Both the position numbers and the translations under genes were made by a program. Below the pieces are notes generated by a model. The model did no database searches, was not told where the DNA came from, and saw only the letters and a list, made by a program, of their open reading frames with translations. Source: Paecilomyces variotii (taxonomy: Eukaryota). From it: a stretch of 64,000 nucleotides of DNA. This document shows, in pieces, positions 1 through 64,000 of the stretch. Where the stretch lies: assembly GCA_004022145.1 (NCBI GenBank), contig RCNU01000005.1. One strand, given 5' to 3'. Within the stretch, counting starts at the first letter, position 1. The number at the start of each line of letters is the position of its first letter.

Positions 1-1338
1 GAGATCCTTGGCCATGTCCGGGTAGTGTCGCATCGCGTACATCCAGATTTGACGATAACCAGAGGATATACGTTCACCCCTGGATCCAGGCAGTCGGCGA
101 AAAGAAGTCTCCGATGTCTGGATTAGACAAGACCCGTTAGAGCGACGGGATCGAAAGCTATGGACTAGCGCGCTTCGCACGGTCAGCTGTTGCTTGTTTA
201 AAACAACCAGCCGTTTCACGGAGTTGGCACAGAGTTCCAGGTAGGAAATATCGCGGAAAAACGTATGAAGGGATGGGATGATGCCGTCGCACATTTCATG
301 GCTCCGGATCTTCTTCCATATTGCCCTACGTTCGGACCGGCTAAAGTTGGAGAAGACCTCCCCGCCGAGGATTTTCCCCTTTACCGTCGTCCGATCAACT
401 TTAGACGCACGAGGAGCGTAAAGCTGCAGGGTGTCAACGGTGTGGAGGTCAATAAGGGCCATCCGAGTGCGGTCATGGTTGACAAGGGTTGCCCAAAAAT
501 TCTTCACATGTGTCAAGTAGTGAATGAGTTCCTAAGACAATAAGTCAGGAAAAGCCTGCAGATAGCGACGAGTGCGACCAACTTCATCACACTTTAAAGC
601 CAGGACTGTGTTTAATAACCCAAGGCTCATCCCATTCCAGAGCCCGGGGATCACAAGTAACGCGTCAAATGCTGCACAGAGATGTGTTTTATCTGGGGAA
701 GTGAGCTGCCTCAGCCGCTTGGCTTTGTTCGGCGATAGTCGGGTCCACCAACGATTCTGAAAGAGCGCGTTCGCCTCCTGCTGATACTGGCGGATTTTCC
801 GGTACACTTCTCCATCAGTGGGAGCCTTTTCATTTGCATATTCATCGATGAGTGCCGTCCTTAGGTCACGGCTTATGTCTGCAAGAGAGGATTAGTATGC
901 ATTGGGAAATTACGCTTGTGAAATCAGACCATCCAGATATATGTCCACCGTCCACCACCGGTCTGAGGGAGGTAAGGTTTCCTCAGCAGCTTTCAATCTA
1001 TGTTGCCCATGGAGGCATTGTATTTGATGCCCACGAAAAAGAAGGCGGGGGTATTGCGGTGGACAAGTTTTAAGTTCTTCGGGGGTCAGGCCTGCAGCAC
1101 GGCATGCTCTGTCGAGGTGCTTCTTGGAGACAACAGCAGTCACGTGGTTTCGAATGTCAAGACGTTGGCACCCATCCTTGGCAAAGATATCACGTAATCG
1201 TTCCACGTTCTTCTGGTCAATCTCACGGCTCACGAGTGGCTGGAGGGAGATTTGGTTCAGGTCGATCTTGGCGGTGCCTTGGTACTTTAGGAGTCGTTCT
1301 ACGGTTAATCGCCGTTCGGTATCTGTCAACAAATCCAT
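1..1338 (-). CDS. DUF3723-family protein (Starship auxiliary gene), multi-exon, 3' end outside window
   Basis: ORFs 910..1353 (KYQGTAKIDL..REIDQKNVERLRDIF..CLHGQHRLKAA..WWTVDIYLD) and 532..807 (EYANEKAPTDGEVYRKIRQY..RWWTRLS..AFDALLVIPGLWNGM..LKCDE) match my recollection of DUF3723 proteins. ATG at 1338. Confidence 0.85.
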
Positions 1339-1636
1339 AGCTTTTAAGTTCACAAGTGACTTCGGCCTTTGTTTGTCGATGCTCGGAGGTTAGACAGAGC
1401 TATTTATGTTCAACTAAGTTGACATTATGTGGTACTTGCTTGTACACTTACTGGGGTCGTTGCGGGTTCAGCGCTGAAGCGCTGAAGCGCCAATTTCCCC
1501 ACACATCAGCGAATCCCTCTTTGAAAGACCTTTTTTTTTTCCATAAAGGAGGCCGCTATCCGAAACGGAACCAGGAATATTCATCATCTTGATTTCCCAT
1601 AACAGCTCATCTCTCTGATTGAAGGCATCACATACC

Positions 1637-2749
1637 ATGGACGACCGGCCACTCACACAACTTTACGCCGAGTCTTTTCAGGCTAAACGGCCAATACCCA
1701 AGTCAGTGTCCGCGCAGGAGTCTCAAGGTCAGGTTAAGCACAAACCAACCAAGGGAATAAAGCAATGGGAGAAGCAACAAAATTCTAAGAATATGCTTCT
1801 TGGCTATGCACAAGACGTGCCCCAAAGCAGCTCCCAAAGAGTGGGCCAGGCAGCTCAATCGCCCGTTATCCGGAGAGGGTCACCCTGGGACACATTGAAA
1901 GATCTTTTTACCTGTGATCTTGCAGGTCCCGTATCAATTGCCGTCCATGAAAAGGACCCGTCTAGGGTGATTGCTGTCCGTGCATTTTCCAGGAAAAAAG
2001 CAGATATATGGCTGCAGGTACTCCAGCAGACCCATCACCCCAACGTTATCTCTGCAAACGAAATCTTCAAGGACCATGGCATGACATATTTTACTATTGA
2101 TGACCTACCTCTGACTTTGGAACACCTGGTCGCCTGTGATATATTCCCGTCTGAGCTACAGCTGGCTTCTATACTTGCACAGGTACGGAATGCAGGATCA
2201 TCAAGAAAAAGGGCGCTAACCCAAAGAGGTGCTTAATGGATTATCTCACTTACTCGAAAACGGCTTTGAGCATCAATCCTTGACGTGTTCTAATATCCTC
2301 CTGGGCCAAGATGGAACTATTCAAATTGGTACAGATCGTTCCCACACCTACTCTTCCTGGTTGCTTATAGTCTCGGACAGGGGCTCTAGAGCACTGCATC
2401 GAACGTGAGCCACAACAATCTCAGGCGCAGATTCTCCGATCTTTAGCAACTATCACAATGTTTCTTATGCAGAAGTATCTGAAGCCTGATGGTGTGATTG
2501 GGATTGACGGTACCCGTTGGCAGTCTGACTCCTTGGAGTTCCTGTCAGCAACGGCATCGGTCGCAACCATCCAAGACTTAAGAAAGGTCAGCTGGACGTC
2601 TTATCTACATTAATAATCGGTATCTTACGAGCAAACAGCATTCCTTACTCACTAAGCACCGCTGGTCTGCAGGCACGCTAGTCGGGCTTGCCCGTCTCTG
2701 CCTTATCACTACACGCACGTTCATAACGAAACCATGGATCCAAAATTAA
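1637..2749 (+). CDS. Protein kinase-like protein (probable pseudokinase), multi-exon
   Basis: HHPNVISANEIF, LTLEHLV, QLASILAQ, then after a GT..CTAAC..AG intron VLNGLSHLLENGFEHQSLTCSNILLGQDGTIQI. This is kinase-fold subdomain order, but HRD is replaced by HQS and there is no DFG. Confidence 0.7.
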
Positions 2750-2918
2750 ACGAGATAGAAGACAAGGACATGTCCTGAATGTTTTTAATTACTTTGTCAA
2801 GTCGAAAGCAAGTAGTATTTCGTCAAATTTCAAACTGGTTAAATTTAAACATATTATGCAGGAAAGGAGGAACACTACGCTAAGTAGACACAGGAACAGC
2901 GAAATCAGGATGGTACGG

Positions 2919-4950
2919 TCAGAAATTGGGAAGAAACTCAGACATTTTCTCCTTTGCGATATACTCGGCATTTATTGCCAGCCATGTCTCGTCCGTTGTC
3001 TGGTCTGTCAAGGCTTCCTGGTCCGCTGCATAGGCATACGTTAGTTCCTCTTGTCTAATAAGGTCATTATCATCAGCCAGAACAACCGGGCGGAGATCAA
3101 CTGCAGGCACTCCCAGTATGATTGCCTTTACCACAGGCTCCAGTGAATGAAAAAGACGAACGCTACCCGGCCGGGTGCGCAAGACAAAGGATATAAAAAC
3201 ATTAAGTTGGCTGACACTGAAAGTATCCTTGATACTACGGGTCTGGGTTAGTTGACGAAAGGGATGTCGCCGGAGTACATACATAATGCGTATGGCATCA
3301 CCACCATGCAACAAGATACCGGCGCCCAAGCACGCTGCAAGCGTCCAACAAATTCTTCCTCGCCGCACATGATAGGTAGTGATATTGTCACGACGAGACT
3401 TTGATGGTTCCTCAGAGCAGGTGTTAAGAATTAACGTAGCAACAGAGACCCTACCCTGATTCATGTGTTTCTCCAACCACTTGTAGTTGAGATAAAATAA
3501 AGTTTGCGCTATGTGCTTCGCGAAGGGGTGAAGAACAATTTTATTGTCCTTCACGGCTTCAAGTAGTCTATAGTAACTAGCAGCCCCCTTTAGGCCCATC
3601 CACACAACAGGAAGTCCGAGTGCACTTAATGAGGAACATGTATCTGCTTCGCCGAGTCCTAGAAAGGGCTGCAGCGGTCTGAGAGGGTCTTGTGCGAGAA
3701 GTCCAGCTTCCGCTTCGAGGATTTGCGTGTTTCTACTCTGTTTGAGGAGCTCTGTGCCGTCTTCCCCAAATCTGCACAACTCTAAGCATCGGGATTTTCT
3801 CCGTCTCGGAATTTCAGGGCTCAGAGGCATGAGTGACTCTACCGTAGGGGGAGATTGAGAATAAGATGTAGATGGGGTCGGATAACATGAAGTCTTAGTA
3901 TCAGACCCAGGAGGCGTAGCAGGCCCCGTTGGTGGCATTACTAGGGACGAACAAGGGCTACCAATCGACAAAGGGGTAGCAATGGACCAATACGGCGTTA
4001 TCCTGTCAGCAGGGCTTGTCGGGGCTACCGACCGACCCACTTGGGGCGAATGGACAGAGGGAGAGGGCGTCGGATAAGTTAAAGCATCGAATATGCGAGA
4101 CGTCCCCGCTCCCATGGGTGTCGCTACATCCTCTGGGGTAGCGAATTCGGTGGTATTCCGGTCTTCCGGTAGCGCTATGATTTGATCCCATATCTGATCC
4201 AGCTCGTCGACGGCGTTAGGACGAATGTTCTCGGGGCTCGACAATGCGTGATCGCTGGTCAGCAGGGAAGGGTCAATGGAAGTAGGTGGTGTGCCGAGCG
4301 AAAGGTCTGTGTTATAGCTTCCTATGGGATCAACACATGGTTAGACTGAATAAGAGCGGAAAGTTAGAGATGGGCACAAGCCTAATAATAATCCTAGAGT
4401 GTTCACTTCAGCCTTTGTTTGGTTCTCCTGCACCCTAAAGCCTTCGATCATCTTGGCCTCCTGAAGCCACTGAAGAACCCCGACTAACTGGAACCAGCTC
4501 AGTTTCCGGATATCGTCAAAATCATCCCCGAGGACCCGGCCAAGCTATCACAAGGTAAGAATATACCCATGATTAGTTCTAGAGGACTCACCTTGCTAAG
4601 CTCCGAGTAGTCTAGAACATGAGGAACTTCCCCTAGCACTGATTGCTGTGACAGATAGTGAGCAGTCAGACAAGCCCCAGAGAAATACCGAACTCACGTC
4701 TATCGTAACCGACACATCATATGTCTTCAGACATCCATCCCGAGCATTCGATGATTGCCCAGCCTGGGTTGTTAAGATATGCCATCGAATATGGCCCCCT
4801 TTTCTCGCTCCCTCTAACACGCTCGAACTCTGTACCACGTAAAGCGATAGTAACTGTCTCAAATTCCTACCAAACCGGTTGACCAACTTGACTAGCGTGA
4901 GTATCCACTTCAATGAAGGTTAAGGGTAATCTACTGACATCAGAGCAAGT
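2919..4950 (-). CDS. Hypothetical protein with S/T/P-rich central region; 5' exons uncertain
   Basis: 441-aa ORF 2919..4244 plus upstream coding-like segments (4596..4913) separated by intron-like sequence. No family recognised. Confidence 0.55.
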
Positions 4951-5478
4951 GTCCTCATCCAAACTAAGCACCTCCGTCGGATGAATCTGCGAGATGTGAG
5001 CGGTTTGGAACCACGGAAGAGGGTGCACTTACAGGAAGGCAGAAAGAAAGAGATGGCATTTCAGCGGGCCAGCCGCAGAGAGTGGGATAATTAAAAGAGA
5101 AGAGCGGTGGGTCGCGACTAATTTAGCAGAGGCTATTACGGAAGTGATGCTCGGTCGGGAAAAAAGGGAGAGCATCGTGGAAAGAGGGGGGAAGTAACTT
5201 GTATTTATATGGAGGAGCAGCCACAATCGGCCTCAGAAAGTTGAGTACTGTAAAGATGGGCAGAATGGCTAAAGATGTTAAAGAAAGAGAGCGTTGGGAG
5301 CAGAATCAATGGTCTTTTGTCGAGAAATCGTGGCCCTTGGCCCTGGGTTTGAGGGCTTGCTTGCGTTAGCCCCACCGTTATAGTGCCATCATTGATCGGT
5401 TCCTGCAGATCCAGGCTCAGGCACATTTCCGTATTAAAACAAAAATAACAGATCCTTCCCCCATATTCCGTTTGGGCA

Positions 5479-5900
5479 CACAGTTGAACGGGGTTCAAAA
5501 AAAGCTTGGCGGTGCTCAACACGGAATCCGGAAAAACCTGAGCGGGGTTCAAGAGGCGGTGGCAGAATCCCAGACATTTTGAACCCCATTCAAAATATGC
5601 ATAGTAGATTTTTGAGCCCCATTTAGACTATTTTCTACCCAATTTAAAAATTTGTAAAATTTAATAAATAAAAACAGATAATATATCCTTTACTATTTAA
5701 TATATACAGTATATAAACGTTAATATAATATAGTTTTATTTGCCAAGACTTTATATCTATTGAACGGGGTTCAAAAATACAAGTTTGACCCCCGTTGAGC
5801 CTATACATGGAAAAACTTGAATGGGGTTCAGAGGCGGTGACAGGGGCGGTGGCAGAACTTTGAGCACCGCCGAGATTTTTTTGGACCCCGTTCAACTGTG
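5479..5900. mobile_element. MITE-like element with ~40-bp terminal inverted repeats and AT-rich core
   Basis: CACAGTTGAACGGGGTTCAAAAAAAGCTTGGCGGTGCTCA (5479-5518) pairs with TGAGCACCGCCGAGATTTTTTTGGACCCCGTTCAACTGTG (5861-5900). Internal GGGGTTCA and GGCGGTGGCAGAA repeats. No clear TSD. Confidence 0.75.
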
Positions 5901-5974
5901 ACCCGATTCTGTTTCCTTCTCTCCACATAACTGCTGCCTGAGTCATACAGTATCTAGAGGCAACCAATCGTTAC

Positions 5975-6185
5975 TCTTCCCTCTTTTTTTTCTTTCTTTT
6001 TTTTTCCTTCTCTAACCTTCATTTTATTTTGCTCTTACTCTGGGCTTTTTTCTTTCTCTCTTTGCCTTTCTTTCCTTTGTTTTCCCTTTGTTCTAAAATG
6101 AAAGAATTAAAAAAAAAAAGGGAAAGAAAAAAAAAAGAAAGAAAGAAAAAAAAGTTGAGAGAAGAAAGGAATGGATAAAAAAGGC
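5975..6185. repeat. Low-complexity pyrimidine tract followed by purine tract
   Basis: T/C-rich run (~5975-6093) followed by an A/G-rich run (~6095-6183), just downstream of the ferric reductase gene. Confidence 0.8.
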
Positions 6186-6268
6186 TTTGAAGGCATCCAC
6201 TGTGGCAAGAAGTTCCATTTCTGTTGATCCGGAAATGCCCCCAACAGCCTCAACTCGGCTTGTTGACG

Positions 6269-8011
6269 TTAATCAGTGCTGGGCTGATACTCTAATTCTG
6301 AGAGCTTTACGCCCTCGTGCAGGCACTCTCGTACAACGTTCTGTATGTGATCCCGAAGGTCGTCTGTTGTAGAGACTAGCCAGGACGGTCAATACGTATC
6401 TCACATGGGAATTAGGAACCTTACCCATCACTAGTGTCCGACCTTGCTCATCCCAAATGTTGGGCAGTCTCTCAACCTGGTCGCCGGATGCCTCGACAGA
6501 AATGATGCTTTGGTAATCAGGCACTTCCTGATAAATATAAACTCGCTTATGTCTGCCAAATGGTAATCCATTCTGCTCAATACCGTCGCTGACGTAAATC
6601 GAAATATGCAGTATCTAAAATGATGGTTAGTGTCAACCATAGATGAAATCTCCGAACATCGATCGAATACTAACATAGCCATCATCCATGATATCATCCT
6701 TCAGGAGGTTATTGATAAGAGACAATGCGGGGGTCATCTGGTCAACAGATTCTACCTGCCATACCAAATGTAGCCGGCGAACCTGGGAGGTGCAGGTGTT
6801 GTAACTGTGGATCATTTTCTTTAGGCATGGAATGGCCGCGGCGATCCCAGGTCCGCTGGCCAACACTAGAATGTTCTCATAGTCGCTAGCTTCCTCACTC
6901 ACTCCATGAGGACCAGTAAACAAAGCTAGGAAAGAGACCGAGCTCCCCGCAGCAGCAGGGGCATAGCGAAGAAGATCCGCAGTGAAACCACTGCGTGGCT
7001 TTACCAGAAGCTCCACAGTATCTTGCTTGCCTTTGGACCACGATGTAACCATGAGAGGGTGAGTCTGCATCCACGAACATAGACTGACTGAGGGCATCCA
7101 GAGGTTGATATACTGTCCCGCTTCTACTTTCACTGGTCGAGGCAACAAAACGCGAATGTGGACAGCGTTGGCCACAGGGCCTTCTTTAGATTCGCTTGCG
7201 CTGAATGACACGATAGCCCTGGGAGTACCACGGCCTGCGAAGAGACCGTTATAATATAGGAGGGTTATAAGCTCTAAGACTAAAGTCAACACAAAAGTTC
7301 CCAGCGCAATTAAGAGGTATATTTTTGAAGAAGTGCTCTGTGATGGGAGATGCTGCCAAGCCCCGTAGGCGAAGAGACCGGCGAGAATCTGATGTCCTCG
7401 AAGAAAGATCTCGTAGGACCAGTGACGACACCAAGGAATCGAATGCAGGGCAAGGGCGCCCAGGGAGGCCGCAGCCTATCAGAGGTTAGTTATAGCGAAG
7501 TGGCGGGTGCAAATAGGTATACAATCATAGCACAAAGATTTTGCTGTTCGCGGAGTGGAAATGTAAAGCCCTGGCCATGAACTACTGTAACAATGTGAAA
7601 TGATAGCAGGGCAACAGCCATCCAGCTAGTAGCACGATGGATCTTTCGACAGGAGTTCCATTTGATACCAAGGAGGTCCGCCAGGTAGGCTAGGTGGATA
7701 GTTGATAAAGGGAAAACCAAGTTCACCAGAGCCAGCTCTCCAGCCCGGCGGCCAGCGCCAGTCAACGACGTGATTCTGAATGAGACAAGGAAAACGTTAA
7801 TTGCAGCATATGATAAATGGAGCAACATATCAGCTCCGGTCCATGGACCCAAGAACCGATGCCTACGAATGACGAAGAATAGCGTCAGATGTTGAGACAC
7901 AACGAGAGAGAACAAATGTCTACAACTGGCCAGGAGAGAGACGGCGCGCACTAAGAAAAGTACAGCAAAAATACCGCCAGCGGTAATAGCATAAATGGCT
8001 AATGGATCCAT
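6269..8011 (-). CDS. Ferric reductase / NADPH oxidase-like transmembrane flavoprotein (FRE), multi-exon
   Basis: Hydrophobic N-terminus with His residues (KIHRAT, SFHIV), AGQYINLWMP, WMQTHPLMVTSW (FAD-binding HPF-like), GPHG, LASGPGIAAAIP (NAD-binding), RRLHLVWQV, and C-terminal ELEYQP. Confidence 0.85.
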
Positions 8012-8303
8012 TCTTTGAATATGAAAGACAGTTAAAGAAACAAGGAAGTATCGATAAGGGAAGGAAAGCATGCAAGCAGACAGCCTTTATAGTACATGAA
8101 ACTACATGTATAGATAAGGACAACCCGCGCTGAAGTACTCTGAAGGAAGACGCCATCAGTAGACAAACGAGAGCTTCTTATATAAGTTCCAGTCAATTAG
8201 TATGGACATATTCCAAGGCAAAAATACTTAAGAACCCTCGATCGCACGACTTCTGAGGCCCGAGAAAAGCATACTATACGGTACTACGTTTGCGAAGCCC
8301 GAA

Positions 8304-8672
8304 ATGTCTAAGAATATTAAAAAATCTTCCTGTATTAAAAAGCGTTACTCAGAGGCTAGTCGAGCAAAATCACAACAACGTCAGCGACGTAAGAGTAGCC
8401 TCTTTAAGAAAGCCGCAGAATTTAGCCTGGGGTGCGAATCCGACGTCGTTATCGCAATTAGGATCCAGAAAACCGGTCAGGTGTATATTTTTTATTCATC
8501 ATCGTAGGAGTGGCTAAAGTCACTCCCGAGCTTGGTACGCACCGTAATAGTGCGTTTATATACTATCTAACTCGCACCTTAGGCATATTCCTATACCCTT
8601 CCAATTCATCAGACAATTGAGGATCTCTTACCCCAGCTCAGGGAGCGTTCGCCATCATCTCCGGTTTCCTGA
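8304..8672 (+). pseudogene. Small SRF-type MADS-box protein with a premature stop
   Basis: QQRQRRKSSLFKKAAEFSLGCESDVVIAI resembles the MADS core (KRK.GL.KKA.ELS.LC...V). In-frame TAG at 8505-8507 is followed by continued coding (EWLKSLPEL), a GT..CTAAC..AG intron and a 30-codon last exon. Confidence 0.65.
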
Positions 8673-8699
8673 CCCAAGGCGACTTTAGGATACAATTGC

Positions 8700-8850
8700 T
8701 ATTAAAATAGATATTTAAATATAAATATAATATTAATAATTTTGTATTAATTTTTAAAATAAAAATTTATATGTAAGGAAATTTTTAGCTATTTAATTAA
8801 TTTAAAATTATTTTAATTTTAATTATAGTTTTTAATTTCAAAGCTATTTA
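8700..8850. other. Extremely AT-rich block, probably a RIP-degraded repeat
   Basis: Almost no C or G over ~150 bp, in sharp contrast to the flanks. Confidence 0.55.
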
Positions 8851-9141
8851 AAGGGCAAGACCATCGCAAAGGAGCTAGTCCCTATTTGGTTAGACCACTT
8901 TGTTTTTGCCTGCAGCGCTTCAGCGGTTTCGCGGAATGATTCGTCAGATGACCATGAATTCGGTGCTAGTAGCTCATATAAACCAATCAGAATCACTTTA
9001 GGCTTCAGCGTAAACCTAGGAGATACTCAATGGAACAACTATATTCCCAGACGTTTACAGTACGGTATGTACTTGTAAGATACCTTTACTATCTATAATA
9101 CATGTACATAATTCGTGTGGGAGGTCTAAATAACTAACATA

Positions 9142-9550
9142 ACGTAACTGGTAAGCGAGCGACGCAGCACTGTATTCCAGAATCAACCCTTTTTGCTACT
9201 TGGATATCTCAGCAACCACAAGTTATAGTAATATAATATTTAAAGATAGTATATAATAGTACTTTATCTTTAATAGATAAATTAGAGAAGTTTATATAAG
9301 CGTTGCTTCTTTCAGTACTAAATATCACACCCGTATTCTTGATATTTCTACTGGACAGTGTAAGGCAAACAATAAAAAATGTAGAGAAAAATATTGTTAG
9401 TCTTATTTACCCTATAATATATTATGTATGAAAGATTTTATCTTTACAATCTCTGGTTGCTGAGATATCCAAGTAGCAAAAAGGGCTGATTTGTATGGAA
9501 TACAGTGCTGTGTCCCCAACTTACATGCGTCGCTCGCTTACCAGTTACGT
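9142..9550. mobile_element. pogo/Fot1-like MITE with TA target duplication
   Basis: TA|ACGTAACTGGTAAGCGAGCGACGCA... and ...TGCGTCGCTCGCTTACCAGTTACGT|TA. The inverted repeat continues internally (CCCTTTTTGCTACTTGGATATCTCAGCAACCA / TGGTTGCTGAGATATCCAAGTAGCAAAAAGGG). Confidence 0.85.
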
Positions 9551-12500
9551 TAACTAACTAGTTATGGTAGTCATCTCCTAGGTCAGCAGACCCCGCCCGC
9601 CTTCAGCGATTTTCTATGGAAATGAAATATCTCTGCTTAACACCAACTAGAATTCGAATTTCGGAATGGCTGGCCTTTTCACTTTATGCGCGGACAGTCT
9701 GCCTACATTCGGTCCCATAGCTTAGTCACCTACTAACGTGTCCCAGTAGGGAGAATCCTTTACTTGTCGCAAGGCAACCAGAGAGGATTTTCAGACGATT
9801 ATACAGAGTACATCTCCACTAACAGCACTATATACTGCCGAATTATTTACAGTTAGAAATCCTCCCTTGCGTGGTATTATCGTACCTATCCATATCCCCA
9901 TTCAGGGATTGCACTTTCATGAATAACCGACTAAGACTGAGCTGTCCGATATATGCGATTGAGTCGATCGCATCACAGCGATTCAACAGCATATCCTTAG
10001 GTTAAGAAACAATAAGATTTGTTGCCTTTACCCCTCTCCTTAGTCGGGTATAGCCAGCAATAGGTACGTATATGATGTAGCTCAGTGGCAAATCAAACAA
10101 AATACAACTCCTATTCGGGATACCATTTGAGTAAAAAGGTGAGTCTAGAATTTGATTCTCAGCAGAATAAGAGGAATCAGTTCTTCTTCCAAGAAATTAA
10201 CGACTGCAGGTCTGCAAGAGCAGAATCAAGGGATGAGGCTTTCTGAATCTCCTTTACTAGATTGTTCACATCATCTTCCTTCCCAGAACGCAGGATACTG
10301 ATTAAGTACATGGATATGTGTCGATAGCTTTCCATGGCTTTCTCTAAAGAAGCTGCAGCCCTAAGATACTCCTTCCGAGTCGTATTGCCACAAAGGTAGA
10401 CATCCATGCCCCTCAAACAGTGATTTCTATATTATTTCGCGTAGCTCCAGTGTTTCAAATATCGTTCAGCAGCGTGTCAAAGACCGGGCAGTGGGAGGAA
10501 TGGTCACATGGGAGAAGGTGATGGAAATATATAAAGCCTATCGTTCCCGCCGGTCTATCTGGAAACCATTGTCTTTTCTCTTCTCATAAATTTTACCCTA
10601 GCTCGACGCTTGGTGGTCTATCTGAACCTCAGAAGGCTTTCCAATTTCCATATTATTTTCGCATTATTGTGTTGCGTTGCGTTCCTCTACAAAGGTGACA
10701 TTATCATTGTGTGATCGTTAATTCCTTCCTTTGTTCCGCTGTTGGTTCCTATGATAGTTTTGCTCTCTTTGTACGACTGCCAACATGTAGATTCTTTATG
10801 TACCGTATTGTATATTGACTGTGTTTTTATCTGACCATATCATGCTTTATTCCATGTGCTGCCTTCCTGTTCCTAGCCTAGGCCTGCTGTCAAGTTGAAA
10901 CACCCTCTTCCTTGATCGACCTACTGGCAGGTCGAGGGTGCCGGCCCACCTTGCAAAATATCAAGTCGGTTGCCACCAGCCCTGCAGCCAGTTACCATAC
11001 TACTGTACCGCGTCCTGCTATGTGGTCCTCGGATTTCTTTCACTGGGTGTCATTTCGTGCTAGTCTGACCCTTAGGTGGCACATATGAGAACACGGCATG
11101 ATTGCTAGCAGTTCACTAGGGGTTCTGTAGGCTTCATGGCGTTGTCCTGGAATGTCGCCGCATTATCAGCTGGCCTTCTGCAAATGCGACGGCTCCTAGT
11201 GGTGATTTATGGTTTACGAAATACGGTGCCCAAGATTATGTACGATAAGGTCTTCATGTCTTCGATGGATATCAACCACAACCCTCCGCAAAAGAAAAGA
11301 GCCCAGACTGCCAAACTAGTAAGCGGACCTGGCAGGTTCACCTTTCCATTGGACCCGTTCTTTATTTCTTTATAAATACAGGCCGACCCAGTCTGACTTC
11401 AATACGAGGCTGGTGGATGGTGGATGGTACATGGCTCGACGGCCTATCGAAGTGGAATTCATTCATTTTGGCCAGGTCTGATGTTTCCTTTGTCGTTCGC
11501 TGAGTTATCATTCTGACATGGATCGGACATAACCTAGAATCCTAGTTTGACCTCCACATTTGCTAGTTAACACGTAATCAATATGGTAAATGATCCTAGT
11601 TTCTCAGTGGTCTTTCTTATTTATCCTCGAAACGGATCAGGCATACGTCTCTGAAAAGCTGAAGTATCCTGATGAGCATCGAGGGACAAATTAAAATTGG
11701 TAATAAATCAACGATAGTTAATTTCTTTCGTGTGGAGAGATCACTGACGCTTCTTAGAACGCATAGACTGCTGCCGTTGACGACTTCCGGATGAATCATC
11801 AAGAGCCGACCTGATCTCTGTCGCTAACGTGACTATGGAATTGATGCAGGGCTATGCAAAAGATGAGGGCGTATTAGGCGTGGACAGCCTCAATCGCTCG
11901 TCTTCCGGTTCCACTGCACTAGACTTCTTATCAACTACTACTTCTGCCAATTCAGTGGATGAGCTCAGAAAGGTATGTGCAGCGAAGCTTTCATTTAGGG
12001 CGCAGGCTGATGTTAAATAGCACCCTCTTGTCACGAAGACGAGTCCGTCTATAAAAGAGCTAATGTGGCTAGCTTGGTTTGCGCTCTATTCCGCACGCAC
12101 TTTCTGGTACTATAGTCCTTCGTTAGATGAGGTTGAATAATTGTACTCGGGATTTGCGGGGCTGTTGAGGTTAGTTCAGTGCTGGAGACCAGGCACTGAA
12201 GCACAGAATTGGCACCAGGGTCGAGCCGCTTATGGTTTGTCTGTTCTCTTTCTTCCCCCTTCATAATACCCTTGATAATGAATTCTGCTGTTCTATTCAG
12301 AGTGAAATAGAAAGAGATTTTAGTCGATTTGAATATCCTGGGCTTCACCAAATCTCATAAAACATGCTATTCTCTACTCACTTAGAGATCCCAGCTTTTC
12401 AATTATCGAGCTATATCTGTATGACAATAACCTCAATTCTTTAATTATATATGTTCGTATAGCAAGGACATATGTTGAGTACTCCCGTTCAGTTGCACTA

Positions 12501-13784
12501 CAGAAGGCGATGTCTAAGTGGAGGATCTTGGACGTCCCCAACACTTCAGTTGACACCCATATCTTGATAGAGCCAGAATTAATGAATGCAGTCAACTGTG
12601 TTCACAAAAGTAGAGCGTGCCTAAAAACTTATCACGTTTTACTGGTCTTGGAGAGATGACACAATAACGCTACCAAGACCTTCTCTTTTTGATGAATGAT
12701 GGTTTGTAGGTTCTATTCAACTGTGGGACCCATGTGATGAAAGGAGTGGTCGACAAGGCTAAACCGCTTTACACATTGTCTGTGACAGATTTGAGTATTT
12801 AGTGAGGCTTTTCATGGAAGGTTATTGCGACTATATTCGCGTTAATTTGTCTTGATAAAGACCGAAGTATTAACATAAGGCGTTGTCGATGCGAGCTGTA
12901 GAGGCATACTATGCCTATGGGCTCCGTAGGACTTTTTGTTAAACTCTGCTTTGACCGTCTAGCTTTGGCTATTCTTTGCCTAGTATAACCCTCTATACTC
13001 CGCAGGTTTCTTTGTGTCTGCCATAGCCAATGGCTCTATATGGACGTTAACCCTAAATAATAATACCACACTGCGCTCTGCGTAGCGTATCTTCTGCTTG
13101 TATTGAATATTCTCCTGGTCAGACTTCAAGAATCATGTCTTTTTAGGTATCATTTGGACTAAATCTACAGATTCCATTTTATCCTGTGAGGCATCGCATT
13201 GTACCATAAATATACCTAACTTATTTGGTATCTCATCAGAGCATCTACTATAGTAATGTAAGCATCGACAGTCTATTACATATGAAGACTCAAGCCCCCT
13301 GTTTACTGACTTCGTACTACTTCGGGCACCAGCATGCCTGTTAACACATCCTTGGTATCTTGTGATTGTATAGTTCTCCCAAAACCTTTGGAAACAATGT
13401 AGTAATTTCTTATTGTCCATGAATAATTTCTACGTACAAATCAATCATAATGACAGTGTGGCTGAAGTCTTGAGATCAGTATTTTTTTTTCTTTGCGTAA
13501 AGTGGCCCGCTAAAAGGTGTAGACTGAGCATAAACTCTTGCTTATTGGCTAGCAATTTTGCTCATATCTGTACTAGTCAGTGATCTAGCGAAACGACGGT
13601 GTATATAATAGCTATTCGCGCCCTTCTTTTCCTTCGGTCGAAGAAGTTCTGTTAAAGTTCATGATCTCTGGCCATACGAAATAATGAGTAAGCCTTCTAT
13701 GATTTTCTAAGTATATGTTTTACTGACAGTTAAGCAGTTAATGAAGCCCTTGACCAGAAGTCTAGTCCTTCTGAGGACACCAAG

Positions 13785-14351
13785 ATGTCTCCAAGAAGCG
13801 AGCGCGGATCATTCCAGCCCGCAACAGTAGACACCATCGGTTATTCCCCTGAGCACAGCGAACTGGAAAATTTGTATAGCAGATTGCATATAGGGAATGA
13901 GAGGTCTCATACCGTTAGGGAACCGGAACGAAACGAGGCCATTCTCAATGAGAGCTTTTGTGTAGACATGTACGATGCCCTACCGGAAACCGAAGCTCCC
14001 CTCGCCCACTACAAAAGAACTCTAGGTATGTATAAGAAGGACATGCATTTGAGCAGATTTCTAATACCCACATCAGAGTTCACTGGAAGGAGAAATTCCG
14101 TGGACTCCACAAACTCAGAAGCGACAACTATAAAGTGGAGTTCCGATTCGGAGATGATTATAGTGGACAAGACAGATACAACTCAGCTATCATCTACTTT
14201 ACATTCAGGGGGAGCAACAAGAACTATCTCATCCTTGGGTACAGCTTTGGCCATAAGAGAAGCTCCACGGATCTCTAAGCCGAAGACATACTCTTCAAAG
14301 CGTGAAAAATTGCGGAACTTGTTGTCTAAGGTGAGAAACCAAATAGGTTGA
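13785..14351 (+). CDS. Hypothetical protein (188-aa ORF; a short upstream exon near 13684 is possible)
   Basis: Long open frame in an otherwise stop-rich region. An intron-like TACTGAC..CAG sits just upstream. No family recognised. Confidence 0.45.
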   Translation: MSPRSERGSFQPATVDTIGYSPEHSELENLYSRLHIGNERSHTVREPERNEAILNESFCVDMYDALPETEAPLAHYKRTLGMYKKDMHLSRFLIPTSEFTGRRNSVDSTNSEATTIKWSSDSEMIIVDKTDTTQLSSTLHSGGATRTISSLGTALAIREAPRISKPKTYSSKREKLRNLLSKVRNQIG

Positions 14352-15063
14352 AGCTATAGGATTAGATTATGTAGAATCTTCATTCACACGTTAATCTAGG
14401 AACCGTCCGTACAGCTGCCATCTAAAGGCCTCGAAGCCGAGAAGAGCGATTGGAACTATATAACCGATGCTTAACTTAGACCATAATCTGATTATATTAA
14501 TCCATTATTTTATTGAAGACTCAGGGTTACTGTGCGCCCGTAGGAGAGCGATGGCATATAATACAGAAGAATACAATAGAATCAGTCCTGGACAAGTGCT
14601 ACACAGTAGATGTGCACATAACGCATCTGGGCAATGTACCTAATTCAGAAGCTATTCGCAACGTAGGTGTCTATTCAACCCCCTGCATGGGTTACATACG
14701 CGCAAAAGTTTGTGTTGTGCAGCAGCCAACCATGCCCGTCACTGCCACTTGACTCTCCTTTTTCTTTTGCATCCGGTCGCCCTCGCTGAATGTGAATTAG
14801 ATACCTGCATGTGATCCGATGAGTCTGAAAGACCTTTCTTTTCCTACGGGCACCAGTGGTGAGAATTTGGCATCGAGATCATGGTAGCATACAACTGCTC
14901 TGCGATATTCAGATTTATATCCGAACATAAACCTGATATTTTATCTGTCTGCAGGCTCCGAGGCCAAGACATTCCGTATAAATCCTACTTTACCTGTGGT
15001 GGGGGTATGTGGACGTCCTTATCGTGAACATATGTCATTATCGATGTCCTTGCAGCCTTTATA

Positions 15064-15306
15064 CAGAGTGTCCGGAAACTGGTGTCACCACTTATACTCT
15101 TTGATTGTTTCCGCAACCCTAAAGTGAAACAGCGCTAATCCCACTTGGGATATTTTATGTAATATTATATGTCAGTACAGGACGCGGCACTGGTCGGGAG
15201 AATCATTATTCCATTCCATTCCAAATACAACCTAGCTTGGTTTCACACTAGGGTTACTGAAACAATTAAAGAGTGTAAGTGGTGACACCGGTATCCGGAC
15301 ACTCTG
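15064..15306. mobile_element. Tc1/mariner-type MITE with ~65-bp TIRs and TA TSD
   Basis: TA|CAGAGTGTCCGGAAACTGGTGTCACCACTTATACTCTTTGATTGTTTC... and ...GAAACAATTAAAGAGTGTAAGTGGTGACACCGGTATCCGGACACTCTG|TA. Confidence 0.88.
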
Positions 15307-15626
15307 TAGCTGCGCCAACCCCCTGTGCTGTAGGACCTTGGATGGCTGAAGGCTCGTACTAGTGGGAGGTCTGGTAAATGGGATATCACCTGATGTGGCA
15401 CGAAGTGCATCAGACTTTCCATGTAACTCTTGAAGCAAGTTATGTACTAAAGCTCTCGACGGCTACCCAATGCACCATTAGCTGTTGTACCCTCGAATAT
15501 TGCACGGTGATATCCAAATTACTTTATACAGAAAGTCATCCCACTTCGATGCTTCTGCAATGGATTGCTCGGTTACTTATATTTCTTTCCTTTATCCCCA
15601 GCTATTAACCATAGCCCGAGAAATCA

Positions 15627-15990
15627 ATGAAAAATACCGCTCTTGAGCGCCTGGTACACATATTCCGATACCTTAATCGTATGTACTTGGGTGCTGCAGT
15701 GATAGATGCCATTACCATTGTTCTGAGGTCGGCTTGGATCCAGATGGCGTATGAGACTGATCTAACCAAGATCATGGTGTACGTTACACTTTTGGTTCGA
15801 GAAGGGACTGTTGACTCTGAGGAATGTGCTGAATTTTTCGCCCACGAAGCTGCTGAATAACTTCATTACTAGGTACTATGCGAAGCTCTCCCCTCTACTC
15901 AGAACAGTGGGTACGTTTTACAGAGTACGAGACGTGATAGCAAAGACACAAACCGTTTCAGACGGACGCCCTCTTGAAGACTAAAAAGGT
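15627..15990 (+). pseudogene. Possible degraded cullin-repeat-like fragment
   Basis: HIFRYLNRMYL and AEFFAHEAAE resemble cullin N-terminal repeat motifs. Stops follow. Confidence 0.3.
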
Positions 15991-16464
15991 CCATCTCGAG
16001 AAAGTCCCAAAATACGGTATAGTATCAGAGAGAAGAGGTTCTGTTCCAACGTGGGAGAGAAGAAAGAGATATGCGCATACAGAACGAAGGGTAGGATAAC
16101 TTGCATCCCTTCAGGGTAGACATACTCTACAATTAAGTACTAGGCCTTGCGTAACTCCGTATGTTCAAAAATACAAGACAGCTGGCGCCTATTGATAGCG
16201 CCTACAGATAATTCACTACAGACATGAAAAAGCAAATAACAGATTCATAGAATAGAAGTAAAGTCTTTGATAAAACTGGAAGAAAAGCGAAAACCTCATA
16301 ATTCTCATTGGGAGCGCGAACTTTGTGATCGACGTAGCGGCGGTTTCGCGTCAGTCGAAGGGGAAGATTTCAACACGCGTGAGTCGGTAATCAAACGCCC
16401 GCCACGGAAGGCCGCATGCCTTGATCAGAGCAGGGTTAAGTTGAGATTTTATAAGAGCTTTCCG

Positions 16465-17254
16465 ATAATCTTGCGCGTATGCTGGGAGAATTTGATACCG
16501 CTGATTATGATAAAATTTAGCTACTTGAGTGGGTGCAATACCAAGAGAAGACCAGCCTGTTCTTCTGAATCCTACCCTCTTGTCACACCTAGACTTGTCT
16601 ATATAAACAAGGCGATATAAGCAAAAGTCTGACATAAAATAAGAGTACGCGTTATACACTGTTGCAAAAACGGTGTTCGGGTGTTGCACTCTGTTTCTAC
16701 ATATGTGGGTCCGCTAAACCATATTTGATTAAAGTACATTAATTTATACCAATCAGACCACTTGCTTTCAATGACTAAGGATAATTCCATCCATTTATAG
16801 ACTAGAAGATCCATAACATTGAAACAAGAGTGTAGAACACCCAGACACCGTTTTTGCAACTTACTGTATAGATCTGCATTTTACTCTTTTAGTTTACCTG
16901 GCGGCCTTTTTTTAATTATCCTTCACGCTTCAGAGCGCGACTAATGCTGCATATAGTTACTTGCACCTGAAACTCGTCCCATAAGAAAATCGCCATCTCG
17001 TCAATATATAAATGGGGCTTCTCGATAAGATGATCACAGAGGGCTTTAACCATAATTGGAGTAAGTCTCCGGGGACGTCCACCCTTATTTGGGGGTGCCT
17101 TCATATTCCCAAACATATTAATGTTGGTGACAGACCTAGTGATAGTACTTGGATGACAGCCCGCCGCATTGGCAATCTGCGAGTAGGTAAGTTCATTGCT
17201 CATAATCATATTACGGATGAACTCCAGGGTCGATGGAGCTAGATTGGGGGCCAT
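16465..17254 (-). pseudogene. Decayed Tc1/IS630-like DDE transposase, interrupted by a MITE
   Basis: MAPNL..YSQIANAAGCHPSTI (HTH), GGRPRRLTP, KPHLYIDEMAIFLWDEF, SISRALK, then LVYIDKSRCDKRVGFRRTGWSSLG (normally VDESGCD) and RYQILPAYAQD. In-frame stops are present. Confidence 0.85.
16657..16866. mobile_element. Tc1/mariner-type MITE nested in the transposase
   Basis: Imperfect TIRs GTTGCAAAAACGGTGTTCGGGTGTT / AACACCCAGACACCGTTTTTGCAAC with TA on both sides. Removing it restores the transposase frame (NADLYNAYSYF). Confidence 0.8.
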
Positions 17255-18308
17255 CTTAATTGCCCTACGATGAAGGATGCGCTTGTACGGGGGGGGATAC
17301 GGGTATTGTAAGGTACCCTGAGTCATGAGGACGGCCCTTACCGTGCGATACAGAAACATGTAACAATGGCTGACGGACAATTACCAAAAAGGATTAGCGT
17401 GTTTCATATAAGGGCTCCTGAACGTGTCAGTATATAAACATTTGCACCACTTCTGCAACCAGCTGTACTGGTAACGGTGGGGCCACGAACAAGGGATGCG
17501 TGGTGAGAGGGGAGGTCACGTGCTAGCAAATGACGGCGTCGTTCGACACCGAAAATGGCAGCCCATTTGGTAAATCCGAATTGTTATGCAGACATAGTAG
17601 ACACTCAAACAAAAATTGCGAGTGTTCAACAAGTTGCACCATGCTGACTCCAAAAATGTTTTATGTTATAGCCTCAATATCAAGGAAAGGCCAAACTAGT
17701 CCAATCGACAAACTGTATTAGTGAAAAATTCTAGAAATTTCAGGTTGCCTCTGACTATACTGATCAAGGGTAATATGATGTAATTTGATCATAATGGGTA
17801 GACTCGTCCAGCATGGTTTTTCTTGAGTTGACAGAATGAAAACAGCTGCTATTGTTTTTGGTTCATCAGTTATGTGTTGAACACTCCCCTGGTCAACAAA
17901 TGAGGGCAAATGCATTGTTGGTGAGTTAACCCATTGCCCAACATTCCACAATCGAATACAGTGGAGTGGGTCCGGAAGGCAAATGCCCTCCCTCTTTGGC
18001 TGACCGGGTTGAACAATGATATTGGTGAACAGCCCAGTGTTTACAGACAAAATATCACCGAAATTTAATAGCAAAATAGCATTGACCAGAGATATGAACA
18101 TCATATTTTAGGCGTATCACCGAGTTCTCAGTACAAGAATTTCATTGAAGTGGCATCGTGGCACCTCTAGGTTGAGCGCCAGTAAAGTACAACATGTAGA
18201 CTGATGTTTTAAAAGTTGTTACAGAATACATTTTCGCTTAAAGTGTAAGCTCTGTCATTGGTGAAGCTTGGCGTTCCGCCTTTATGTAATTCCATTATAA
18301 CGTAACTA

Positions 18309-18713
18309 ACGTATTCCCCTGCGCAGCTCTGTATTCCATACAAATCCGCCCTTTTTACTACTTCAATATCTCAGTAACCAGAGATGGTAAAGATACAATA
18401 ATAAATATATAATATAGTATAGGCTAAATGAGGCTATTGATAACTTTTTGATTTTTTTCTTCTTAACTTTACTCTATAAAGTGAAAATATCAAAAATACA
18501 GCTGTAATATCAATACCGAAAGAAGTATTGTTAATATAAGCTTCTTTGCTTTATATATTAATGATTAAGTACTATTATATAATATTCTTAAATTTTGGAT
18601 TATTATAGCTTGTGGTTGCTGAGATATTCAAGTAGTAAAAAGGGCGGATTTGAATGAAATACAGAGCTGCGCAGGGTACTTGCATCCATGCGCAGGGTGC
18701 TTACCGAACACGT
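18309..18713. mobile_element. MITE related to the 9142-9550 element, opposite orientation
   Basis: Inverted repeat CCTGCGCAGCTCTGTATTCCATACAAATCCGCCCTTTTTACTACTTCAATATCTCAGTAACCA / TGGTTGCTGAGATATTCAAGTAGTAAAAAGGGCGGATTTGAATGAAATACAGAGCTGCGCAGG. The AT-rich core aligns to the reverse complement of the 9.2-9.45 kb core. Confidence 0.8.
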
Positions 18714-18776
18714 TATTAGTTAACTATCTTTGATTGGTTATTAAGACCAATAGATGACTAAGGTCCTTAAGATTTA

Positions 18777-18860
18777 GGACCGCCGAAAGACCACGCAGGA
18801 CCGCCGGGGACCGCCAAAAGACCATGTGGGACCGTGCAAGGACCGCGAGTGACCGCCAAG
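18777..18860. repeat. Imperfect tandem array of GACCGC/GACCA units
   Basis: GGACCGCCGAAAGACCACGCAGGACCGCCGGGACCGCCAAAAGACCATGTGGGACCGTGCAAGGACCGCGAGTGACCGCC. Confidence 0.7.
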
Positions 18861-21317
18861 AAACTATCAAAACCTCATCGAACCTATCAGTTACCCATCA
18901 AGAACCCCCTCTAACCTCCTGCTAAGACCAGAAGCATTAATGGGGGTATACATGCGGGGAAGGGGTACCCAGGCCCTCACAGGAAAAGGGAAATGTACAA
19001 GAACAAGCAAAAGAAAAGAGAAATAAATAGTTACTTACCTACTGGTGCAGAGCGGACCTTTCCAACACAGCTGTCACCCAATTAATCCGCCCTCGGATTA
19101 GCGCTATCATACGAGGGCTACCTGTACCAGCCTCCTCCACAGCATTCAGCACCTGGAGGGGACTGATTAACAGGCCCTCGAGACCCTCTTCGTCAAGCAG
19201 GGCTATATCTTCCCGGGTCGACCGGATGGTGAGTCCGGCCGCGTGCAACGCCTGAAGGTAACCCGCAGGATATGTCATTTTTGCGATATCTACAGAAAGG
19301 CTATACGCCCGCGAGAGTGGGATAAAGCAACTATTTATATATGTATTGAATACCACTACTGACAAGCGAGGCGACCCCTGATCATCTAACACTGCCAGAT
19401 AGGGAAGGAAGTATCAGTGAATACAATGTCATTTGCCGCTTCTTCTCTTACAAATTATCCTACATCAAGTTTAACCACATAGCTTCTCGTCCTTATACTA
19501 TCTTTGTCCTAGCATATCCTCATTTTCTGTCATTTTGTGGCTTTATTCATATATGGCGAAGAAAAGTGGAGAAAATAAACATGAAAGGGTGTTTTAGGTA
19601 GTTATACCATCGGCTGGTTTCTTATATCGTCCTGCTAGCCGGTAGCTCATAAAACTGCTGTAGACCATTGTGCAGCCGCGCTTCAGCTTTCGCAGCTGCA
19701 CAGCCCGTCCACCATCGGGAGCAGATACCTATGGAAGGATATGTCACTGGATCTCGATAATGGTTGTAGTTGTACGCTGAGGAACGACGACCATTACAGC
19801 GCTCGCACCGAAGAGGCCCGGCTGTTATCCTCGTTTCAGTCGCTGGATAGAAAGGCTGGTCCCGCTCAGTTGGCAGCCTCGTGATGCTCTGTTTGTGTTC
19901 CTGTGTCTCCCAGGTAGTCGCGCAAGTTTTGTCTGTGGTACTGACAGCTGCATTTGAGGGAAGTAGAGATTTGCGCCTGAATTTTCCAAGTTAATGCTTC
20001 ATCGAAACCGTACAGGAAGTGACGGATTATACCTGCACCGAACCCAGAGCCATATACCATAAAAGAAGTGCATTGGTTAGGACAATCTAGATGATGAACC
20101 AGCACGTAAGATTGGCCTTTGACACAAGTGAATCTTGTTTTGAATTCAAAGTATGGGTTTTGTTTCAAATATAATCTTTAAGACACCTAGCACGGCAAGG
20201 CATAGCTGAAACAATTATCTATGGCCAAAAATATATTCCAAGATATGCAATAGGAGACAAGGGCGCTTCATGGTAGAGTGTTATAAATTATCTTAGGTAT
20301 CTGACCGGGCTGATATGATAGATCATCGGCGAGGTTAATATTTTTTGTTACATATGGCTGGAAAGTGCACGTAGATTTGCTCAGCTAACCATGAAGCCTA
20401 AAAAGTCATCATTCTTGCTGTTTAACCAACAGTGATTTAGTTAAATACAGATCTGAGATACTTGAATATTGGATCGTCAGGCTGAAATTGAACAGGTCAA
20501 CTTGGCCTGCCGTACCTGAAGCATTCAGTATCACGATTGGATGTATAGGTGACATTATAACGTGCAAACCTCAATAGTGTAGCATATTTCCAGGATTTGC
20601 TGAACCCTTCTCAGGATTGTGATATACTGAACATTCATAAAAGTTCCAAGTTTAATATAAATTTTCTGGTAAACTCAACCCCACCCTCATAGTTCTAGCG
20701 TGAAACCTAGCCAGGCATTCAGTAGGCACCAACCAGTTCCTCGTCCAGGCTTTGTCCCAGTATGCCATCCTTCTGCTTTTATCAAGGCCTGGATCATTGT
20801 TGTGGCCCTAAGGAAGAACCAAGTGTTGATCAATCAGTATCGGACTCAACTATTGGCTGACCGCAAGCCAACTGCGTTGGAATTCCCCACCACACTGTGC
20901 CATTAGCATGAGATTTAGACGAACGTCCCACTCAACAAAGGGTTTCATTGCAACAAGTTAACTGATTGGAGTGTCCATTGGGAGCTTTTCGGTGGAGCGT
21001 CCATGCGCAGCACTGGTACAGGGAATAATAAAGTACCAAAAAAGGTAGGAATCTGATATGAATGATGATCCACAAATGAATGACATGGGGCCAAGACATC
21101 CAATAAGTGAATAGATTGCGGTCGAGCAAAGAGCTCACTGCAAAAAAGGACCAAAAATGTCCACTGTCCTGTCGTATGTACCATACAGGCTTATTGGTCA
21201 TGGCAAGTAAGTGGAGCTATCAAATCACCGATGAATTGTTGGCCTCAACCACTATAACCAACTATAACCAACGCCGGTGAACGCAGTCGCCCAAGACTGA
21301 ACTTTACGAAAGCCACC

Positions 21318-22655
21318 ATGAGTGCCAAATACCCATATCATCCTCCATTTAAAAAATTTATAATCTCAACACCATATTTATCAAGAAATACTACTTCAGC
21401 ATATCAGCAAACACAGTGCCACATTCTCCCCCGCATTCCTGTCCCGATGAGGGCCAAAAAGCAGAGACAGCCTTTACAAAGAGCGACTGTGATCAAAACG
21501 GCCCAAGTTAAGCCAAAAGATTCACTTGGGTCCTTGGATAGAGGCGTCCTTATCAAAATACAGAAATGCCTAAGTCGAGCTCGCCATAAGAGTACCACCG
21601 AGTCAGAAGCCAAAGCCGCCCTTTTCGTTGCCCAGAAGCTGATGGCCCCATATAATGTCTCCCAAGCGGATCTAGTGACCAACAGTGATTATGGAAGCAA
21701 AGCTCAATATGGAGGAGTGAGCAAGGTGGAAATAATCAACGTTAAGAACCGTACCAGACGTGTGATTAAGAAGGCATTTGTGCACAAGTCGGCAAAGGCT
21801 ATGTGTACGTTCTTTGATTGCCAATGTTTTTCGACGGACTACGAAACATCCATTGCTTGGTCATTTTTTGGTATAGCGGAAAACACGGTCACAGCGGCAA
21901 TAGCGTTCGAAATGGCGCACAATAAGATCCTGGACTGGGCATGCTCCTATAAGGGCGGTTCGGCCACGTTCAGCTACCGCGTCGGAGTCGCTGATGGGCT
22001 CGTCTCCATGGCCAACTGTGAGAAGAAAATCGAACTCGAGGCGGCAAGAAAGAAAGAGTTAGATATAATAGCCGCCAAGGAACGGAAAGCGGGTATGGAA
22101 CGCGAGCGCAAACTTCAGAGGCTCCATAAAGGACCTTCACTGGCGTTAGACATTGGTGAATCAGATGGCCAGTCAGAGGACGAAATGCCTGGCTTCTTGG
22201 ACATAGACAGCATGTCCGACGAGTCTTACGGCTCTCCAGAGTCGATAGACAATCTCAATCTTAATACTAGAGGAGCACTGGCCGACTTTAATGAGAATGA
22301 TGAGAATGTGGTCGATCTCACGCGCAGCGTGGAAGTCAACGTTGACAAAATTATCAAGCGGGAGTCGCGCGAAACCCATGATTTTAACAGCATCCCTTCC
22401 CTTTCGGTGAAGCAGAACCCTTCAGATAACGATTCCTCGTCTGTTAAAAGCGAGGATATGTCGAACTCGCCGTGGATGTCCGAAACGCAGCTAGTACGTT
22501 TTCGCGCCACATCGGTGCAGGTTGCAGACGAATACCTCAATATCAAGCTGCGTATGGGAAAGACACGCACAGTGGTCACCCGCAATTACTCTGCTTATCG
22601 AGAAGGGTGGAAAGATAGTGAAAAGATTGATTTCCGTCCGCGCAGGTTGGAATAA
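21318..22655 (+). CDS. DUF2786-domain protein, intronless (true start may be 21447)
   Basis: IKIQKCLSRARHKSTTESEAKAALFVAQKLMAPYNVSQADL resembles the DUF2786 helical motif. It is followed by FFGIAENTVTAAIAFEM, SYRVGVADGL, a coiled coil, an acidic region and AYREGWKDSEKID. Confidence 0.75.
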   Translation: MSAKYPYHPPFKKFIISTPYLSRNTTSAYQQTQCHILPRIPVPMRAKKQRQPLQRATVIKTAQVKPKDSLGSLDRGVLIKIQKCLSRARHKSTTESEAKAALFVAQKLMAPYNVSQADLVTNSDYGSKAQYGGVSKVEIINVKNRTRRVIKKAFVHKSAKAMCTFFDCQCFSTDYETSIAWSFFGIAENTVTAAIAFEMAHNKILDWACSYKGGSATFSYRVGVADGLVSMANCEKKIELEAARKKELDIIAAKERKAGMERERKLQRLHKGPSLALDIGESDGQSEDEMPGFLDIDSMSDESYGSPESIDNLNLNTRGALADFNENDENVVDLTRSVEVNVDKIIKRESRETHDFNSIPSLSVKQNPSDNDSSSVKSEDMSNSPWMSETQLVRFRATSVQVADEYLNIKLRMGKTRTVVTRNYSAYREGWKDSEKIDFRPRRLE

Positions 22656-23619
22656 TCGTACATATTGAGCCCTCTGATCTGTGCCTTACCCAGCCAGAGT
22701 TCCAGCTCGTTAAATTCTCCTGTCCAGACTCTGGTGAGTTCCCTTTGCCATCATACTCGGATGTGTCAGTATGCGGCCGTTCCATACAGAATAAACAACA
22801 ATAGAATATGCAATGGTTGGTACACAGTCTCTGTTCTCCATAGACATCTTCGCTAGGAAGCTATGGTATTTTACCTTCAGTGACTGGCGACACCCGCAGG
22901 ATTGAGTAGTGCAGTAACCGGTTAATAGCTTTTCGCTTCTCCACTGAATTATTACAGGCGTGAGTTACGCTATATGCCCAATATATCACTACTGGATGGG
23001 AGCAATTAATGCTGCTTGTGGACTGATGTGGGGGATTGTAGGCAAATTAGATTCTAGTGAGAAAAGCTGTGGCTCAAAAGACTGGGATCAAAAAGCAGGC
23101 AAACAATCGCTTTCAAACAAGCTAACATTTTCCCTCCGTTGGTGCATCAACGTTGTACTTTAGCCCCATAATCCATATTACGTGAGAGTAAGACATAGTT
23201 CCCAGCTAGAATGAAAGGGATAGGAACGAAAGCTGTGTGAATGAAGTGCATCTGCGATGGGTTCTCGAGGGATCCGCTCACCTCCCGGTGGCATAAATTG
23301 TGATCGATTATTAATTCCCTTTCGTATACTCCAATAACATTCAGAAGTGCACATGATGTGGAGCCAAGTCAACAGTGCGGTAGTGATGGATCTATTGCAG
23401 CGTATAAAAAGGGATGGTACAGGTGCAGACACAACGAGTTGTTCCCATTAAACTAATATGGCTGGCACAACTAAATGAGGCTAGTAACATAAAATTCAAG
23501 ATATAAAAGCACTCAACTAACACTGTCGAACATCAAACTCTTCCAATCTTTGATACTCACACAAGAATTTTCTAAATCAATTCACGGCTACCGGTGGCGC
23601 ACTCCTTTGTTTCTCAAAT

Positions 23620-23999
23620 ATGCACAATAGATCGCCGTGCGCTCACACTCCAACCCAGGGTAAGTAGTATGGCTCCTCACCTTCCCCTTCAATGCTAAAT
23701 CGGTCATGACTATTATAGCGCCTTGCCTCACACAACGCATTCCAGAGCTGCTTGAGCAAGCGTATCGCGAAGCTTATCAATCTCACCAGCTCAATCGGGA
23801 AACTCTCGCGTGCAATGAACAACTAAACCGCGAATTGTCGAAGGTTCACAATGAAAACAGAGACTTACAGGCAAGGAATCAACGGCTTGAGTCCCAAAAT
23901 AGGGTGTTGATGTGGCAAATACAAAACCTCGAATGCCAGCCGATGCGCCTGCAACTTTCTTCCCATAGCGCCACTCCGGAAAAGGGGAAGTCGGCATAA
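23620..23999 (+). CDS. Small coiled-coil hypothetical protein, probably two exons
   Basis: ATG at 23620, GTAAGT..CTAA..TAG intron, heptad-like LNRELSKVHNENRDLQARNQRLESQNRVL. Confidence 0.45.
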
Positions 24000-25038
24000 T
24001 ATCATCTTTCAAGGTGCTTTTCTCAGACGGTCTTAGTGGAAGTAGCACAAGTCTAGTGATATTATAATATTCACATCAAGGCTCCCATTTCAACTATGAA
24101 TTCCAAAGCTATCAATCTATTCTAGGGCCACCTTCCAATGGTTGCTGTAGAGTAAACCCTCTGAGCATCCAACTTCAGAAGTGGTGACTGGGCTGTACTG
24201 GTTCAGATATTTCAAGACTACATGGTCATCTGTGTTGCTGTACTTAGCTCCCAGGGAAGAAGCGCCAATAAGGAGATATTATTATCTACACAGTAGAATA
24301 GCTTGCTTCTTATTATATGCATACCGCGGCGTACGAGATCTCTCAAGGAAAATGATTCGTAAATACCTTGAACAGAGAGTAAGGTTGCACGGCACAGAGT
24401 TTCAACCTTTCGTGAGAACAAAGGACCAGTTTCCGAATCTCAGGTGGAGAGGCGGGCGGGTAGACCCAACGAATGATTGAATCTCCCATTGATTACCTGC
24501 CCTCCAGAACCAATGCCTCTTTCCAACGTAACCCACTTGCTCCGCCGTCATTATGTACACGCTTTGCAGATCATCAATGTACTCCATGATCCTTTGAATA
24601 GCGTGCATTTCATGGGTCTATGGTCAGCTACAATTTATTCCAGTCCCGGGGCCACCTCACGATTTCTATGTGAACTCCATTTGCCAGATCTAGCTCTTTG
24701 TCTATGTCTGCTTATTACTAAGCCGTCCTGTTGCCAATGACATTCGGCGTTCTCGGTCCACCCACCCCATGTTGCCTTGCAACGAACTACCACATTCAAA
24801 AATCATCGATAAACAAGGGTCTCATTCCACTCTTGACAATAGTGTCAACAAACTCGCCATCGAGCGGGCGCGAACTGGTCGTACTTTCTCACCTTGGACC
24901 CAGAGTCTGCATGTCCCGTACGGTAAACTCAGATATTTAAAAGTCCAGTTGTCTGAAGGGACTCTTCCACACTCAACCAATCCCGATAGATCGGAAATGT
25001 GCACGACCTTCCACGACCAATTCATACGCCCTGCCCGT

Positions 25039-25940
25039 GATGGACATATTATCTCTATTGAATAAAGACGATGATCGCAATCCTTTCAACCCTCCCTCTA
25101 CCAGCCAGCAACGGCCGACCAGTAAGAGGAGGGATGCATTTCAGGGATGCAATCATGGCGTTTTCCCATCGTACCATACAAGTCTAGTGTCCCAAAGCGT
25201 GGCATCCATGCCTTCATCAGTACTATCTGATGTCAATTGGTCAGAGGCGTCTCGTGTTGCTGTTTTGTCTGAAATGCCCCGCCGATCTACCACAACGAGC
25301 AATGTGTGCGCAGTACATTCAAGGTGGTGGATCTCAGGAGTAACCTGCCGTCCCGCGGATGATGCTGCCATTATCTATCTATCTGAATCTATCCGGGGAT
25401 CTCCTAGAATAGCTATCCAGCTGGCTTTAGGACGAGGTTATAGGTTCACAGTCAGGAGAAGAGACATGCTGCATGGATATCAACCAGAAAGGTCCTGCTT
25501 GAACTGCCACTATGTGGAATACAACTTGAGGAGGGCAAGGTAGCAGTTAGTCAGCCATGCAACCCAGAGACCCTAAATGCTAACTATCGAGCAGATATCA
25601 AGGGTCCTCATTGAACACTACTCGGAAGGGGCTTGGCCCGAAGGCCTCCATTATCATTCCTCCGCCACGACAAGTTCGGCTTGGGGACACATTCTACTTT
25701 CCTCTGGTTCTCCAGGCTCGTGAAGATACTATTGAGTTGTCTGCGAGGCTGAAGATTGATGATATCGATTCCTCCTTGGACTTTAGCAAGACCCTGATAT
25801 TCCAAAAAACTTTCTTCCTTTTGACTCCTCTGGTGTTAAACCGAGCGGGGATTTGGAGCATCGTAATCTGCATTCAGAGTCAGGCTGAATCATTTTTCAT
25901 GAGTTTCGACGTTCATGTTGTGAATTTCAGCCCTGTGTAG
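25039..25940 (+). CDS. Hypothetical protein, probably two exons
   Basis: Adjacent same-strand ORFs (MDILSLLN..; ..IIIPPPRQVRLGDTFYFPLVL..) separated by a GT..GCTAAC..CAG intron-like segment near 25540-25594. Confidence 0.45.
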
Positions 25941-25962
25941 TACAGTACAACACAGCCTCTAG

Positions 25963-27458
25963 GACATGGCGTGATTTGGGGTGTTATGCGAGGGAGGTCC
26001 TAACGGTTCAAAATACTCGTCGTTTTACGCTAGGCTTTACATTATGTGAGCCCAACATGCGACTCTGGGAGTTCGACCGTGTCGGGGCAATGGCGTCGTC
26101 CTCTTTCGACATCAACAAGGATGGGCTCCAATTTGTTTCGGCCATGCTGGGTTTTCTTACGATGAACGATGAACAGTTAGGGTATGACCCAAGCATCATT
26201 TCTACATCTGACGAAAAAAAAGCTACATTGAGATTCAACGCGATGGACATTGCGAGCGTCTTATCCTTGAAGGGCTGATGAAGAGATCTGCATGCGTTGC
26301 TGGCAGAGCTACAACTTGCTGGAAAGCCCGTCGCGAAGGAGACAAGACAAATTCACCACTTGTTATCAAAGATTAATGGCAATATCCAAAGAGAGAAGGA
26401 GAGTGGAAACTTTTACAGGAAGCGACGGAGAAAGAGGTGGTTAATGTAACCAGATATTACTATCATGAACCGTTCGGGTGAATAGAGAAATCGACAATAT
26501 TCGCAACAATGTTCGGAAGAAGTTAGATGTAACGGAGTCCACGAACTTTTGACCAATGCGATATGAGCTGCTCTCAGCTGCAAGTGGCACAGCGGGAATA
26601 GAAAGAGCCGGTCGCTCCACAAGCACGACCAGCCAGAAAAGGTCATCTAGCCAAGCCGACGCAATACTACCGCCAAAGAAACGCCCTTGCCCAAGCTCGC
26701 CTTCCAAAGGTGTGCGTGATGCCAATATACAGGATAGGGTACATCGTCGATTTATTGTCGAAGATTATGACATACCCATATATAGAGCAAGCTCACGCGT
26801 CTCGCTACTACATGCACTTGAGAATTGCATAGAAGGTATGAGTTTTGTTCATGTGCTATAGTTCATCACTAATTATTGAAGGATATCAATCTTTGCATAT
26901 GAAAGCAGGGCTTTTACAGGGTGACATCTCGACTGGCAACCTGATCTTGAATGAAGACGTAGGGAATCCGTCATGGTCAGCGTTCCTCATCGACCTGGAT
27001 CTATCTATCGAGGAGCAACGAGAACGAGCATCTGGAGCTAGAGGGAAGACAGGAACGAGGGCATTCATGGCAATAGGTCTACTTCTGGGAGAGCAACATT
27101 TATTCAGGCATGACCTCGAATCTTTCTTTTGGGTACTCTTCTGGATATGTATTCACTACAACGGTCCAGACCAAGGGGTTGGGCCAACTGACTTAGATTG
27201 TTGGAACTATGAGGATGATGGAAAGCTGGCTCGATCTAAGCAAGGTATAGTTGCTGGCGAAGAGGATTTTCTTAAAATTGCAAGTGAACTGTTCTCACCA
27301 TACTATCAAGCATTGGTTCCTTGGGTCAATAGGTTACGCTGAGTGGTACAGTATTCCCGGGGGGTATGCGGAGAAAGAATGACGATACGCATCTTTATGG
27401 TCAGATGAAAAATACCCTTCAGGAAGCGGTTAGTGATCCGAAAGTGTTAGCACCATAG
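25963..27458 (+). pseudogene. Fungal-type protein kinase (FunK1 / Pkinase_fungal) pseudogene, 5'-truncated
   Basis: RRFTLGFTLC..MRLWEFDRVG, LGYDPSI, VAGRATTCWKA, LVIKD*WQYP (stop at 26374), LLQGDISTGNL, FLIDLDLS, TGTRAFMAIGLL, HDLESFFWVLFWICI. Frameshift at an A-run near 26215. Confidence 0.88.
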
Positions 27459-28325
27459 GTAATATTTAATCAGCGAGGCATTATCATTTAGTAAAATAAT
27501 ACAGTTTTAACATTTTCATATTCAGATAGAATCAATGTGCTAGCTTATCAGCTTCTTTTCCATAAGCAATGTCCGTACTACTGCTGAACATTTTCTTAGT
27601 CATTCGAAAAACCCAGTGCTCAACCAAGCCACTAACTAACCTTTAAAGAGGACGCTAGATGTGTCAAAAGTTAGGCTTGACAATACCCATACACAGTATC
27701 TAGAAAACGTAATACAACCCGTAACAGAAATTTACAACCTGTATTTTTGGCACGTGAATTTCTTGTAACGTAATGCATGTTTTGTGGCGGTGCAATATTT
27801 TGTATTGGGAGGAAATATTATATACTGTAATATATTCATGTAAAGCATTCAGTCAAATGTGTTTCACTCCATTATGAAGTTGGTATCCAATGGAATCTTA
27901 CTTTACTCATAGGCCAGGTCAGATCCCATAGATTAAACAGTGTCATTTTTTATATGTACAGTATATTGGCCCGTCTTACTGGACTGTGTTATGCTTCCTA
28001 TTATTCCTTAGGCACTAGCTGTTTAAGTGCCTCGATTCTAACGCACCTGTTCGTGCTTCAGAGTACTTATCACGCATAGAGCATTAGCGCTTTCCCTTAG
28101 CATTATTTCAACTCTTTTCAAGCCCAGGGGAGAGTTCGGTGTCAATGTTATTGTATCTGCTTTCAGTTACTCAATACGTCTCCATTAGCAAAGCAAAACT
28201 TTATATACTAGGCGACAACTCTAGCGGCCACCAACACTACAAATCTTGTAAATGAAACTTGGTTTAAACAGCAAGCTTGTTCACCTATAAAGGTAATTAT
28301 ATACAATCTATCCATTTATATACTC

Positions 28326-31300
28326 TCACATAGGCTTCAATCGGGTCGAACGCCGCGATGGCGGTCGTATGACGGACCAACGTTTCCGAAGGGAAATCGC
28401 AGACCGAGCTGGGAATCGCTTTTGAAAGGCTGACGTTACCGCTTCGAGAGTCGCCAACTTCCGCATGAGTGTCTTCAGTAACTTGTCCTCTTCTTGACTG
28501 TAAGGCCTAGTTTTCCGACCTGAGGTTTGGAAGTCCGTAGATCTCTGGCAAGCCTTGGCCGCTTGCTCCTTAGCTTTAGCTCTTGTTATAGGCCCTGTTA
28601 GTCCCACGGCCTCCTTTATCCTGTCTTCGATAACATGCATATCTGAAGAGCTTTGCGTTGTGAAATCCGCTTCCTCTATTAGCTTCGATTCGTAGTTTGT
28701 CAAACTTAGTGCTGGCTTATCGTTCAGAGAAGTCGGAGACGGTGGAGCGTGTTCAATGGTTATGTTGTCCGTCTCTGGTACAGCCACACCTTGAGAATCC
28801 ACACCTCCTAGGGCTAGGTCTGCGAAGGGCTGTTGAAGCGGAGTATTACCCTCGATCTTCTCAGTAGCATAGTTGCTTTCCACATGCACCCCTGGACTGC
28901 GTGCATAGGGCTGTTCAGTTTCCTCACCCGGCTGGCACAAGAGAGCAGACGGCGTCTCTAGAATTCGTGGGTCGATGGGAACCACACCGAAAGTGGAGCT
29001 TGTTATTGAAGGGCTTGAGCAGCCGCTCAAGCCATCGGTACGATCAGGTGTGTCAAATGTGGCCGATCGAGCCTTCTGGCTGTTTTGGCTTACAACAGGC
29101 AAATCCAAGTTCCGGCAGTCAATAACGGCTTGCCAAGCCATTCCTTTAAGGCTCTCTTGATCCTTATCTTTCTCCTGAGCAGGGACAGACGTGATAGCCC
29201 TCGGACGCATTGCGGGGGGTTCCCAGAAAGTAATCTTCAGTTCTTTCGTATTAGTAGATGATGGTACGGAAGGTTTTTTGCCTTGCTTGCGCGGGCGTTT
29301 CTGCTGCATACAATGATCTCTGTCTGAAGTAGACTCCTCGTCCTGCATCGAGGACAATCGTTTCTTGTAGGCCTTCTTGGATCGCACACAAATGGTTTTG
29401 TGGTAATGGTGCACATCGCGAAGGTGTCGGCGGTAGTCCTGTTCCTCGGTAGCAATGTGGTTACAGGAAGGGTCAGCGCATTCCGATGGCCATGATTTCC
29501 GATCAACATGCTCCTCAAGATGCTCTCTCAGCTCTGGGCTTCGGTCAAAAGCTCTCATCCTGCAGGCCGCAGGAAGCCGGTCATCCCACATGCATTCAAT
29601 ACAGTATCCGGCACGGATGGTGGTATGGCGATACACCATCACCTCGTAGTGTTGGCTGGTCATCGAGGGGAGGTGTCCCGCACAATGCTCCTCAAACTCA
29701 GCACTCTTTCCATCATGGAAGGTGTAGCATTCCCAGCAATACTTGATCTGTTGAAGAGGAATGTGCAAGTTTCGAGCAGATTCTCGTTGAATACAAGAAT
29801 GGATGTGCCTGCTCCGCAAGGGCTTTTCCATGCTGTGGCATGTTAGTGGAGGATCAATATAGGGAAACAGTGGGCGGCTCACGGTTCCAATAATTTACGA
29901 CAGCTAGCAACGGGGCATCGCTTTTCCACAGGCTCCTCGCCCGGACGATAGACCACGTCAAAATCACGAAGACATTGGGTAAAGAGATCCTTCACCACAC
30001 TGGCTTTTTCGTCAAAAGAAAGTGGCTCGTTGGATGACATGACCGCCGCTAAACGGCCTAATTCAGGCATGAGCTTGCACAGCGCCTGCTTTTCTGCACT
30101 CTGCTCAATATGATCCGGGCGTTCGCGGCCCCTGGTCAGGATTTTCCAGTCCCGACGACTCTGGACCCATTGACTCTGGTATTTCTGCAACCTGCTCGAA
30201 GAGATCCTTCTCTTAAGGACGCTATATTCGCGCTTTGCTCTTCTGATGTCATCATCTGACTGTGCTTGCTGAATTTTCGCGGCTTTGGCGACCAAACACG
30301 GGTCTTCATCGACCTTCTCTTCCTCTTCTGTAGGTAACCGGCGAGGGAGGCCATTCTCGTGAAATCGGTCGTAGCCTTGAAAGTAGTCAATGTGAGTATG
30401 ATCTGCGGCTCGGCCTCGTAGAGCATTGAACACATCCACGCCGGAACAGTTGGCAAGATAGTCATTTCCGTACGTAGCTTTAGACCTATGCGTAAGAATT
30501 TGAGCCACGAGAGCCGAGGAGTATTTATCTGCGCGATAATTTAGCTAAGCTCTCATATCAGGTGAAAGAAAAGCATGAACCAACCTTGGACAGCTTTTCC
30601 TAGCTCGCGGCGCATCGCATGTACCGTTGCAGTAACAAAGTAGCCAGCATTGACAAGGATATTACGTAGACCCTCTTGATATCTCTCCTTAGTCAACGGC
30701 TCCTCACTAACCTTTTCGGCTGTGACGCGCCTTACAATACATCGGTCTTTGGCTTCATCATTCCATCTAAGGACCAGTTCGTCTTCTCCTTCGGGGATTC
30801 TTTGCTCAAAAATCTCCTCTGGCTTGGAGAACCCAAAGAGAGCATTATCTGCAAGAGCTAGTGCTAGGAGGAACAAGGCTCCTGAGTAGATAGGTTCATT
30901 GCAGTCCCAAATAGCAGTACCAAAGCTGTTCTCGTTAATGACCATTCCAAAGCTGGTGATGGTGATAGCTACATACACTGTATTCTCGGGGTCTTTGTTG
31001 TTCTTGACATACTGTTGGTCAAGCCGCCATCCGACCCTCCAAGGAGCATCATCGGTACGAAACAATACAAGCTCAATATTCTGGCTACTGTCAGCATTTG
31101 GAAGCTGAAGTGCAGGCATATTGGAATCCGTACTTTGTAACGAAGCCCCCGTCCGGCTCTGTCTGCTGATGCAGGTGTGAAAGAGGACACTCTGGCACCC
31201 GTGCATAGGAACTGAAGAGTAATGAAGTGAAATTGGACACGATACCTTCCAGGCATGAAGAATGGATCATCTGTTGCCCAGAAAGCGATCATGGCTCGCT

Positions 31301-31915
31301 CAAAGCTCGAAAGCTTGAAAGTGTGCTTCGGCCTTTTGATCACTGATAGGAACCCCTCTTGAACTAGATCATGCTCTATCCACTGCAATGATCAGATACA
31401 TGGCCCTCGAAAGGTGAATCTAACTCACGCTGTAGAGATCGGCCCGGTCATGGGGGGAAATCTCGTTCCCTGTCAGAAAATAGAAGCCTGGGACGAACTC
31501 TTGAGCCCAAATCAAAGTCGTGTCCTTGGTCGGTCGTCCATTTGGAGCAAGTCTGCCGTTAGTAGACTCAACATGCCACCGGATAAACTCTTTGAGTTCC
31601 TCTAGTGTTGGCGCCGGATGCCCATCTCCAACCTTATGGTCTTCAGGCATATCTTTCTCCTCCTGAAGAAATCTAACGAAGTCATGGTGAGAAGAACGAC
31701 TCCCTCTTAGAGTATATAGAAACTTACTCCTCATACCTCCGCACTTTCCCTGCATATCTCTTTTTCGTTTTTGGCGAAGCTCTACCCCTTGTCCTTTGGG
31801 CATCTTTCTGTTGATGAGCTTTCGCCTCATAGCCTCGCTGTTTACGGAGTTCACGGCGAGCTTTTCTTTTCTTTTCATCCTGCTCGGCCTTCAATGAAGA
31901 AGAGCGTATAGCCAT
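28326..31915 (-). CDS. Starship captain: DUF3435 tyrosine recombinase with C2H2-like zinc fingers and a C-terminal Myb/SANT-like domain (about 7 exons, roughly 1,090 aa)
   Basis: Candidate catalytic residues in order: CTGAR (R), YVKNNKD (K), TVHAMRR (HxxR), QILTH (H), GNDY (Y). Also FLLALALADNAL and VVYRPGEEP..CPV. Canonical introns (e.g. 31727-31673, 29882-29833) join the ORFs in frame. Confidence 0.92.
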
Positions 31916-32475
31916 TATCAACCGCTGAAATGTAGCTAAATAAATGAGTTTAGAAAGAGTACGAGAGAAACGATTGTAGAAGGCTGATGGGAAATGAGAT
32001 GAAAGTGAAATTGTCCTGGGCGAGTAGGGCATATTTATATTCGCAATTGAAGTGCGATACCTTTAGTTCCTTTTTAGCAATGACCCCTCATCACTTGCGC
32101 CAAATGCTGATCGAAGCTTCTTAGTGTCAGACATAGTGTGCGGTGACTGAAAAAGATTCCAGCTCTTGTCTTCGTGATGCCCTCAGATACATGCGGGTTG
32201 GATAGACTGGATCAATTAGTTTGTACACGGTTTAGAGAGCTTCTGTTGGTCACGTGAGTGATGACACAGAGAGGACTGGCATTGCCCCGGGATCACTCAC
32301 TGAGTTGAGCCAAAGCAATCCGGGAGCGACCGGAGCTGCGGTGCGTGCTCACTGAGCAATCAGTGAGTGGCCCGGAGCGAACACGGAGCACTCACGTGCT
32401 GCCCTCACAAAAGCGGCGGCATCCGAATCGGGTAACAGGACCCAACTCGCAGCAAAACAGTTCACTTATACACTA

Positions 32476-33246
32476 GTAAATGATGGATTACAAGCTCGCC
32501 AGGCGCTTCTTCCAAACAGCTCCGTATCGCCGCGGTTGGATACCATCAGGCTTCCAAATGTCGATCTTATCAGTCCCGAATTCGTTGATTCAATCATCAA
32601 ACACCATATCCCGCCTGGGGGTTTACAACTTCGAGATGCTACAGACAGCTCTGCTGCGAAGCTTTTGATGACCCCGATGCGGGATGCGGACATCAGAGGG
32701 CCGGCACTACGAGATGCTCATTCCAAAGCTGGCTCTTACCTAGCCTGGAGATTTCTGGCCGACCTCATTGGTCTTGAGGAAGTCACTATCCGCCATGTTC
32801 AAGGCAACAACACCATAGGTCACCGACTCCGTGGAGAAGAGAAGACGCTGATTGTGGCGTTGATGCGCGGCGGCGAGTCCATGGCTTTCGGCATCAACGA
32901 AGTCTTCCCGAAAGCTCAATTCTTGCATGCCAAAGAGCCGAATGATATCAAGCGACACCATCTGGAGGACAACGTAACCGTTATTCTGGTCGACTCTGTC
33001 ATTAACAATGGCAATACAGTTGTGAAGTTCGTGGAGTCCATCCGAGCCATCCATGCAATGATTCGCATCTTTGTTGTTGCTGGTGTAGTCCAGGACAAGG
33101 CAGTCTCGGGGTGTGGTCCCCTCAAGGCACTTGCGCGGACTGCTGAAATTACAGTGGTAGCTCTTCGACTTTCTAAGAACAAGTACACGGGTAGCGGTGG
33201 AACTGATACAGGCAATCGCTTGTTCAACACGGCTTACTTACCCTGA
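32476..33246 (+). pseudogene. 3' remnant of a uracil phosphoribosyltransferase-domain gene, 5'-truncated at the Starship junction
   Basis: LIVALMRGGESMAFG, VILVDSVINNG (PRPP-binding loop), GGTDTGNRLFNT. The frame extends upstream through NDGLQARQALLP with no in-frame ATG between the junction and the ORF's TTG start. Confidence 0.75.
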
Positions 33247-33329
33247 AGCTAGTATGGACGACTTATGTTTGTTGCTTCAGTGCTTGGGGATGAACTTTTC
33301 TGTCGTGTTTTGAGAAAGGATGATTGTTC

Positions 33330-33383
33330 AAGTACGGCTGAGCGGATGGGAGGTCCTATTTTCCACATCCTATGGTTGTATGT
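33330..33383 (-). pseudogene. 5' half (nt 1-54) of a 5S rRNA gene
   Basis: Aligns without gaps to the first 54 nt of the intact 5S copies in this window with 6 mismatches, all transitions. Similarity stops after ..CCGTACTT. Confidence 0.88.
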
Positions 33384-35635
33384 GGTGGATATCTCCTTGA
33401 AAAGAAATATACTCCACAAGATAGCTAAAGATCTAGTCTAATTTCTCAGCCGTCTCCGTAGGATGAGCTGTCTTTGTAGCTAGTTATCTCATGGAACACG
33501 CGAGGAGGCATCGGCATCTACAGTATTTGAATAAATGTCTAACCGAAAAACAAAGGCCATGTGTGCCATCTCTCTTTAGTCTTCTCATGAATAGCTATCC
33601 TTAGGAATCGAGTCAGTTTCTTCGATCAGAGCACCTCACATGTATAGTTCAGCTTTGTAACTGAAAAATACAGAAAGAATAAGTGAAGTTAACATAGACA
33701 TATTAGCAACTAAAGCAATATAACAGCCCAAATAGTTACCTCACTGAATCTCAATTGGCTAAGACAGTAGGGCTTATGAGACGGTTATTCCTATAGTTTA
33801 AGAGCCTCGATTGAGAATAGTCATTATCAATACCGCTATAATATGAGTTGTTTCACACCATCAATGATATATAACAAGACCCTCATGCAATCCTTCCAAG
33901 TTAAACCGTCTTCACATTACTTCGGTTCAAAAAAGCATACTCCGTCGTATAATCTTTGAGGCGACCTCTAGTTTGTTCCCTTCTTTGCTTCTTCCCTCTC
34001 AATTCCAAGCCAGACGAGCTCTGTAATATCCTGGAGCAACATATCTTTAATAAAGCCAAAATCGCCCTCTCCTTCTCCTGGTTTAGTCAAAAGCAAAGAT
34101 TCGAATGGGATAATTAAATCCCCGGTGTCATCTTGACTTCATGGCCGTTGACATAGTAACTGAGACGGTCTGCGTTGCTCCAGTTACAATATGCCTCCAC
34201 CGTCATAGTTGGTTCTTGGCCGTGTTCCCCTTTTCTGCTCAAACCCCTCTGCGCAATGGGGTGGTAAGTTTTGGTTGCAACATCTGTCTATAACCTAGCG
34301 TTGATGTGCAGTGATATACACATGCAGTGGGCATGGTCTCGCATGAACCCAAGATTTGATTTCGATATTTCCAGAACCTCGTTTGATATCAATTGTGATA
34401 CCCATTCTCATCCGTCCTGATTCTTGTAATTACCAAGTAATGTCTCTTTCCAGTTGTGCAGCTAGCTGTGGAATGATCAACTTCTAGAGCTACCGTTGGA
34501 AATTGTCCTTCTTGCCGTACTGGCATCCATGCCCGATCCGCTTGTTTTTTTCCGGTCACAACCATCGATGCGGGTGGCTCCTATGAAGCAGGTTCGACCT
34601 TTGACATTCATTTGAGCGGCAAGAACTGCAAGCATGGCATCGAATTCGCCAGCAGCTTGTTCGTGAGGCATTTCTAGGACTGCAGGTGGAAAGGTAAAAA
34701 AGCCAAATCCGGAATAGTTTTTCTAGAGGGAGATATAAAGCTCACATTACTCTTTATCAACAGGACGAAACGAAGCCCCTTTCGAGGGCACGCAAGAATG
34801 TCTGGTAGAATGAAAAGAGAAGAAAAATCCTCCAGGTCCTGGAGGAGTTCTTATTCCTCCGTATTCTCGCCGTATTCACACAAATTTGAGGAGTCTCCGG
34901 AGGGGAATTAGCATCCATCCGCCTACAGCTATTCATTCCCTGGGCAAAATAGTGAATGTGTATGCGGAAAAGCGGACTGTTATAGGTGCCTACCCGGCAT
35001 GCTGCAAGGCGATCTGTATCTCCAAGTCAGGTACCCGAAACAACAGGTATGCAGTCCTACTGGCAGGAAACCAGCAAACGATCCGTAAAGTGGTTTCGTC
35101 AAAGGAGATGCGCGGCAGGTTGAGATGTGTTTTAGAAGTATCTGACTTTTCAACTCTTCAGCCGGGCATTGGTTAACGTAATCCAGTTCATAGCATTGTA
35201 AAGTTCGGAAGCTTTCCTCGTGCCCGCAGTACTTGCAAGTTGTTGTATTGCTGACTCGAGAGTCAATGCGGGATATCACGTTGGAACTCTTGTTCACTAA
35301 CATGTTTCCTAAATGTTGGTCTTCCTCGCAGTTCTGGTAATGTGGCAATATCCCCTTTCCTCTTACTATCTAGCATCTTAGTATCCAGGATAGGTCCCTA
35401 CTTCGAGTTGGACAGGCAGCATGTTAGCGGCGTGGTATCGATAAATCCGCTTATCATTGCCTCGACTTCTCAGCGTCACCACAACATAGGCTAGACTCTT
35501 TGTCTGCATGAAAGCTATTGTAGAGTACTCTGTCATTCCCAGGTATTTTTTTTTTCTTTTTTACAGAGACAATAGGAAATACAGCACTAGACTGATTCCC
35601 CGAGAAGACCCCTAAACGTGAGCAACTGTATCCAT

Positions 35636-38600
35636 TCAAAGACAGTCTAAATCGAACCCCATGAACGAAACACGGCCAGATAGATGGCCAAGAACCAGTG
35701 TACCTGTACTACCTGCGATGCAGGAAGATGAAGGGCGGTATTCAGGAGGAAGCCACAAACTTGGTGTTCCCTTCAAGCTTACCCATCGACCCTCTAGAGA
35801 AATCTCAGAGCGATATTCATGTTGCGGGCCATGACCAATATCGACAGATCCAATGTTAAATATGCCACGATCTGTCTCTAAGTATCCATTCTGTGGGGAA
35901 AACCTTATGTTCCTTATTATGGTGTCAAAGCCAAGGGTCAGCCGGACAAGGCCCGAAGTGATATCCCACAATTTGACAGTTGCATCATAAGAAGCTGAAG
36001 CAAGCAGCTTGCCATCGAGTGAGAAAGCTACTGCATTCACCGTTCCAGTATGGCCTCTAAGGGTTTGTTTAATAAGACCCGAAGTGATATCCACCAGTTT
36101 GACTGTTTTATCAGAAGACGCTAAAGCAATCAATTTGGTATGAGGTGAGAAAGCTACTCCTCTCACTTCATTTTCTGAACCATAAGAGATTGCAAAAGTT
36201 TGGTAGATGAGTCCTGAAGTAGTATCCCACAATGTAACAGTTTTATCAGAGGTTAAGGCAAATAATTTGTCATTAGGTGAAAATGCCATAGAAATCACTG
36301 AACCATCGTGGCCCTCAAAGGTTTGTTGGACAAGACCTGAAGTGATATCCCATAATTTGATAGTGGTACTCCCAGGAGAGACTGAGGCAATTAACTTGCT
36401 ATCGGGTGAGAAGGCTATTAGTAGCCCTCCTAATCGATTGCGCCTGCCTGTAAAAGTCTGTTGGACAAGGCCAGAGGTAACATCCCACAGCTTAATAGTA
36501 TCATCAAAAGAGGCTGCAACCAATTTGTCATTAGGCGAGAAAGCTACCGCATCCACCGCAGTGCTGTGACGCTCAAAGGTCTGTTGAATAAGGACTGAAG
36601 TAGTATTCCATAGCTTAATAGTGTTATCCCAAGAAGCTGAGGCAATTAATTTGCTATTGGGAGAGAAAGCTATTGCAAACACAGATTGAATATGGCCTTC
36701 AAGGGTTCGCAATATAAGGCCTGAAGTGGCATCCCATAGCTTGATAGTTCCATCAGAAGAGGCTGAAGCAATGAATTTACCGTCAGGCGAGAAAGCTACC
36801 GTAGTAACCACATGATTGTGGCCCTTAAGGGTCTGCCAGATAAGGCCTGAAGTGGCATCCCATAGCGTGATGATTCCAGTAGCAGAGGCTGAAGCAACCA
36901 GTTCGCTATCCGACGAGAAGGCAAGCCCTCCCATTGACACATCGTGGTCCTTAATAGTGTGCTGGATAAGACCTGAAGAGGAATCCCACAGTTTGATAAC
37001 TGTTTGAGTTCTTGAGGCGATCAGTTTCCCATCAGGTGAAAAAGCCACTTCTCTTACACAATGGTCATGGCCTTTAAGGGTTTGCTGGATAAGGCCCGAA
37101 GTGACATCCCATATGTTGATGATTTTATCGGAGGCTGAAATGACCAGTTTACCATTGGGTGAGAAAGCTATTTTTCTCACCCAATCATTATGTCCTTCAA
37201 AGGTTTGTTGAATAAGGCCCGAAGTGGCATCCCACAAGGTAACAGTTTTATGAGAGCCTGAGGCGAGCAATTTGCCGTCAGGTGAGAAAACTACCCTTTT
37301 TAATTCATCTTCTGGGTGATGACAGATTTCAAAAGTCTGCTGAATGAGGCCCGAAGTGGCATCCCACAGCTTGATAGTGTTCCCAGAGGCTGAGGCGACC
37401 ACTTTGCCATTAGGTGAGAAAGCCACCGCAAGCACATCATAGTGCTCAAGAGTCTGCTGGGCCGCACTCCATGATGTGTCCACCTTGGGGAGCCTTCGAA
37501 TCCAATTAGGGATGTTGTCATCGAACATGCATCGGATACGTGATTTTTCCGGAGCGAAAACAAGAGCCGAACAGTATAACTGGAGAGGCGCGCTATCAAT
37601 TACTGATATGCAGTATGAAATAAATCGCTTAGCATCGTGAAGAAATGCAGATAGTTCAGAGTCATCCTATAACAATTCCAAGACAATCAGCTCTATAACT
37701 ATTACTAGTTTTTAAACTTAGGACTTACCTCTGTTATCGATTGGAGAAAGCCAAGACCAGAAATACTCTCGGACACATGTCCAAGAATACTCAGAACCTC
37801 CAACCAGTGAAGGAGATGTTCTGTAAGAAAACTTTGAACAACTTCTTCATCTCGAATGCCACTCTCCTGGAGATGATAGATCCAATACCGGCAAGCATAT
37901 TGTAGTTCCATTGGTAGACAATCATGTCTTGTCTGGTCGTCGACTTCGTCTCGTAAAGCACCGGCATGAGGTAGATCGCATATATTCTTTCTTAGCAAGC
38001 GACGCATGAGTGTTAAACACTGAACAGCAACTTTTCCGTGTTTCTCCTTCCCATTAACCCAAAAAACATTATCATTTCTTCTGGGGTCGAGAAGAAAGTC
38101 TCGAAATGACAAGTGAAAAAGCCTTACGGGCTGATTTGCGTTGCCCGGTACATTCAAGACTGAATGGAAGAACTCCAGTCGACGTTCAATTTTTTGAGTG
38201 GGGATCTCCAGGAGCTGTCCGAGAGAAAGAATCGAAAGTGGACTGGCCAGGATTATAATCACTCCGACGATTTTTTGAAATTCATCGACCAGCTGTTCCG
38301 AGTCGCAGGGAGTTGCTCCGGAAAGCAGATTATTTAAAATTGGAGCATAGGTTAACTCCAATGGAGTCATATCGTTCTTCAACTCGGTCTGGAGAATGAT
38401 CTCCAGACGTTCTTGGGGTCCCCATTTCAGATCTCCAATGAATCGGCATATAGTAGCAGCAAAAATGAATAATGGAATCGCCATTCTGACAAGAGTCCGG
38501 GTAATATCCTCCCCGGGCCATCCATCCGGCAATGTACGCTCCTCTCGGATGGCAGAAAGTCTTGATTTGAAATAGACCATCAAATCATGTGCAATAACAT

Positions 38601-39807
38601 CTTCTGGGATCTCATGTAGAACTGTATCCTGGTAATCATCGGCATGGACCTGCTTGAAGCCCAAGCGGATTGGTAATTCTGGCCGGCTGGTAATGAAGAC
38701 GCGCAAGTGAACTGGGCCAGAGCTCTTGATGCTCGGTAGGAGATGCAGAATCGTGCGAATGTCCTGTTCTTCCTCACACTCATCCAGCGCATCGATTATG
38801 ATGACAAGCAATGGGAGGCCACGATCCCCACGTTGTAGTCGTGATAGTGGGTCTAAGAGAAGGGCATGAAACTGCTCGCGGAGAGACTTTTTGCCTATGG
38901 CCGGATCATCCTCAACTGCCTTCGCGACGGGAGGACCTAGGGGAGGGAATTGGCCAACTAACTGTTTCACAATCGTGGTGAAGAATCGGCTGGCATTCCC
39001 ACGGTCAGCTTCGCCTCGTTTGAAGAAGAAGCTGGCGCCTAGGCGATTTTTTTCTTTCAATAATCGAGCTACGGTCCTGGCAATCGTTGACTTCCCGGTT
39101 CCCGCCATTCCATTCAGCCAAAAGATATATTTACTATTGATATCTGCTGACCAAGCCAGTATATCATGCAAGAGCTCCGTTCGAGTTTGTTCAAGACACT
39201 CGTCTTCGTGTTGGTCCATATACGAGCCGAACATCGCTTCGTCAACGGTAAGTAGCTTTGCCAGATCGACTTTTTGGTCTATACGGACTGTAACATCGCT
39301 ATGTAGCAATCGATGTTAGCGATATTATACTATATGAAGGATAGTAGAGAAAACCAACACAAGGTCCAGCTGCAAAGCCGCGAGGAATACACGTTTGTAT
39401 CGCTCGATACGACTAACGATCTTTTCCACCTCTTTTCTCTCCAAAGGCCACTTGATCGATCGCCAGCCGAGATATCTTATGACTTTGTCTCGTTTCCGAT
39501 TCTCGTCGTTCTTTTCCTTTGGTCTTCCTGCATCCAGCTTTTCACCCAGCTTTTCTAGTTCCCATTGGCATTCCGCAATGGTGCGACTGAGCACCTGAGT
39601 CACATGGAGTTTTTGACCATTCTGTCCATCGAGCAAAGAACGCAATTTCTCCAATACCGTCTGAAAGTCTTCGACGACTTTAACCAGATATTGGATATCC
39701 TCCTTCGCATCTTTCGCTTCTCCAATATATCCCCAGCATATCTTGATGAGACTACCAGTAATCTGGATAACGGCAATGACGCTGGATGCGCTCCCTAGCG
39801 CCTCCAT
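35636..39807 (-). CDS. Fungal NLR: HeLo-like/SesA N-terminus, NACHT NTPase, ~12 WD40 repeats (HET-E/HNWD-like)
   Basis: N-terminal ASSVIAVIQITGSL..WPL, Walker A GMAGTGKST, Walker B IIIDALDEC, ITSRPE, FHLSFRDFL, YACRYW, QLYCSALVFAP, and 12 repeats of the type GH..V..VAFSPDGK..ASAS.D.TIKLWD.TSG. Introns near 39.3 kb and 37.7 kb. Confidence 0.93.
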
Positions 39808-40296
39808 GTCGAATCTCCACTTATCTCTCTGAACAGGAACAGAACTCTAAGTGGAGTGTTGTTGTCTTTTTTTTTCTCTGTCGTCCCCCGATGTCAACGT
39901 GTAAACCGTGGGAATAATGCGGCTGAAAAGCGGGGTTGTGATACTACTACTAAGACGTTGTGGCCATCAGCCTATCATTTGAAGGGAGCCGCTCAAATCA
40001 CATTTCTCCCACCCTAAGTACATCAATAACTGGTTGTCTTTGAAAGTTGAGCTCGCTAAGCGCTAGGTACTCATGTTATCAGACATAGCTGGTGTCAGCC
40101 TTGTAGTAGCTAGGTCCCATAACCGAGCTTTCTTCTGATAGACTCGAATGGAAACTATATACACAAGACCTAGAGAACTGGTCAGTACCTAATGGTAGAC
40201 TATCGTGTAGCGTATCTAGCAGTGCAATAGAGTAAAGTCCGCTCGAGATATGTTTCATCACTGTAGATCATATATAAAGAAGCAAGGTAAACAAGC

Positions 40297-40415
40297 ACAT
40301 ACGACCATAGGGTGTGGAAAACAGGGCTTCCCGTCCGCTCAGCCGTACTTAAGCCACACGCCGGCCGGTTAGTAGTTGGGTGGGTGACCACCAGCGAATC
40401 CCGGCTGTTGTATGT
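40297..40415 (+). rRNA. 5S rRNA gene
   Basis: 119 nt, ACATACGACCATAGGGTGTGG...CCCGGCTGTTGTATGT with complementary termini. Upstream TATA-like element and downstream T-run (Pol III terminator). Confidence 0.97.
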
Positions 40416-40565
40416 TTTTCTTTTTTTTGCAGTTTTATTTTTTACTTCTTTTCTTTACGTCCTTTGACTATTTCCCCTTACATAAATAACGAGCATCTAC
40501 AGTATTGTTAATAGAGGACAATATATTCCGTAGAAATCAGCAGAATCCAGTGCGGATAATCCTTC

Positions 40566-41011
40566 TGTGCGGGGTGGGACTGCATCTGATCGACGTATAG
40601 TACTTTTACTAGTTACTACTAAATTTCCTGGGAATTGACTGTTCCCAGAGACAAGCAGAGAGAGCTTGTGCATATGTAGCAGAAACTTAGTTCAAGATCT
40701 CTAACTTGTCATATCATATCGATGGGCAGCGCACAGATATTTCTCTGTGCTGTTGTTATCAGAAGAAACGTACATAGTACTTTATACTTTAAGTCAAGTC
40801 TGATAAGGAATGCTTTGACGGTCGACATTACGCGGGGTGTGACTCGACTCCAGAGACTCAGATAGAAAATTTGGGTTAGATACTATGTAAAATACAAGTC
40901 GATCAGGAGACATGATCTCCTTTGGTTCGAAGCCGGGGCTAACGTGCGATGGGTTATTGCTGTGGCTCCGAATCAGGAACTGGGAGGGGATGTTTTTGCA
41001 GAACTGAAATC
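40566..41011 (+). repeat. Copy A of a diverged direct repeat (copy B at 45783-46042), with ~205 extra bp
   Basis: Shared blocks GGACTGCATCTGATCGACGTA, TACTTTTACTAGTTACTA, TGTTCCCAGAGAC, CAAGTCGATCAGGA, GCTAACGTGCGATGGGTTATT, TTGCTGTGGCTCCGAAT, AGGAACTGGGAG. Confidence 0.9.
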
Positions 41012-41149
41012 TAGATAAGGCTGCACTCTTTCTCTGCAGTCTCTGCCTTTCATGGCTAGAGTGTCCGCACCCATGACGAGATCGGCGTTGGTGCATTCGT
41101 CACGGATATCCTGCCGCGGTAATAATATCAGTTCTACCGGAGCCATAAT

Positions 41150-41348
41150 GAGCTCGGCTCGGCTCGGTTCGGTTCGGCTCAACTCACGAGCTCAGGTCAA
41201 ATACAGCCCTGGGGTTTACCCTGACACTAAACCGAATGTAGCTATAAATCGGCTAGAAGAAGGATTTCCTAGTCCTAACTAGGAAAAACCACGTGTTGGG
41301 CTCATTGAGCTGGGCTCGCGAGTCGAGCTGAGTTCACTCTCGGCTCGA
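41150..41348. repeat. Degenerate inverted-repeat element with CTCGG pentamer repeats (MITE-like relic)
   Basis: TCGGCTCAACTCACGAGCTCAGGTCAA pairs imperfectly with TTGAGCTGGGCTCGCGAGTCGAGCTGA. Confidence 0.55.
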
Positions 41349-43898
41349 CACGGCTGATTGCTGTGCTTTTTCTTCTTTCATCCATCTCTGTCTTACAATA
41401 AAGCCTCGCTTTCCAGTGGCACTAGTACTGTATTCATCGTAAACATACTACTAGAAAGTATACTCAAGAGCACGCGGTGGAAAACAGTAATCTGAAATCT
41501 AGCGGGTTACAGAAAACGACTGATGAAAGTGTAGTTACATTCGACGAGGACGAGCAAAGGACCACAAAAGCGAAAGGTATCTAGGAACATCGTCAGACCC
41601 CTTTTGCTGGCTGATAACGTCTTTTACTATAACCGAGTCGATTACAGGATCCAGACTTTTCTTCTCATTAGGCTCAAAGCTCACAGTCCGAGGCGCCATT
41701 GTTTAATCATCCAAGTGCGCTCATAACGAACTATTTGACCCTCGATCTTTCAGCCCTCGCAAGTCGCCAGTCAGGACCCCATTCTCCGTTTAAATCAGAA
41801 AAAGAGGGCTTGAAAACAACAGTCACTCTAGCCAATAACAGAAAGGTATATCTAGCGGTCAAACAGTCAATCACAGGCACGGAGCAATTGCTTTGCCTCC
41901 CCAATCGGTTTTGACTCGAGAAGATTATCGCCAGATCGGCCATGCCAAGTATGTAGTGTATTTGGATCGTTTGGCCCTATCACCATTTTGGATGTCTTAT
42001 CACTTGTGTTTACTGTTTGCAGTTGCTCTACCTCCTTTCATTGATGCATATTGCACTTGACTCAAGAGCACGCATGCCATAGGGGCCATGCTATTTACTT
42101 GTCTCTGGATGCTCCGGTCCCAGGACTCTATATTGAAATTGCATCACTTCTGAAAATGCTTTTTCTGCCTCCCGGCATTTTTCATTGTTGTAGACATAGC
42201 TCCCGATTCTCAAGAGCAGGTTTGTATGTTTTCTTGAAAATAAGAACGTATAGTGCATGTGGGTAGGTATATCGCCTACACGCCCCTGTGGGTGTGATCA
42301 TCATTGGGGAATGTCTCCTTTACTTGATCTAGAGCTTTAAAGTTCTTCGTGTCAATGCAAGCTGGAAGGAGACCTGCAATTCCTCAGATTGCGGGTCCAC
42401 TAGCGAGCATTGCCATCCGGCTACTGGGACTCCGTAGTCTGTATGGTTACTATGGTAGTATTTTTCTCTACGGTGGGGATGGGGGAAGTTTGCTCGTGTG
42501 CCTGTTCGCCTTTGAATTCCGGAAGCTTCCCATAACGTGATAGTCTAGGGCCGGGAAACATGTCTCTAACGGCTGCCGCAGGTGGTACGACGGAACCACG
42601 GGGAAGCCGCAGTCTCGGTTATAGTTATTTGACAAGTAGTTTAATAATTTATCTGACAGACTGACAGAACCATAATCATTGCCTTTTTGTGGAGTACTCC
42701 GGAGACTCCGTGATAATGCTCCCAACTATACTCTAAGCTGGAAAGGACGAAGAGCCCCCATGGACTAGGACAAGTGAATCGTCTAATGGAGAGTAGTTAC
42801 CTAGGGAAATATTTTCAATACCTCCTCAGCCATTTCATCCTCCGAGAAGAACAAGAAAGCAGGAACGGCTTAGCCATATCTCCTCTATTCTACTATGTTT
42901 TCTCCTCGACTAGGGACAAGGGGTATTATTGTATGTATCTCGCCTGCTTCCCCCACGGAAGTGCTTGTTTTCGCTGCTCGCCACTGTTTGGCCCGTATCT
43001 ATCTATGCCGTGTTATGCCGCGTTATGCCGTGCTGGTAAAAATATGCTGGATTCGGGAAATACTCGGCCGATATCCACGCAGCGGCTAAGGTGTAGCTTA
43101 ACTTAATACCTAGGTAATAATGTGCGTCTCCTCTAGAAGTTAACTAGCATAACCAACTTTTTTCCTCTCTGAAGCTCGGCATATTTCTGCAAGCTGGCTT
43201 GCAACAAACTACTACCGCCCTGCCAGGCTAGGCTGATCTGCTCTAGTCTTCATGCCAATAATAATCCCAATTATTATTAACTTTTCATGGTTCGAATCAT
43301 AGACCACTCCGTAGTCTAATATAGACTAGTTGATATCTTGCTGGCTGATTTCTTCAGGGGCCTGGACTCCTCTGCAACCCTCAACGACCGCGCTAATTGA
43401 TGGCGGAGACGCGGACGGAGCGCCGGCTCCTCTAACAAGCCACGTTTTGTTTGACACGGCCGTCACTACTAACGATGTATAACTATGCACGCCCCACGTT
43501 TAACCCGGCAGGGAATTGCAAAGTGCATCACAGGACCACAACCTGCCCCTTAAAACTCGCCTAATAGGAAAGGTTTAGACGGTTGTACTCTATGCCGCAA
43601 AAACTTTTTCGGATGCTTAGATTTGGCTATACAGTATCCATAACGGCATTTTTAAACTTTAGGACCGTTGCTGCTTACCGTGCGAGGCGTCTCATCTTCA
43701 GACAGACAAAGGGGCGTCTAAAAATGAGTGGAGAATAGATACTTCTACATAATAATGTCTATTGACCCAGTTGCTGCTTCCAGCCCTGTCATGGCCTTTC
43801 TCTCTCTCTTCTTTCTTTCTTTCTTCTGCTTTTTTTTTTCGGCTAGTTGGATATGACTTCTGTCTGATATAGCCGCTACTTAACCAATTGCCACCAAG

Positions 43899-45142
43899 AT
43901 GGCCGAAACTTCAGCTAATGTCAACTTGAACCTCATCCCGGCGATGGAAGCGCCGCCGGGAGAGGTCAGCAATCTCAAGGATCCGGCGAATATGAACCGG
44001 TTCATGTACCTCACCGCCGGGGTCTGCCTGAGCTGCTCGACATTGGCAGTCATATTTCGCTTATTTGTCAAGGCTCGAATCATAAGAGCCATTCAGCTTG
44101 AAGAGTTCATTCTATCCTTCTCGCTGGCGGGACTTATTTCGTTAACGGGAGTCATGATTCAATCAACGCTTATGGGGCAAGGAGTACACCAATGGAACGT
44201 GTCAGCGGCACATGCGCAGAAAATCGTCGAGGTGGGTACTGCCCAAAAACTGGACACATACAGTTATATATTGATGATTTAGTATGCAAATATCATCGAA
44301 ATCGTCTATTGCCCTGCTATCCTGGGCGCTAAAGTCGCCATGCTCCTCCAAATAAAGCGCATCTTCGTTGTCGGCAAGAAAGGGGCACTATTTTGGCTGC
44401 ACGAAATAATCCTATGGCTCAACGTTCCTACGTATACTGGCCTTATGTTTAGTTTCATCTTCAGCTGCGTTCCGCGTGAGAAGATTTGGGACTCATCTGT
44501 GCCGGGCCATTGTGTCTCTGTGTCTACTTCCCTTATTGCGACTTCCGTGTTGAATGTCCTATCCGATGTGACTATGCTATTCCTCCCGGTAGCTGTGATT
44601 ATGCAATTACATCTACCCACACGGAGTAAAATAATCCTGAGCGCTATATTCGGGACAGGTGTTTTGTATGGATCGGCCCATTTCGATATTCATGATTGGA
44701 TCAACTTTTCTGACGGTTATAGGACCATTATCGCGAGTGTTATCCGCTTGATATATACCGTCCGACTTATTCGAACCGAAGACTTCACCCGGGCAATCAT
44801 GCCGGTGGGACTATGGGCGTAAGTGATCTCTCATATCTCTAGAAAGCACATGTCACTGATATAGCCCACAGCATCGCCGAAGTTACGTCTGTCACCCTTG
44901 CCGGTGCCATTCCCCTACTACCTGGCTTCGTCAAATTCGTCCGAAACGGTAACGACTCTTCTGGCACGCGATCAGGTTCCCGCTGGGCCTCCAACTACGG
45001 GACCGGCTCCAGGGGACAACCCCACTATCCCATGGATAGCGAGACGGAGACGATAATTAATGCTGACTCGCTGAAAGACAATGCGGTTCCATTAGGCATT
45101 ATGAAGACAGTGCAGGTCCAAGCTGTTTATGATCGGTCATAG
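43899..45142 (+). CDS. Pth11-like integral membrane protein (fungal rhodopsin-domain family), multi-exon
   Basis: APPGEVSNL.DP, RLFVKARI, GQGVHQWNV, AKVAMLLQIKRIF, CVPREKIWD..PGHC, NVLSDVTMLFLPV, ASVIRL, W.IAEV. Canonical introns; stop at 45140-45142. Confidence 0.88.
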
Positions 45143-45471
45143 GGTCATTTATTCCTTTTTGACTCTTTTTTTTTTTAGGTTGTCTCGGTTTTTGAGCAGG
45201 CACTCTTTGTTTTTTTTATTTCTAGATAATAGCAGATACCCCATGGGAGGGTTGTGTCCCGGTTCTTCGTTACTCTAATAGCAATACGCGTCTCAAATTT
45301 ATGGATTCTAAACGCATGTCACTCCTTACTGCTGGGACGATTGTATGTACATAGTTCTATTGATATCCATCTCAACATGTCCAGCCATCTAAGTGATTTC
45401 CCCTTTTCTCCCCAGCTTGGGCCTGGGACCAAAAAAATGTATATATAGCTCTATCATTAATAAAAATAACA

Positions 45472-45590
45472 ACATACAACAGCCGGGATTCGCTGGTGGT
45501 CACCCACCCAACTACTAACCGGCCGGCGTGTGGCTTAAGTACGGCTGAGCGGACGGGAAGCCCTGTTTTCCACACCCTATGGTCGTATGT
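45472..45590 (-). rRNA. 5S rRNA gene
   Basis: Reverse complement of the 40297-40415 copy, appearing identical over 119 nt. Confidence 0.97.
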
Positions 45591-45782
45591 GCTTGTTCTC
45601 TATGAGCATTGCATTATAAGATCTGTGAGGATGAAATATAATTCGAGCGGACTGTATGTTGTAACTACAATTTAACTTACCAGTTCTCTTGGTCTTGAGT
45701 ATGCTTATGATTTCCATTCGATTCCACCATGTATAGAAAGCGATTTGAAGCAGAGTCTAGATAGTGGGAATGCATTCTTGTG

Positions 45783-46042
45783 TGTGCGGGGTAGGACTGC
45801 ATCTGATCGACGTACGTACTTTTACTAGTTACTAAATTTCATGGGAATTGAATTGTTCCCAGAGACTCAGATAGCGAATTTCGGTCAGTATGTATCTGAC
45901 GGGGGAAAATCCAAGTCGATCAGGAAACATCATCTCCTTTATTTCGAAGCCGGGGGCTAACGTGCGATGGGTTATTATTGATTGCTGTGGCTCCGAATGA
46001 GGAACTGGGAGCCAGGGGAAAGTTTTTCGCAGAATTGAAATC
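45783..46042 (+). repeat. Copy B of the diverged direct repeat
   Basis: Collinear with 40566-41011 except that it lacks the segment between the two CCAGAGAC words. Confidence 0.9.
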
Positions 46043-47940
46043 CGGGCTGCATCTGCATTGGCCTGTTTCCTGCTGAACGTTTTTACTAGTTAATATTATT
46101 GGGCGTCAGGCGGCCGGGTTTGTTTACCGTTATAGCATGTAATATGGAACCGTGAGAATTTAGGCCGTCCACTATTCCTGAGTAGAAGCTGCTGCTGTAC
46201 TTTGTAGATGAGTTTCTCGAGCATGAGGGGCGGTAACAGTTTCGAGTCATGTTCCGCTCCGCTTGCAAGGTATTTAAATGCGGGGCAATTGTCCCATGTC
46301 ACCGGGGGTTGTTGACTGGTTCAATAATACCGAGTGCGCTTGAGACCACATCCTGCCGGCTGCTTGTTGTTCTAGATGTTACTGTGGATAGAGAGATAAG
46401 AAAGCCAGCTCACTAACGACGACCTGCTGATATGTCGAATTTTTTCGATGTCTCTTCCAGATGGGCATGGACGAGCGAGAAAAGTAGGAAAATGTTACGT
46501 ACGCAGCGACTAGAGGATTGCTCAACCCCGCCGCGAGCAAGAGAGTAGGAGAGCAAGAGAGCAAAGCAGGAGCAAAACAACCAAGTCCCGCGGCTCGGGT
46601 GGAGTTGATTTATCGTGCACCGCGCCAGGTCGAGAGCCGCACGGCCAGTCTAGCGAACACTAGCTCTAGAAATACTAGTCTCGTTCCCAGCGACCGTGTC
46701 TGGTGACGTACGATTTCTGATCTTTTTCTTTTCTTTTCTGGCGGTGAGATCTGATCTGGAGACAAACTGGGCTGCATTTTGGAGCAGCAGTACCAGCTCA
46801 ATTGACCGTGAAGGATTGCAGGAATAGTCCTCCGTACGATACATACAATATCCTCGTACTGTGGTAGAGTCTTACTACTCGGATCCATGCAGCCATTGCT
46901 AGTTTCTCCGGAGTCGGCAGTCCACAGTCGACAATATCCACCCCTTTGGGACCATATCTCGTATTAAATATTACTAGGTACCTAGTTAATGGTATGTAGA
47001 TGAACTGTGCGCTTGGAGAAACGCCAGCCACCACAAGGACTGAATTGCGGTGTCGTACTCCGTACGCAGTAATAATAATATTAATATTCCTATCTGACAT
47101 CAGTATTATTGTATTATTATTATTGTGCTGCCCGGCTTTGTGTTCCCAGTTTGCCACAAACGGAAAGTCGGACCTTCGTCGCACGTTGGCGCCGCCACTT
47201 CCGCCGCGGGCTAAAGCAGAATGCTTGGCGGCCATATGCAGTTTATCTTTTGTTGTTGAAACTACCAAGTCTTTCTTTCTTTCTTCCCTGTCCGCCTTCG
47301 ATGAAGACGAATGGTGATGACATCGAGGGTTGTGGCGATGTTGCGTAGAGTGATTAATTCTAATTGATTGATTAATTAATTGCAGTTTCCTCTGTAAGTA
47401 CCTGTAATATATCACCGACCGTATTGAAACAGTGAAACAGAAGATCAAAATCCCTCACACCATCATATCGCCCTCGCAATCTTTCCAGCCTATCGAACTG
47501 CTCCACCTGCGCTGCTTCCTGGTTCCTGTTGTCCCCACCGTGCAATCACAGCCAATGGTGCCCCGCCGCTATCGATCGGCTTGCCATCTGCCCTGGGACC
47601 GCGAGGAGAGTACTATATCCCCCCTCGGGTCCCTCCTCGTCGGCTCTACACAACGGCTCTCCCCGTCAAGCCTGCCCCCGGTGCTGAACACGTCCTCTTG
47701 TTCCCTTTTTTTATCACTCAATCACTTTGCGGCATCAGGGAAAAGGCCCTGAGAGGGTCAGAGAAAAGCAAAGAACCAAGAAAACCAAGTGTACGCGGGA
47801 AAGAAAGTAACAGAAGAGAAGAGAAGAGAAGAAAAAGATTTTCCACAGAACACCAATCTCATATCTTCAAAGAGGGAGACTGGCCTGTTCCTGTGACGCT
47901 GGGAGGATTGCCGTAAGAAACATAATTGGTTCAAAAGAAG

Positions 47941-49805
47941 ATGGTATTAACACGTCAGGCAAGACCAACCCCGTCCGACGACAGCTTCCCAACCATCCAG
48001 CTATTCCTCCTAGGTAGGTTGACTCGATGCCCCAGTAGAATAATTGAAGACAGCGGTAGACCGCAGGTGCTGACGGATGCGACCACCAGCAATATGTCGT
48101 GTCGCGGAGCCGATAGCCTTGACCTCCATCTTCCCGTACTCATGGGTGATGGTCAAGGACTTCCACATGGGTGATCCCAGTGATGCCTCCTTTTACGCCG
48201 GAATCCTCGTCGCCGCCTTCTCTGCAGCAGAAGCCCTCACGGGCATGTTCTGGGGTGGCCTCTCCGATCGAGTCGGTCGAAAGCCCGTCTTACTGTTCGG
48301 CTGCGTCGGCACGATGATCTCTCTCCTGGTCGTTGGATTCTCGAAGAACTTCGCGATGGCCCTGACCGGAAGGATTGTCGGAGGCCTCCTCAATGGCAAT
48401 ATTGGTGTCATCCAGACCATGGTGGGCGAACTGGTCAAGCGACCGGAGCACGAGCGTAAGTGGTGCAGACATATTCATTTATTTCATAGGCGTCATTGAA
48501 ATGCTAACCTCTTGCTAGCTCGAGCCTACGCCGTGATGCCGTTTGTCTGGTCAATAGGAACAATCATTGGGCCTGGTAGGTTCAGGATGTCTACGATATC
48601 CACGCGAGAAATACTTTGCTGACTCGAGATTGACAGCGATTGGAGGTCTGCTGGCCAAACCCGCTGAAGGTTTCCCCTCTGTCTTCTCCCCGGATGGCTT
48701 GTTCGGAGAGTTCCCTTTCCTACTCCCCAACCTGGTCTGTTCTGTTCTCCTTCTGCTCAGTATCATAGGAGGCCTTTTGTTCCTGCAAGAAACTCACCCG
48801 GACATGCAGCCTTGGAGCATTCCTGAAGAGTTAGACAAATCCACCGCCGAAACGCCCTTGCTACCTCCCTATGGGGCGACTGCAAATGCGAGCGCCGACC
48901 TGCGAGCGGAGTCGTACGGAACATTCAACCAGGTCGATATGCACGAGGATGAGCAGTGGCAGGTTCGGGCTGATGGCCCGATGACCCCCACCTCTCCTTC
49001 GCCCAAGGTCAAGGTCTTTTCCGGACGAGTCGCCATGCTCGTGGTCGCCCTGGGTATCTTCACGTACCACTCCATGACCTATGACCACCTCCTCCCGATT
49101 TTCCTCCAGGACGAAAATCCTCTCAACGTGTCCGCTATCAGCCGCTCTTTTCTCAGCATTCCCGGTGGCGTTGGCCTTTCTACACGGACTGTCGGGCTCA
49201 TCATGTCCGTCGACGGTGTAATTGCGCTCGTGATCCAGAGTCTGGTCTTCCCTCCGCTGGCGGAGCGACTAGGTGTGTGGAAAACGTTTGTTTTCGTTAC
49301 CGTCATGCACCCGATCGCCTACTTTATCGTCCCGTTCCTCGTTTTCCTTCCGCAGGACCTTCTCTTCCCTGGCATCTATACCTGCCTAATCATTCGCAAC
49401 TTCCTGTCCATTATCGCTTATCCGCTGTTGTTGATCCTTATCAAACAAGCGAGCCCTTCTCCCTCTGTTCTCGGTCGGATCAATGGGCTGGCGGCATCGG
49501 CCGGGGCGGCTTGTCGCATGATCGCACCTCCGATTGCTGGTTTCCTCTACAGTGCTGGTACTGAGATAGGTCTCACTGCCATTGCTTGGTGGGCAAGCTC
49601 GCTGGTCGCTCTGATCGGTGCGTTCCAGCTCTGGTTCATCGAGCGGAAGAAGCATGTCACAGTTACGGTGACCGCCGCAACCCCCTGCCTGGCTGCAGCC
49701 ACTCGCTCTTCCGTTGAGGCCCAGTCTCAGAAGGATATTGTTCACATTATGGTCTCAGAGCGCGTCAGGAGTGATTCGGAGGCTTCTTCGACCAACGAAG
49801 TCTAA
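47941..49805 (+). CDS. Major facilitator superfamily transporter, multi-exon
   Basis: FPTIQLFLL|AICRVAEPIALTSIFPY, motif A WGGLSDRVGRKPVLL, GGLLNGNIGVIQTMVGEL, many hydrophobic helices, LGRINGLA. GT-AG introns. Confidence 0.93.
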
Positions 49806-50916
49806 GTCCTTAACTTAAGACAGTGCCAAGAATCTTGCTCACGAGCTCTACCGCTGGGACTGCGTGTGAAAAACCTTGTGACATAACTTTTTCCCTGCGC
49901 GTCTCTTCATTTCTTGTTCTGCTGATGTGATGACTTTCGGCCTTTTATGTGAATGATGACGGGATATGACAAAAAAAGGTCTTCGGCGTTGGCACTTGTT
50001 AATATGTTTCGGCCTTGAACGATCTGGCGCGTCACCCGCTTGGCACTCAGGTTCATTCATAAGGCATTTACAGGTGTTGAGTCTAGCGAGTTTTGCAAAT
50101 GTGTTTACTTTTCTATTATTATTAGCGGATGGCGTTGTCGGAGCGGAAAATAGGCTACGTTCTGTCTCTTGTTATTATTCTAGGTACATTTAGAGGTTAA
50201 TACAAAAATTTGAATGGGTCATGGCCAGGTACTTATACAACAGAAATCAAGTAAGGAGACAATGTCCAGCATAGAAAACTAGAATAGCCACTTGAGCCAA
50301 TCATATGCATAGATTATATGAATCGATACCGGGCTAATCGGAAGTGACGCAACGATCCTATCGAAAACCGTAGAAGCAGTATTATTGTGTTCTACCGGGG
50401 ACAATCTCGGATTGCTTGAGGAGTGAACATCATCACTCGCTATCCGGGCGTTTGAAACGCTCAAACCACAAGCAGGAATACCAACTGTGCACGGCCTTCT
50501 TGTTTGGATTCTAATGACGCAAAAGGCAGAGAAATTCAGGGGACAAATCATTTGGCCCTTGAATAAGAATATCATTAAATACATATGGACGAGATTGGGC
50601 GCTGCTTGGAGTCGCAGAGTCGCAGGCGGAAATTTCCTGAAGTGTCAGATCCGGAACGGGCGGAGATTACGTGAGACGGCTTACCCTGTTATCTGCAACC
50701 CACCTAGATAGAACTACTGCTTTTTAGGCAGACGTATTGCCGGCTCTCTTCCACTTACGCGAAACACATCATTGAATCATGCACAAACGCCGTATGCTAT
50801 TAGACTCGAGGTGATAGCCACGGAAGACCGTGCCATCTGACCGTTTGCTATCTACTTTCTGATCATTACTCACTCACTCGATTGGACAACAGCATTTTCA
50901 ACCTCGAGCAAGAATC

Positions 50917-52821
50917 ATGGTTTCATGGAAGCGGAAGAACAAGAATCGCCGTCGCGGAGATCAAGCAGTGGACAACACTGAGATTGTTTCAGAAACTGTC
51001 GTCCCTGAGAGTCAACCGATTGTCAATCCGCCTCTGTCCATCGCATGCGACTTGCGGGATGCGGCGCAGACATCATTTCCAGTCAGTGAGGTCGAACCAA
51101 CAGGAGACTCGAAGGAAATCGTTCCACACAACCGGGATGCGAGACAGGAAGATCCCCGGATCAAGGCGAAACGGGATGCAGAATTTGGACCCCTCTGCGA
51201 CCCGTCGCATCTCTACGTGAGCCAACACCCCGGAGGGGAAATCCCAGATCAGATCATCGACGAACCGCCCTATTTCTTTCTTCTGACGACCTATATCACT
51301 TTTCTCGTTCTCATTGGGCTGGGTCACTTTAGAGATTTCGTTGGACGATGCTTCCCTTCGCAGTCCAACAGACACTTGAGACATCACGATGGATATGCCC
51401 CGCTATACAGCGATTTTGACAGCTTCTACACTCGACGGCTCAAACTGAGGATCAACGATTGCTTCCAGCGGCCCACAACTGGAGTCCCCGGCAGGAATAT
51501 TACGCTGCTGGACCGCACCACGAAGGATAACCTTCACTTCCAATTGACGGGCACGACGACTGATACCCTGAATCTGAGCTCATACAACTATCTAGGTTTT
51601 GCGCAATCCGAAGGACCGTGTTCGGACAGCGCGGCAGAATCGATCAGACAATGTGGCATCAGTATGTCAGGGTCCGTCGGGGATGCGGCGACGTCGCAGC
51701 TGCTGGTCGACGTCGAGAAACAAATCGCTCGATTCGTCGGTAAAGAAGACGCCATTGTCTTCTCCATGGGTTTTGTTACCAACGCTACTATGTTTCCCGC
51801 GATCATGGAAAGAGGGTGTCTGATCCTGTCAGATGAGTTCAACCATGCGTCGATTCGATTTGGCGCTCGTCTATCTGGCGCCAGCATTCAGGCCTTTGCG
51901 CACAATAACATGGCCGATCTGGAAAGGCGGTTGAGGGAAGCCATCTCGCAGGGGCAGCCTCGAACTCACAGGCCGTGGAAAAAGATCTTGGTTACGGTGG
52001 AAGGCCTGTATTCTATGGAAGGGACCATGGTCAACCTTCCTAGAATTATAGAACTCAAAAAGCGGTACAAGTTTCAGCTGTACATCGACGAGGCTCATTC
52101 TATTGGGGCTGTTGGTGCCTCCGGGCGCGGCGTTTGTGATTACTTCAAGGTTGATCCTGCGGACGTCGACATCCTCATGGGGACATTTACGAAGTCATTT
52201 GGCGCCAACGGCGGCTACGTCGCTGCTGACCGGGCCGTTATCAGGAAGCTGCGACAGACAAATGCAGGCCAACTCTTCGGAGAGGCCCCTTCGCCTCCTG
52301 TACTAGCGCAGATTCTGAGCTCTCTCAGACTTATCGCGGACGAAGATCCCGACCATCCGGGAGAAGGAAAAGAGAGGCTGCAACGATTGGCTTTCAATTC
52401 CCGATATCTACGGCTAGGGCTCAAGCGACTCGGGTTTATCGTGTACGGGCATGACGATTCACCCATCATTCCCTTGATGCTGTACAACCCTGCAAAGATG
52501 CCAGCTTTCTCGCGTGAGATGCTTCGGCGCAAGATCTCTGTCGTAGTTGTCACCTACCCAGCGACGCCTCTTGAGTTGTCCCGCGTGAGGTTCTGCGTTT
52601 CTGCTGCTCACAACAAAGATGATCTCGATCGGCTACTGCAGGCTTGCGATGAGATTGGAGATATTTTGCAGCTCAAGTTCTCTACCGGCATCGCAGGTGG
52701 TCTAAGACAACCGCTTCCTGCAGGTATCAGTTCAGCCAAAAAGGCCATCAAGCCTCCTCGCTGGCCGCTGGAGGAGGTCATTCAGAAAGGCGCTCACGAC
52801 GCAAAGTTGCCTTTGTATTGA
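50917..52821 (+). CDS. lcb2: Serine palmitoyltransferase, Lcb2-type PLP-binding subunit (intronless)
   Basis: FYTRRLKLRINDCF, LNLSSYNYLGFA, SDEFNHASI, VEGLYSMEG, DEAHSIGA, PLP-lysine motif GTFTKSFG, RFCVSAAH. Confidence 0.92.
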   Translation: MVSWKRKNKNRRRGDQAVDNTEIVSETVVPESQPIVNPPLSIACDLRDAAQTSFPVSEVEPTGDSKEIVPHNRDARQEDPRIKAKRDAEFGPLCDPSHLYVSQHPGGEIPDQIIDEPPYFFLLTTYITFLVLIGLGHFRDFVGRCFPSQSNRHLRHHDGYAPLYSDFDSFYTRRLKLRINDCFQRPTTGVPGRNITLLDRTTKDNLHFQLTGTTTDTLNLSSYNYLGFAQSEGPCSDSAAESIRQCGISMSGSVGDAATSQLLVDVEKQIARFVGKEDAIVFSMGFVTNATMFPAIMERGCLILSDEFNHASIRFGARLSGASIQAFAHNNMADLERRLREAISQGQPRTHRPWKKILVTVEGLYSMEGTMVNLPRIIELKKRYKFQLYIDEAHSIGAVGASGRGVCDYFKVDPADVDILMGTFTKSFGANGGYVAADRAVIRKLRQTNAGQLFGEAPSPPVLAQILSSLRLIADEDPDHPGEGKERLQRLAFNSRYLRLGLKRLGFIVYGHDDSPIIPLMLYNPAKMPAFSREMLRRKISVVVVTYPATPLELSRVRFCVSAAHNKDDLDRLLQACDEIGDILQLKFSTGIAGGLRQPLPAGISSAKKAIKPPRWPLEEVIQKGAHDAKLPLY

Positions 52822-53316
52822 GATCTGGGCGGTAGGCTGTCCCTTTGTGGTGGCCACACCGCAGATGATGTTTGGACACGACATTGATAGATGCTTGTAC
52901 CACCTACTTGTACATGCTAATAGTAGTAATCATAATCAAAATAATAATGTCTACAGAATCAATTATTCGTCCGGTAGGCGGTGAGCTCTCGAGTTAATTT
53001 CTGCCACTACACGCCGCCTTTTTCATCTTGTCCTATTCCATATCTGGCTTAGCTTTGTTTACTCCACTTCGGGCATCCCAGCAACGATCTCAAAATAAAC
53101 CAACAGCGCAATATCATCATCTCACAAGCAGCGCCGGTGTCACTGTGCGCAGAGATTGCATCCCTGTATACGCCTTTGCAGTCCCATTGATGCATCCGCA
53201 GATACAGTCTGTGGACACTTCGAATACACTAGTTACCGCACAACCTGGAAAAACTACGGTGCTAGCCCCCCCTCCGTTCAGAACGGCTGCTCAATCATAA
53301 AAAGAGAGAAAAGACA

Positions 53317-55704
53317 ATGTCACCGCTCTCACCTCTTTCTCCTCTCGGATCCTCGAATAATAATTCGAGGATACATTCGCCGATTGCGCCTATACCTCCC
53401 CCTCATATCGTGATGGACGCCTTCCGTTCCGAATCTGGGGACGATTACAAAGAAAACATGCCACCGGCAATGTCGAGTCCTACGAAGAAGACGATGATGA
53501 TGTCTGAGACGAATTATGATTATGAGCGAGAGGAAGAGAAAGCTGCTCCTGAGATCAACTACTCGGAAGCAGATGCGGAGTCAGCGGCTTCTCCACAACA
53601 GCCTCCTAGTTCGCCTTTTAGGTTCGATGCTCGCGATGATACGGTGGATATGGGGATGTTGAGACAGCGCGAGGTGTCGCCTGCTGGTTCTGAGGGACTT
53701 GTGGGCCCAAGTCCGAGGAAGAGGTCGCATTCTGATCTCCACGTTGAGGAGGATGCGGAAGAAGAGCGGCGTCGTAGTCAGGGTCCTGCGGTCGTCGTGG
53801 AAGACAAAGAAGAGGACAAAGAACAGGAGGTGGTTGAAGAAGAGGCGAATGCTGAGATTGATTTTGATGATGAGGGAAGCGTCATTCATCACAGGAGCTT
53901 CAGAGAAAGCGGCAGACGAGACGTTGCCGATAGCATGATGGAGGATAAACGCAATGAAGGCATGAGCACCGTCTACCAGGAGCGTGTTCCTGAGCACGAA
54001 CACACTACTTCTCGGAACAGCTCTGAGGATGAAAATCACGAGTTTCATGATACGATGGATGACAGTTGCTTCAGTACCTTTTCAGCTGTGCCTAATGTCG
54101 ATATGACGATGTTCGCGAAGCTTAGAGGAGAGTCGCCAACGAAGACGATGCGCGATACACCGAGTGCTGCGGCTCAGCTTCGCAGCTCGCCGTACAAAGC
54201 TGTTCCTTCAACACCACGTACTGACAAGCGGGATGGTGGAAGAGGCCCTCTGCTGTTCGAGTCGACTACGCCAGCGGGCTCCCCTACACCGCGCAAGAGA
54301 GGTTTGGGCAATGCGGCTGAGACGCCTAATCTTCTTGACTTTACGGACAGGATGGAGCTTCTGACGAAGAGCTCCAAGCGGTATGACCCAGAGAGTAACC
54401 GTTACTCGCCTCGACGGTCGCCTATGAGACGGACCCGGGAGTCCATCCGATCCCCTGGGAAATATGCGCTCCTTGACTTTGAAATCCCACCAGCTCCTAC
54501 GCCACGGTCGATACCCACTGTCACGCCTCGTGAACTTGAGACCTTGAAGTCTGGGTATCTGTCCGAGATCTCTTCGCTTAAGGCTACGTTGAGCGGAAGG
54601 GAGGCAGAGGTGGCAAGCCTGAAACAAGCTATTGCTGATGCTGAGAGACGTGTTGGTGAGGCTCTGGAAGAGGTTATGAATGAAGCTGCCCGCAAAGAAG
54701 CGCTGGAGGTTGAACAGGCCGAATGGGAGCGGAGAGGCAAGGAAATGGAGAGTGTGCTACGAAGTGTCAGGGATGAGATCGTCCAAGGTGAACTAGAGCG
54801 AGAACGGTTGACCAAGAAGGTCGAGGAGGCCGAAAGATGCAAAGAGCAGCTAGAAGGAAGAATTGTCGAACTGGAAAGTCAGCTCACTGCTGCCAGGAAG
54901 TCCACCGCTACCGAGGCTGGCCCAGCCAGCAGTGACTCGGGCGACAAGAAGACTCCTGATGAAGTGGCAAAGGAAGTACAGGATGCCGTGGAGAGAGTTG
55001 CTCGCGAACTCCACACATTGTACAAGGGAAAGCACGAAACAAAGGTAGCGGCGCTGAAGAAGAGCTACGAGGCCCGCTGGGAGAAGCGCGTCCGGGAGGC
55101 GGAGAATAAATGGAGGCAAGCAATGGAAGAAAACGAGCGTCTCAAGACAGAGCGGGATACGACAATGTCCGGGTCTGTCAACCCCAATGCCAGCATGATG
55201 ATGCGCGAAAATGAAGAGCACGAGGCTGAGAAGCATGTTCTGGAGGCGCAGATCAAGGGTCTGCAGCAGGAAATGCGTGCCTTGAAGAGTGATAACGAAA
55301 AACTGCATTCAGACCTCAAGATGGAGAGAGCAGAGAAGGGAGAGCTTGTTGCGGTAGTTGATGAGTGGCTTGCTATGCAGCAGCAGCAGCAACAGCAGGA
55401 GCAGAGACTATCTGAGGCTCCCAGTTCGCGACAAAGTTCCCTAGAAGCTCCCAGTAAACCGGCGAATCCTGAGCCCGAGAACTTCAAACGAAGCATCAGC
55501 CGCAGCGGTGCGAGTGGCATCAGACCGCCCTCCACCAGCTCTGCTGGCTCTGCTCCTGGGGAGAGAAAGTTGGGACGTTTCGGTGCACCGGCCAGCGGCC
55601 ATTCCAGGGGCAACAGCGGTAGCGGGAAATCCGGCATCGCTGCTCCCACCCCTGGCCGCAGCGGCATCATGAACTCAATCGAGCGTATGGGCCGTGGCAT
55701 CTAG
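53317..55704 (+). CDS. Coiled-coil protein with fungal TACC / Slk19-like domain
   Basis: S/P-rich disordered N-terminus, long coiled coil, and VERVARELHTLYKGKHETKVAALKKSYEARWEKRV, which I recall as the fungal TACC motif. Confidence 0.75.
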   Translation: MSPLSPLSPLGSSNNNSRIHSPIAPIPPPHIVMDAFRSESGDDYKENMPPAMSSPTKKTMMMSETNYDYEREEEKAAPEINYSEADAESAASPQQPPSSPFRFDARDDTVDMGMLRQREVSPAGSEGLVGPSPRKRSHSDLHVEEDAEEERRRSQGPAVVVEDKEEDKEQEVVEEEANAEIDFDDEGSVIHHRSFRESGRRDVADSMMEDKRNEGMSTVYQERVPEHEHTTSRNSSEDENHEFHDTMDDSCFSTFSAVPNVDMTMFAKLRGESPTKTMRDTPSAAAQLRSSPYKAVPSTPRTDKRDGGRGPLLFESTTPAGSPTPRKRGLGNAAETPNLLDFTDRMELLTKSSKRYDPESNRYSPRRSPMRRTRESIRSPGKYALLDFEIPPAPTPRSIPTVTPRELETLKSGYLSEISSLKATLSGREAEVASLKQAIADAERRVGEALEEVMNEAARKEALEVEQAEWERRGKEMESVLRSVRDEIVQGELERERLTKKVEEAERCKEQLEGRIVELESQLTAARKSTATEAGPASSDSGDKKTPDEVAKEVQDAVERVARELHTLYKGKHETKVAALKKSYEARWEKRVREAENKWRQAMEENERLKTERDTTMSGSVNPNASMMMRENEEHEAEKHVLEAQIKGLQQEMRALKSDNEKLHSDLKMERAEKGELVAVVDEWLAMQQQQQQQEQRLSEAPSSRQSSLEAPSKPANPEPENFKRSISRSGASGIRPPSTSSAGSAPGERKLGRFGAPASGHSRGNSGSGKSGIAAPTPGRSGIMNSIERMGRGI

Positions 55705-55939
55705 ACCACTCTCCTCCACAAGCCATGACTGAACGATCCGATTTTTCTATTTGTTTACTTCGTGCACATAATCCTTTTTTCGGGCATGGTGTTTTTAGTG
55801 TCGCTTCAGGCACGGTTGTCGTTGTTTGTCAGGGTATATCTATCTATCTATCTTTCCTTTTTGTTCTGGATAGGAGTGTTGGTCTGGTATGTGATACTGT
55901 ACGTAATAATGAAGTCCTCACAGAAAAATGACCCACGTC

Positions 55940-56190
55940 CTCGTCTTGTGCTTGACAACCTTGAATCGGGGAAGACTTATCATTATCAAATTCCAGGCGT
56001 TAATGGCACTACCACCTCCGATATTTTGAGCTTCGCAACGGCACAAAAGGCCGGGGCTGCATCTGACGGAGATAGGCCAGTATGTTAACTTCTGGAACCT
56101 GATAGCGTACGACTATTCTGGAAGTTGGGACCATGTCGCTGGCCATGACGCCAACGTCCTCCCGTCAAATATAAACTTCACCGGTACACC
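55940..56190 (+). pseudogene. Short relic of a purple acid phosphatase (AphA-like) gene
   Basis: LVLDNLESGKTYHYQIPGVNGTTTSDILSFATAQKAG resembles the FN3-like N-terminal domain of Aspergillus AphA-type phosphatases. No intact catalytic domain follows. Confidence 0.55.
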
Positions 56191-57322
56191 ACTTAATACC
56201 TACAGCCCAGGCCATTGAATACCACACCAGCAAAGGCGTAGATTTAACAAGGGTTTTTTCTTACGTATGCCCCTCTATCACTGGTCATCCTTGGGCACCA
56301 ACGGACCTGGCTCAAGCTATATTGCTAACAGAGAGAAACACGAGAACGAAGAGGTTCCAAAAATGCGAGTACCTAGCTGTCGAGTTGATAACTATCTGAA
56401 ACTATGGAGAAGGATAGAGAACTTGGAACGTGGGCCGCGGATTCTTATAGTTGTCAGAAGTGGTCCTCTAGACCGCGCGAGCCTCGGCTATGTCTGACCT
56501 CATCGACCATTTTGTCCAAAACTGTCAACTCTTTGTCTATTTAGGCTGCTCGAGGGCTTTAATCTGTTCCATATAGTATTCCTTTTTCGTCGCCAGCTAA
56601 TACATAGCTGCTTTTGCCAAATTGCCATTTCGCATTAACGATCTAACTCATCCTACTTAATCGCTGCATGTGTGCCTGTACTGTGTATCAGGGACGAATA
56701 ACTACCATGAATTGAGCGTCTGAATATCCCGCGACTTCACCGAGTGGCCTGTGTAATTTATATGTTTCCCTGTTTTGGTCGGAAAAGCATAGACAACCCA
56801 ACCTGTGTGTTCTCCAACATCTTGAACGAAGGAATAACTACAAAGTTATCAGATTTGGTCAACACCAAAAGACCAGGCTGAAATAAGTGGGCCAGTGTGT
56901 CTGATTTCTCCCCTCAGTTGCGCTTTTTGCGTGTTGTTCGGCTTCTTGTTGCACTCTCTATGCCGCATTTCTCGTCGCAACTAAGAAATAAGGAAGTTAC
57001 CTAGTTATGTTGTGAGCTGTAAGTAAATTTAACTACTCACCACTGATACCATCTATGGCTAGTGCTATTAATTAACTCTCGGTGTGCTGGAAGGACGATG
57101 TGGTATGGTAAGATCAAAATAAAGCTCAATTTTGACTGGTAGTTGATAGGTCACTGGCAATGTTGAGTCAACTATCCCACTATAACTAATACTAATCAAG
57201 CAGTCAAGATACCAAATCCTATCCACATCACTACTCTCAACAGTAGTGAGTATTACGATTTAAGTACTAACTAACTAGCACAATACGATTTAACCAGTCG
57301 AGTCCACTAAGTAACTAGTTAA

Positions 57323-58917
57323 CTAACCTTCGGATTCGAGAACCCACTCAACTTCCTCTGCGACGTTATAATCGAATCGTTCCCGTGATGCTCGTTTGCT
57401 ATTTGCGAATAGACCTATAGTAAAAAATTACGTTCTGTTAACAGCTCACGAATGTTCTTGACGAAAGGAAAGCAAATCAAAACTGAAGTTTTGATGGGGG
57501 CTCACCAGTAACCCAGATAGCAAAATACATAATAAACTCCTCTAGGAGACTCATCTGGCGTCTTCGACTTTGCGTTCTCTTCGCTTCTTGCAGAATATTT
57601 TTGATACGAGGAAGTCGTAGATCCATATGCTTCTTGGCTGCGAGTTTGATGGCTTCTTTCTCCGTTGTGATTTGCGTGGGTAGAGGATCACGATATGCTT
57701 TTCGGAGATAATGGGATAGGAATAGAGAGAAGGATTCCACGTCCTCGAGAGCCTGGGAGGCTCCCTGGCCTGAATTCGGGGGTAGGGCGTGCGCGGCGTC
57801 GCCGAGGAGGATGACGCCGTCGCGTTCCCAGGTGGGGAGTTCGGGGGTCGTCCAGACGGGATACATGCTTTCGACGGTGACTGATTCGATGATTTTTTGG
57901 ATGACGGGGTCGTGCCAGTTGTGGTGGCGTTGGCGGAGTTGGTGGGAGATATCGTCCTTGTTGATGGTTTTGGGATCCGGAGAGGTTGGGATGGAGTAGG
58001 TTGACCACCACATTACGGTGTTGCCTGGTTCGGGGACGTGGGATGGAGAGTCGCGGTTTGGGTCGTCTGGTGAGCTGGAGGAGAATGCGTAGCCGAAGAA
58101 GCCGTTTCCGCCGAGAGTGAATGTCATGGTGCCTGGTTCGACGTGGGTTTTGATATCTGGTGAGACGGGGACGAAGCCGCCGACGCCGACGAAGCCTCTG
58201 CGAGAGGGGATTAGTTTTGGACGAGCAGATTGCATGCATGCATGTATGTATGTATGTATGTATGTATGTACATGTTGGAGTAGAGAGGGGGGAAACATAC
58301 TCGTATTGAGGAGGATAAGGGTCGCCAGTGTTTTCTTGAAATAAGGCATTTTTCGCTGTGCTTTTCAAGCCATCCGCTCCTATGACCAGGTCTGCCTCGA
58401 TAGGGGGAGAACCATCTGCGAATCTGACAATGTTCCTGCCGTCTGCATTCGCGACGACTTCAGATACTCTCTTGTTGAAGATGATATCATCCGGGATGCG
58501 ATCTCGAAGACATCTCCAGAGCGCATGACGACTCATCGACACCGTGTTCATCACGGGCTCTCTGCTTCCCGCAGCAGAGCCCCGGAACAGCTCCCAGCCA
58601 TACGAGCTCTGCATCTTGAAATGCGAGACTGGATATCCCGCTCGGACGACATCTCTGACGAGACTCTCGTCCAGACGAGCGAGAACACCGAGTCCATTTG
58701 GACAGACGCCCAGGCCTCCGCCCACGATCAGGGTCGACGAATGCGTCTCGCCATGGGCAGGACGCTCCCTGAACGTGGTGTCTTTGGCAGTATCGTACGC
58801 TTCATAGATGGTGTAGGTGTGATCTTCAGCCGGTGGAGCCGGTCTGGGTAAATGCTTCCTCAATGCTATATAGGCACCGCAGCCACTGATCCCTGCGCCG
58901 ATGATTACGATTTTCAT
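57323..58917 (-). CDS. FAD-dependent monooxygenase (salicylate hydroxylase/UbiH-like), 3 exons
   Basis: KIVIIGAGISG, ADLVIGADGLKS, ILLGDAAHALPPNSGQGASQALED. Introns near 58297-58199 and 57.5-57.42 kb. Confidence 0.92.
58231..58274. repeat. Intronic (TGCA)n(TGTA)n microsatellite
   Basis: TGCATGCATGCATGTATGTATGTATGTATGTATGTATGTACATG. Confidence 0.9.
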
Positions 58918-61900
58918 GCTGCGTGCTTTAGATAGCTTATGCGCAGAAAGGCCGACTTTAGACCTGAAGATGGATGGATGTGAATGTGAATGTTGAGTTT
59001 AGAAGTGATCCAGTGTCTATGAATATAATTAGTTACATGATCAGTAATAATACATAGCTGGATCTATTCTGTTGCGACGTCCAGTACATACATACCCTAC
59101 GGTCAAGACATGTCAGACGTGACGTTGAACCCCTGTCGCATGGACCCCGCTGCTAATCAGACCGGTAGTATAGCAACACAGCTCCAACTGAAGAAGCGTC
59201 GAGAATTAGACTAGTAGATTAGAAGCATCAATTCGACAAGCAAGGTCTGACAAGGGGATTTTGTTCTTCTGAATCTTTGTTTGAGATGTAAGAGGAAGGC
59301 AGCAGTTTATATCATGTGGTCCGTGCGGCAGTAGCCTGCAGTGCCAGCGGCCAATGAGAGACGTCGAAGTATTGGTTGAGATGAGGATATTGATATTGAT
59401 GATTACACAGATATATACCTAGTGGAATGCACGGTCGATTTAGAAACTCATTTACTCGATAATCATAACTATCCCAGCATGGAAATAACACCAGATTTGG
59501 GACAGTGCAGCTCATGCAACATGCGACAAGATGGATAAGCATAGTCTTCGCAAATAAGAGAATATCCGACAAAATATACAGCTATAAAGCGGTCCTTATA
59601 TTGTTTAAGAACCGGTAATCATTGAAATGATGTTCCATAGGCCCTCGTAGCTAGTTGCGATCTTCCCGCATTTGTTCCTGCTCACAAATATCTACAACGC
59701 ATAGTGAATTCGATCCTGCAGGATGTCTTGCAATACGATGTTTTTTTGTTCATCTCACTCTAGGCTACATCGCACTGATGTATGAGATACTACTACACGG
59801 CTTTTACTCGACAAGATCGATGGAACAACCCCTGCGATTGCAACAGATATTTAACCTTATTCAACCATTATTTACAATCAAATCATCCACGGAAAGTGAA
59901 GTTTTCGTCATGATACATTATTCTATGAACATCTCCCTCTAGTATACATCTAATTATATCATTGCGATCAGGCGAAGAACGTGTCCAAACTTTCAGCAAC
60001 CGATCCCAGATAGGAACAAGTAATAAAACCCTTAACTACATCATCCAAAAGATCCGCTCAGATGAAATAAAATATTATCCTCTTCTATATGTTACACAAT
60101 GAAACATGATCGGAAAGCGCTACCTGAGCTATACCGCTTCACAATCTCAATCGCAGCGTTCCGCGTCGGCTACTGTTCTGGCTTGATTCTAGACGAGTTC
60201 AGCTACGCAGAGGACGATTACATAGACCAACTAACGATATCAAGCGTTTGACAGTCTACTGGTGCGGAAAATTAAACTAACTAACTGAAGGAGCTACCGC
60301 AGTCTATAGCTAATATCGATGTCCATGGGCCCGGGACGCTGAAGATACATTTCCTGCATCCAAGTTTGAGAAGGCGATTTAGTTGCTTTTTGCATATATG
60401 TGAATTCACTTTGGGGTTTGAAATGCATTTATTCGAGTTCAACCTTCTGGAGTATCCCGCAAAAAGGATCGCCTCCTATTATTCTAAATTACTTCTGAGA
60501 GCCGTCAGTTATATTTAATTATGTGATACCATCTCACAAACAAGGTCAGTAAGCTTCATCTAAGCGACGAAAATCTCCCTGAACTTCATCATAAGAGAAG
60601 AAAGGCACATGAAGCTTCCCGCATATTATAGTATAGTATAGTTTACAATGTTTCTTCCAGGGTATTACAAAATGAGGTTTCCATATCAAAAATAAAATGT
60701 GCCATAAACTACTGCTGCAGTTATGTTATAAGGGAGTAGTATAGGGCAAGTCTAGCGCTTAATCACCTATTCCGTAGAAATTATAACTTGCTAGCGAATG
60801 CAATAATATTAACTTCTAAGCAAAAACAGCATTCAGTTTATTGTATTATTAACTGTATATCCAAAGCTAACGACATCGACTATAATATAGCACACTGCTA
60901 CTATCCCCAACACGTACGTTGGCGCAACAGCACTTTGGCTTCGTCACTAGCAGAGATTCGACCCTCTCTTACGAGTCATAAAAAAGTTTTTAAATAAATA
61001 AACCAAGTTTATTTCCATAAAGTTATCTCTGGGGTATTACACATACATATAGATACAAATTCTGTCAGAGCCTGCCGACAGGGCCCAGGCAAACCTCCTG
61101 TCGGGTTTCTCCCACGCGTTCTACTTAGCTCCACCCACAGAGGATAAATAGGCTAGAGAATTCAAGCTCAGCAAGCTCCGCTCCAGAAATTTCACATTTG
61201 CTAGTTAATTATTATTAATTGCATAAACCCCGTAAGTTCGAATCTAAGCTTTTACTAACGTTGAAAGGAAAAAAGAAGAAAAAAAAAAGAAAAAAAAGAA
61301 AAGAAAAGAGATTTAAGCATTTAACGGAATAACGGATTAACGGCTCTCTCTATAAGTAAGAACTGATTTCTACCCATAGTCTAAGGTCGTATCTTTCTTG
61401 CTTAGCGTACACTTTACACGGTACACTCAATTAATCTGTGGGAAGGCCTTCCTTCAGATCCATATACTGTCCCTAGAAAGAAAGAACATATTGCTTAGTC
61501 TAAGTGGTAGTTAATTCGCCAGCACAGCAGCAAAAAAAACCCTCGCATAACTCAAAAAACCACTCCTCGAGAAAATAATAATGCCCTATGAAACCGAAAT
61601 AGCGCATAATAATGAAAAGATCGGCAAAAGTACCCGAGTAGTCTAGTCTACGTAGTCAGAAATTAATACTCCGGAAATCGGAGGAACCAAGCCATCGGAG
61701 TTAAAAAAGGAAAAAGATCGACTCAACTCACAGAGTAAAACGCTTTTCCGGGGAGGGGGAGCATGTGACATGCAGAAATTAAGCTTGGCTGGGGGTTTTG
61801 GCTTAAGTGCGGAGCCGTTTTTGTTGGACTCCGCGTTCCGCATTGCGGAGCAGAGGATGGATGGCATTATTGCGGATATAAGTGGATGATTGCGGGGTGT

Positions 61901-64000
61901 TCAAGCCTTCAAGGTCTTGTAGTTAGAAACTTGGCTACTGAGGTATTATTATGTACCAGTATGGTAGGAATTTGCAGAAGGGTTCTTGGACTATCTGGTT
62001 AGTTGGAAACATCGGGTGGCTGATGACGGAATTCCCCCCAACGGGTCGAATAGGATATAGATAGCCAAATAAAGGAAAAGAGCAAAGGTCTGCGAAGATT
62101 CAGGAGAATAATAATTGTCATTTGACTGCAACTTAATGCAGAAAGTACCCCGGAAAATCACTGTCATGGTGTCTTCATCTGATTCGCGGGAACGTGGGAA
62201 AAGACCATCCCCTGATCCGTCACGATCCCCTCGCCCGAAAAGGCCGGCCGGCGTTGCGGGGCGAATGTCGTTCTACCTTCTAAGAATCTAATTCTACAGA
62301 GTACATAATTAAGTTCGAGACGGGCTCATTTCGAGTCAGAACTAATAATGCAAGTCGCTATCTAACTCATCCCGCATTTCATTTCTGTCTTTCTGGGCTG
62401 GGCTGGGTCATCTGCGAGACTGCGACAGGAGCAGGTCTACGCACGATGACGCTGAGCACGGAGCAATAACGGAGTCGGTCCGGGGGGACCTGGGGAAGAA
62501 GCCGTCGAACTTGTTCGGGTGGGATTGCTGGCTGGACATTTCATCTCATTTCATTTCGTTTCCTTGCTGGGCTTCTGGGATCGACGTCGAATCAGTTCCA
62601 GAGGTGTATCTAGAATAGACGATATCCGATGCCATGGTTCATGAAAGCGACGACCTGACACGAGACCGTTGTCTCTCTTCGTGTCCGACTGTTGAGCATC
62701 CCGATCGGAGAAATCCCCATCACGAGCAAGCAGCTCCCAAGTGGAGATGGCGGCCAGGTGGCCGAGCAGGGTTGTCTGATCTGGAAGGAGATCTTAAACC
62801 AAACCGCCAAATAATAATAATAATATCGATCCCTATCTACGCCGAAATCCTGCTATGTAGTACGTACCATACCATACGAAACTGTTCCGGGGGATGATGA
62901 GGTCATTCTCGCATGCTAGCAGGATGACTAGAGAGAGAAAGGAGAGAGAAAAGCCCATCCTACTACCCCAGGTTTGCCATGAATCCAGCCCCTCCCCCGC
63001 TTCATCCCGCAATGAAGGCCGATGGATCATGGGAGGCGGAGGATGACGCCAAGTTGGGCAAGGTCGGGCGACATGACCTCCAGCCAGGGTTGAGCCCACT
63101 ACTGCTCGATCAGGAAGAGAAGAAAAAAAAGCTTCACCAGATGGTACGGGCCTCGAACTCGGCCGTCGTCAAGGAACGATCGGCGGCGTAAGACTAGTAC
63201 CAATAATACATACGACATACATAACAGGTGGCCTGCCCGTGGGGTTCGACTTCTCCGTATGGGGTAGCCCCGTGCCCCCTTCTAAATTCTCCTTCCAACT
63301 GGAGCATCGGGTGCTCCAGGCGGTCCATTTTCTTCTTCTTCTTCCTGGAATATTGTTGCTTTTCACATCCACGGGATCCAGGCTGCGAGGACAAATAAGA
63401 AGAGGAAAACCCGGGACGAGATGATAGTTAACCAGTACCACTGACTCGTATCCAGCCTGTCGGGCACCTGGGGTTGGGTTCCTTGCCACGATCCCCAAGA
63501 TTCTCCTCCACGGATGCATCACAACGCGATCCTTTCTGCTGCCTGCTGGTGTCGAATAAGGGCCGCTTCCAGACTGCAAATGTAGAGTAGTAATAACTAG
63601 GCGCAGTGTCTGGAATGCGGTCCCGCAGCAGCTCCTTTTGGCGCAGGTCACGGGGGAGGGAAACACGAGGAAATCTGAGACCGATTTCCACGGTGGACTG
63701 GGCTAGAAGAATATGTGATACTCTACTACTCCGTACTCTAGAATCTACAGTACGGAGTAACTTCGAGTAGAGTAATTAATTAATCCAGACTAGATAATAA
63801 TCCTACCTACGCTACGGACAGATCCCCCAGGAGGCCCGCTAGACTCGATGAGAGACTAGCAGTAGTGTATACCAGTCGTCATAAGCAGTAATTCATCCCA
63901 TTACCCCCTGTGGAGCCCAAGCGTGTGTTCGGGATACGGCATGGCAAGGGCGATCTTCAGTTGGAATTGTTGCAGGGCCGATGACAGCATGCGCATCCCT

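Follow-up and report, generated by a model that had tools for sequence, protein, structure and literature searches.

A probable Starship captain with fused zinc fingers and a Myb/SANT-like tail near a candidate element end in Paecilomyces variotii

The 64,000-nucleotide stretch of Paecilomyces variotii DNA analysed here (the window; contig RCNU01000005.1 of assembly GCA_004022145.1) contains a gene of seven exons and six coding introns on the minus strand (28326..31915), delimited by a gene model, a gapless homologue alignment and spliced contigs from two sequencing runs, X15 and X16. It starts with an ATG at 31915-31913 and ends with a stop at 28328-28326. In the computed gene model, the seven joined exons comprise 3279 nt, or 1092 codons, and the sole stop is terminal. 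The 1092-aa product aligns with a 1092-aa protein of Aspergillus caelatus with 1009 of 1092 residues identical and zero gaps.

All exons are on the minus strand. Exon 1 (31728..31915) encodes residues 1-62 and two bases of codon 63, and exon 2 (31429..31672) extends to residue 144; in both cases the gene model is matched by contig joints, from 31672 to 31728 and from 31382 to 31429, respectively. Exon 3 (31134..31382), which extends to residue 227 and contains R208 (31193-31191), and exon 4 (30977..31080), which contains K253 (31005-31003), are supported by the model, the contigs and the alignment. Exons 5 (30585..30925, also placed by contigs) and 6 (29883..30528) each match the DUF3435 domain; the former contains H364 and R367 (30621-30610), and the latter contains H389 (30490-30488), Y399 (30460-30458) and C580/C585 (29917-29900). 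The last intron (29833..29882, minus strand) is 50 nt long, is in phase 2 and has the form GTGAGC..CTAAC..CAG. It separates exon 6 from exon 7 (29832-28326), which is defined by the gene model and the spliced contigs.

All six coding introns are absent, at the predicted bases, from the contigs of X15 and X16, which are runs of different studies. The RNA label of these two runs is a guess, and their RNA nature is argued from the spliced contigs themselves. X15 provides a single spliced contig of 3304 nt at a depth of 130, and the joint across the last intron, from 29832 to 29883, is present both there and in X16 (depth 8.2). The two runs also share a joint from 31935 to 32061, which defines a 125-nt intron in the 5' leader (31936..32060, minus strand); the leader exon reaches at least 100 nt upstream of 32061 in the X16 contig. 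The contig from a third run, X14, retains all six coding introns, including the last. Raw RNA reads of run X23 include none on the captain gene, only 48 partial reads at 26296-26327. The gene is intact and transcribed, and the tail with the fingers and the Myb-like domain belongs to the same protein as the recombinase. A minor intron-retaining form of the mRNA may also exist, since contigs drop rare variants; if retained, the last intron introduces a TGA one codon after exon 6.

These results bear out much of the first-pass annotation, which had described the gene from the sequence as an apparently intact captain: all of the coordinates and motifs that it gave are present. Its candidate R-K-H-R-H-Y catalytic residues occur in order, as R208-K253-H364-R367-H389-Y399. 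The frame, said to lack stops once introns are removed, is open over 1092 codons, and the intron at 29882-29833, said to join the recombinase to the last exon in frame, is spliced there in the X15 and X16 contigs, which carry exon 7 as part of the longer transcript rather than apart from it. Two proposed fingers were located at C623/C626..H640/H644 and C709/C714..H727/H732, and the terminal Myb-like domain at residues 1033-1080. The suggested structure prediction returned a three-helix tail (AlphaFold2, pLDDT ~90). The annotation further proposed that the element may still be active and that the fused module may guide end or target recognition or regulate cargo; both of these points stay inferences.

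By sequence, the product belongs to the DUF3435 (Crypton-like) tyrosine recombinases. The pieces of Pfam DUF3435 (PF11917) in exons 5 and 6 score 33.8 and 29.7 bits, respectively, with a curated cut-off of 25.8, and P0002, a 92%-identical homologue, scores 98 bits. The residues R208-K253-H364-R367-H389-Y399 fit the series R-K-H-R-(H/W)-Y, and we take them to be catalytic from the known family pattern rather than from superposition. The same pattern is given in a passage of PMC8092012. Among non-gap rows of the alignment, R208 is R in 17 of 17, H364 is H in 23 of 24, R367 is R in 21 of 24 and Y399 is Y in 23 of 24; K253 is invariant in a separate alignment count (8/8). The position of H389 is occupied by Q in 16 of 24 relatives. 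A Foldseek search with the full model returned Ndc10, Cre (probability 1.00), the Tn1549 integrase, Flp, integron Int, XerA and lambda integrase as best rows. Nearly all of these top rows have the tyrosine-recombinase fold, yet the matches are weak (E 0.012-0.4 with a modest TM for the top rows, 0.012-0.9 for the recombinase overall), and neither the recombinase model nor the Myb model gave a Foldseek match at E ≤ 0.001. The segment 374-436, which contains H389 and Y399, has a pLDDT below 50 in the model of the 92%-identical homologue.

Four Cys/His fingers follow at residues 580-732 (29409..29917, minus strand, a span that includes the last intron), recognised from the sequence, from a pLDDT of 86-93 in the model of the same homologue and from profile matches to the fingers of YY1 (E 1.4e-3) and Zif268 (~0.04). 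The Pfam search of the window's protein matched no zf-C2H2 or other zinc-finger model. Finger 1 (C580-x4-C585..H600/H602/C604, with the pattern C-x4-C-x14-H-x-H-x-C) is split by the last intron: C580 and C585, the sole invariant columns in an alignment of 26 sequences, are encoded by exon 6, and the partner His and Cys residues lie in exon 7. Finger 2 is C623-x2-C626-x13-H640-x3-H644, and finger 3, C668-x2-C671-x23-H695-x3-H699, has a 23-residue loop. Finger 4 (C709-x4-C714-x12-H727-x4-H732) has exact C2H2 spacing (C-x2-4-C-x12-H-x3-5-H). Between the fingers and the C-terminal domain lies a linker of ~290 aa (approximately residues 745-1032; 28509..29372, minus strand), predicted to be disordered based on a pLDDT of 24-48 over residues 745-1031 of the homologue model and on poorly conserved columns.

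At the C terminus is a Myb/SANT-like three-helix domain (residues 1033-1080; 28365..28508, minus strand), identified from the AlphaFold2 model and from profile and fold matches. Within the last 100 aa, helices are predicted at 45-57, 61-71 and 77-87. The best profile matches are Trichomonas vaginalis MYB21 (E 9.9e-5) and c-Myb R1 (0.019). By fold, the tail matches the MYB domain of PHR2 (Z 7.3), ARR1 (6.4) and c-Myb R1 (5.5, 24% identity), and Myb, GARP, SANT and homeodomains all fall at Z 5.2-7.3, although Z values of 5-7 are common for small helical domains and homeodomains score alike. Foldseek rows for the Myb model are weak (E at least 0.6). In Pfam, the window's tail falls below the gathering thresholds of both Myb_DNA-binding (14.5 bits vs 22.9, E 0.043) and Myb_DNA-bind_6 (13.1 bits vs 24.4), and we therefore refer to the tail as Myb/SANT-like rather than as a member of a Pfam family. 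With an E of 1 or less, 7 of 18 aligned tails match Myb_DNA-bind_6, and the strongest of these reaches 0.0011. No chromodomain matched in the Pfam search of the tail, and sub-threshold rows for IFT57 and DehI were rejected as spurious.

The genomic setting resembles the captain end of a Starship, given the genes on the cargo side and a break in similarity upstream of the ATG. The window opens with a DUF3723 gene (1-1389, minus strand; Pfam E 3e-63, 2e-40 and 5e-29), followed by a ferric reductase (6273-8086, minus strand; Ferric_reduct, FAD_binding_8 and NAD_binding_6). Both are Starship-type accessory genes, and both are on the cargo side of the captain, within 1..8086. Because the DUF3723 gene runs off the window, the far end of the element is expected beyond base 1. 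On the other side, run X14, which is labelled as another organism, agrees with the window over 19001..32477, differing by 15 substitutions and 2 indels across 13,477 bases (~99.9% identity). Past 32477 the X14 sequence is unlike the window, and its depth is 0 over 32751 to 35500. The divergence point of this one run places a candidate 5' element end at 32477 (no strand assigned), 562 bp upstream of the ATG, with no other gene in between. Four CACTCAC/GTGAGTG heptamers, forming short inverted repeats, occur at 32254..32395 (no strand assigned), so that 4 of the window's 7 copies fall inside 142 bp between the leader and the candidate end; this motif was picked after being seen. No terminal inverted repeat at 32.0-32.5 kb was found among 51 inverted pairs in 1-40000, and the Enterprise-type repeated RGGTAG site was likewise not seen at 32477. 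Allowing up to 3 mismatches, the 17-nt end sequence occurs just once in the window, and the 31-nt end sequence has zero exact matches among metagenome contigs. The UPRT-like gene to the right of 32477 has a best match of 76% identity, so the flank is not clearly core genome and the break could mark where two accessory regions were rearranged.

Overall, the gene is likely a Starship captain. We put at roughly three in four the probability that it encodes a Starship-type DUF3435 captain with four C2H2-like fingers and a Myb/SANT-like end in one chain, near the 5' end of a Starship-like element. The gene would lie at the probable 5' end, reading inward, of an element of at least 32 kb that also carries DUF3723, ferric-reductase and fungal-kinase genes. 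The recombinase would cut and rejoin the element ends through Y399. Core or target DNA would be read by the fingers that adjoin the catalytic core, and the Myb-like domain, on its tether, would hold on to chromatin or to a second, farther site such as subterminal repeats. Kirc, with a chromodomain in this position, may offer a parallel, as may Harbinger transposases with their separate Myb-like partner. On how captains find their own ends and choose targets, the starfish paper suggests that answers be sought in domains beyond DUF3435 (PMC11162782). The present example, expressed and with domain boundaries, a candidate end and short repeats defined, allows binding and truncation tests to be designed.

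The architecture has precedents, and its novelty had been overstated in the first-pass annotation. Starship-like regions, Starship-Aory1 among them, have been published as carrying DUF3435/MYB hybrid genes, and these, as here, combine a captain and a MYB/SANT domain in one gene, in Starships of Aspergillus and Penicillium (O'Donnell et al. 2025, PMC12256816). The name Starship-Aory1 is absent from the main text and one supplement of PMC9156397. In the available text of PMC12256816, the captain and MYB/SANT classes may each carry the C2H2 signature IPR013087, the hybrid class is defined without it, and hybrids are treated in one table and one sentence, whereas the split finger, the conserved intron, the transcript evidence and a comparison of tails are reported here. 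A zinc finger is also described for Kirc, the first ORF and captain of Enterprise in Podospora (Vogan et al. 2021, PMC8092012). As outlined there, Kirc resembles our protein in having a recombinase with a core-binding domain, a central zinc-finger region and a small C-terminal reader, but that reader is a chromodomain, whereas the captain here carries a Myb/SANT-like domain at the far side of a long disordered linker. Among the relatives that we found, the closest to bear a chromodomain is the Kirc-like Colletotrichum incanum P0168, at 33% identity, which is the one pointer to a captain family. Sections of PMC12256816 also describe a separate MYB/SANT gene at the element edge opposite the captain and discuss the Harbinger transposase and its Myb-like partner, with a proposed role in recruiting the enzyme to the ends. 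In these cases, as here, a Myb-type DNA binder is linked to the transposase of an element, but they involve separate proteins, whereas the Myb-like domain here is in the recombinase chain. For HhpA, the DUF3435 captain of Hephaestus, experimental evidence of transposition is reported (Urquhart et al. 2023); the captain here is known from sequence and transcripts and resembles HhpA in being a DUF3435 protein. The gene is thus a good example of an already described fused captain type, not a new kind.

Could the gene be intact and expressed, but immobile? As a DUF3435 gene it might be solitary or domesticated, or it might be a captain whose element has lost the far end. The failure to detect a terminal inverted repeat in the window fits this idea, as do the lack of any empty site or second end among the sequences seen, the conservation of full-length relatives across many Aspergillus species and the steady, fairly high depth in X15. 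However, at least 13.5 kb including the gene recur at ~99.9% identity in X14, a run with another organism's label, and the match breaks just upstream of the ATG, with accessory genes of Starship type on the cargo side. In A. cristatus, two locus tags share one identical protein, and a single A. uvarum contig has two paralogues. The relatives further include pseudogenised copies with up to 7 stops, as expected for a transposon family. We therefore regard immobility as rather unlikely.

A more elaborate version of the captain reading, which joins several ideas, is improbable as a whole. It proposes that captains of this clade keep a constant recombinase-finger core and swap the C-terminal module that serves as an address, with a Myb/SANT-like domain in this protein and in Fusarium, chromodomains in Kirc-like proteins and a basic repeat tail in many soil relatives. 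The hybrid would then be the fused form of a two-gene arrangement of captain and MYB/SANT protein. In lambda integrase, an arm-binding domain binds arm-type sites; by analogy, the subterminal GTGAGTG/CACTCAC heptamers would serve as sites of this type for the Myb-like domain at the end of its 290-aa tether. In the P element, intron retention switches production to an inhibitory form. Since a retained last intron meets a stop one codon on, the phase-2 intron could likewise act as a splicing switch between the full form and a tail-less, possibly inhibitory captain.

The last intron also bears on the age of the fusion. Of 53 metagenome loci, found with a smaller alignment because the wide one was too diverse, 23 cover both sides of the last-intron position, and the frame is interrupted there in all 23. 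A phase-2 GT..AG intron of 46-66 nt restores the frame in 13 of these; in the other 10, the intron model failed or was doubtful (six without the motif pair, three without a solution and one in phase 0 with a poor donor). Given that the intron is at the same place in distant relatives, the fusion of recombinase and tail is old. Separately, 11 single tblastn matches across the junction were considered as intron-less genes and rejected: all carry a stop and an insertion of 6-22 residues, which marks them as in-frame introns or decayed copies.

It is very improbable that the locus instead comprises two genes, a recombinase of ~591 aa ending at the intron TGA and a separate finger/Myb gene of ~500 aa starting from an ATG at 29831: both codons are present, many database entries of 350-480 aa begin at the finger block and A. 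chevalieri is annotated with two adjacent models, but contigs of two studies splice the exons together in frame, the short entries are mostly ORF calls from Logan, ENA and JGI, the A. chevalieri pair corresponds to the N- and C-terminal parts of a 1096-aa A. cristatus protein, the corresponding Met is missing from A. affinis and A. uvarum, and the invariant C580/C585 would lose their finger partners. Of the 20 homologues listed for the captain's family, 9 have annotations as fused models of ~1050-1100 aa. Elsewhere, public annotations split such captains, and ORF-based protein collections give the last exon as a stand-alone protein; both practices could lead to overcounting of separate MYB/SANT genes near captains. 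After splitting, one half bears a SANT/Myb-like name, as does the 48%-identical A. chevalieri fragment at NCBI.

The gene at 31915..28326 (-) is intact and expressed, and it encodes a hybrid of a DUF3435 recombinase and a finger-bearing tail. It reads as a string of open frames with short GT..AG intervals between them; seven exons, placed by inspection and then joined via their coordinates, give 3279 nt and 1092 codons in which the only stop is the terminal one. The product aligns without gaps to a 1092-aa protein of Aspergillus caelatus (1009 identical residues), and likewise to an A. alliaceus homologue. Each of the six coding introns spans 46-56 nt. The last (29882..29833), with its GTGAGC start, CTAAC branch site and CAG end, is exactly as the first-pass annotation described it; that observation was correct in all details. 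The intron lies in phase 2, so read-through would reach a TGA one codon on.

A search for sequencing runs covering the region returned 20 holders from 13 studies, none recorded as RNA, and four were compared over positions 19001-35500. In run X15, a single 3304-nt contig (depth 130) lacks all six coding introns, with joints at the predicted coordinates (29832/29883, 30528/30585, 30925/30977, 31080/31134, 31382/31429 and 31672/31728), and also a 125-nt leader intron (joint 31935/32061). X16, from a different study, has the identical seven joints. The RNA label of both runs is a guess made by the search tool and is not on record; we take their contigs to be RNA-derived because seven GT..AG intervals are missing and contigs of neighbouring genes are also spliced. 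In run X14 the region is present as a single unspliced piece, and the raw RNA reads of X23 do not cover the gene. The proposed in-frame joining of recombinase and tail is thus borne out by the spliced X15 and X16 contigs, which contradict separate transcription of the last exon, one of the two findings named in advance as refuting the claim; the other, stops in the spliced coding sequence, is likewise not borne out.

Two exon pieces exceed the Pfam cut-off for DUF3435, and the same Pfam model gives 98 bits for a 92%-identical homologue. Across 26 aligned sequences, R208, H364, R367 and Y399 are almost invariant, while position 389 has H in 8 rows but Q in 16; K253 is invariant among the 8 closest full-length proteins. 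The AlphaFold model of the homologue is confident for residues 1-370 and 440-745 but not for 374-436, which include H389 and Y399. The best Foldseek rows are nearly all of tyrosine-recombinase fold, with weak E-values.

In the tail, four Cys/His fingers lie within residues 580-732 (pLDDT 86-93 in the homologue model), and a profile of 18 tails matches YY1 fingers (E 1.4e-3) and the Myb repeats of T. vaginalis MYB21 (E 9.9e-5). About 290 residues predicted to be disordered link the fingers to the C-terminal domain, where three helices are predicted in the last 100 residues (pLDDT about 90). Its top structural matches by VIA are Myb, GARP, SANT and homeodomains (Z 5.2-7.3); Foldseek matches have an rmsd of about 2 A across about 48 columns, none with a significant E-value. 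We term the domain Myb/SANT-like since the window's own sequence does not reach the Pfam Myb thresholds.

Queried with the last exon, a full HMMER search gave 272 cluster representatives (E <= 1e-3). Many of these begin at the fingers and measure 350-480 aa; DUF3435 lies upstream in 10 of the 33 scanned. Cluster look-up traced the short entries mostly to nameless sources. One cluster combines a short ORF, the A. cristatus protein of 1096 aa and a pair of neighbouring A. chevalieri models (ACHE_70720A and ACHE_70721A). Of this pair, one model represents the N-terminal 344 aa of a single captain and the other its C-terminal 449 aa, which carries the name ‘SANT/Myb-like DNA-binding domain-containing protein’. 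The stand-alone tails are thus largely annotation products.

The last intron splits the first finger, leaving C580 and C585, the sole columns without variation among the 26 aligned sequences, in exon 6 and H600, H602 and C604 in exon 7. Scanning metagenome contigs yielded 53 loci with relatives at 26-54% identity, 23 of which span both sides of the intron point. The frame changes there in 12; in the remaining 11 one match runs across, with a stop and a short insertion, and the frame is uninterrupted in none of the 23. A phase-2 GT..AG intron of 46-66 nt restores the frame in 13, and modelling failed or was doubtful in 10. Other intron positions (residues 144, 227, 262 and 375) also match breaks in the metagenome alignments. 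Given the split finger and an interruption common to all spanning relatives, the recombinase-plus-finger unit is ancient and not a recent fusion.

The C-terminal end differs among relatives. Aspergillus proteins and two Fusarium proteins, named ‘Myb-like domain-containing’ by UniRef, share the Myb-like end, whereas a Colletotrichum relative has a chromodomain where the window's captain has its Myb/SANT-like domain. Among 11 metagenome loci whose last exon is complete, six (L014, L015, L017, L018, L020 and L032) carry in place of the Myb-like domain a conserved basic repeat tail, made of two copies of a P-R/K-I/V-x-L-R-like unit.

Hybrid captains of this type are already known, and the present gene is a further example. 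In the passages available, Kirc is described as a recombinase that has a zinc finger at its centre and a chromodomain at its C-terminus (Vogan et al. 2021, PMC8092012), and extra captain domains are regarded as clues to site choice (Gluck-Thaler and Vogan 2024, PMC11162782). Passages of O'Donnell et al. (2025, PMC12256816) place MYB/SANT genes at the edge opposite the captain, liken the arrangement to Harbinger, and list ‘DUF3435/MYB hybrid’ genes, one in Starship-Aory1. Transcript evidence, a split finger and a conserved intron are absent from the passages seen of PMC11162782, PMC12256816 and PMC13562431, and no title in the Starship literature was found with ‘zinc finger’, ‘Myb’ or ‘SANT’.

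The gene is likely a Starship captain. Run X14, whose label names another organism, agrees with 19001..32477 apart from 15 substitutions and 2 indels; past 32477 it continues with unlike sequence, and from 32751 on its depth is zero. This divergence, in one run, makes 32477 a candidate element end that precedes the leader and stands 562 bp upstream of the ATG. Two further X14 contigs hold stretches of 47-70 nt that resemble 32339-32436 at 90-95%, which would fit related element ends in X14. CACTCAC/GTGAGTG heptamers, a motif picked after being seen, occur 7 times in the window (6.7 expected); four copies lie within 142 bp (32254-32395) as short inverted repeats and are possible protein-binding sites. 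No terminal inverted repeat was found in the window, and the 31-nt end sequence has no exact copy in the metagenome contigs. To the right lies a UPRT-like gene (32564-33559 (+)), expressed in X15; its database matches do not exceed 76% identity and include none from close relatives of the captain's hosts, so this flank may itself be accessory DNA. Beyond it is an NLR-type NACHT/NPHP3_N and WD40 gene (35636-39315 (-)), whose WD40 repeats are tandem units of 123-132 nt, up to 86% alike.

On the side into which the captain reads are genes for a fungal-specific kinase and a DUF2786/DUF7168 protein, each represented by spliced or expressed X15 contigs (23540-27342 (+); introns 23659-23717, 25546-25594 and 26832-26877). 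The latter two introns belong to the Pkinase_fungal gene, whose 3' end faces that of the captain. Farther along are a ferric-reductase gene (6273-8086 (-); Ferric_reduct, FAD_binding_8 and NAD_binding_6), like DUF3723 a type commonly listed among Starship accessory genes, and at the left edge a DUF3723 gene (1-1389 (-); three consecutive open frames, Pfam positions 1-352, E 5e-29 to 3e-63). As this gene leaves the window, the element extends beyond it, and its far end lies outside. Within the kinase gene, 48 raw X23 RNA reads and one X14 contig match only a piece of ~30-47 nt (26296-26342) at 90-95% identity, probably a region conserved among paralogous kinases. Two foldback, MITE-like repeats of ~370-410 bp (9140-9552 and 18317-18676), both containing inverted arms, show 79-82% similarity to one another and flank a stretch of about 9 kb. 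An open frame at 16916-17380 (-), with a weak homeodomain-like HTH_32 match under the cut-off (E 7e-6), is possibly the remnant of a small DNA transposon within the cargo.

Follow-up and report, generated by a model that had tools for sequence, protein, structure and literature searches.

Probable captain-proximal boundary of a giant Galactica-family Starship inside a kinase-HAD-UPRTase gene of Paecilomyces variotii

The described element closest to the locus considered here is Starship-2_Pvar of Paecilomyces variotii, placed at scaffold_5:146191-280470 with a length of 134,279 bp (Gluck-Thaler et al. 2022, MBE supplement, PMC9156397). Its published entry gives the direct repeat as 'TATAA?', lists no TIR and carries the remark 'not clean ins' (PMC9156397). 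Published tables assign Starship-2_Pvar-Captain to fam07 and HEPHAESTUS_Pvar-Captain to fam02, family 7 being Galactica and family 2 Hephaestus (NAR 2024, Table 1). Another member of the Galactica family is Lamia of Aspergillus fumigatus, for which a target A(N)TAGT has been predicted (mBio 2025 Table 1, PMC12153272). Table S3 of the same study holds nine Lamia elements, with a direct repeat given for seven, six of those with 'tag', and the TIR tgaactgtttttctg(c) likewise given for seven of the nine (PMC12153272). Two further elements come from P. variotii itself. According to the accessible parts of its description, Hephaestus (PNAS 2023, PMC10104507) has a target TTAC(N7)A in which the A is required, shows short microhomology between its ends, leaves no footprint on excision and passes through a circular intermediate, and circularisation puts the 3' terminal sequence before the captain, raising its expression. 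Pegasus (bioRxiv 10.1101/2025.02.28.640899), as far as the accessible part of the preprint goes, measures 403.6 kb and has a palindromic target with a central CTAG (TACCTAGGTA).

The locus lies in a stretch of 64,000 nucleotides of P. variotii DNA (contig RCNU01000005.1), which we call the window. The best explanation of the combined evidence, to which we give a probability of roughly 0.9, is that a giant Galactica-family Starship has its captain-proximal (5') boundary at 32471-32476; it is colinear with the 134-kb Starship-2_Pvar and interrupts the gene for a kinase-HAD-UPRTase protein within its coding part, parting the first 420 codons from the last 257. Both the element and the rough position of its end have been published, and what follows is not a discovery in kind. 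The features on which the argument draws are:

1..28325, minus strand: element cargo, running off the left end of the window (from domains; order and spacing as in Starship-2_Pvar)
1-1389: cargo gene with DUF3723, running off the window
6633-8086: cargo gene for a ferric reductase (domains at 6633-7475)
21258-22655: cargo gene with DUF2786/DUF7168
26842-27342: cargo gene for a fungal protein kinase
28326..31915, minus strand: captain of about 1070 aa, a tyrosine recombinase (DUF3435) whose gene has several short introns (from Pfam on two exon ORFs and tblastn)
31916..32448, minus strand: non-coding subterminal stretch, from the captain ATG to the TIR-like motif (from the sequence)
32449..32464, minus strand: TIR-like motif TGAACTGTTTTGCTGC, a 15/16 match to the Lamia TIR tgaactgtttttctgc
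32465..32470, minus strand: spacer TATAAG between the overlap and the TIR-like motif (from the sequence and the offset to the published coordinates)
32471..32476, no strand: junction overlap, that is, direct-repeat or crossover region (from contigs of the runs X9 and X4)
32472..32477, minus strand: A-C-T-A-G-T, an instance of A(N)TAGT (from the sequence; motif from mBio 2025 Table 1)
32473..33246, plus strand: 3' remnant of the split gene, codons 421-677 and the stop, with the UPRTase domain whole (from Pfam, homologue searches and alignment to P0121)

Comparison of the window with the gene table published for Starship-2_Pvar revealed colinearity in order, strands and spacing across the captain-side 32 kb, with a constant offset of 248000. 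The shared order runs DUF3723, protein kinase, unknown gene, ferric reductase, DUF2786, fungal protein kinase and captain, the DUF3723 and ferric reductase genes being typical Starship accessory cargo. With this offset the published position 248532 corresponds to window position 532, the gene start 250919 to an ORF end at 2919, the DUF2786 gene at 269278-270823 to 21278-22823 and the captain model at 276247-280271 to 28247-32271. The published end, 280470, falls on window position 32470, the base just before the overlap, and the published 'TATAA' is window 32466-32470. Given the constant offset and the mapped end, the element is therefore a known one, the other end of which should lie about 101.8 kb to the left of the window; on these positional correspondences we take it to be the same as Starship-2_Pvar. 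Our reading departs from that publication, with its 'TATAA?' and no TIR, in having a CTAG(TG) overlap beside the TATAA, a Lamia-type TIR motif and a named interrupted gene. The main text of a 2025 bioRxiv survey of Paecilomyces does not name the element, and its tables may use a new name.

The captain stands first among the genes of the element and points into it, its minus-strand coding region opening with an ATG at 31915-31913 and closing with a stop at 28326. The distance from this ATG to 32476 is 561 bp (555-561 bp to the element end), which bears out the figure of about 560 bp in an earlier note on this DNA; the Hephaestus captain, according to the accessible parts of its description, stands 451 bp inside the 5' end. 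Six tblastn pieces of 63-501 aa each cover residues 1-1067 of P0244, the 1067-aa captain of Aspergillus parasiticus. Four of these pieces are 97, 100, 98 and 94% identical to it and the two that read into introns are 67% and 76% identical, with the only stops, two in number, falling in one of the intron-reading pieces. Overall the gene matches full-length captains of 1067-1092 aa. Four of six homologue tags could be located in the NAR 2024 supplement, ETB97 and CDV56 not being found among the entries listed, and the closest captain homologues so located (A. caelatus 166718, A. uvarum 321834 and 347115, and A. ellipticus 415712) are fam07 in four of four cases. By published assignment and colinearity, as distinct from a phylogeny, the captain is thus predicted to belong to family 7 (Galactica).

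The captain exons are 94-100% identical to A. parasiticus P0244 and 87-97% identical to A. caelatus P0241; identity of this order to Aspergillus proteins is much closer than the split between Paecilomyces and Aspergillus would suggest. Upstream of the captain, 75-225 bp in from the element end, is a cluster of four CACTCAC heptamers that alternate in orientation within 142 bp (32254-32395); they are four of 7 in the window, where 6.74 would be expected. The cluster makes up two perfect 10-bp inverted repeats, one nested in the other (32251-60 with 32389-98; 32294-303 with 32360-69), and as single-stranded DNA the region folds with a z of -2.45, 4 of 200 shuffles folding as well. This region could hold captain-binding or promoter elements.

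The junction itself was fixed by two independent public contigs, from run X9 for the element side and from run X4 for the host side. Public runs were searched with the query 30980-35479, one third of the words of which come from the element and two thirds from the flank. Word shares of about 1.0 (0.94-1.00) were obtained for X15-X17, labelled organism D, one of which may be the window's own source; shares of 0.67-0.68 for X18 and X19 (organism D) and for X1-X3 (food-fermentation metagenomes); and shares of 0.30-0.32 for X9-X12 (organism B), X13 and X14. These shares serve as a lead only, 0.68 being the value expected from the flank alone. Contigs of X18, X1, X9 and X4 were then compared with 24000-35500. 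Over this interval X18 yielded one 84-nt repeat contig and X1 no contig, giving no usable cover of the junction, and scans of the metagenomes returned 0 matches for the last 25 nt of the element and 0 for the first 30 nt of the flank.

Six pieces of X9, amounting to 8389 letters, show 0 differences from the window in this comparison, the identical part falling within 24000-32476. The last of them, a 5777-nt contig, is identical to the window over 27815-32476 and continues in letters unlike it (CACTGT...), the G at 32476 being the last base of the host reading that the element still shares. A copy of the element identical over the 8.4 kb compared thus abuts different DNA in another organism, and the same element occupies different genomic sites. 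X9 carries the label organism B and has a word share of 0.32, about what the element contributes to the query; the perfect identity of its element part next to other flanking DNA fits a recent horizontal transfer or a very recent transposition, bearing in mind that the organisms are coded and could be close relatives.

On the host side, X4 gave five longer pieces that together match 1941 letters of the flank apart from 2 differences, and it has nothing on the element; its label is organism A, whereas the runs containing the whole stretch are labelled organism D. Two short X4 contigs extend left past the junction, one beyond 32471 (with …GGCTG before it) and the other beyond 32473 (with …GCTGCG before it). 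Translated by hand in the frame of the gene, their loose ends read KSMDIRLLAA and KSMDIHLLAA, followed by the LVNDG... of the window, and the same KSMDI-LLAA stretch occurs in P0122 (KSMDIRLLAALANDG) and P0121 (KSMGIHLLAALVNDG), the nearest orthologues of the split gene. Since the loose ends continue the split gene in frame, they represent uninterrupted alleles, and supply an empty site for comparison; the setting of element against empty site applies to the 5' boundary, the far end lying outside the window.

With identity to the element reaching 32476, and host sequence picking up at 32471 in one variant and 32473 in the other, the overlap comes to CACTAG or CTAG. CACTAG (32471-32476; CTAGTG on the captain strand) is common to the captain-proximal end of the element and to one uninterrupted host allele, and CTAG (32473-32476) is what the element shares with the second host variant. 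On the captain strand the junction reads ...CCATCATTTA-CTAGTG-TATAAG-TGAACTGTTTTGCTGC... The element ends at or before 32476, the host resumes at 32471-32473, and uninterrupted alleles exist. The claim of the earlier note that a base-level junction between a Starship and its host lies inside a UPRTase-domain gene is thereby upheld, both by these contigs and by the abrupt break in homology described below.

The two X4 variants differ at 5 of 30 letters just left of the junction, giving an R and an H allele, and share one sequence to its right (32441-32502). This R/H difference recurs between P0121 and P0122, whose identity to the remnant is only 93-98%, and the split-gene locus seems unusually polymorphic.

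The site ACTAGT at 32472-32477 is a perfect 6-bp palindrome. It agrees with the target A(N)TAGT of Lamia, an element of the same captain family by published assignment, and the TIR-like motif with its 15/16 match sits 7-22 nt inside the element end. Lamia differs in genus and cargo, and here the overlap is set apart from the TIR-like motif by the 6 nt TATAAG. At the X9 junction, the one other available, the sequence reads G-C-TAGT; the A of A(N)TAGT is not conserved there and the match is partial across the two junctions. The partner end of the motif lies outside the window, within which no TIR partner or second terminal copy occurs at up to 3 mismatches. Among the entries listed in the NAR 2024 supplement, CTAGTG/CACTAG as a repeat returned nothing relevant, and no tRNA or 5S rDNA target is present in 31900-35600. 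The site resembles that of Pegasus, too, in being a palindrome with CTAG; from what the accessible part of the Pegasus preprint gives, the flanks differ, those here being TTA-CTAG-TGC.

A different target had been proposed in the earlier note, namely the TTAC seen on the captain strand, by analogy with Hephaestus. On this reading a Hephaestus-type captain would have targeted TTAC (GTAA on the plus strand, 32476-32479) and TTAC would be the direct repeat. The tetranucleotide does stand at the junction on the captain strand, and Hephaestus-family elements, according to the accessible parts of their description, use TTAC(N7)A and occur in the same genus. However, only its C (32476) is common to the element: the TTA (32477-32479) belongs to the host alone, and the X9 copy has GTG before that C. 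By hand reading, the base after TTAC(N7) is G and not A in both uninterrupted variants, so that the site departs from the Hephaestus target, and the captain of the colinear Starship-2_Pvar is of family 7 and not of family 2. Moreover, the TIR of Nebuchadnezzar, a Hephaestus-family element (gaggacctgtgaa), is not found at the element end, which bears the Lamia-type motif instead. The proposed target and the analogy both fail on these points; we regard a Hephaestus-type insertion as very improbable and the TTAC, which overlaps the site by one base, as coincidental.

The gene into which the Galactica-family element would have inserted codes, when intact, for a 677-aa protein with P-loop kinase, HAD and UPRTase domains, of which the window has residues 421-677 only. 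The ORF 32356-33246 carries a complete UPRTase domain (Pfam profile positions 2-206 of 206, E 6.6e-41). A homologue search among candidates of 140-448 aa returned 292 of 1289 proteins at E up to 0.001, many of them with a HAD domain before the UPRTase domain, and a search among longer proteins returned 1223 among 6212 candidates; the full-length form is of about 680-700 aa and combines a P-loop kinase (AAA_17) with HAD and UPRTase. The nearest orthologues are P0121 (677 aa, a Logan record) at 98% and P0122 (649 aa, an NCBI protein of Paecilomyces variotii) at 93%. From the L at 32473, which is L421 of P0121, the remnant is identical to this intact protein at 250 of 257 residues, whereas the 16 residues upstream in the same frame match it at 2 of 16; the break is therefore real and abrupt and not a gradual decay. 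Across the intact orthologues the similarity likewise begins abruptly, at 32471-32479, and homology to the left of 32470, which the earlier note had named as a finding that would speak against its junction, was not found. That note had placed the start of coding at 32476. The letters GTAA do stand at 32476-32479, the codons for V-N-D-G-L-Q-A-R-Q-A-L-L-P do run from 32476 in the frame of the ORF, and the break is there, but the host sequence starts 3-5 nt further left, at 32471 or 32473 according to the variant.

These observations also bear on two other readings of the UPRTase fragment beside the captain, as cargo or as a pseudogene truncated long ago, with the true end of the element elsewhere. 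The remnant is without an in-frame ATG before 32668, and this, together with the published remark 'not clean ins', is what such a reading has in its favor. Against it, the X9 copy of the element stops at 32476 and is without the fragment, the reverse of the UPRTase fragment inside a related element that the earlier note had thought would tell against it, and in the X4 contigs the coding sequence carries straight on at exactly 32471 or 32473. Finally, 250 of the remnant's 257 residues agree with an intact orthologue and no stop interrupts it, so that the split is recent and lies exactly at the element end. We therefore hold a pseudogene or cargo origin of the fragment to be highly improbable. 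That the break is an intron or an assembly join, with the gene continuing upstream in the window, is extremely improbable: an AG at 32475-32476 and GT-starting hexamers upstream would suit an intron, but tblastn with five shorter homologues and P0121 gives no other significant match in the 64 kb (other matches at E >= 0.31), the kinase and HAD parts therefore do not lie behind an intron in the window, the DNA next to the left is the putative captain promoter region and the captain gene, and X15-X17, one of which may be the window's source, hold 0.94-1.00 of the sampled words spanning the junction.

The frame of the remnant stays open for 40 codons into the element (32356-32475), as far as a stop at 32353-32355, with no ATG in this stretch. 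For a protein to be made from the remnant, translation would need to begin at 32668, within the UPRTase domain, or at a codon other than ATG. A 53-nt stretch at 33331-33384 matches short high-depth contigs in two runs with 5 differences (depth 181 in X18; 19.8 in X4, where its neighbours have about 5). This stretch, for which neither Rfam nor a tRNA search gave a match, is probably a dispersed repeat of small size. Also on the host side, 2.4 kb beyond the split gene to the right, is an NLR-type gene (35636-39846, minus strand) that combines a PigL_N-like N-terminus with NACHT/NPHP3_N and many WD40 repeats. The splitting of the UPRTase gene is not described in the literature searched, a silence that is weak evidence for its being absent from print; the tables of the 2025 Paecilomyces survey may already include the junction.

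If the boundary at 32471-32476 is that of a Galactica-family Starship, a mechanism may be sketched by analogy with the experiments on Hephaestus and Pegasus. We infer from these that the captain tyrosine recombinase would join the two ends of the element into a circle, the short junction sequence of which may recombine with the matching A-C-TAGT in the gene. The shared letters CTAG(TG) would be left at the junction, excision would leave no footprint, and the 555 bp from the end to the captain ATG would hold the captain promoter. The 5' part of the split gene would lie at the far end of the element beside a matching short repeat, as the earlier note predicted. The accessible parts of the Starship papers draw a parallel with bacterial integrative and conjugative elements, in which a tyrosine integrase recombines the core of a circular intermediate with a chromosomal core and can split a gene; the present case differs in its eukaryotic host, a far larger element and a recombinase of the DUF3435 type.

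A broader proposal can be made tentatively, at odds that we place slightly short of even. Galactica-family Starships of two genera, Lamia and the element in a Paecilomyces-type host, may share a terminal motif TGAACTGTTTT[T/G]CTGC and a target core A-N-TAGT. In that case the way in which the captain recognises DNA would be conserved between genera and could serve to predict where insertion occurs, and the copy identical over 8.4 kb, which occupies another site in an organism with another label, would mean that the element is mobile now and has recently crossed between species.

The additions made here to a known element are small: a refined junction, a target motif and the identity of the split gene. 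A 6-bp junction interval drawn from two independent contigs replaces a doubtful published boundary ('TATAA?', 'not clean ins'). For readings made from the letters of a genome alone there is a caution, in that a TTAC at the end of a Starship does not mean that the element is Hephaestus-like; the tetranucleotide is not diagnostic here because it overlaps the motif of a different family by one base. For the organism, a conserved three-domain kinase-HAD-UPRTase gene is knocked out in carriers of the element, which makes carriers and non-carriers natural mutants for this protein. For the family, the terminal motif and target core in common with Lamia of A. fumigatus would provide a testable rule for the choice of targets by Galactica-family Starships.

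Follow-up and report, generated by a model that had tools for sequence, protein, structure and literature searches.

The window (the whole stretch of 64,000 nt that was analysed) is occupied from its left edge to position 32470 by part of a Starship mobile element on the minus strand, which abuts the 3' part of a gene for a HAD-UPRTase fusion protein (32479–33246, plus strand). A spacer of 83 nt (33247–33329) separates the stop codon of this gene from the 5' half of a 5S rRNA gene (33330–33383, minus strand), and further to the right lie a large NLR gene, two intact 5S rRNA genes and an aminotransferase gene. The sequence-only reading of this locus had taken the half 5S gene as the mark of a second, outer element within which the Starship is nested.

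The Starship body (1–32470) was recognised from its Pfam domains and from its absence in two public sequencing runs described below. As its left end is outside the window, the element measures at least 32.5 kb. Its captain, a DUF3435 tyrosine recombinase (PF11917), is intact and contains GT-AG introns; it occupies 28329–31914 on the minus strand, with its ATG at 31914, about 560 bp from the junction with the HAD-UPRTase gene. Starships are recognised by such a captain at their 5' end, with transcription directed inward, and two companion genes typical of Starships were also found by Pfam, a DUF3723 gene that runs off the window edge (1–1389) and a ferric reductase (6633–8086). The captain is collinear with residues 1–1067 of the A. 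parasiticus protein P0122 (1067 aa) and matches it in six tblastn pieces, four of which are 94–100% identical, while the two remaining pieces (67% and 76%) span introns. No metal-resistance cargo was seen in the 32 kb adjoining the captain, and the window contains no inverted repeat of the Starship terminus longer than 12 nt. MITE-like inverted-repeat modules occur twice inside the Starship (9140–9552 and 18317–18676), with arms of 61–137 nt that are 82–100% complementary, and the contig of one of the public runs (X15) starts at about 9456, within one of these modules.

The gene that borders the Starship has a stop codon at 33244–33246 and encodes a complete UPRTase domain (PF14681, E 6.6e-41). 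Many homologues of this open reading frame, the closest included, are fusions of about 350–440 aa in which a HAD domain (PF12710) is joined to the UPRTase domain. The closest homologue, P0002, has 400 aa and is 73–77% identical; homology to the fusion begins at about nt 32479, at residue ~145 of P0002, so that the window carries the equivalent of residues ~145–400. The HAD half, corresponding to the 5' 40% of the gene, is absent from the whole window according to tblastn with six fusion homologues, and the expression "UPRTase remnant" used in the sequence-only reading is therefore correct. No close orthologue of the HAD-UPRTase protein was found among named proteins (139–445 aa searched), the best being one from A. 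egyptiacus with 66% identity, in a protein collection that includes P. variotii proteins; this absence fits an accessory gene.

Parts of the region 31500–35500 are present in 20 public runs, three of which contain 0.96–1.00 of its words, while five of the 20 share 0.76 of the query, which is the fraction that lies to the right of 32479 (3021/4001). Four runs (X15, X18, X4 and X20) were aligned to 21001–41000, with the uncovered parts in X4 and X20 disregarded. In X15 a single contig extends across 21001–36740 with 0 differences, and this run may be the source of the window. X18, which bears the same organism label as X15, has a contig of 19,240 nt that is identical to the window over 32471–40318 and then consists of 11,392 nt unlike the stretch. 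The flank is represented in X4 by one contig over 32473–32820 (1 difference) and another over 33161–33745 (0 differences), the latter spanning the half 5S gene. Both X18 and X4 have zero depth over 21001–32339, and the identity of these empty alleles to the window stops at 32471–32479. The 9 nt at this position, TTACTAGTG when read on the element strand (minus), are shared by occupied and empty alleles. These data demonstrate, at the captain-side junction, that the inner Starship is an insertion polymorphism that splits the HAD-UPRTase gene. The sequence-only reading had a Starship insert ~850 bp within the end of the outer element, and this part of it is borne out by the intact captain and by an identical flank that lacks the element in X18 and X4.

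That reading had also called the Starship "TTAC-type". TTAC is indeed present on the element strand at 32476–32479, directly at the junction, but it does not establish a target specificity, as TTACTAGTG fits other families too. A target of TTAC(N7)A is described for the Hephaestus family (PMC10104507); the inner element shows TTAC at the captain-side junction and the 9-nt overlap, while the position of the downstream A falls outside the window. The same 9 nt also contain TTACTA and A(N)TAGT, which are listed as target motifs of the Phoenix and Galactica families, respectively, in A. fumigatus (PMC12153272, Table 1), and for this reason "TTAC-type" is unspecific.

The captain is 94–98% identical to A. 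parasiticus proteins, 95% to one from A. caelatus and 92% to one from A. alliaceus. In X20, three pieces of the Starship (25536–26109, 26758–27294 and 27825–28214) show 0 differences from the window, whereas the flank at 33269–33550 differs by ~5%. An Aspergillus-like captain in what looks like a Paecilomyces host, together with identical Starship pieces beside a diverged flank, points to a recent horizontal spread of the inner Starship.

The half 5S gene was identified by direct alignment, on which the assignment rests because cmscan did not report it even at E <= 1, the fragment falling short of the full-length RF00001 model. The reverse complement of 33330–33383 aligns without gaps to nt 1–54 of the intact 5S genes in the window and is identical at 48 of 54 positions; blastn-short against intact 5S gives E = 6e-12, and a repeat search of the window recovers the same pairing. 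The sequence-only reading had seen 5S nt 1–54 running from 33383 to 33330 on the minus strand, and it was right in this. With nothing but nt 1–54 present, the fragment is a pseudogene. It has six substitutions (G7A, G16A, C26T, G30A, T32C and G37A), for which an origin by RIP was considered and discarded, since one lies in a CpA, two in a CpG and two in other contexts, leaving no clear signature. At -28 to -22 relative to the half gene there is a TATA-like box, TATATTT (33405–33411, minus strand), which emerged from a comparison of the three upstream regions, the intact 5S genes having TATATAA and TATAAT at the same upstream distance. This match to the intact copies marks the fragment as what remains of a genuine gene with its promoter context, and not as a stray copy.

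The two intact 5S genes (40297–40416, plus strand, and 45471–45590, minus strand; Rfam RF00001, 83.4 bits each) bring the number of 5S loci within 12.3 kb to two intact and one half. This assembly of three loci resembles the 5S-rich Starship hotspot of A. fumigatus. The intact pair is inverted and 5 kb apart (40290–40428 and 45459–45597, with 139-nt arms that are 98% complementary), and the same direct repeat of ~400 nt is found to the right of each (40566–40986 and 45783–46011).

The half gene ends after ...GCCGTACTT, and the bases that follow mismatch 5S from nt 55 onward, so that the break runs into the 3' flank of the UPRTase gene, just as the sequence-only reading had stated. The break between nt 54 and nt 55 coincides with the centre of the palindrome CTTAAG (5S nt 52–57), which is one of three dyads with arms of at least 3 nt among the 119 internucleotide positions of the 5S gene. 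We consider it supported that the 5S piece represents a real, old and precisely broken gene. Its missing 3' half has no counterpart in the window beyond 11-nt chance words, everything to the left of 32470 being inner Starship. A 19-nt word spanning the junction was matched in JGI metagenome contigs at three loci, and these hits were dismissed as chance, given that no similarity extends beyond the word (GC 0.49–0.65).

A complementary 5S half, which the sequence-only reading had proposed to look for, does exist in a related genome: in X4, a run that has the same locus (0 differences over 33161–33745), one contig contains 247 nt of other DNA followed by a 5S 3' half whose first base is exactly nt 55 (a loose end before 40351). 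This contig is unplaced and may stem from another locus. When the 30 nt inside the window junction are compared with those inside the X4 3'-half junction, the 7-mer ACAATCA occurs in inverted orientation at offsets 2 and 4, in the window at 33321–33327 on the 5S strand and hence within the 83-nt spacer, which this inverted 7-mer makes a candidate terminal sequence of an older element. Shuffling produced a match of that quality in 87 of 20000 cases, and 109 of 20000 random 30-mers from the window gave one as well (p about 0.005); the test was devised after the sequences had been seen. No direct repeat is visible at either of the two junctions.

The half 5S gene is retained in the three contigs that bridge the site (X15, X18 and X4), and none of the four aligned runs shows an intact 5S gene there. 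According to the sequence-only reading, an outer element would be refuted if neither a complementary half nor a second captain could be found and the same truncated 5S were present in strains lacking any insertion; the truncated 5S does occur in runs without the inner insertion, which amounts to half of that outcome. The X18 contig extends from 22 nt inside an intact 5S gene to a point 11.4 kb to the left of 32471. Repeats interrupt Logan contigs. Both ends would be compatible with a block of ~12.2 kb that has a 5S-derived repeat on its far side, although this proves nothing by itself.

X20 has a diverged version of the locus. One of its contigs (depth 14.7) contains the half 5S gene with the consensus base at 33368, 33358 and 33352 and with a change of its own at 33337, so that three of the six substitutions in the window are common to both copies and three are not. 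Since X20 also contains the half gene, the 5S break predates the divergence of that run. A second X20 contig of 610 nt (depth 34.7) joins the 3' end of the UPRTase gene (~33269) to 33955 and onward, with 28 other letters between them, and so lacks ~673 nt (about 33270–33942, judged by eye) that comprise the half 5S gene with 60 nt of left-hand and ~560 nt of right-hand flanking sequence. Both flanks of this gap are unique in the window, and the second piece of the contig is 89% identical (16 differences in 145 nt). The absence may reflect either a deletion across the junction in a relative or the arrival of the half 5S gene within a ~673-nt patch. Because of this contig, the half gene is to be seen as part of an indel in a collinear locus rather than as a clean edge between element and host. 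X20 comprises 72.7 Mb of contigs and is possibly a mixture. Two further X20 contigs carry 5S nt 1–62 followed by unrelated sequence (a loose end at 40358), and thus have a different break point.

Of the explanations considered for this arrangement, we tentatively favour one with two successive insertions, without going so far as to call it probable. A once-functional 5S gene with a TATA-like promoter context would have been split between nt 54 and nt 55, in the CTTAAG dyad, by an older mobile element that inserted site-specifically, extended leftward and had the HAD-UPRTase fusion as its terminal gene; this element would be a Starship, derelict or not. The remaining 5' half of the 5S gene would then have decayed as a pseudogene. 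The second, still intact Starship, whose insertion into the HAD-UPRTase coding sequence at 32471–32479 is shown, would have followed later and become nested in the older, 5S-targeting one. The half 5S gene, the point of its break, the truncated gene and the inner Starship with its empty allele are shown; an element as the cause of the break, its identity as a Starship and HAD-UPRTase as its cargo are inferences, each of them plausible. In favour of the outer element are the precise break on a palindrome, the reciprocal half and the inverted 7-mer in X4, the lack of a close named orthologue of HAD-UPRTase and the known targeting of 5S by Starships; against it stand the missing direct repeats, the X20 contig that lacks ~673 nt around the half gene, and the failure to see a second captain, a second end or an empty 5S site. 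The captain, the second end and the 5S 3' half of such an outer element would be invisible in the window, because the inner Starship occupies everything to the left of 32470; between 32480 and 33329 there is no second DUF3435 captain. A more specific form of the same reading, in which the half 5S gene and the nt-55 half in X4 would be the two ends of one undescribed Paecilomyces element that integrates between CTT and AAG, has HAD-UPRTase as its end gene and later offered TTACTAGTG as a landing site, appears to us rather doubtful.

The half gene may also be a 5S pseudogene truncated in the ordinary way, its 3' part having disappeared through a deletion or rearrangement unrelated to any Starship, with HAD-UPRTase as a resident gene and the inner Starship as the sole insertion. 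Such pseudogenes reportedly make up 18–83% of the 5S copies in filamentous ascomycetes (Rooney and Ward 2005, summarised in PMC5555474), and the half gene is old, with three of its six changes common to the X20 copy. The locus is, moreover, 100% identical in runs without the inner element, and neither a second captain nor a direct repeat was seen. A random deletion, however, leaves unexplained why the break lies exactly on the CTTAAG dyad, and it accounts neither for the reciprocal half in X4 nor for the inverted 7-mer, so that we regard this as an unlikely explanation, if one to be taken seriously. It is quite improbable, in our view, that 33329/33330 is no element boundary at all and that the half 5S gene arrived inside the ~673-nt patch in the 3' flank of the HAD-UPRTase gene, for example as filler DNA during break repair or as flanking sequence that an element brought with it. 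The 610-nt contig would fit such a patch, but a simple deletion of ~673 nt in the diverged X20 accounts for it equally well; furthermore, the second piece of that contig is no more than 89% identical, and the same run, which may be a mixture, also has the contig with the half 5S gene.

Very unlikely, finally, is a split of the 5S gene by a DNA transposon other than a Starship, with inverted ends of the ACAATCA type and no captain. The short inverted ends, the precise break and an unseen captain would suit such an element, but a fungal family of that kind targeting 5S is absent from the literature searched, while Starships are documented at 5S; in addition, the block would have to be at least 12.2 kb, judged from the X18 contig, and neither junction has the TTAA duplication of the piggyBac kind. 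A piggyBac-type insertion at TTAA was rejected on the latter ground.

The two-step reading that we favour has close parallels among known Starships. The lineages inserting into 5S rDNA that the sequence-only reading had invoked are published: of 222 Starship insertion sites that were curated, 23% are in 5S rDNA, distributed over no fewer than five internal positions, and the 5S-targeting Starships described there have direct repeats of 6–16 bp (PMC11162782). Voyager of Macrophomina phaseolina is a large element whose insertions invariably lie within a 5S gene and cut it in two, as proposed here; its position, 20 bp into the gene from the 5' start, contrasts with the break after nt 54 in the window (PMC9156397). 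A captain, direct and inverted repeats and empty sites are on record for Voyager, whereas none of these was seen for the putative outer element. The host of Osiris navis (Enterprise family), Aspergillus fumigatus, belongs like Paecilomyces to the Eurotiales, and this element fragments 5S rDNA in a 5S-rich region, a situation similar to the present one (PMC12153272). The type element of the Enterprise family targets a palindrome (PMC11162782), as would be the case for the CTTAAG break.

Within Paecilomyces itself, Hephaestus and Pegasus have been shown to move, and 33 Starship haplotypes from six families, Enterprise among them, are recorded (bioRxiv 2025.02.28.640899). Nesting has likewise been reported in this genus, with Hephaestus inside Pegasus (PMC10104507; bioRxiv 2025.02.28.640899). 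A 5S-targeting Starship or a nested 5S Starship from Paecilomyces is not described in the main texts of the literature searched. As 5S targeting, nesting and transfer between genera are all published for Starships, the phenomena discussed here are not new in kind.

Truncated 5S genes ending near the middle, referred to as 5'-half pseudogenes, have long been noted in the Eurotiales and are known from Aspergillus nidulans. The ascomycete 5S pseudogenes summarised in PMC5555474 resemble the half gene of the window in being 3'-truncated and in carrying substitutions. They differ from it in that the summary presents them without a mechanism, while here the break falls on a palindrome and a reciprocal half is present in a related genome. 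If an element with two such ends existed, many of the 5'-half pseudogenes of the Eurotiales would be scars of Starship integration. With a real outer element, the added value would be modest and consist of the specific position between CTT and AAG and the possible link to these truncated pseudogenes.

Should the outer element prove real, the locus would show in nature how one Starship can become the insertion target of another whose site preference differs. It would also tie one position in the 5S gene, the CTTAAG dyad at nt 54/55, to integration and suggest how 5S pseudogenes come to be truncated. Irrespective of an outer element, the window documents the inactivation of a HAD-UPRTase gene by a polymorphic insertion, and the captain of the inserted Starship has a near-identical counterpart in Aspergillus section Flavi. 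Paecilomyces is a genus in which both transposition and horizontal transfer of Starships have been shown at the bench.

Some neighbouring genes deserve mention. Between the half 5S gene and the first intact one lies the large NLR gene (35636–39846, minus strand), which has a PigL_N-like N-terminus, a NACHT/NPHP3_N domain and about a dozen WD40 repeats with a periodicity of 123–132 nt in the DNA. NLRs are frequent companions of Starships. Judged from its depth in X20, the NACHT part may be present there in several copies. To the right of the 5S genes there is a gene for a serine-palmitoyltransferase-like aminotransferase (50863–52821, plus strand) of a 634-aa type with identities of 88% in Rasamsonia and 81% in Talaromyces; its class-I/II aminotransferase domain (51562–52644) shows 100% identity to a protein of Paecilomyces variotii, which places the window in this species or in a very close relative. 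A second aminotransferase of P. variotii, which has the usual length of ~677 aa, is 75% identical to the copy in the window, and the latter may be a paralogue that forms part of an accessory or metabolite cluster.
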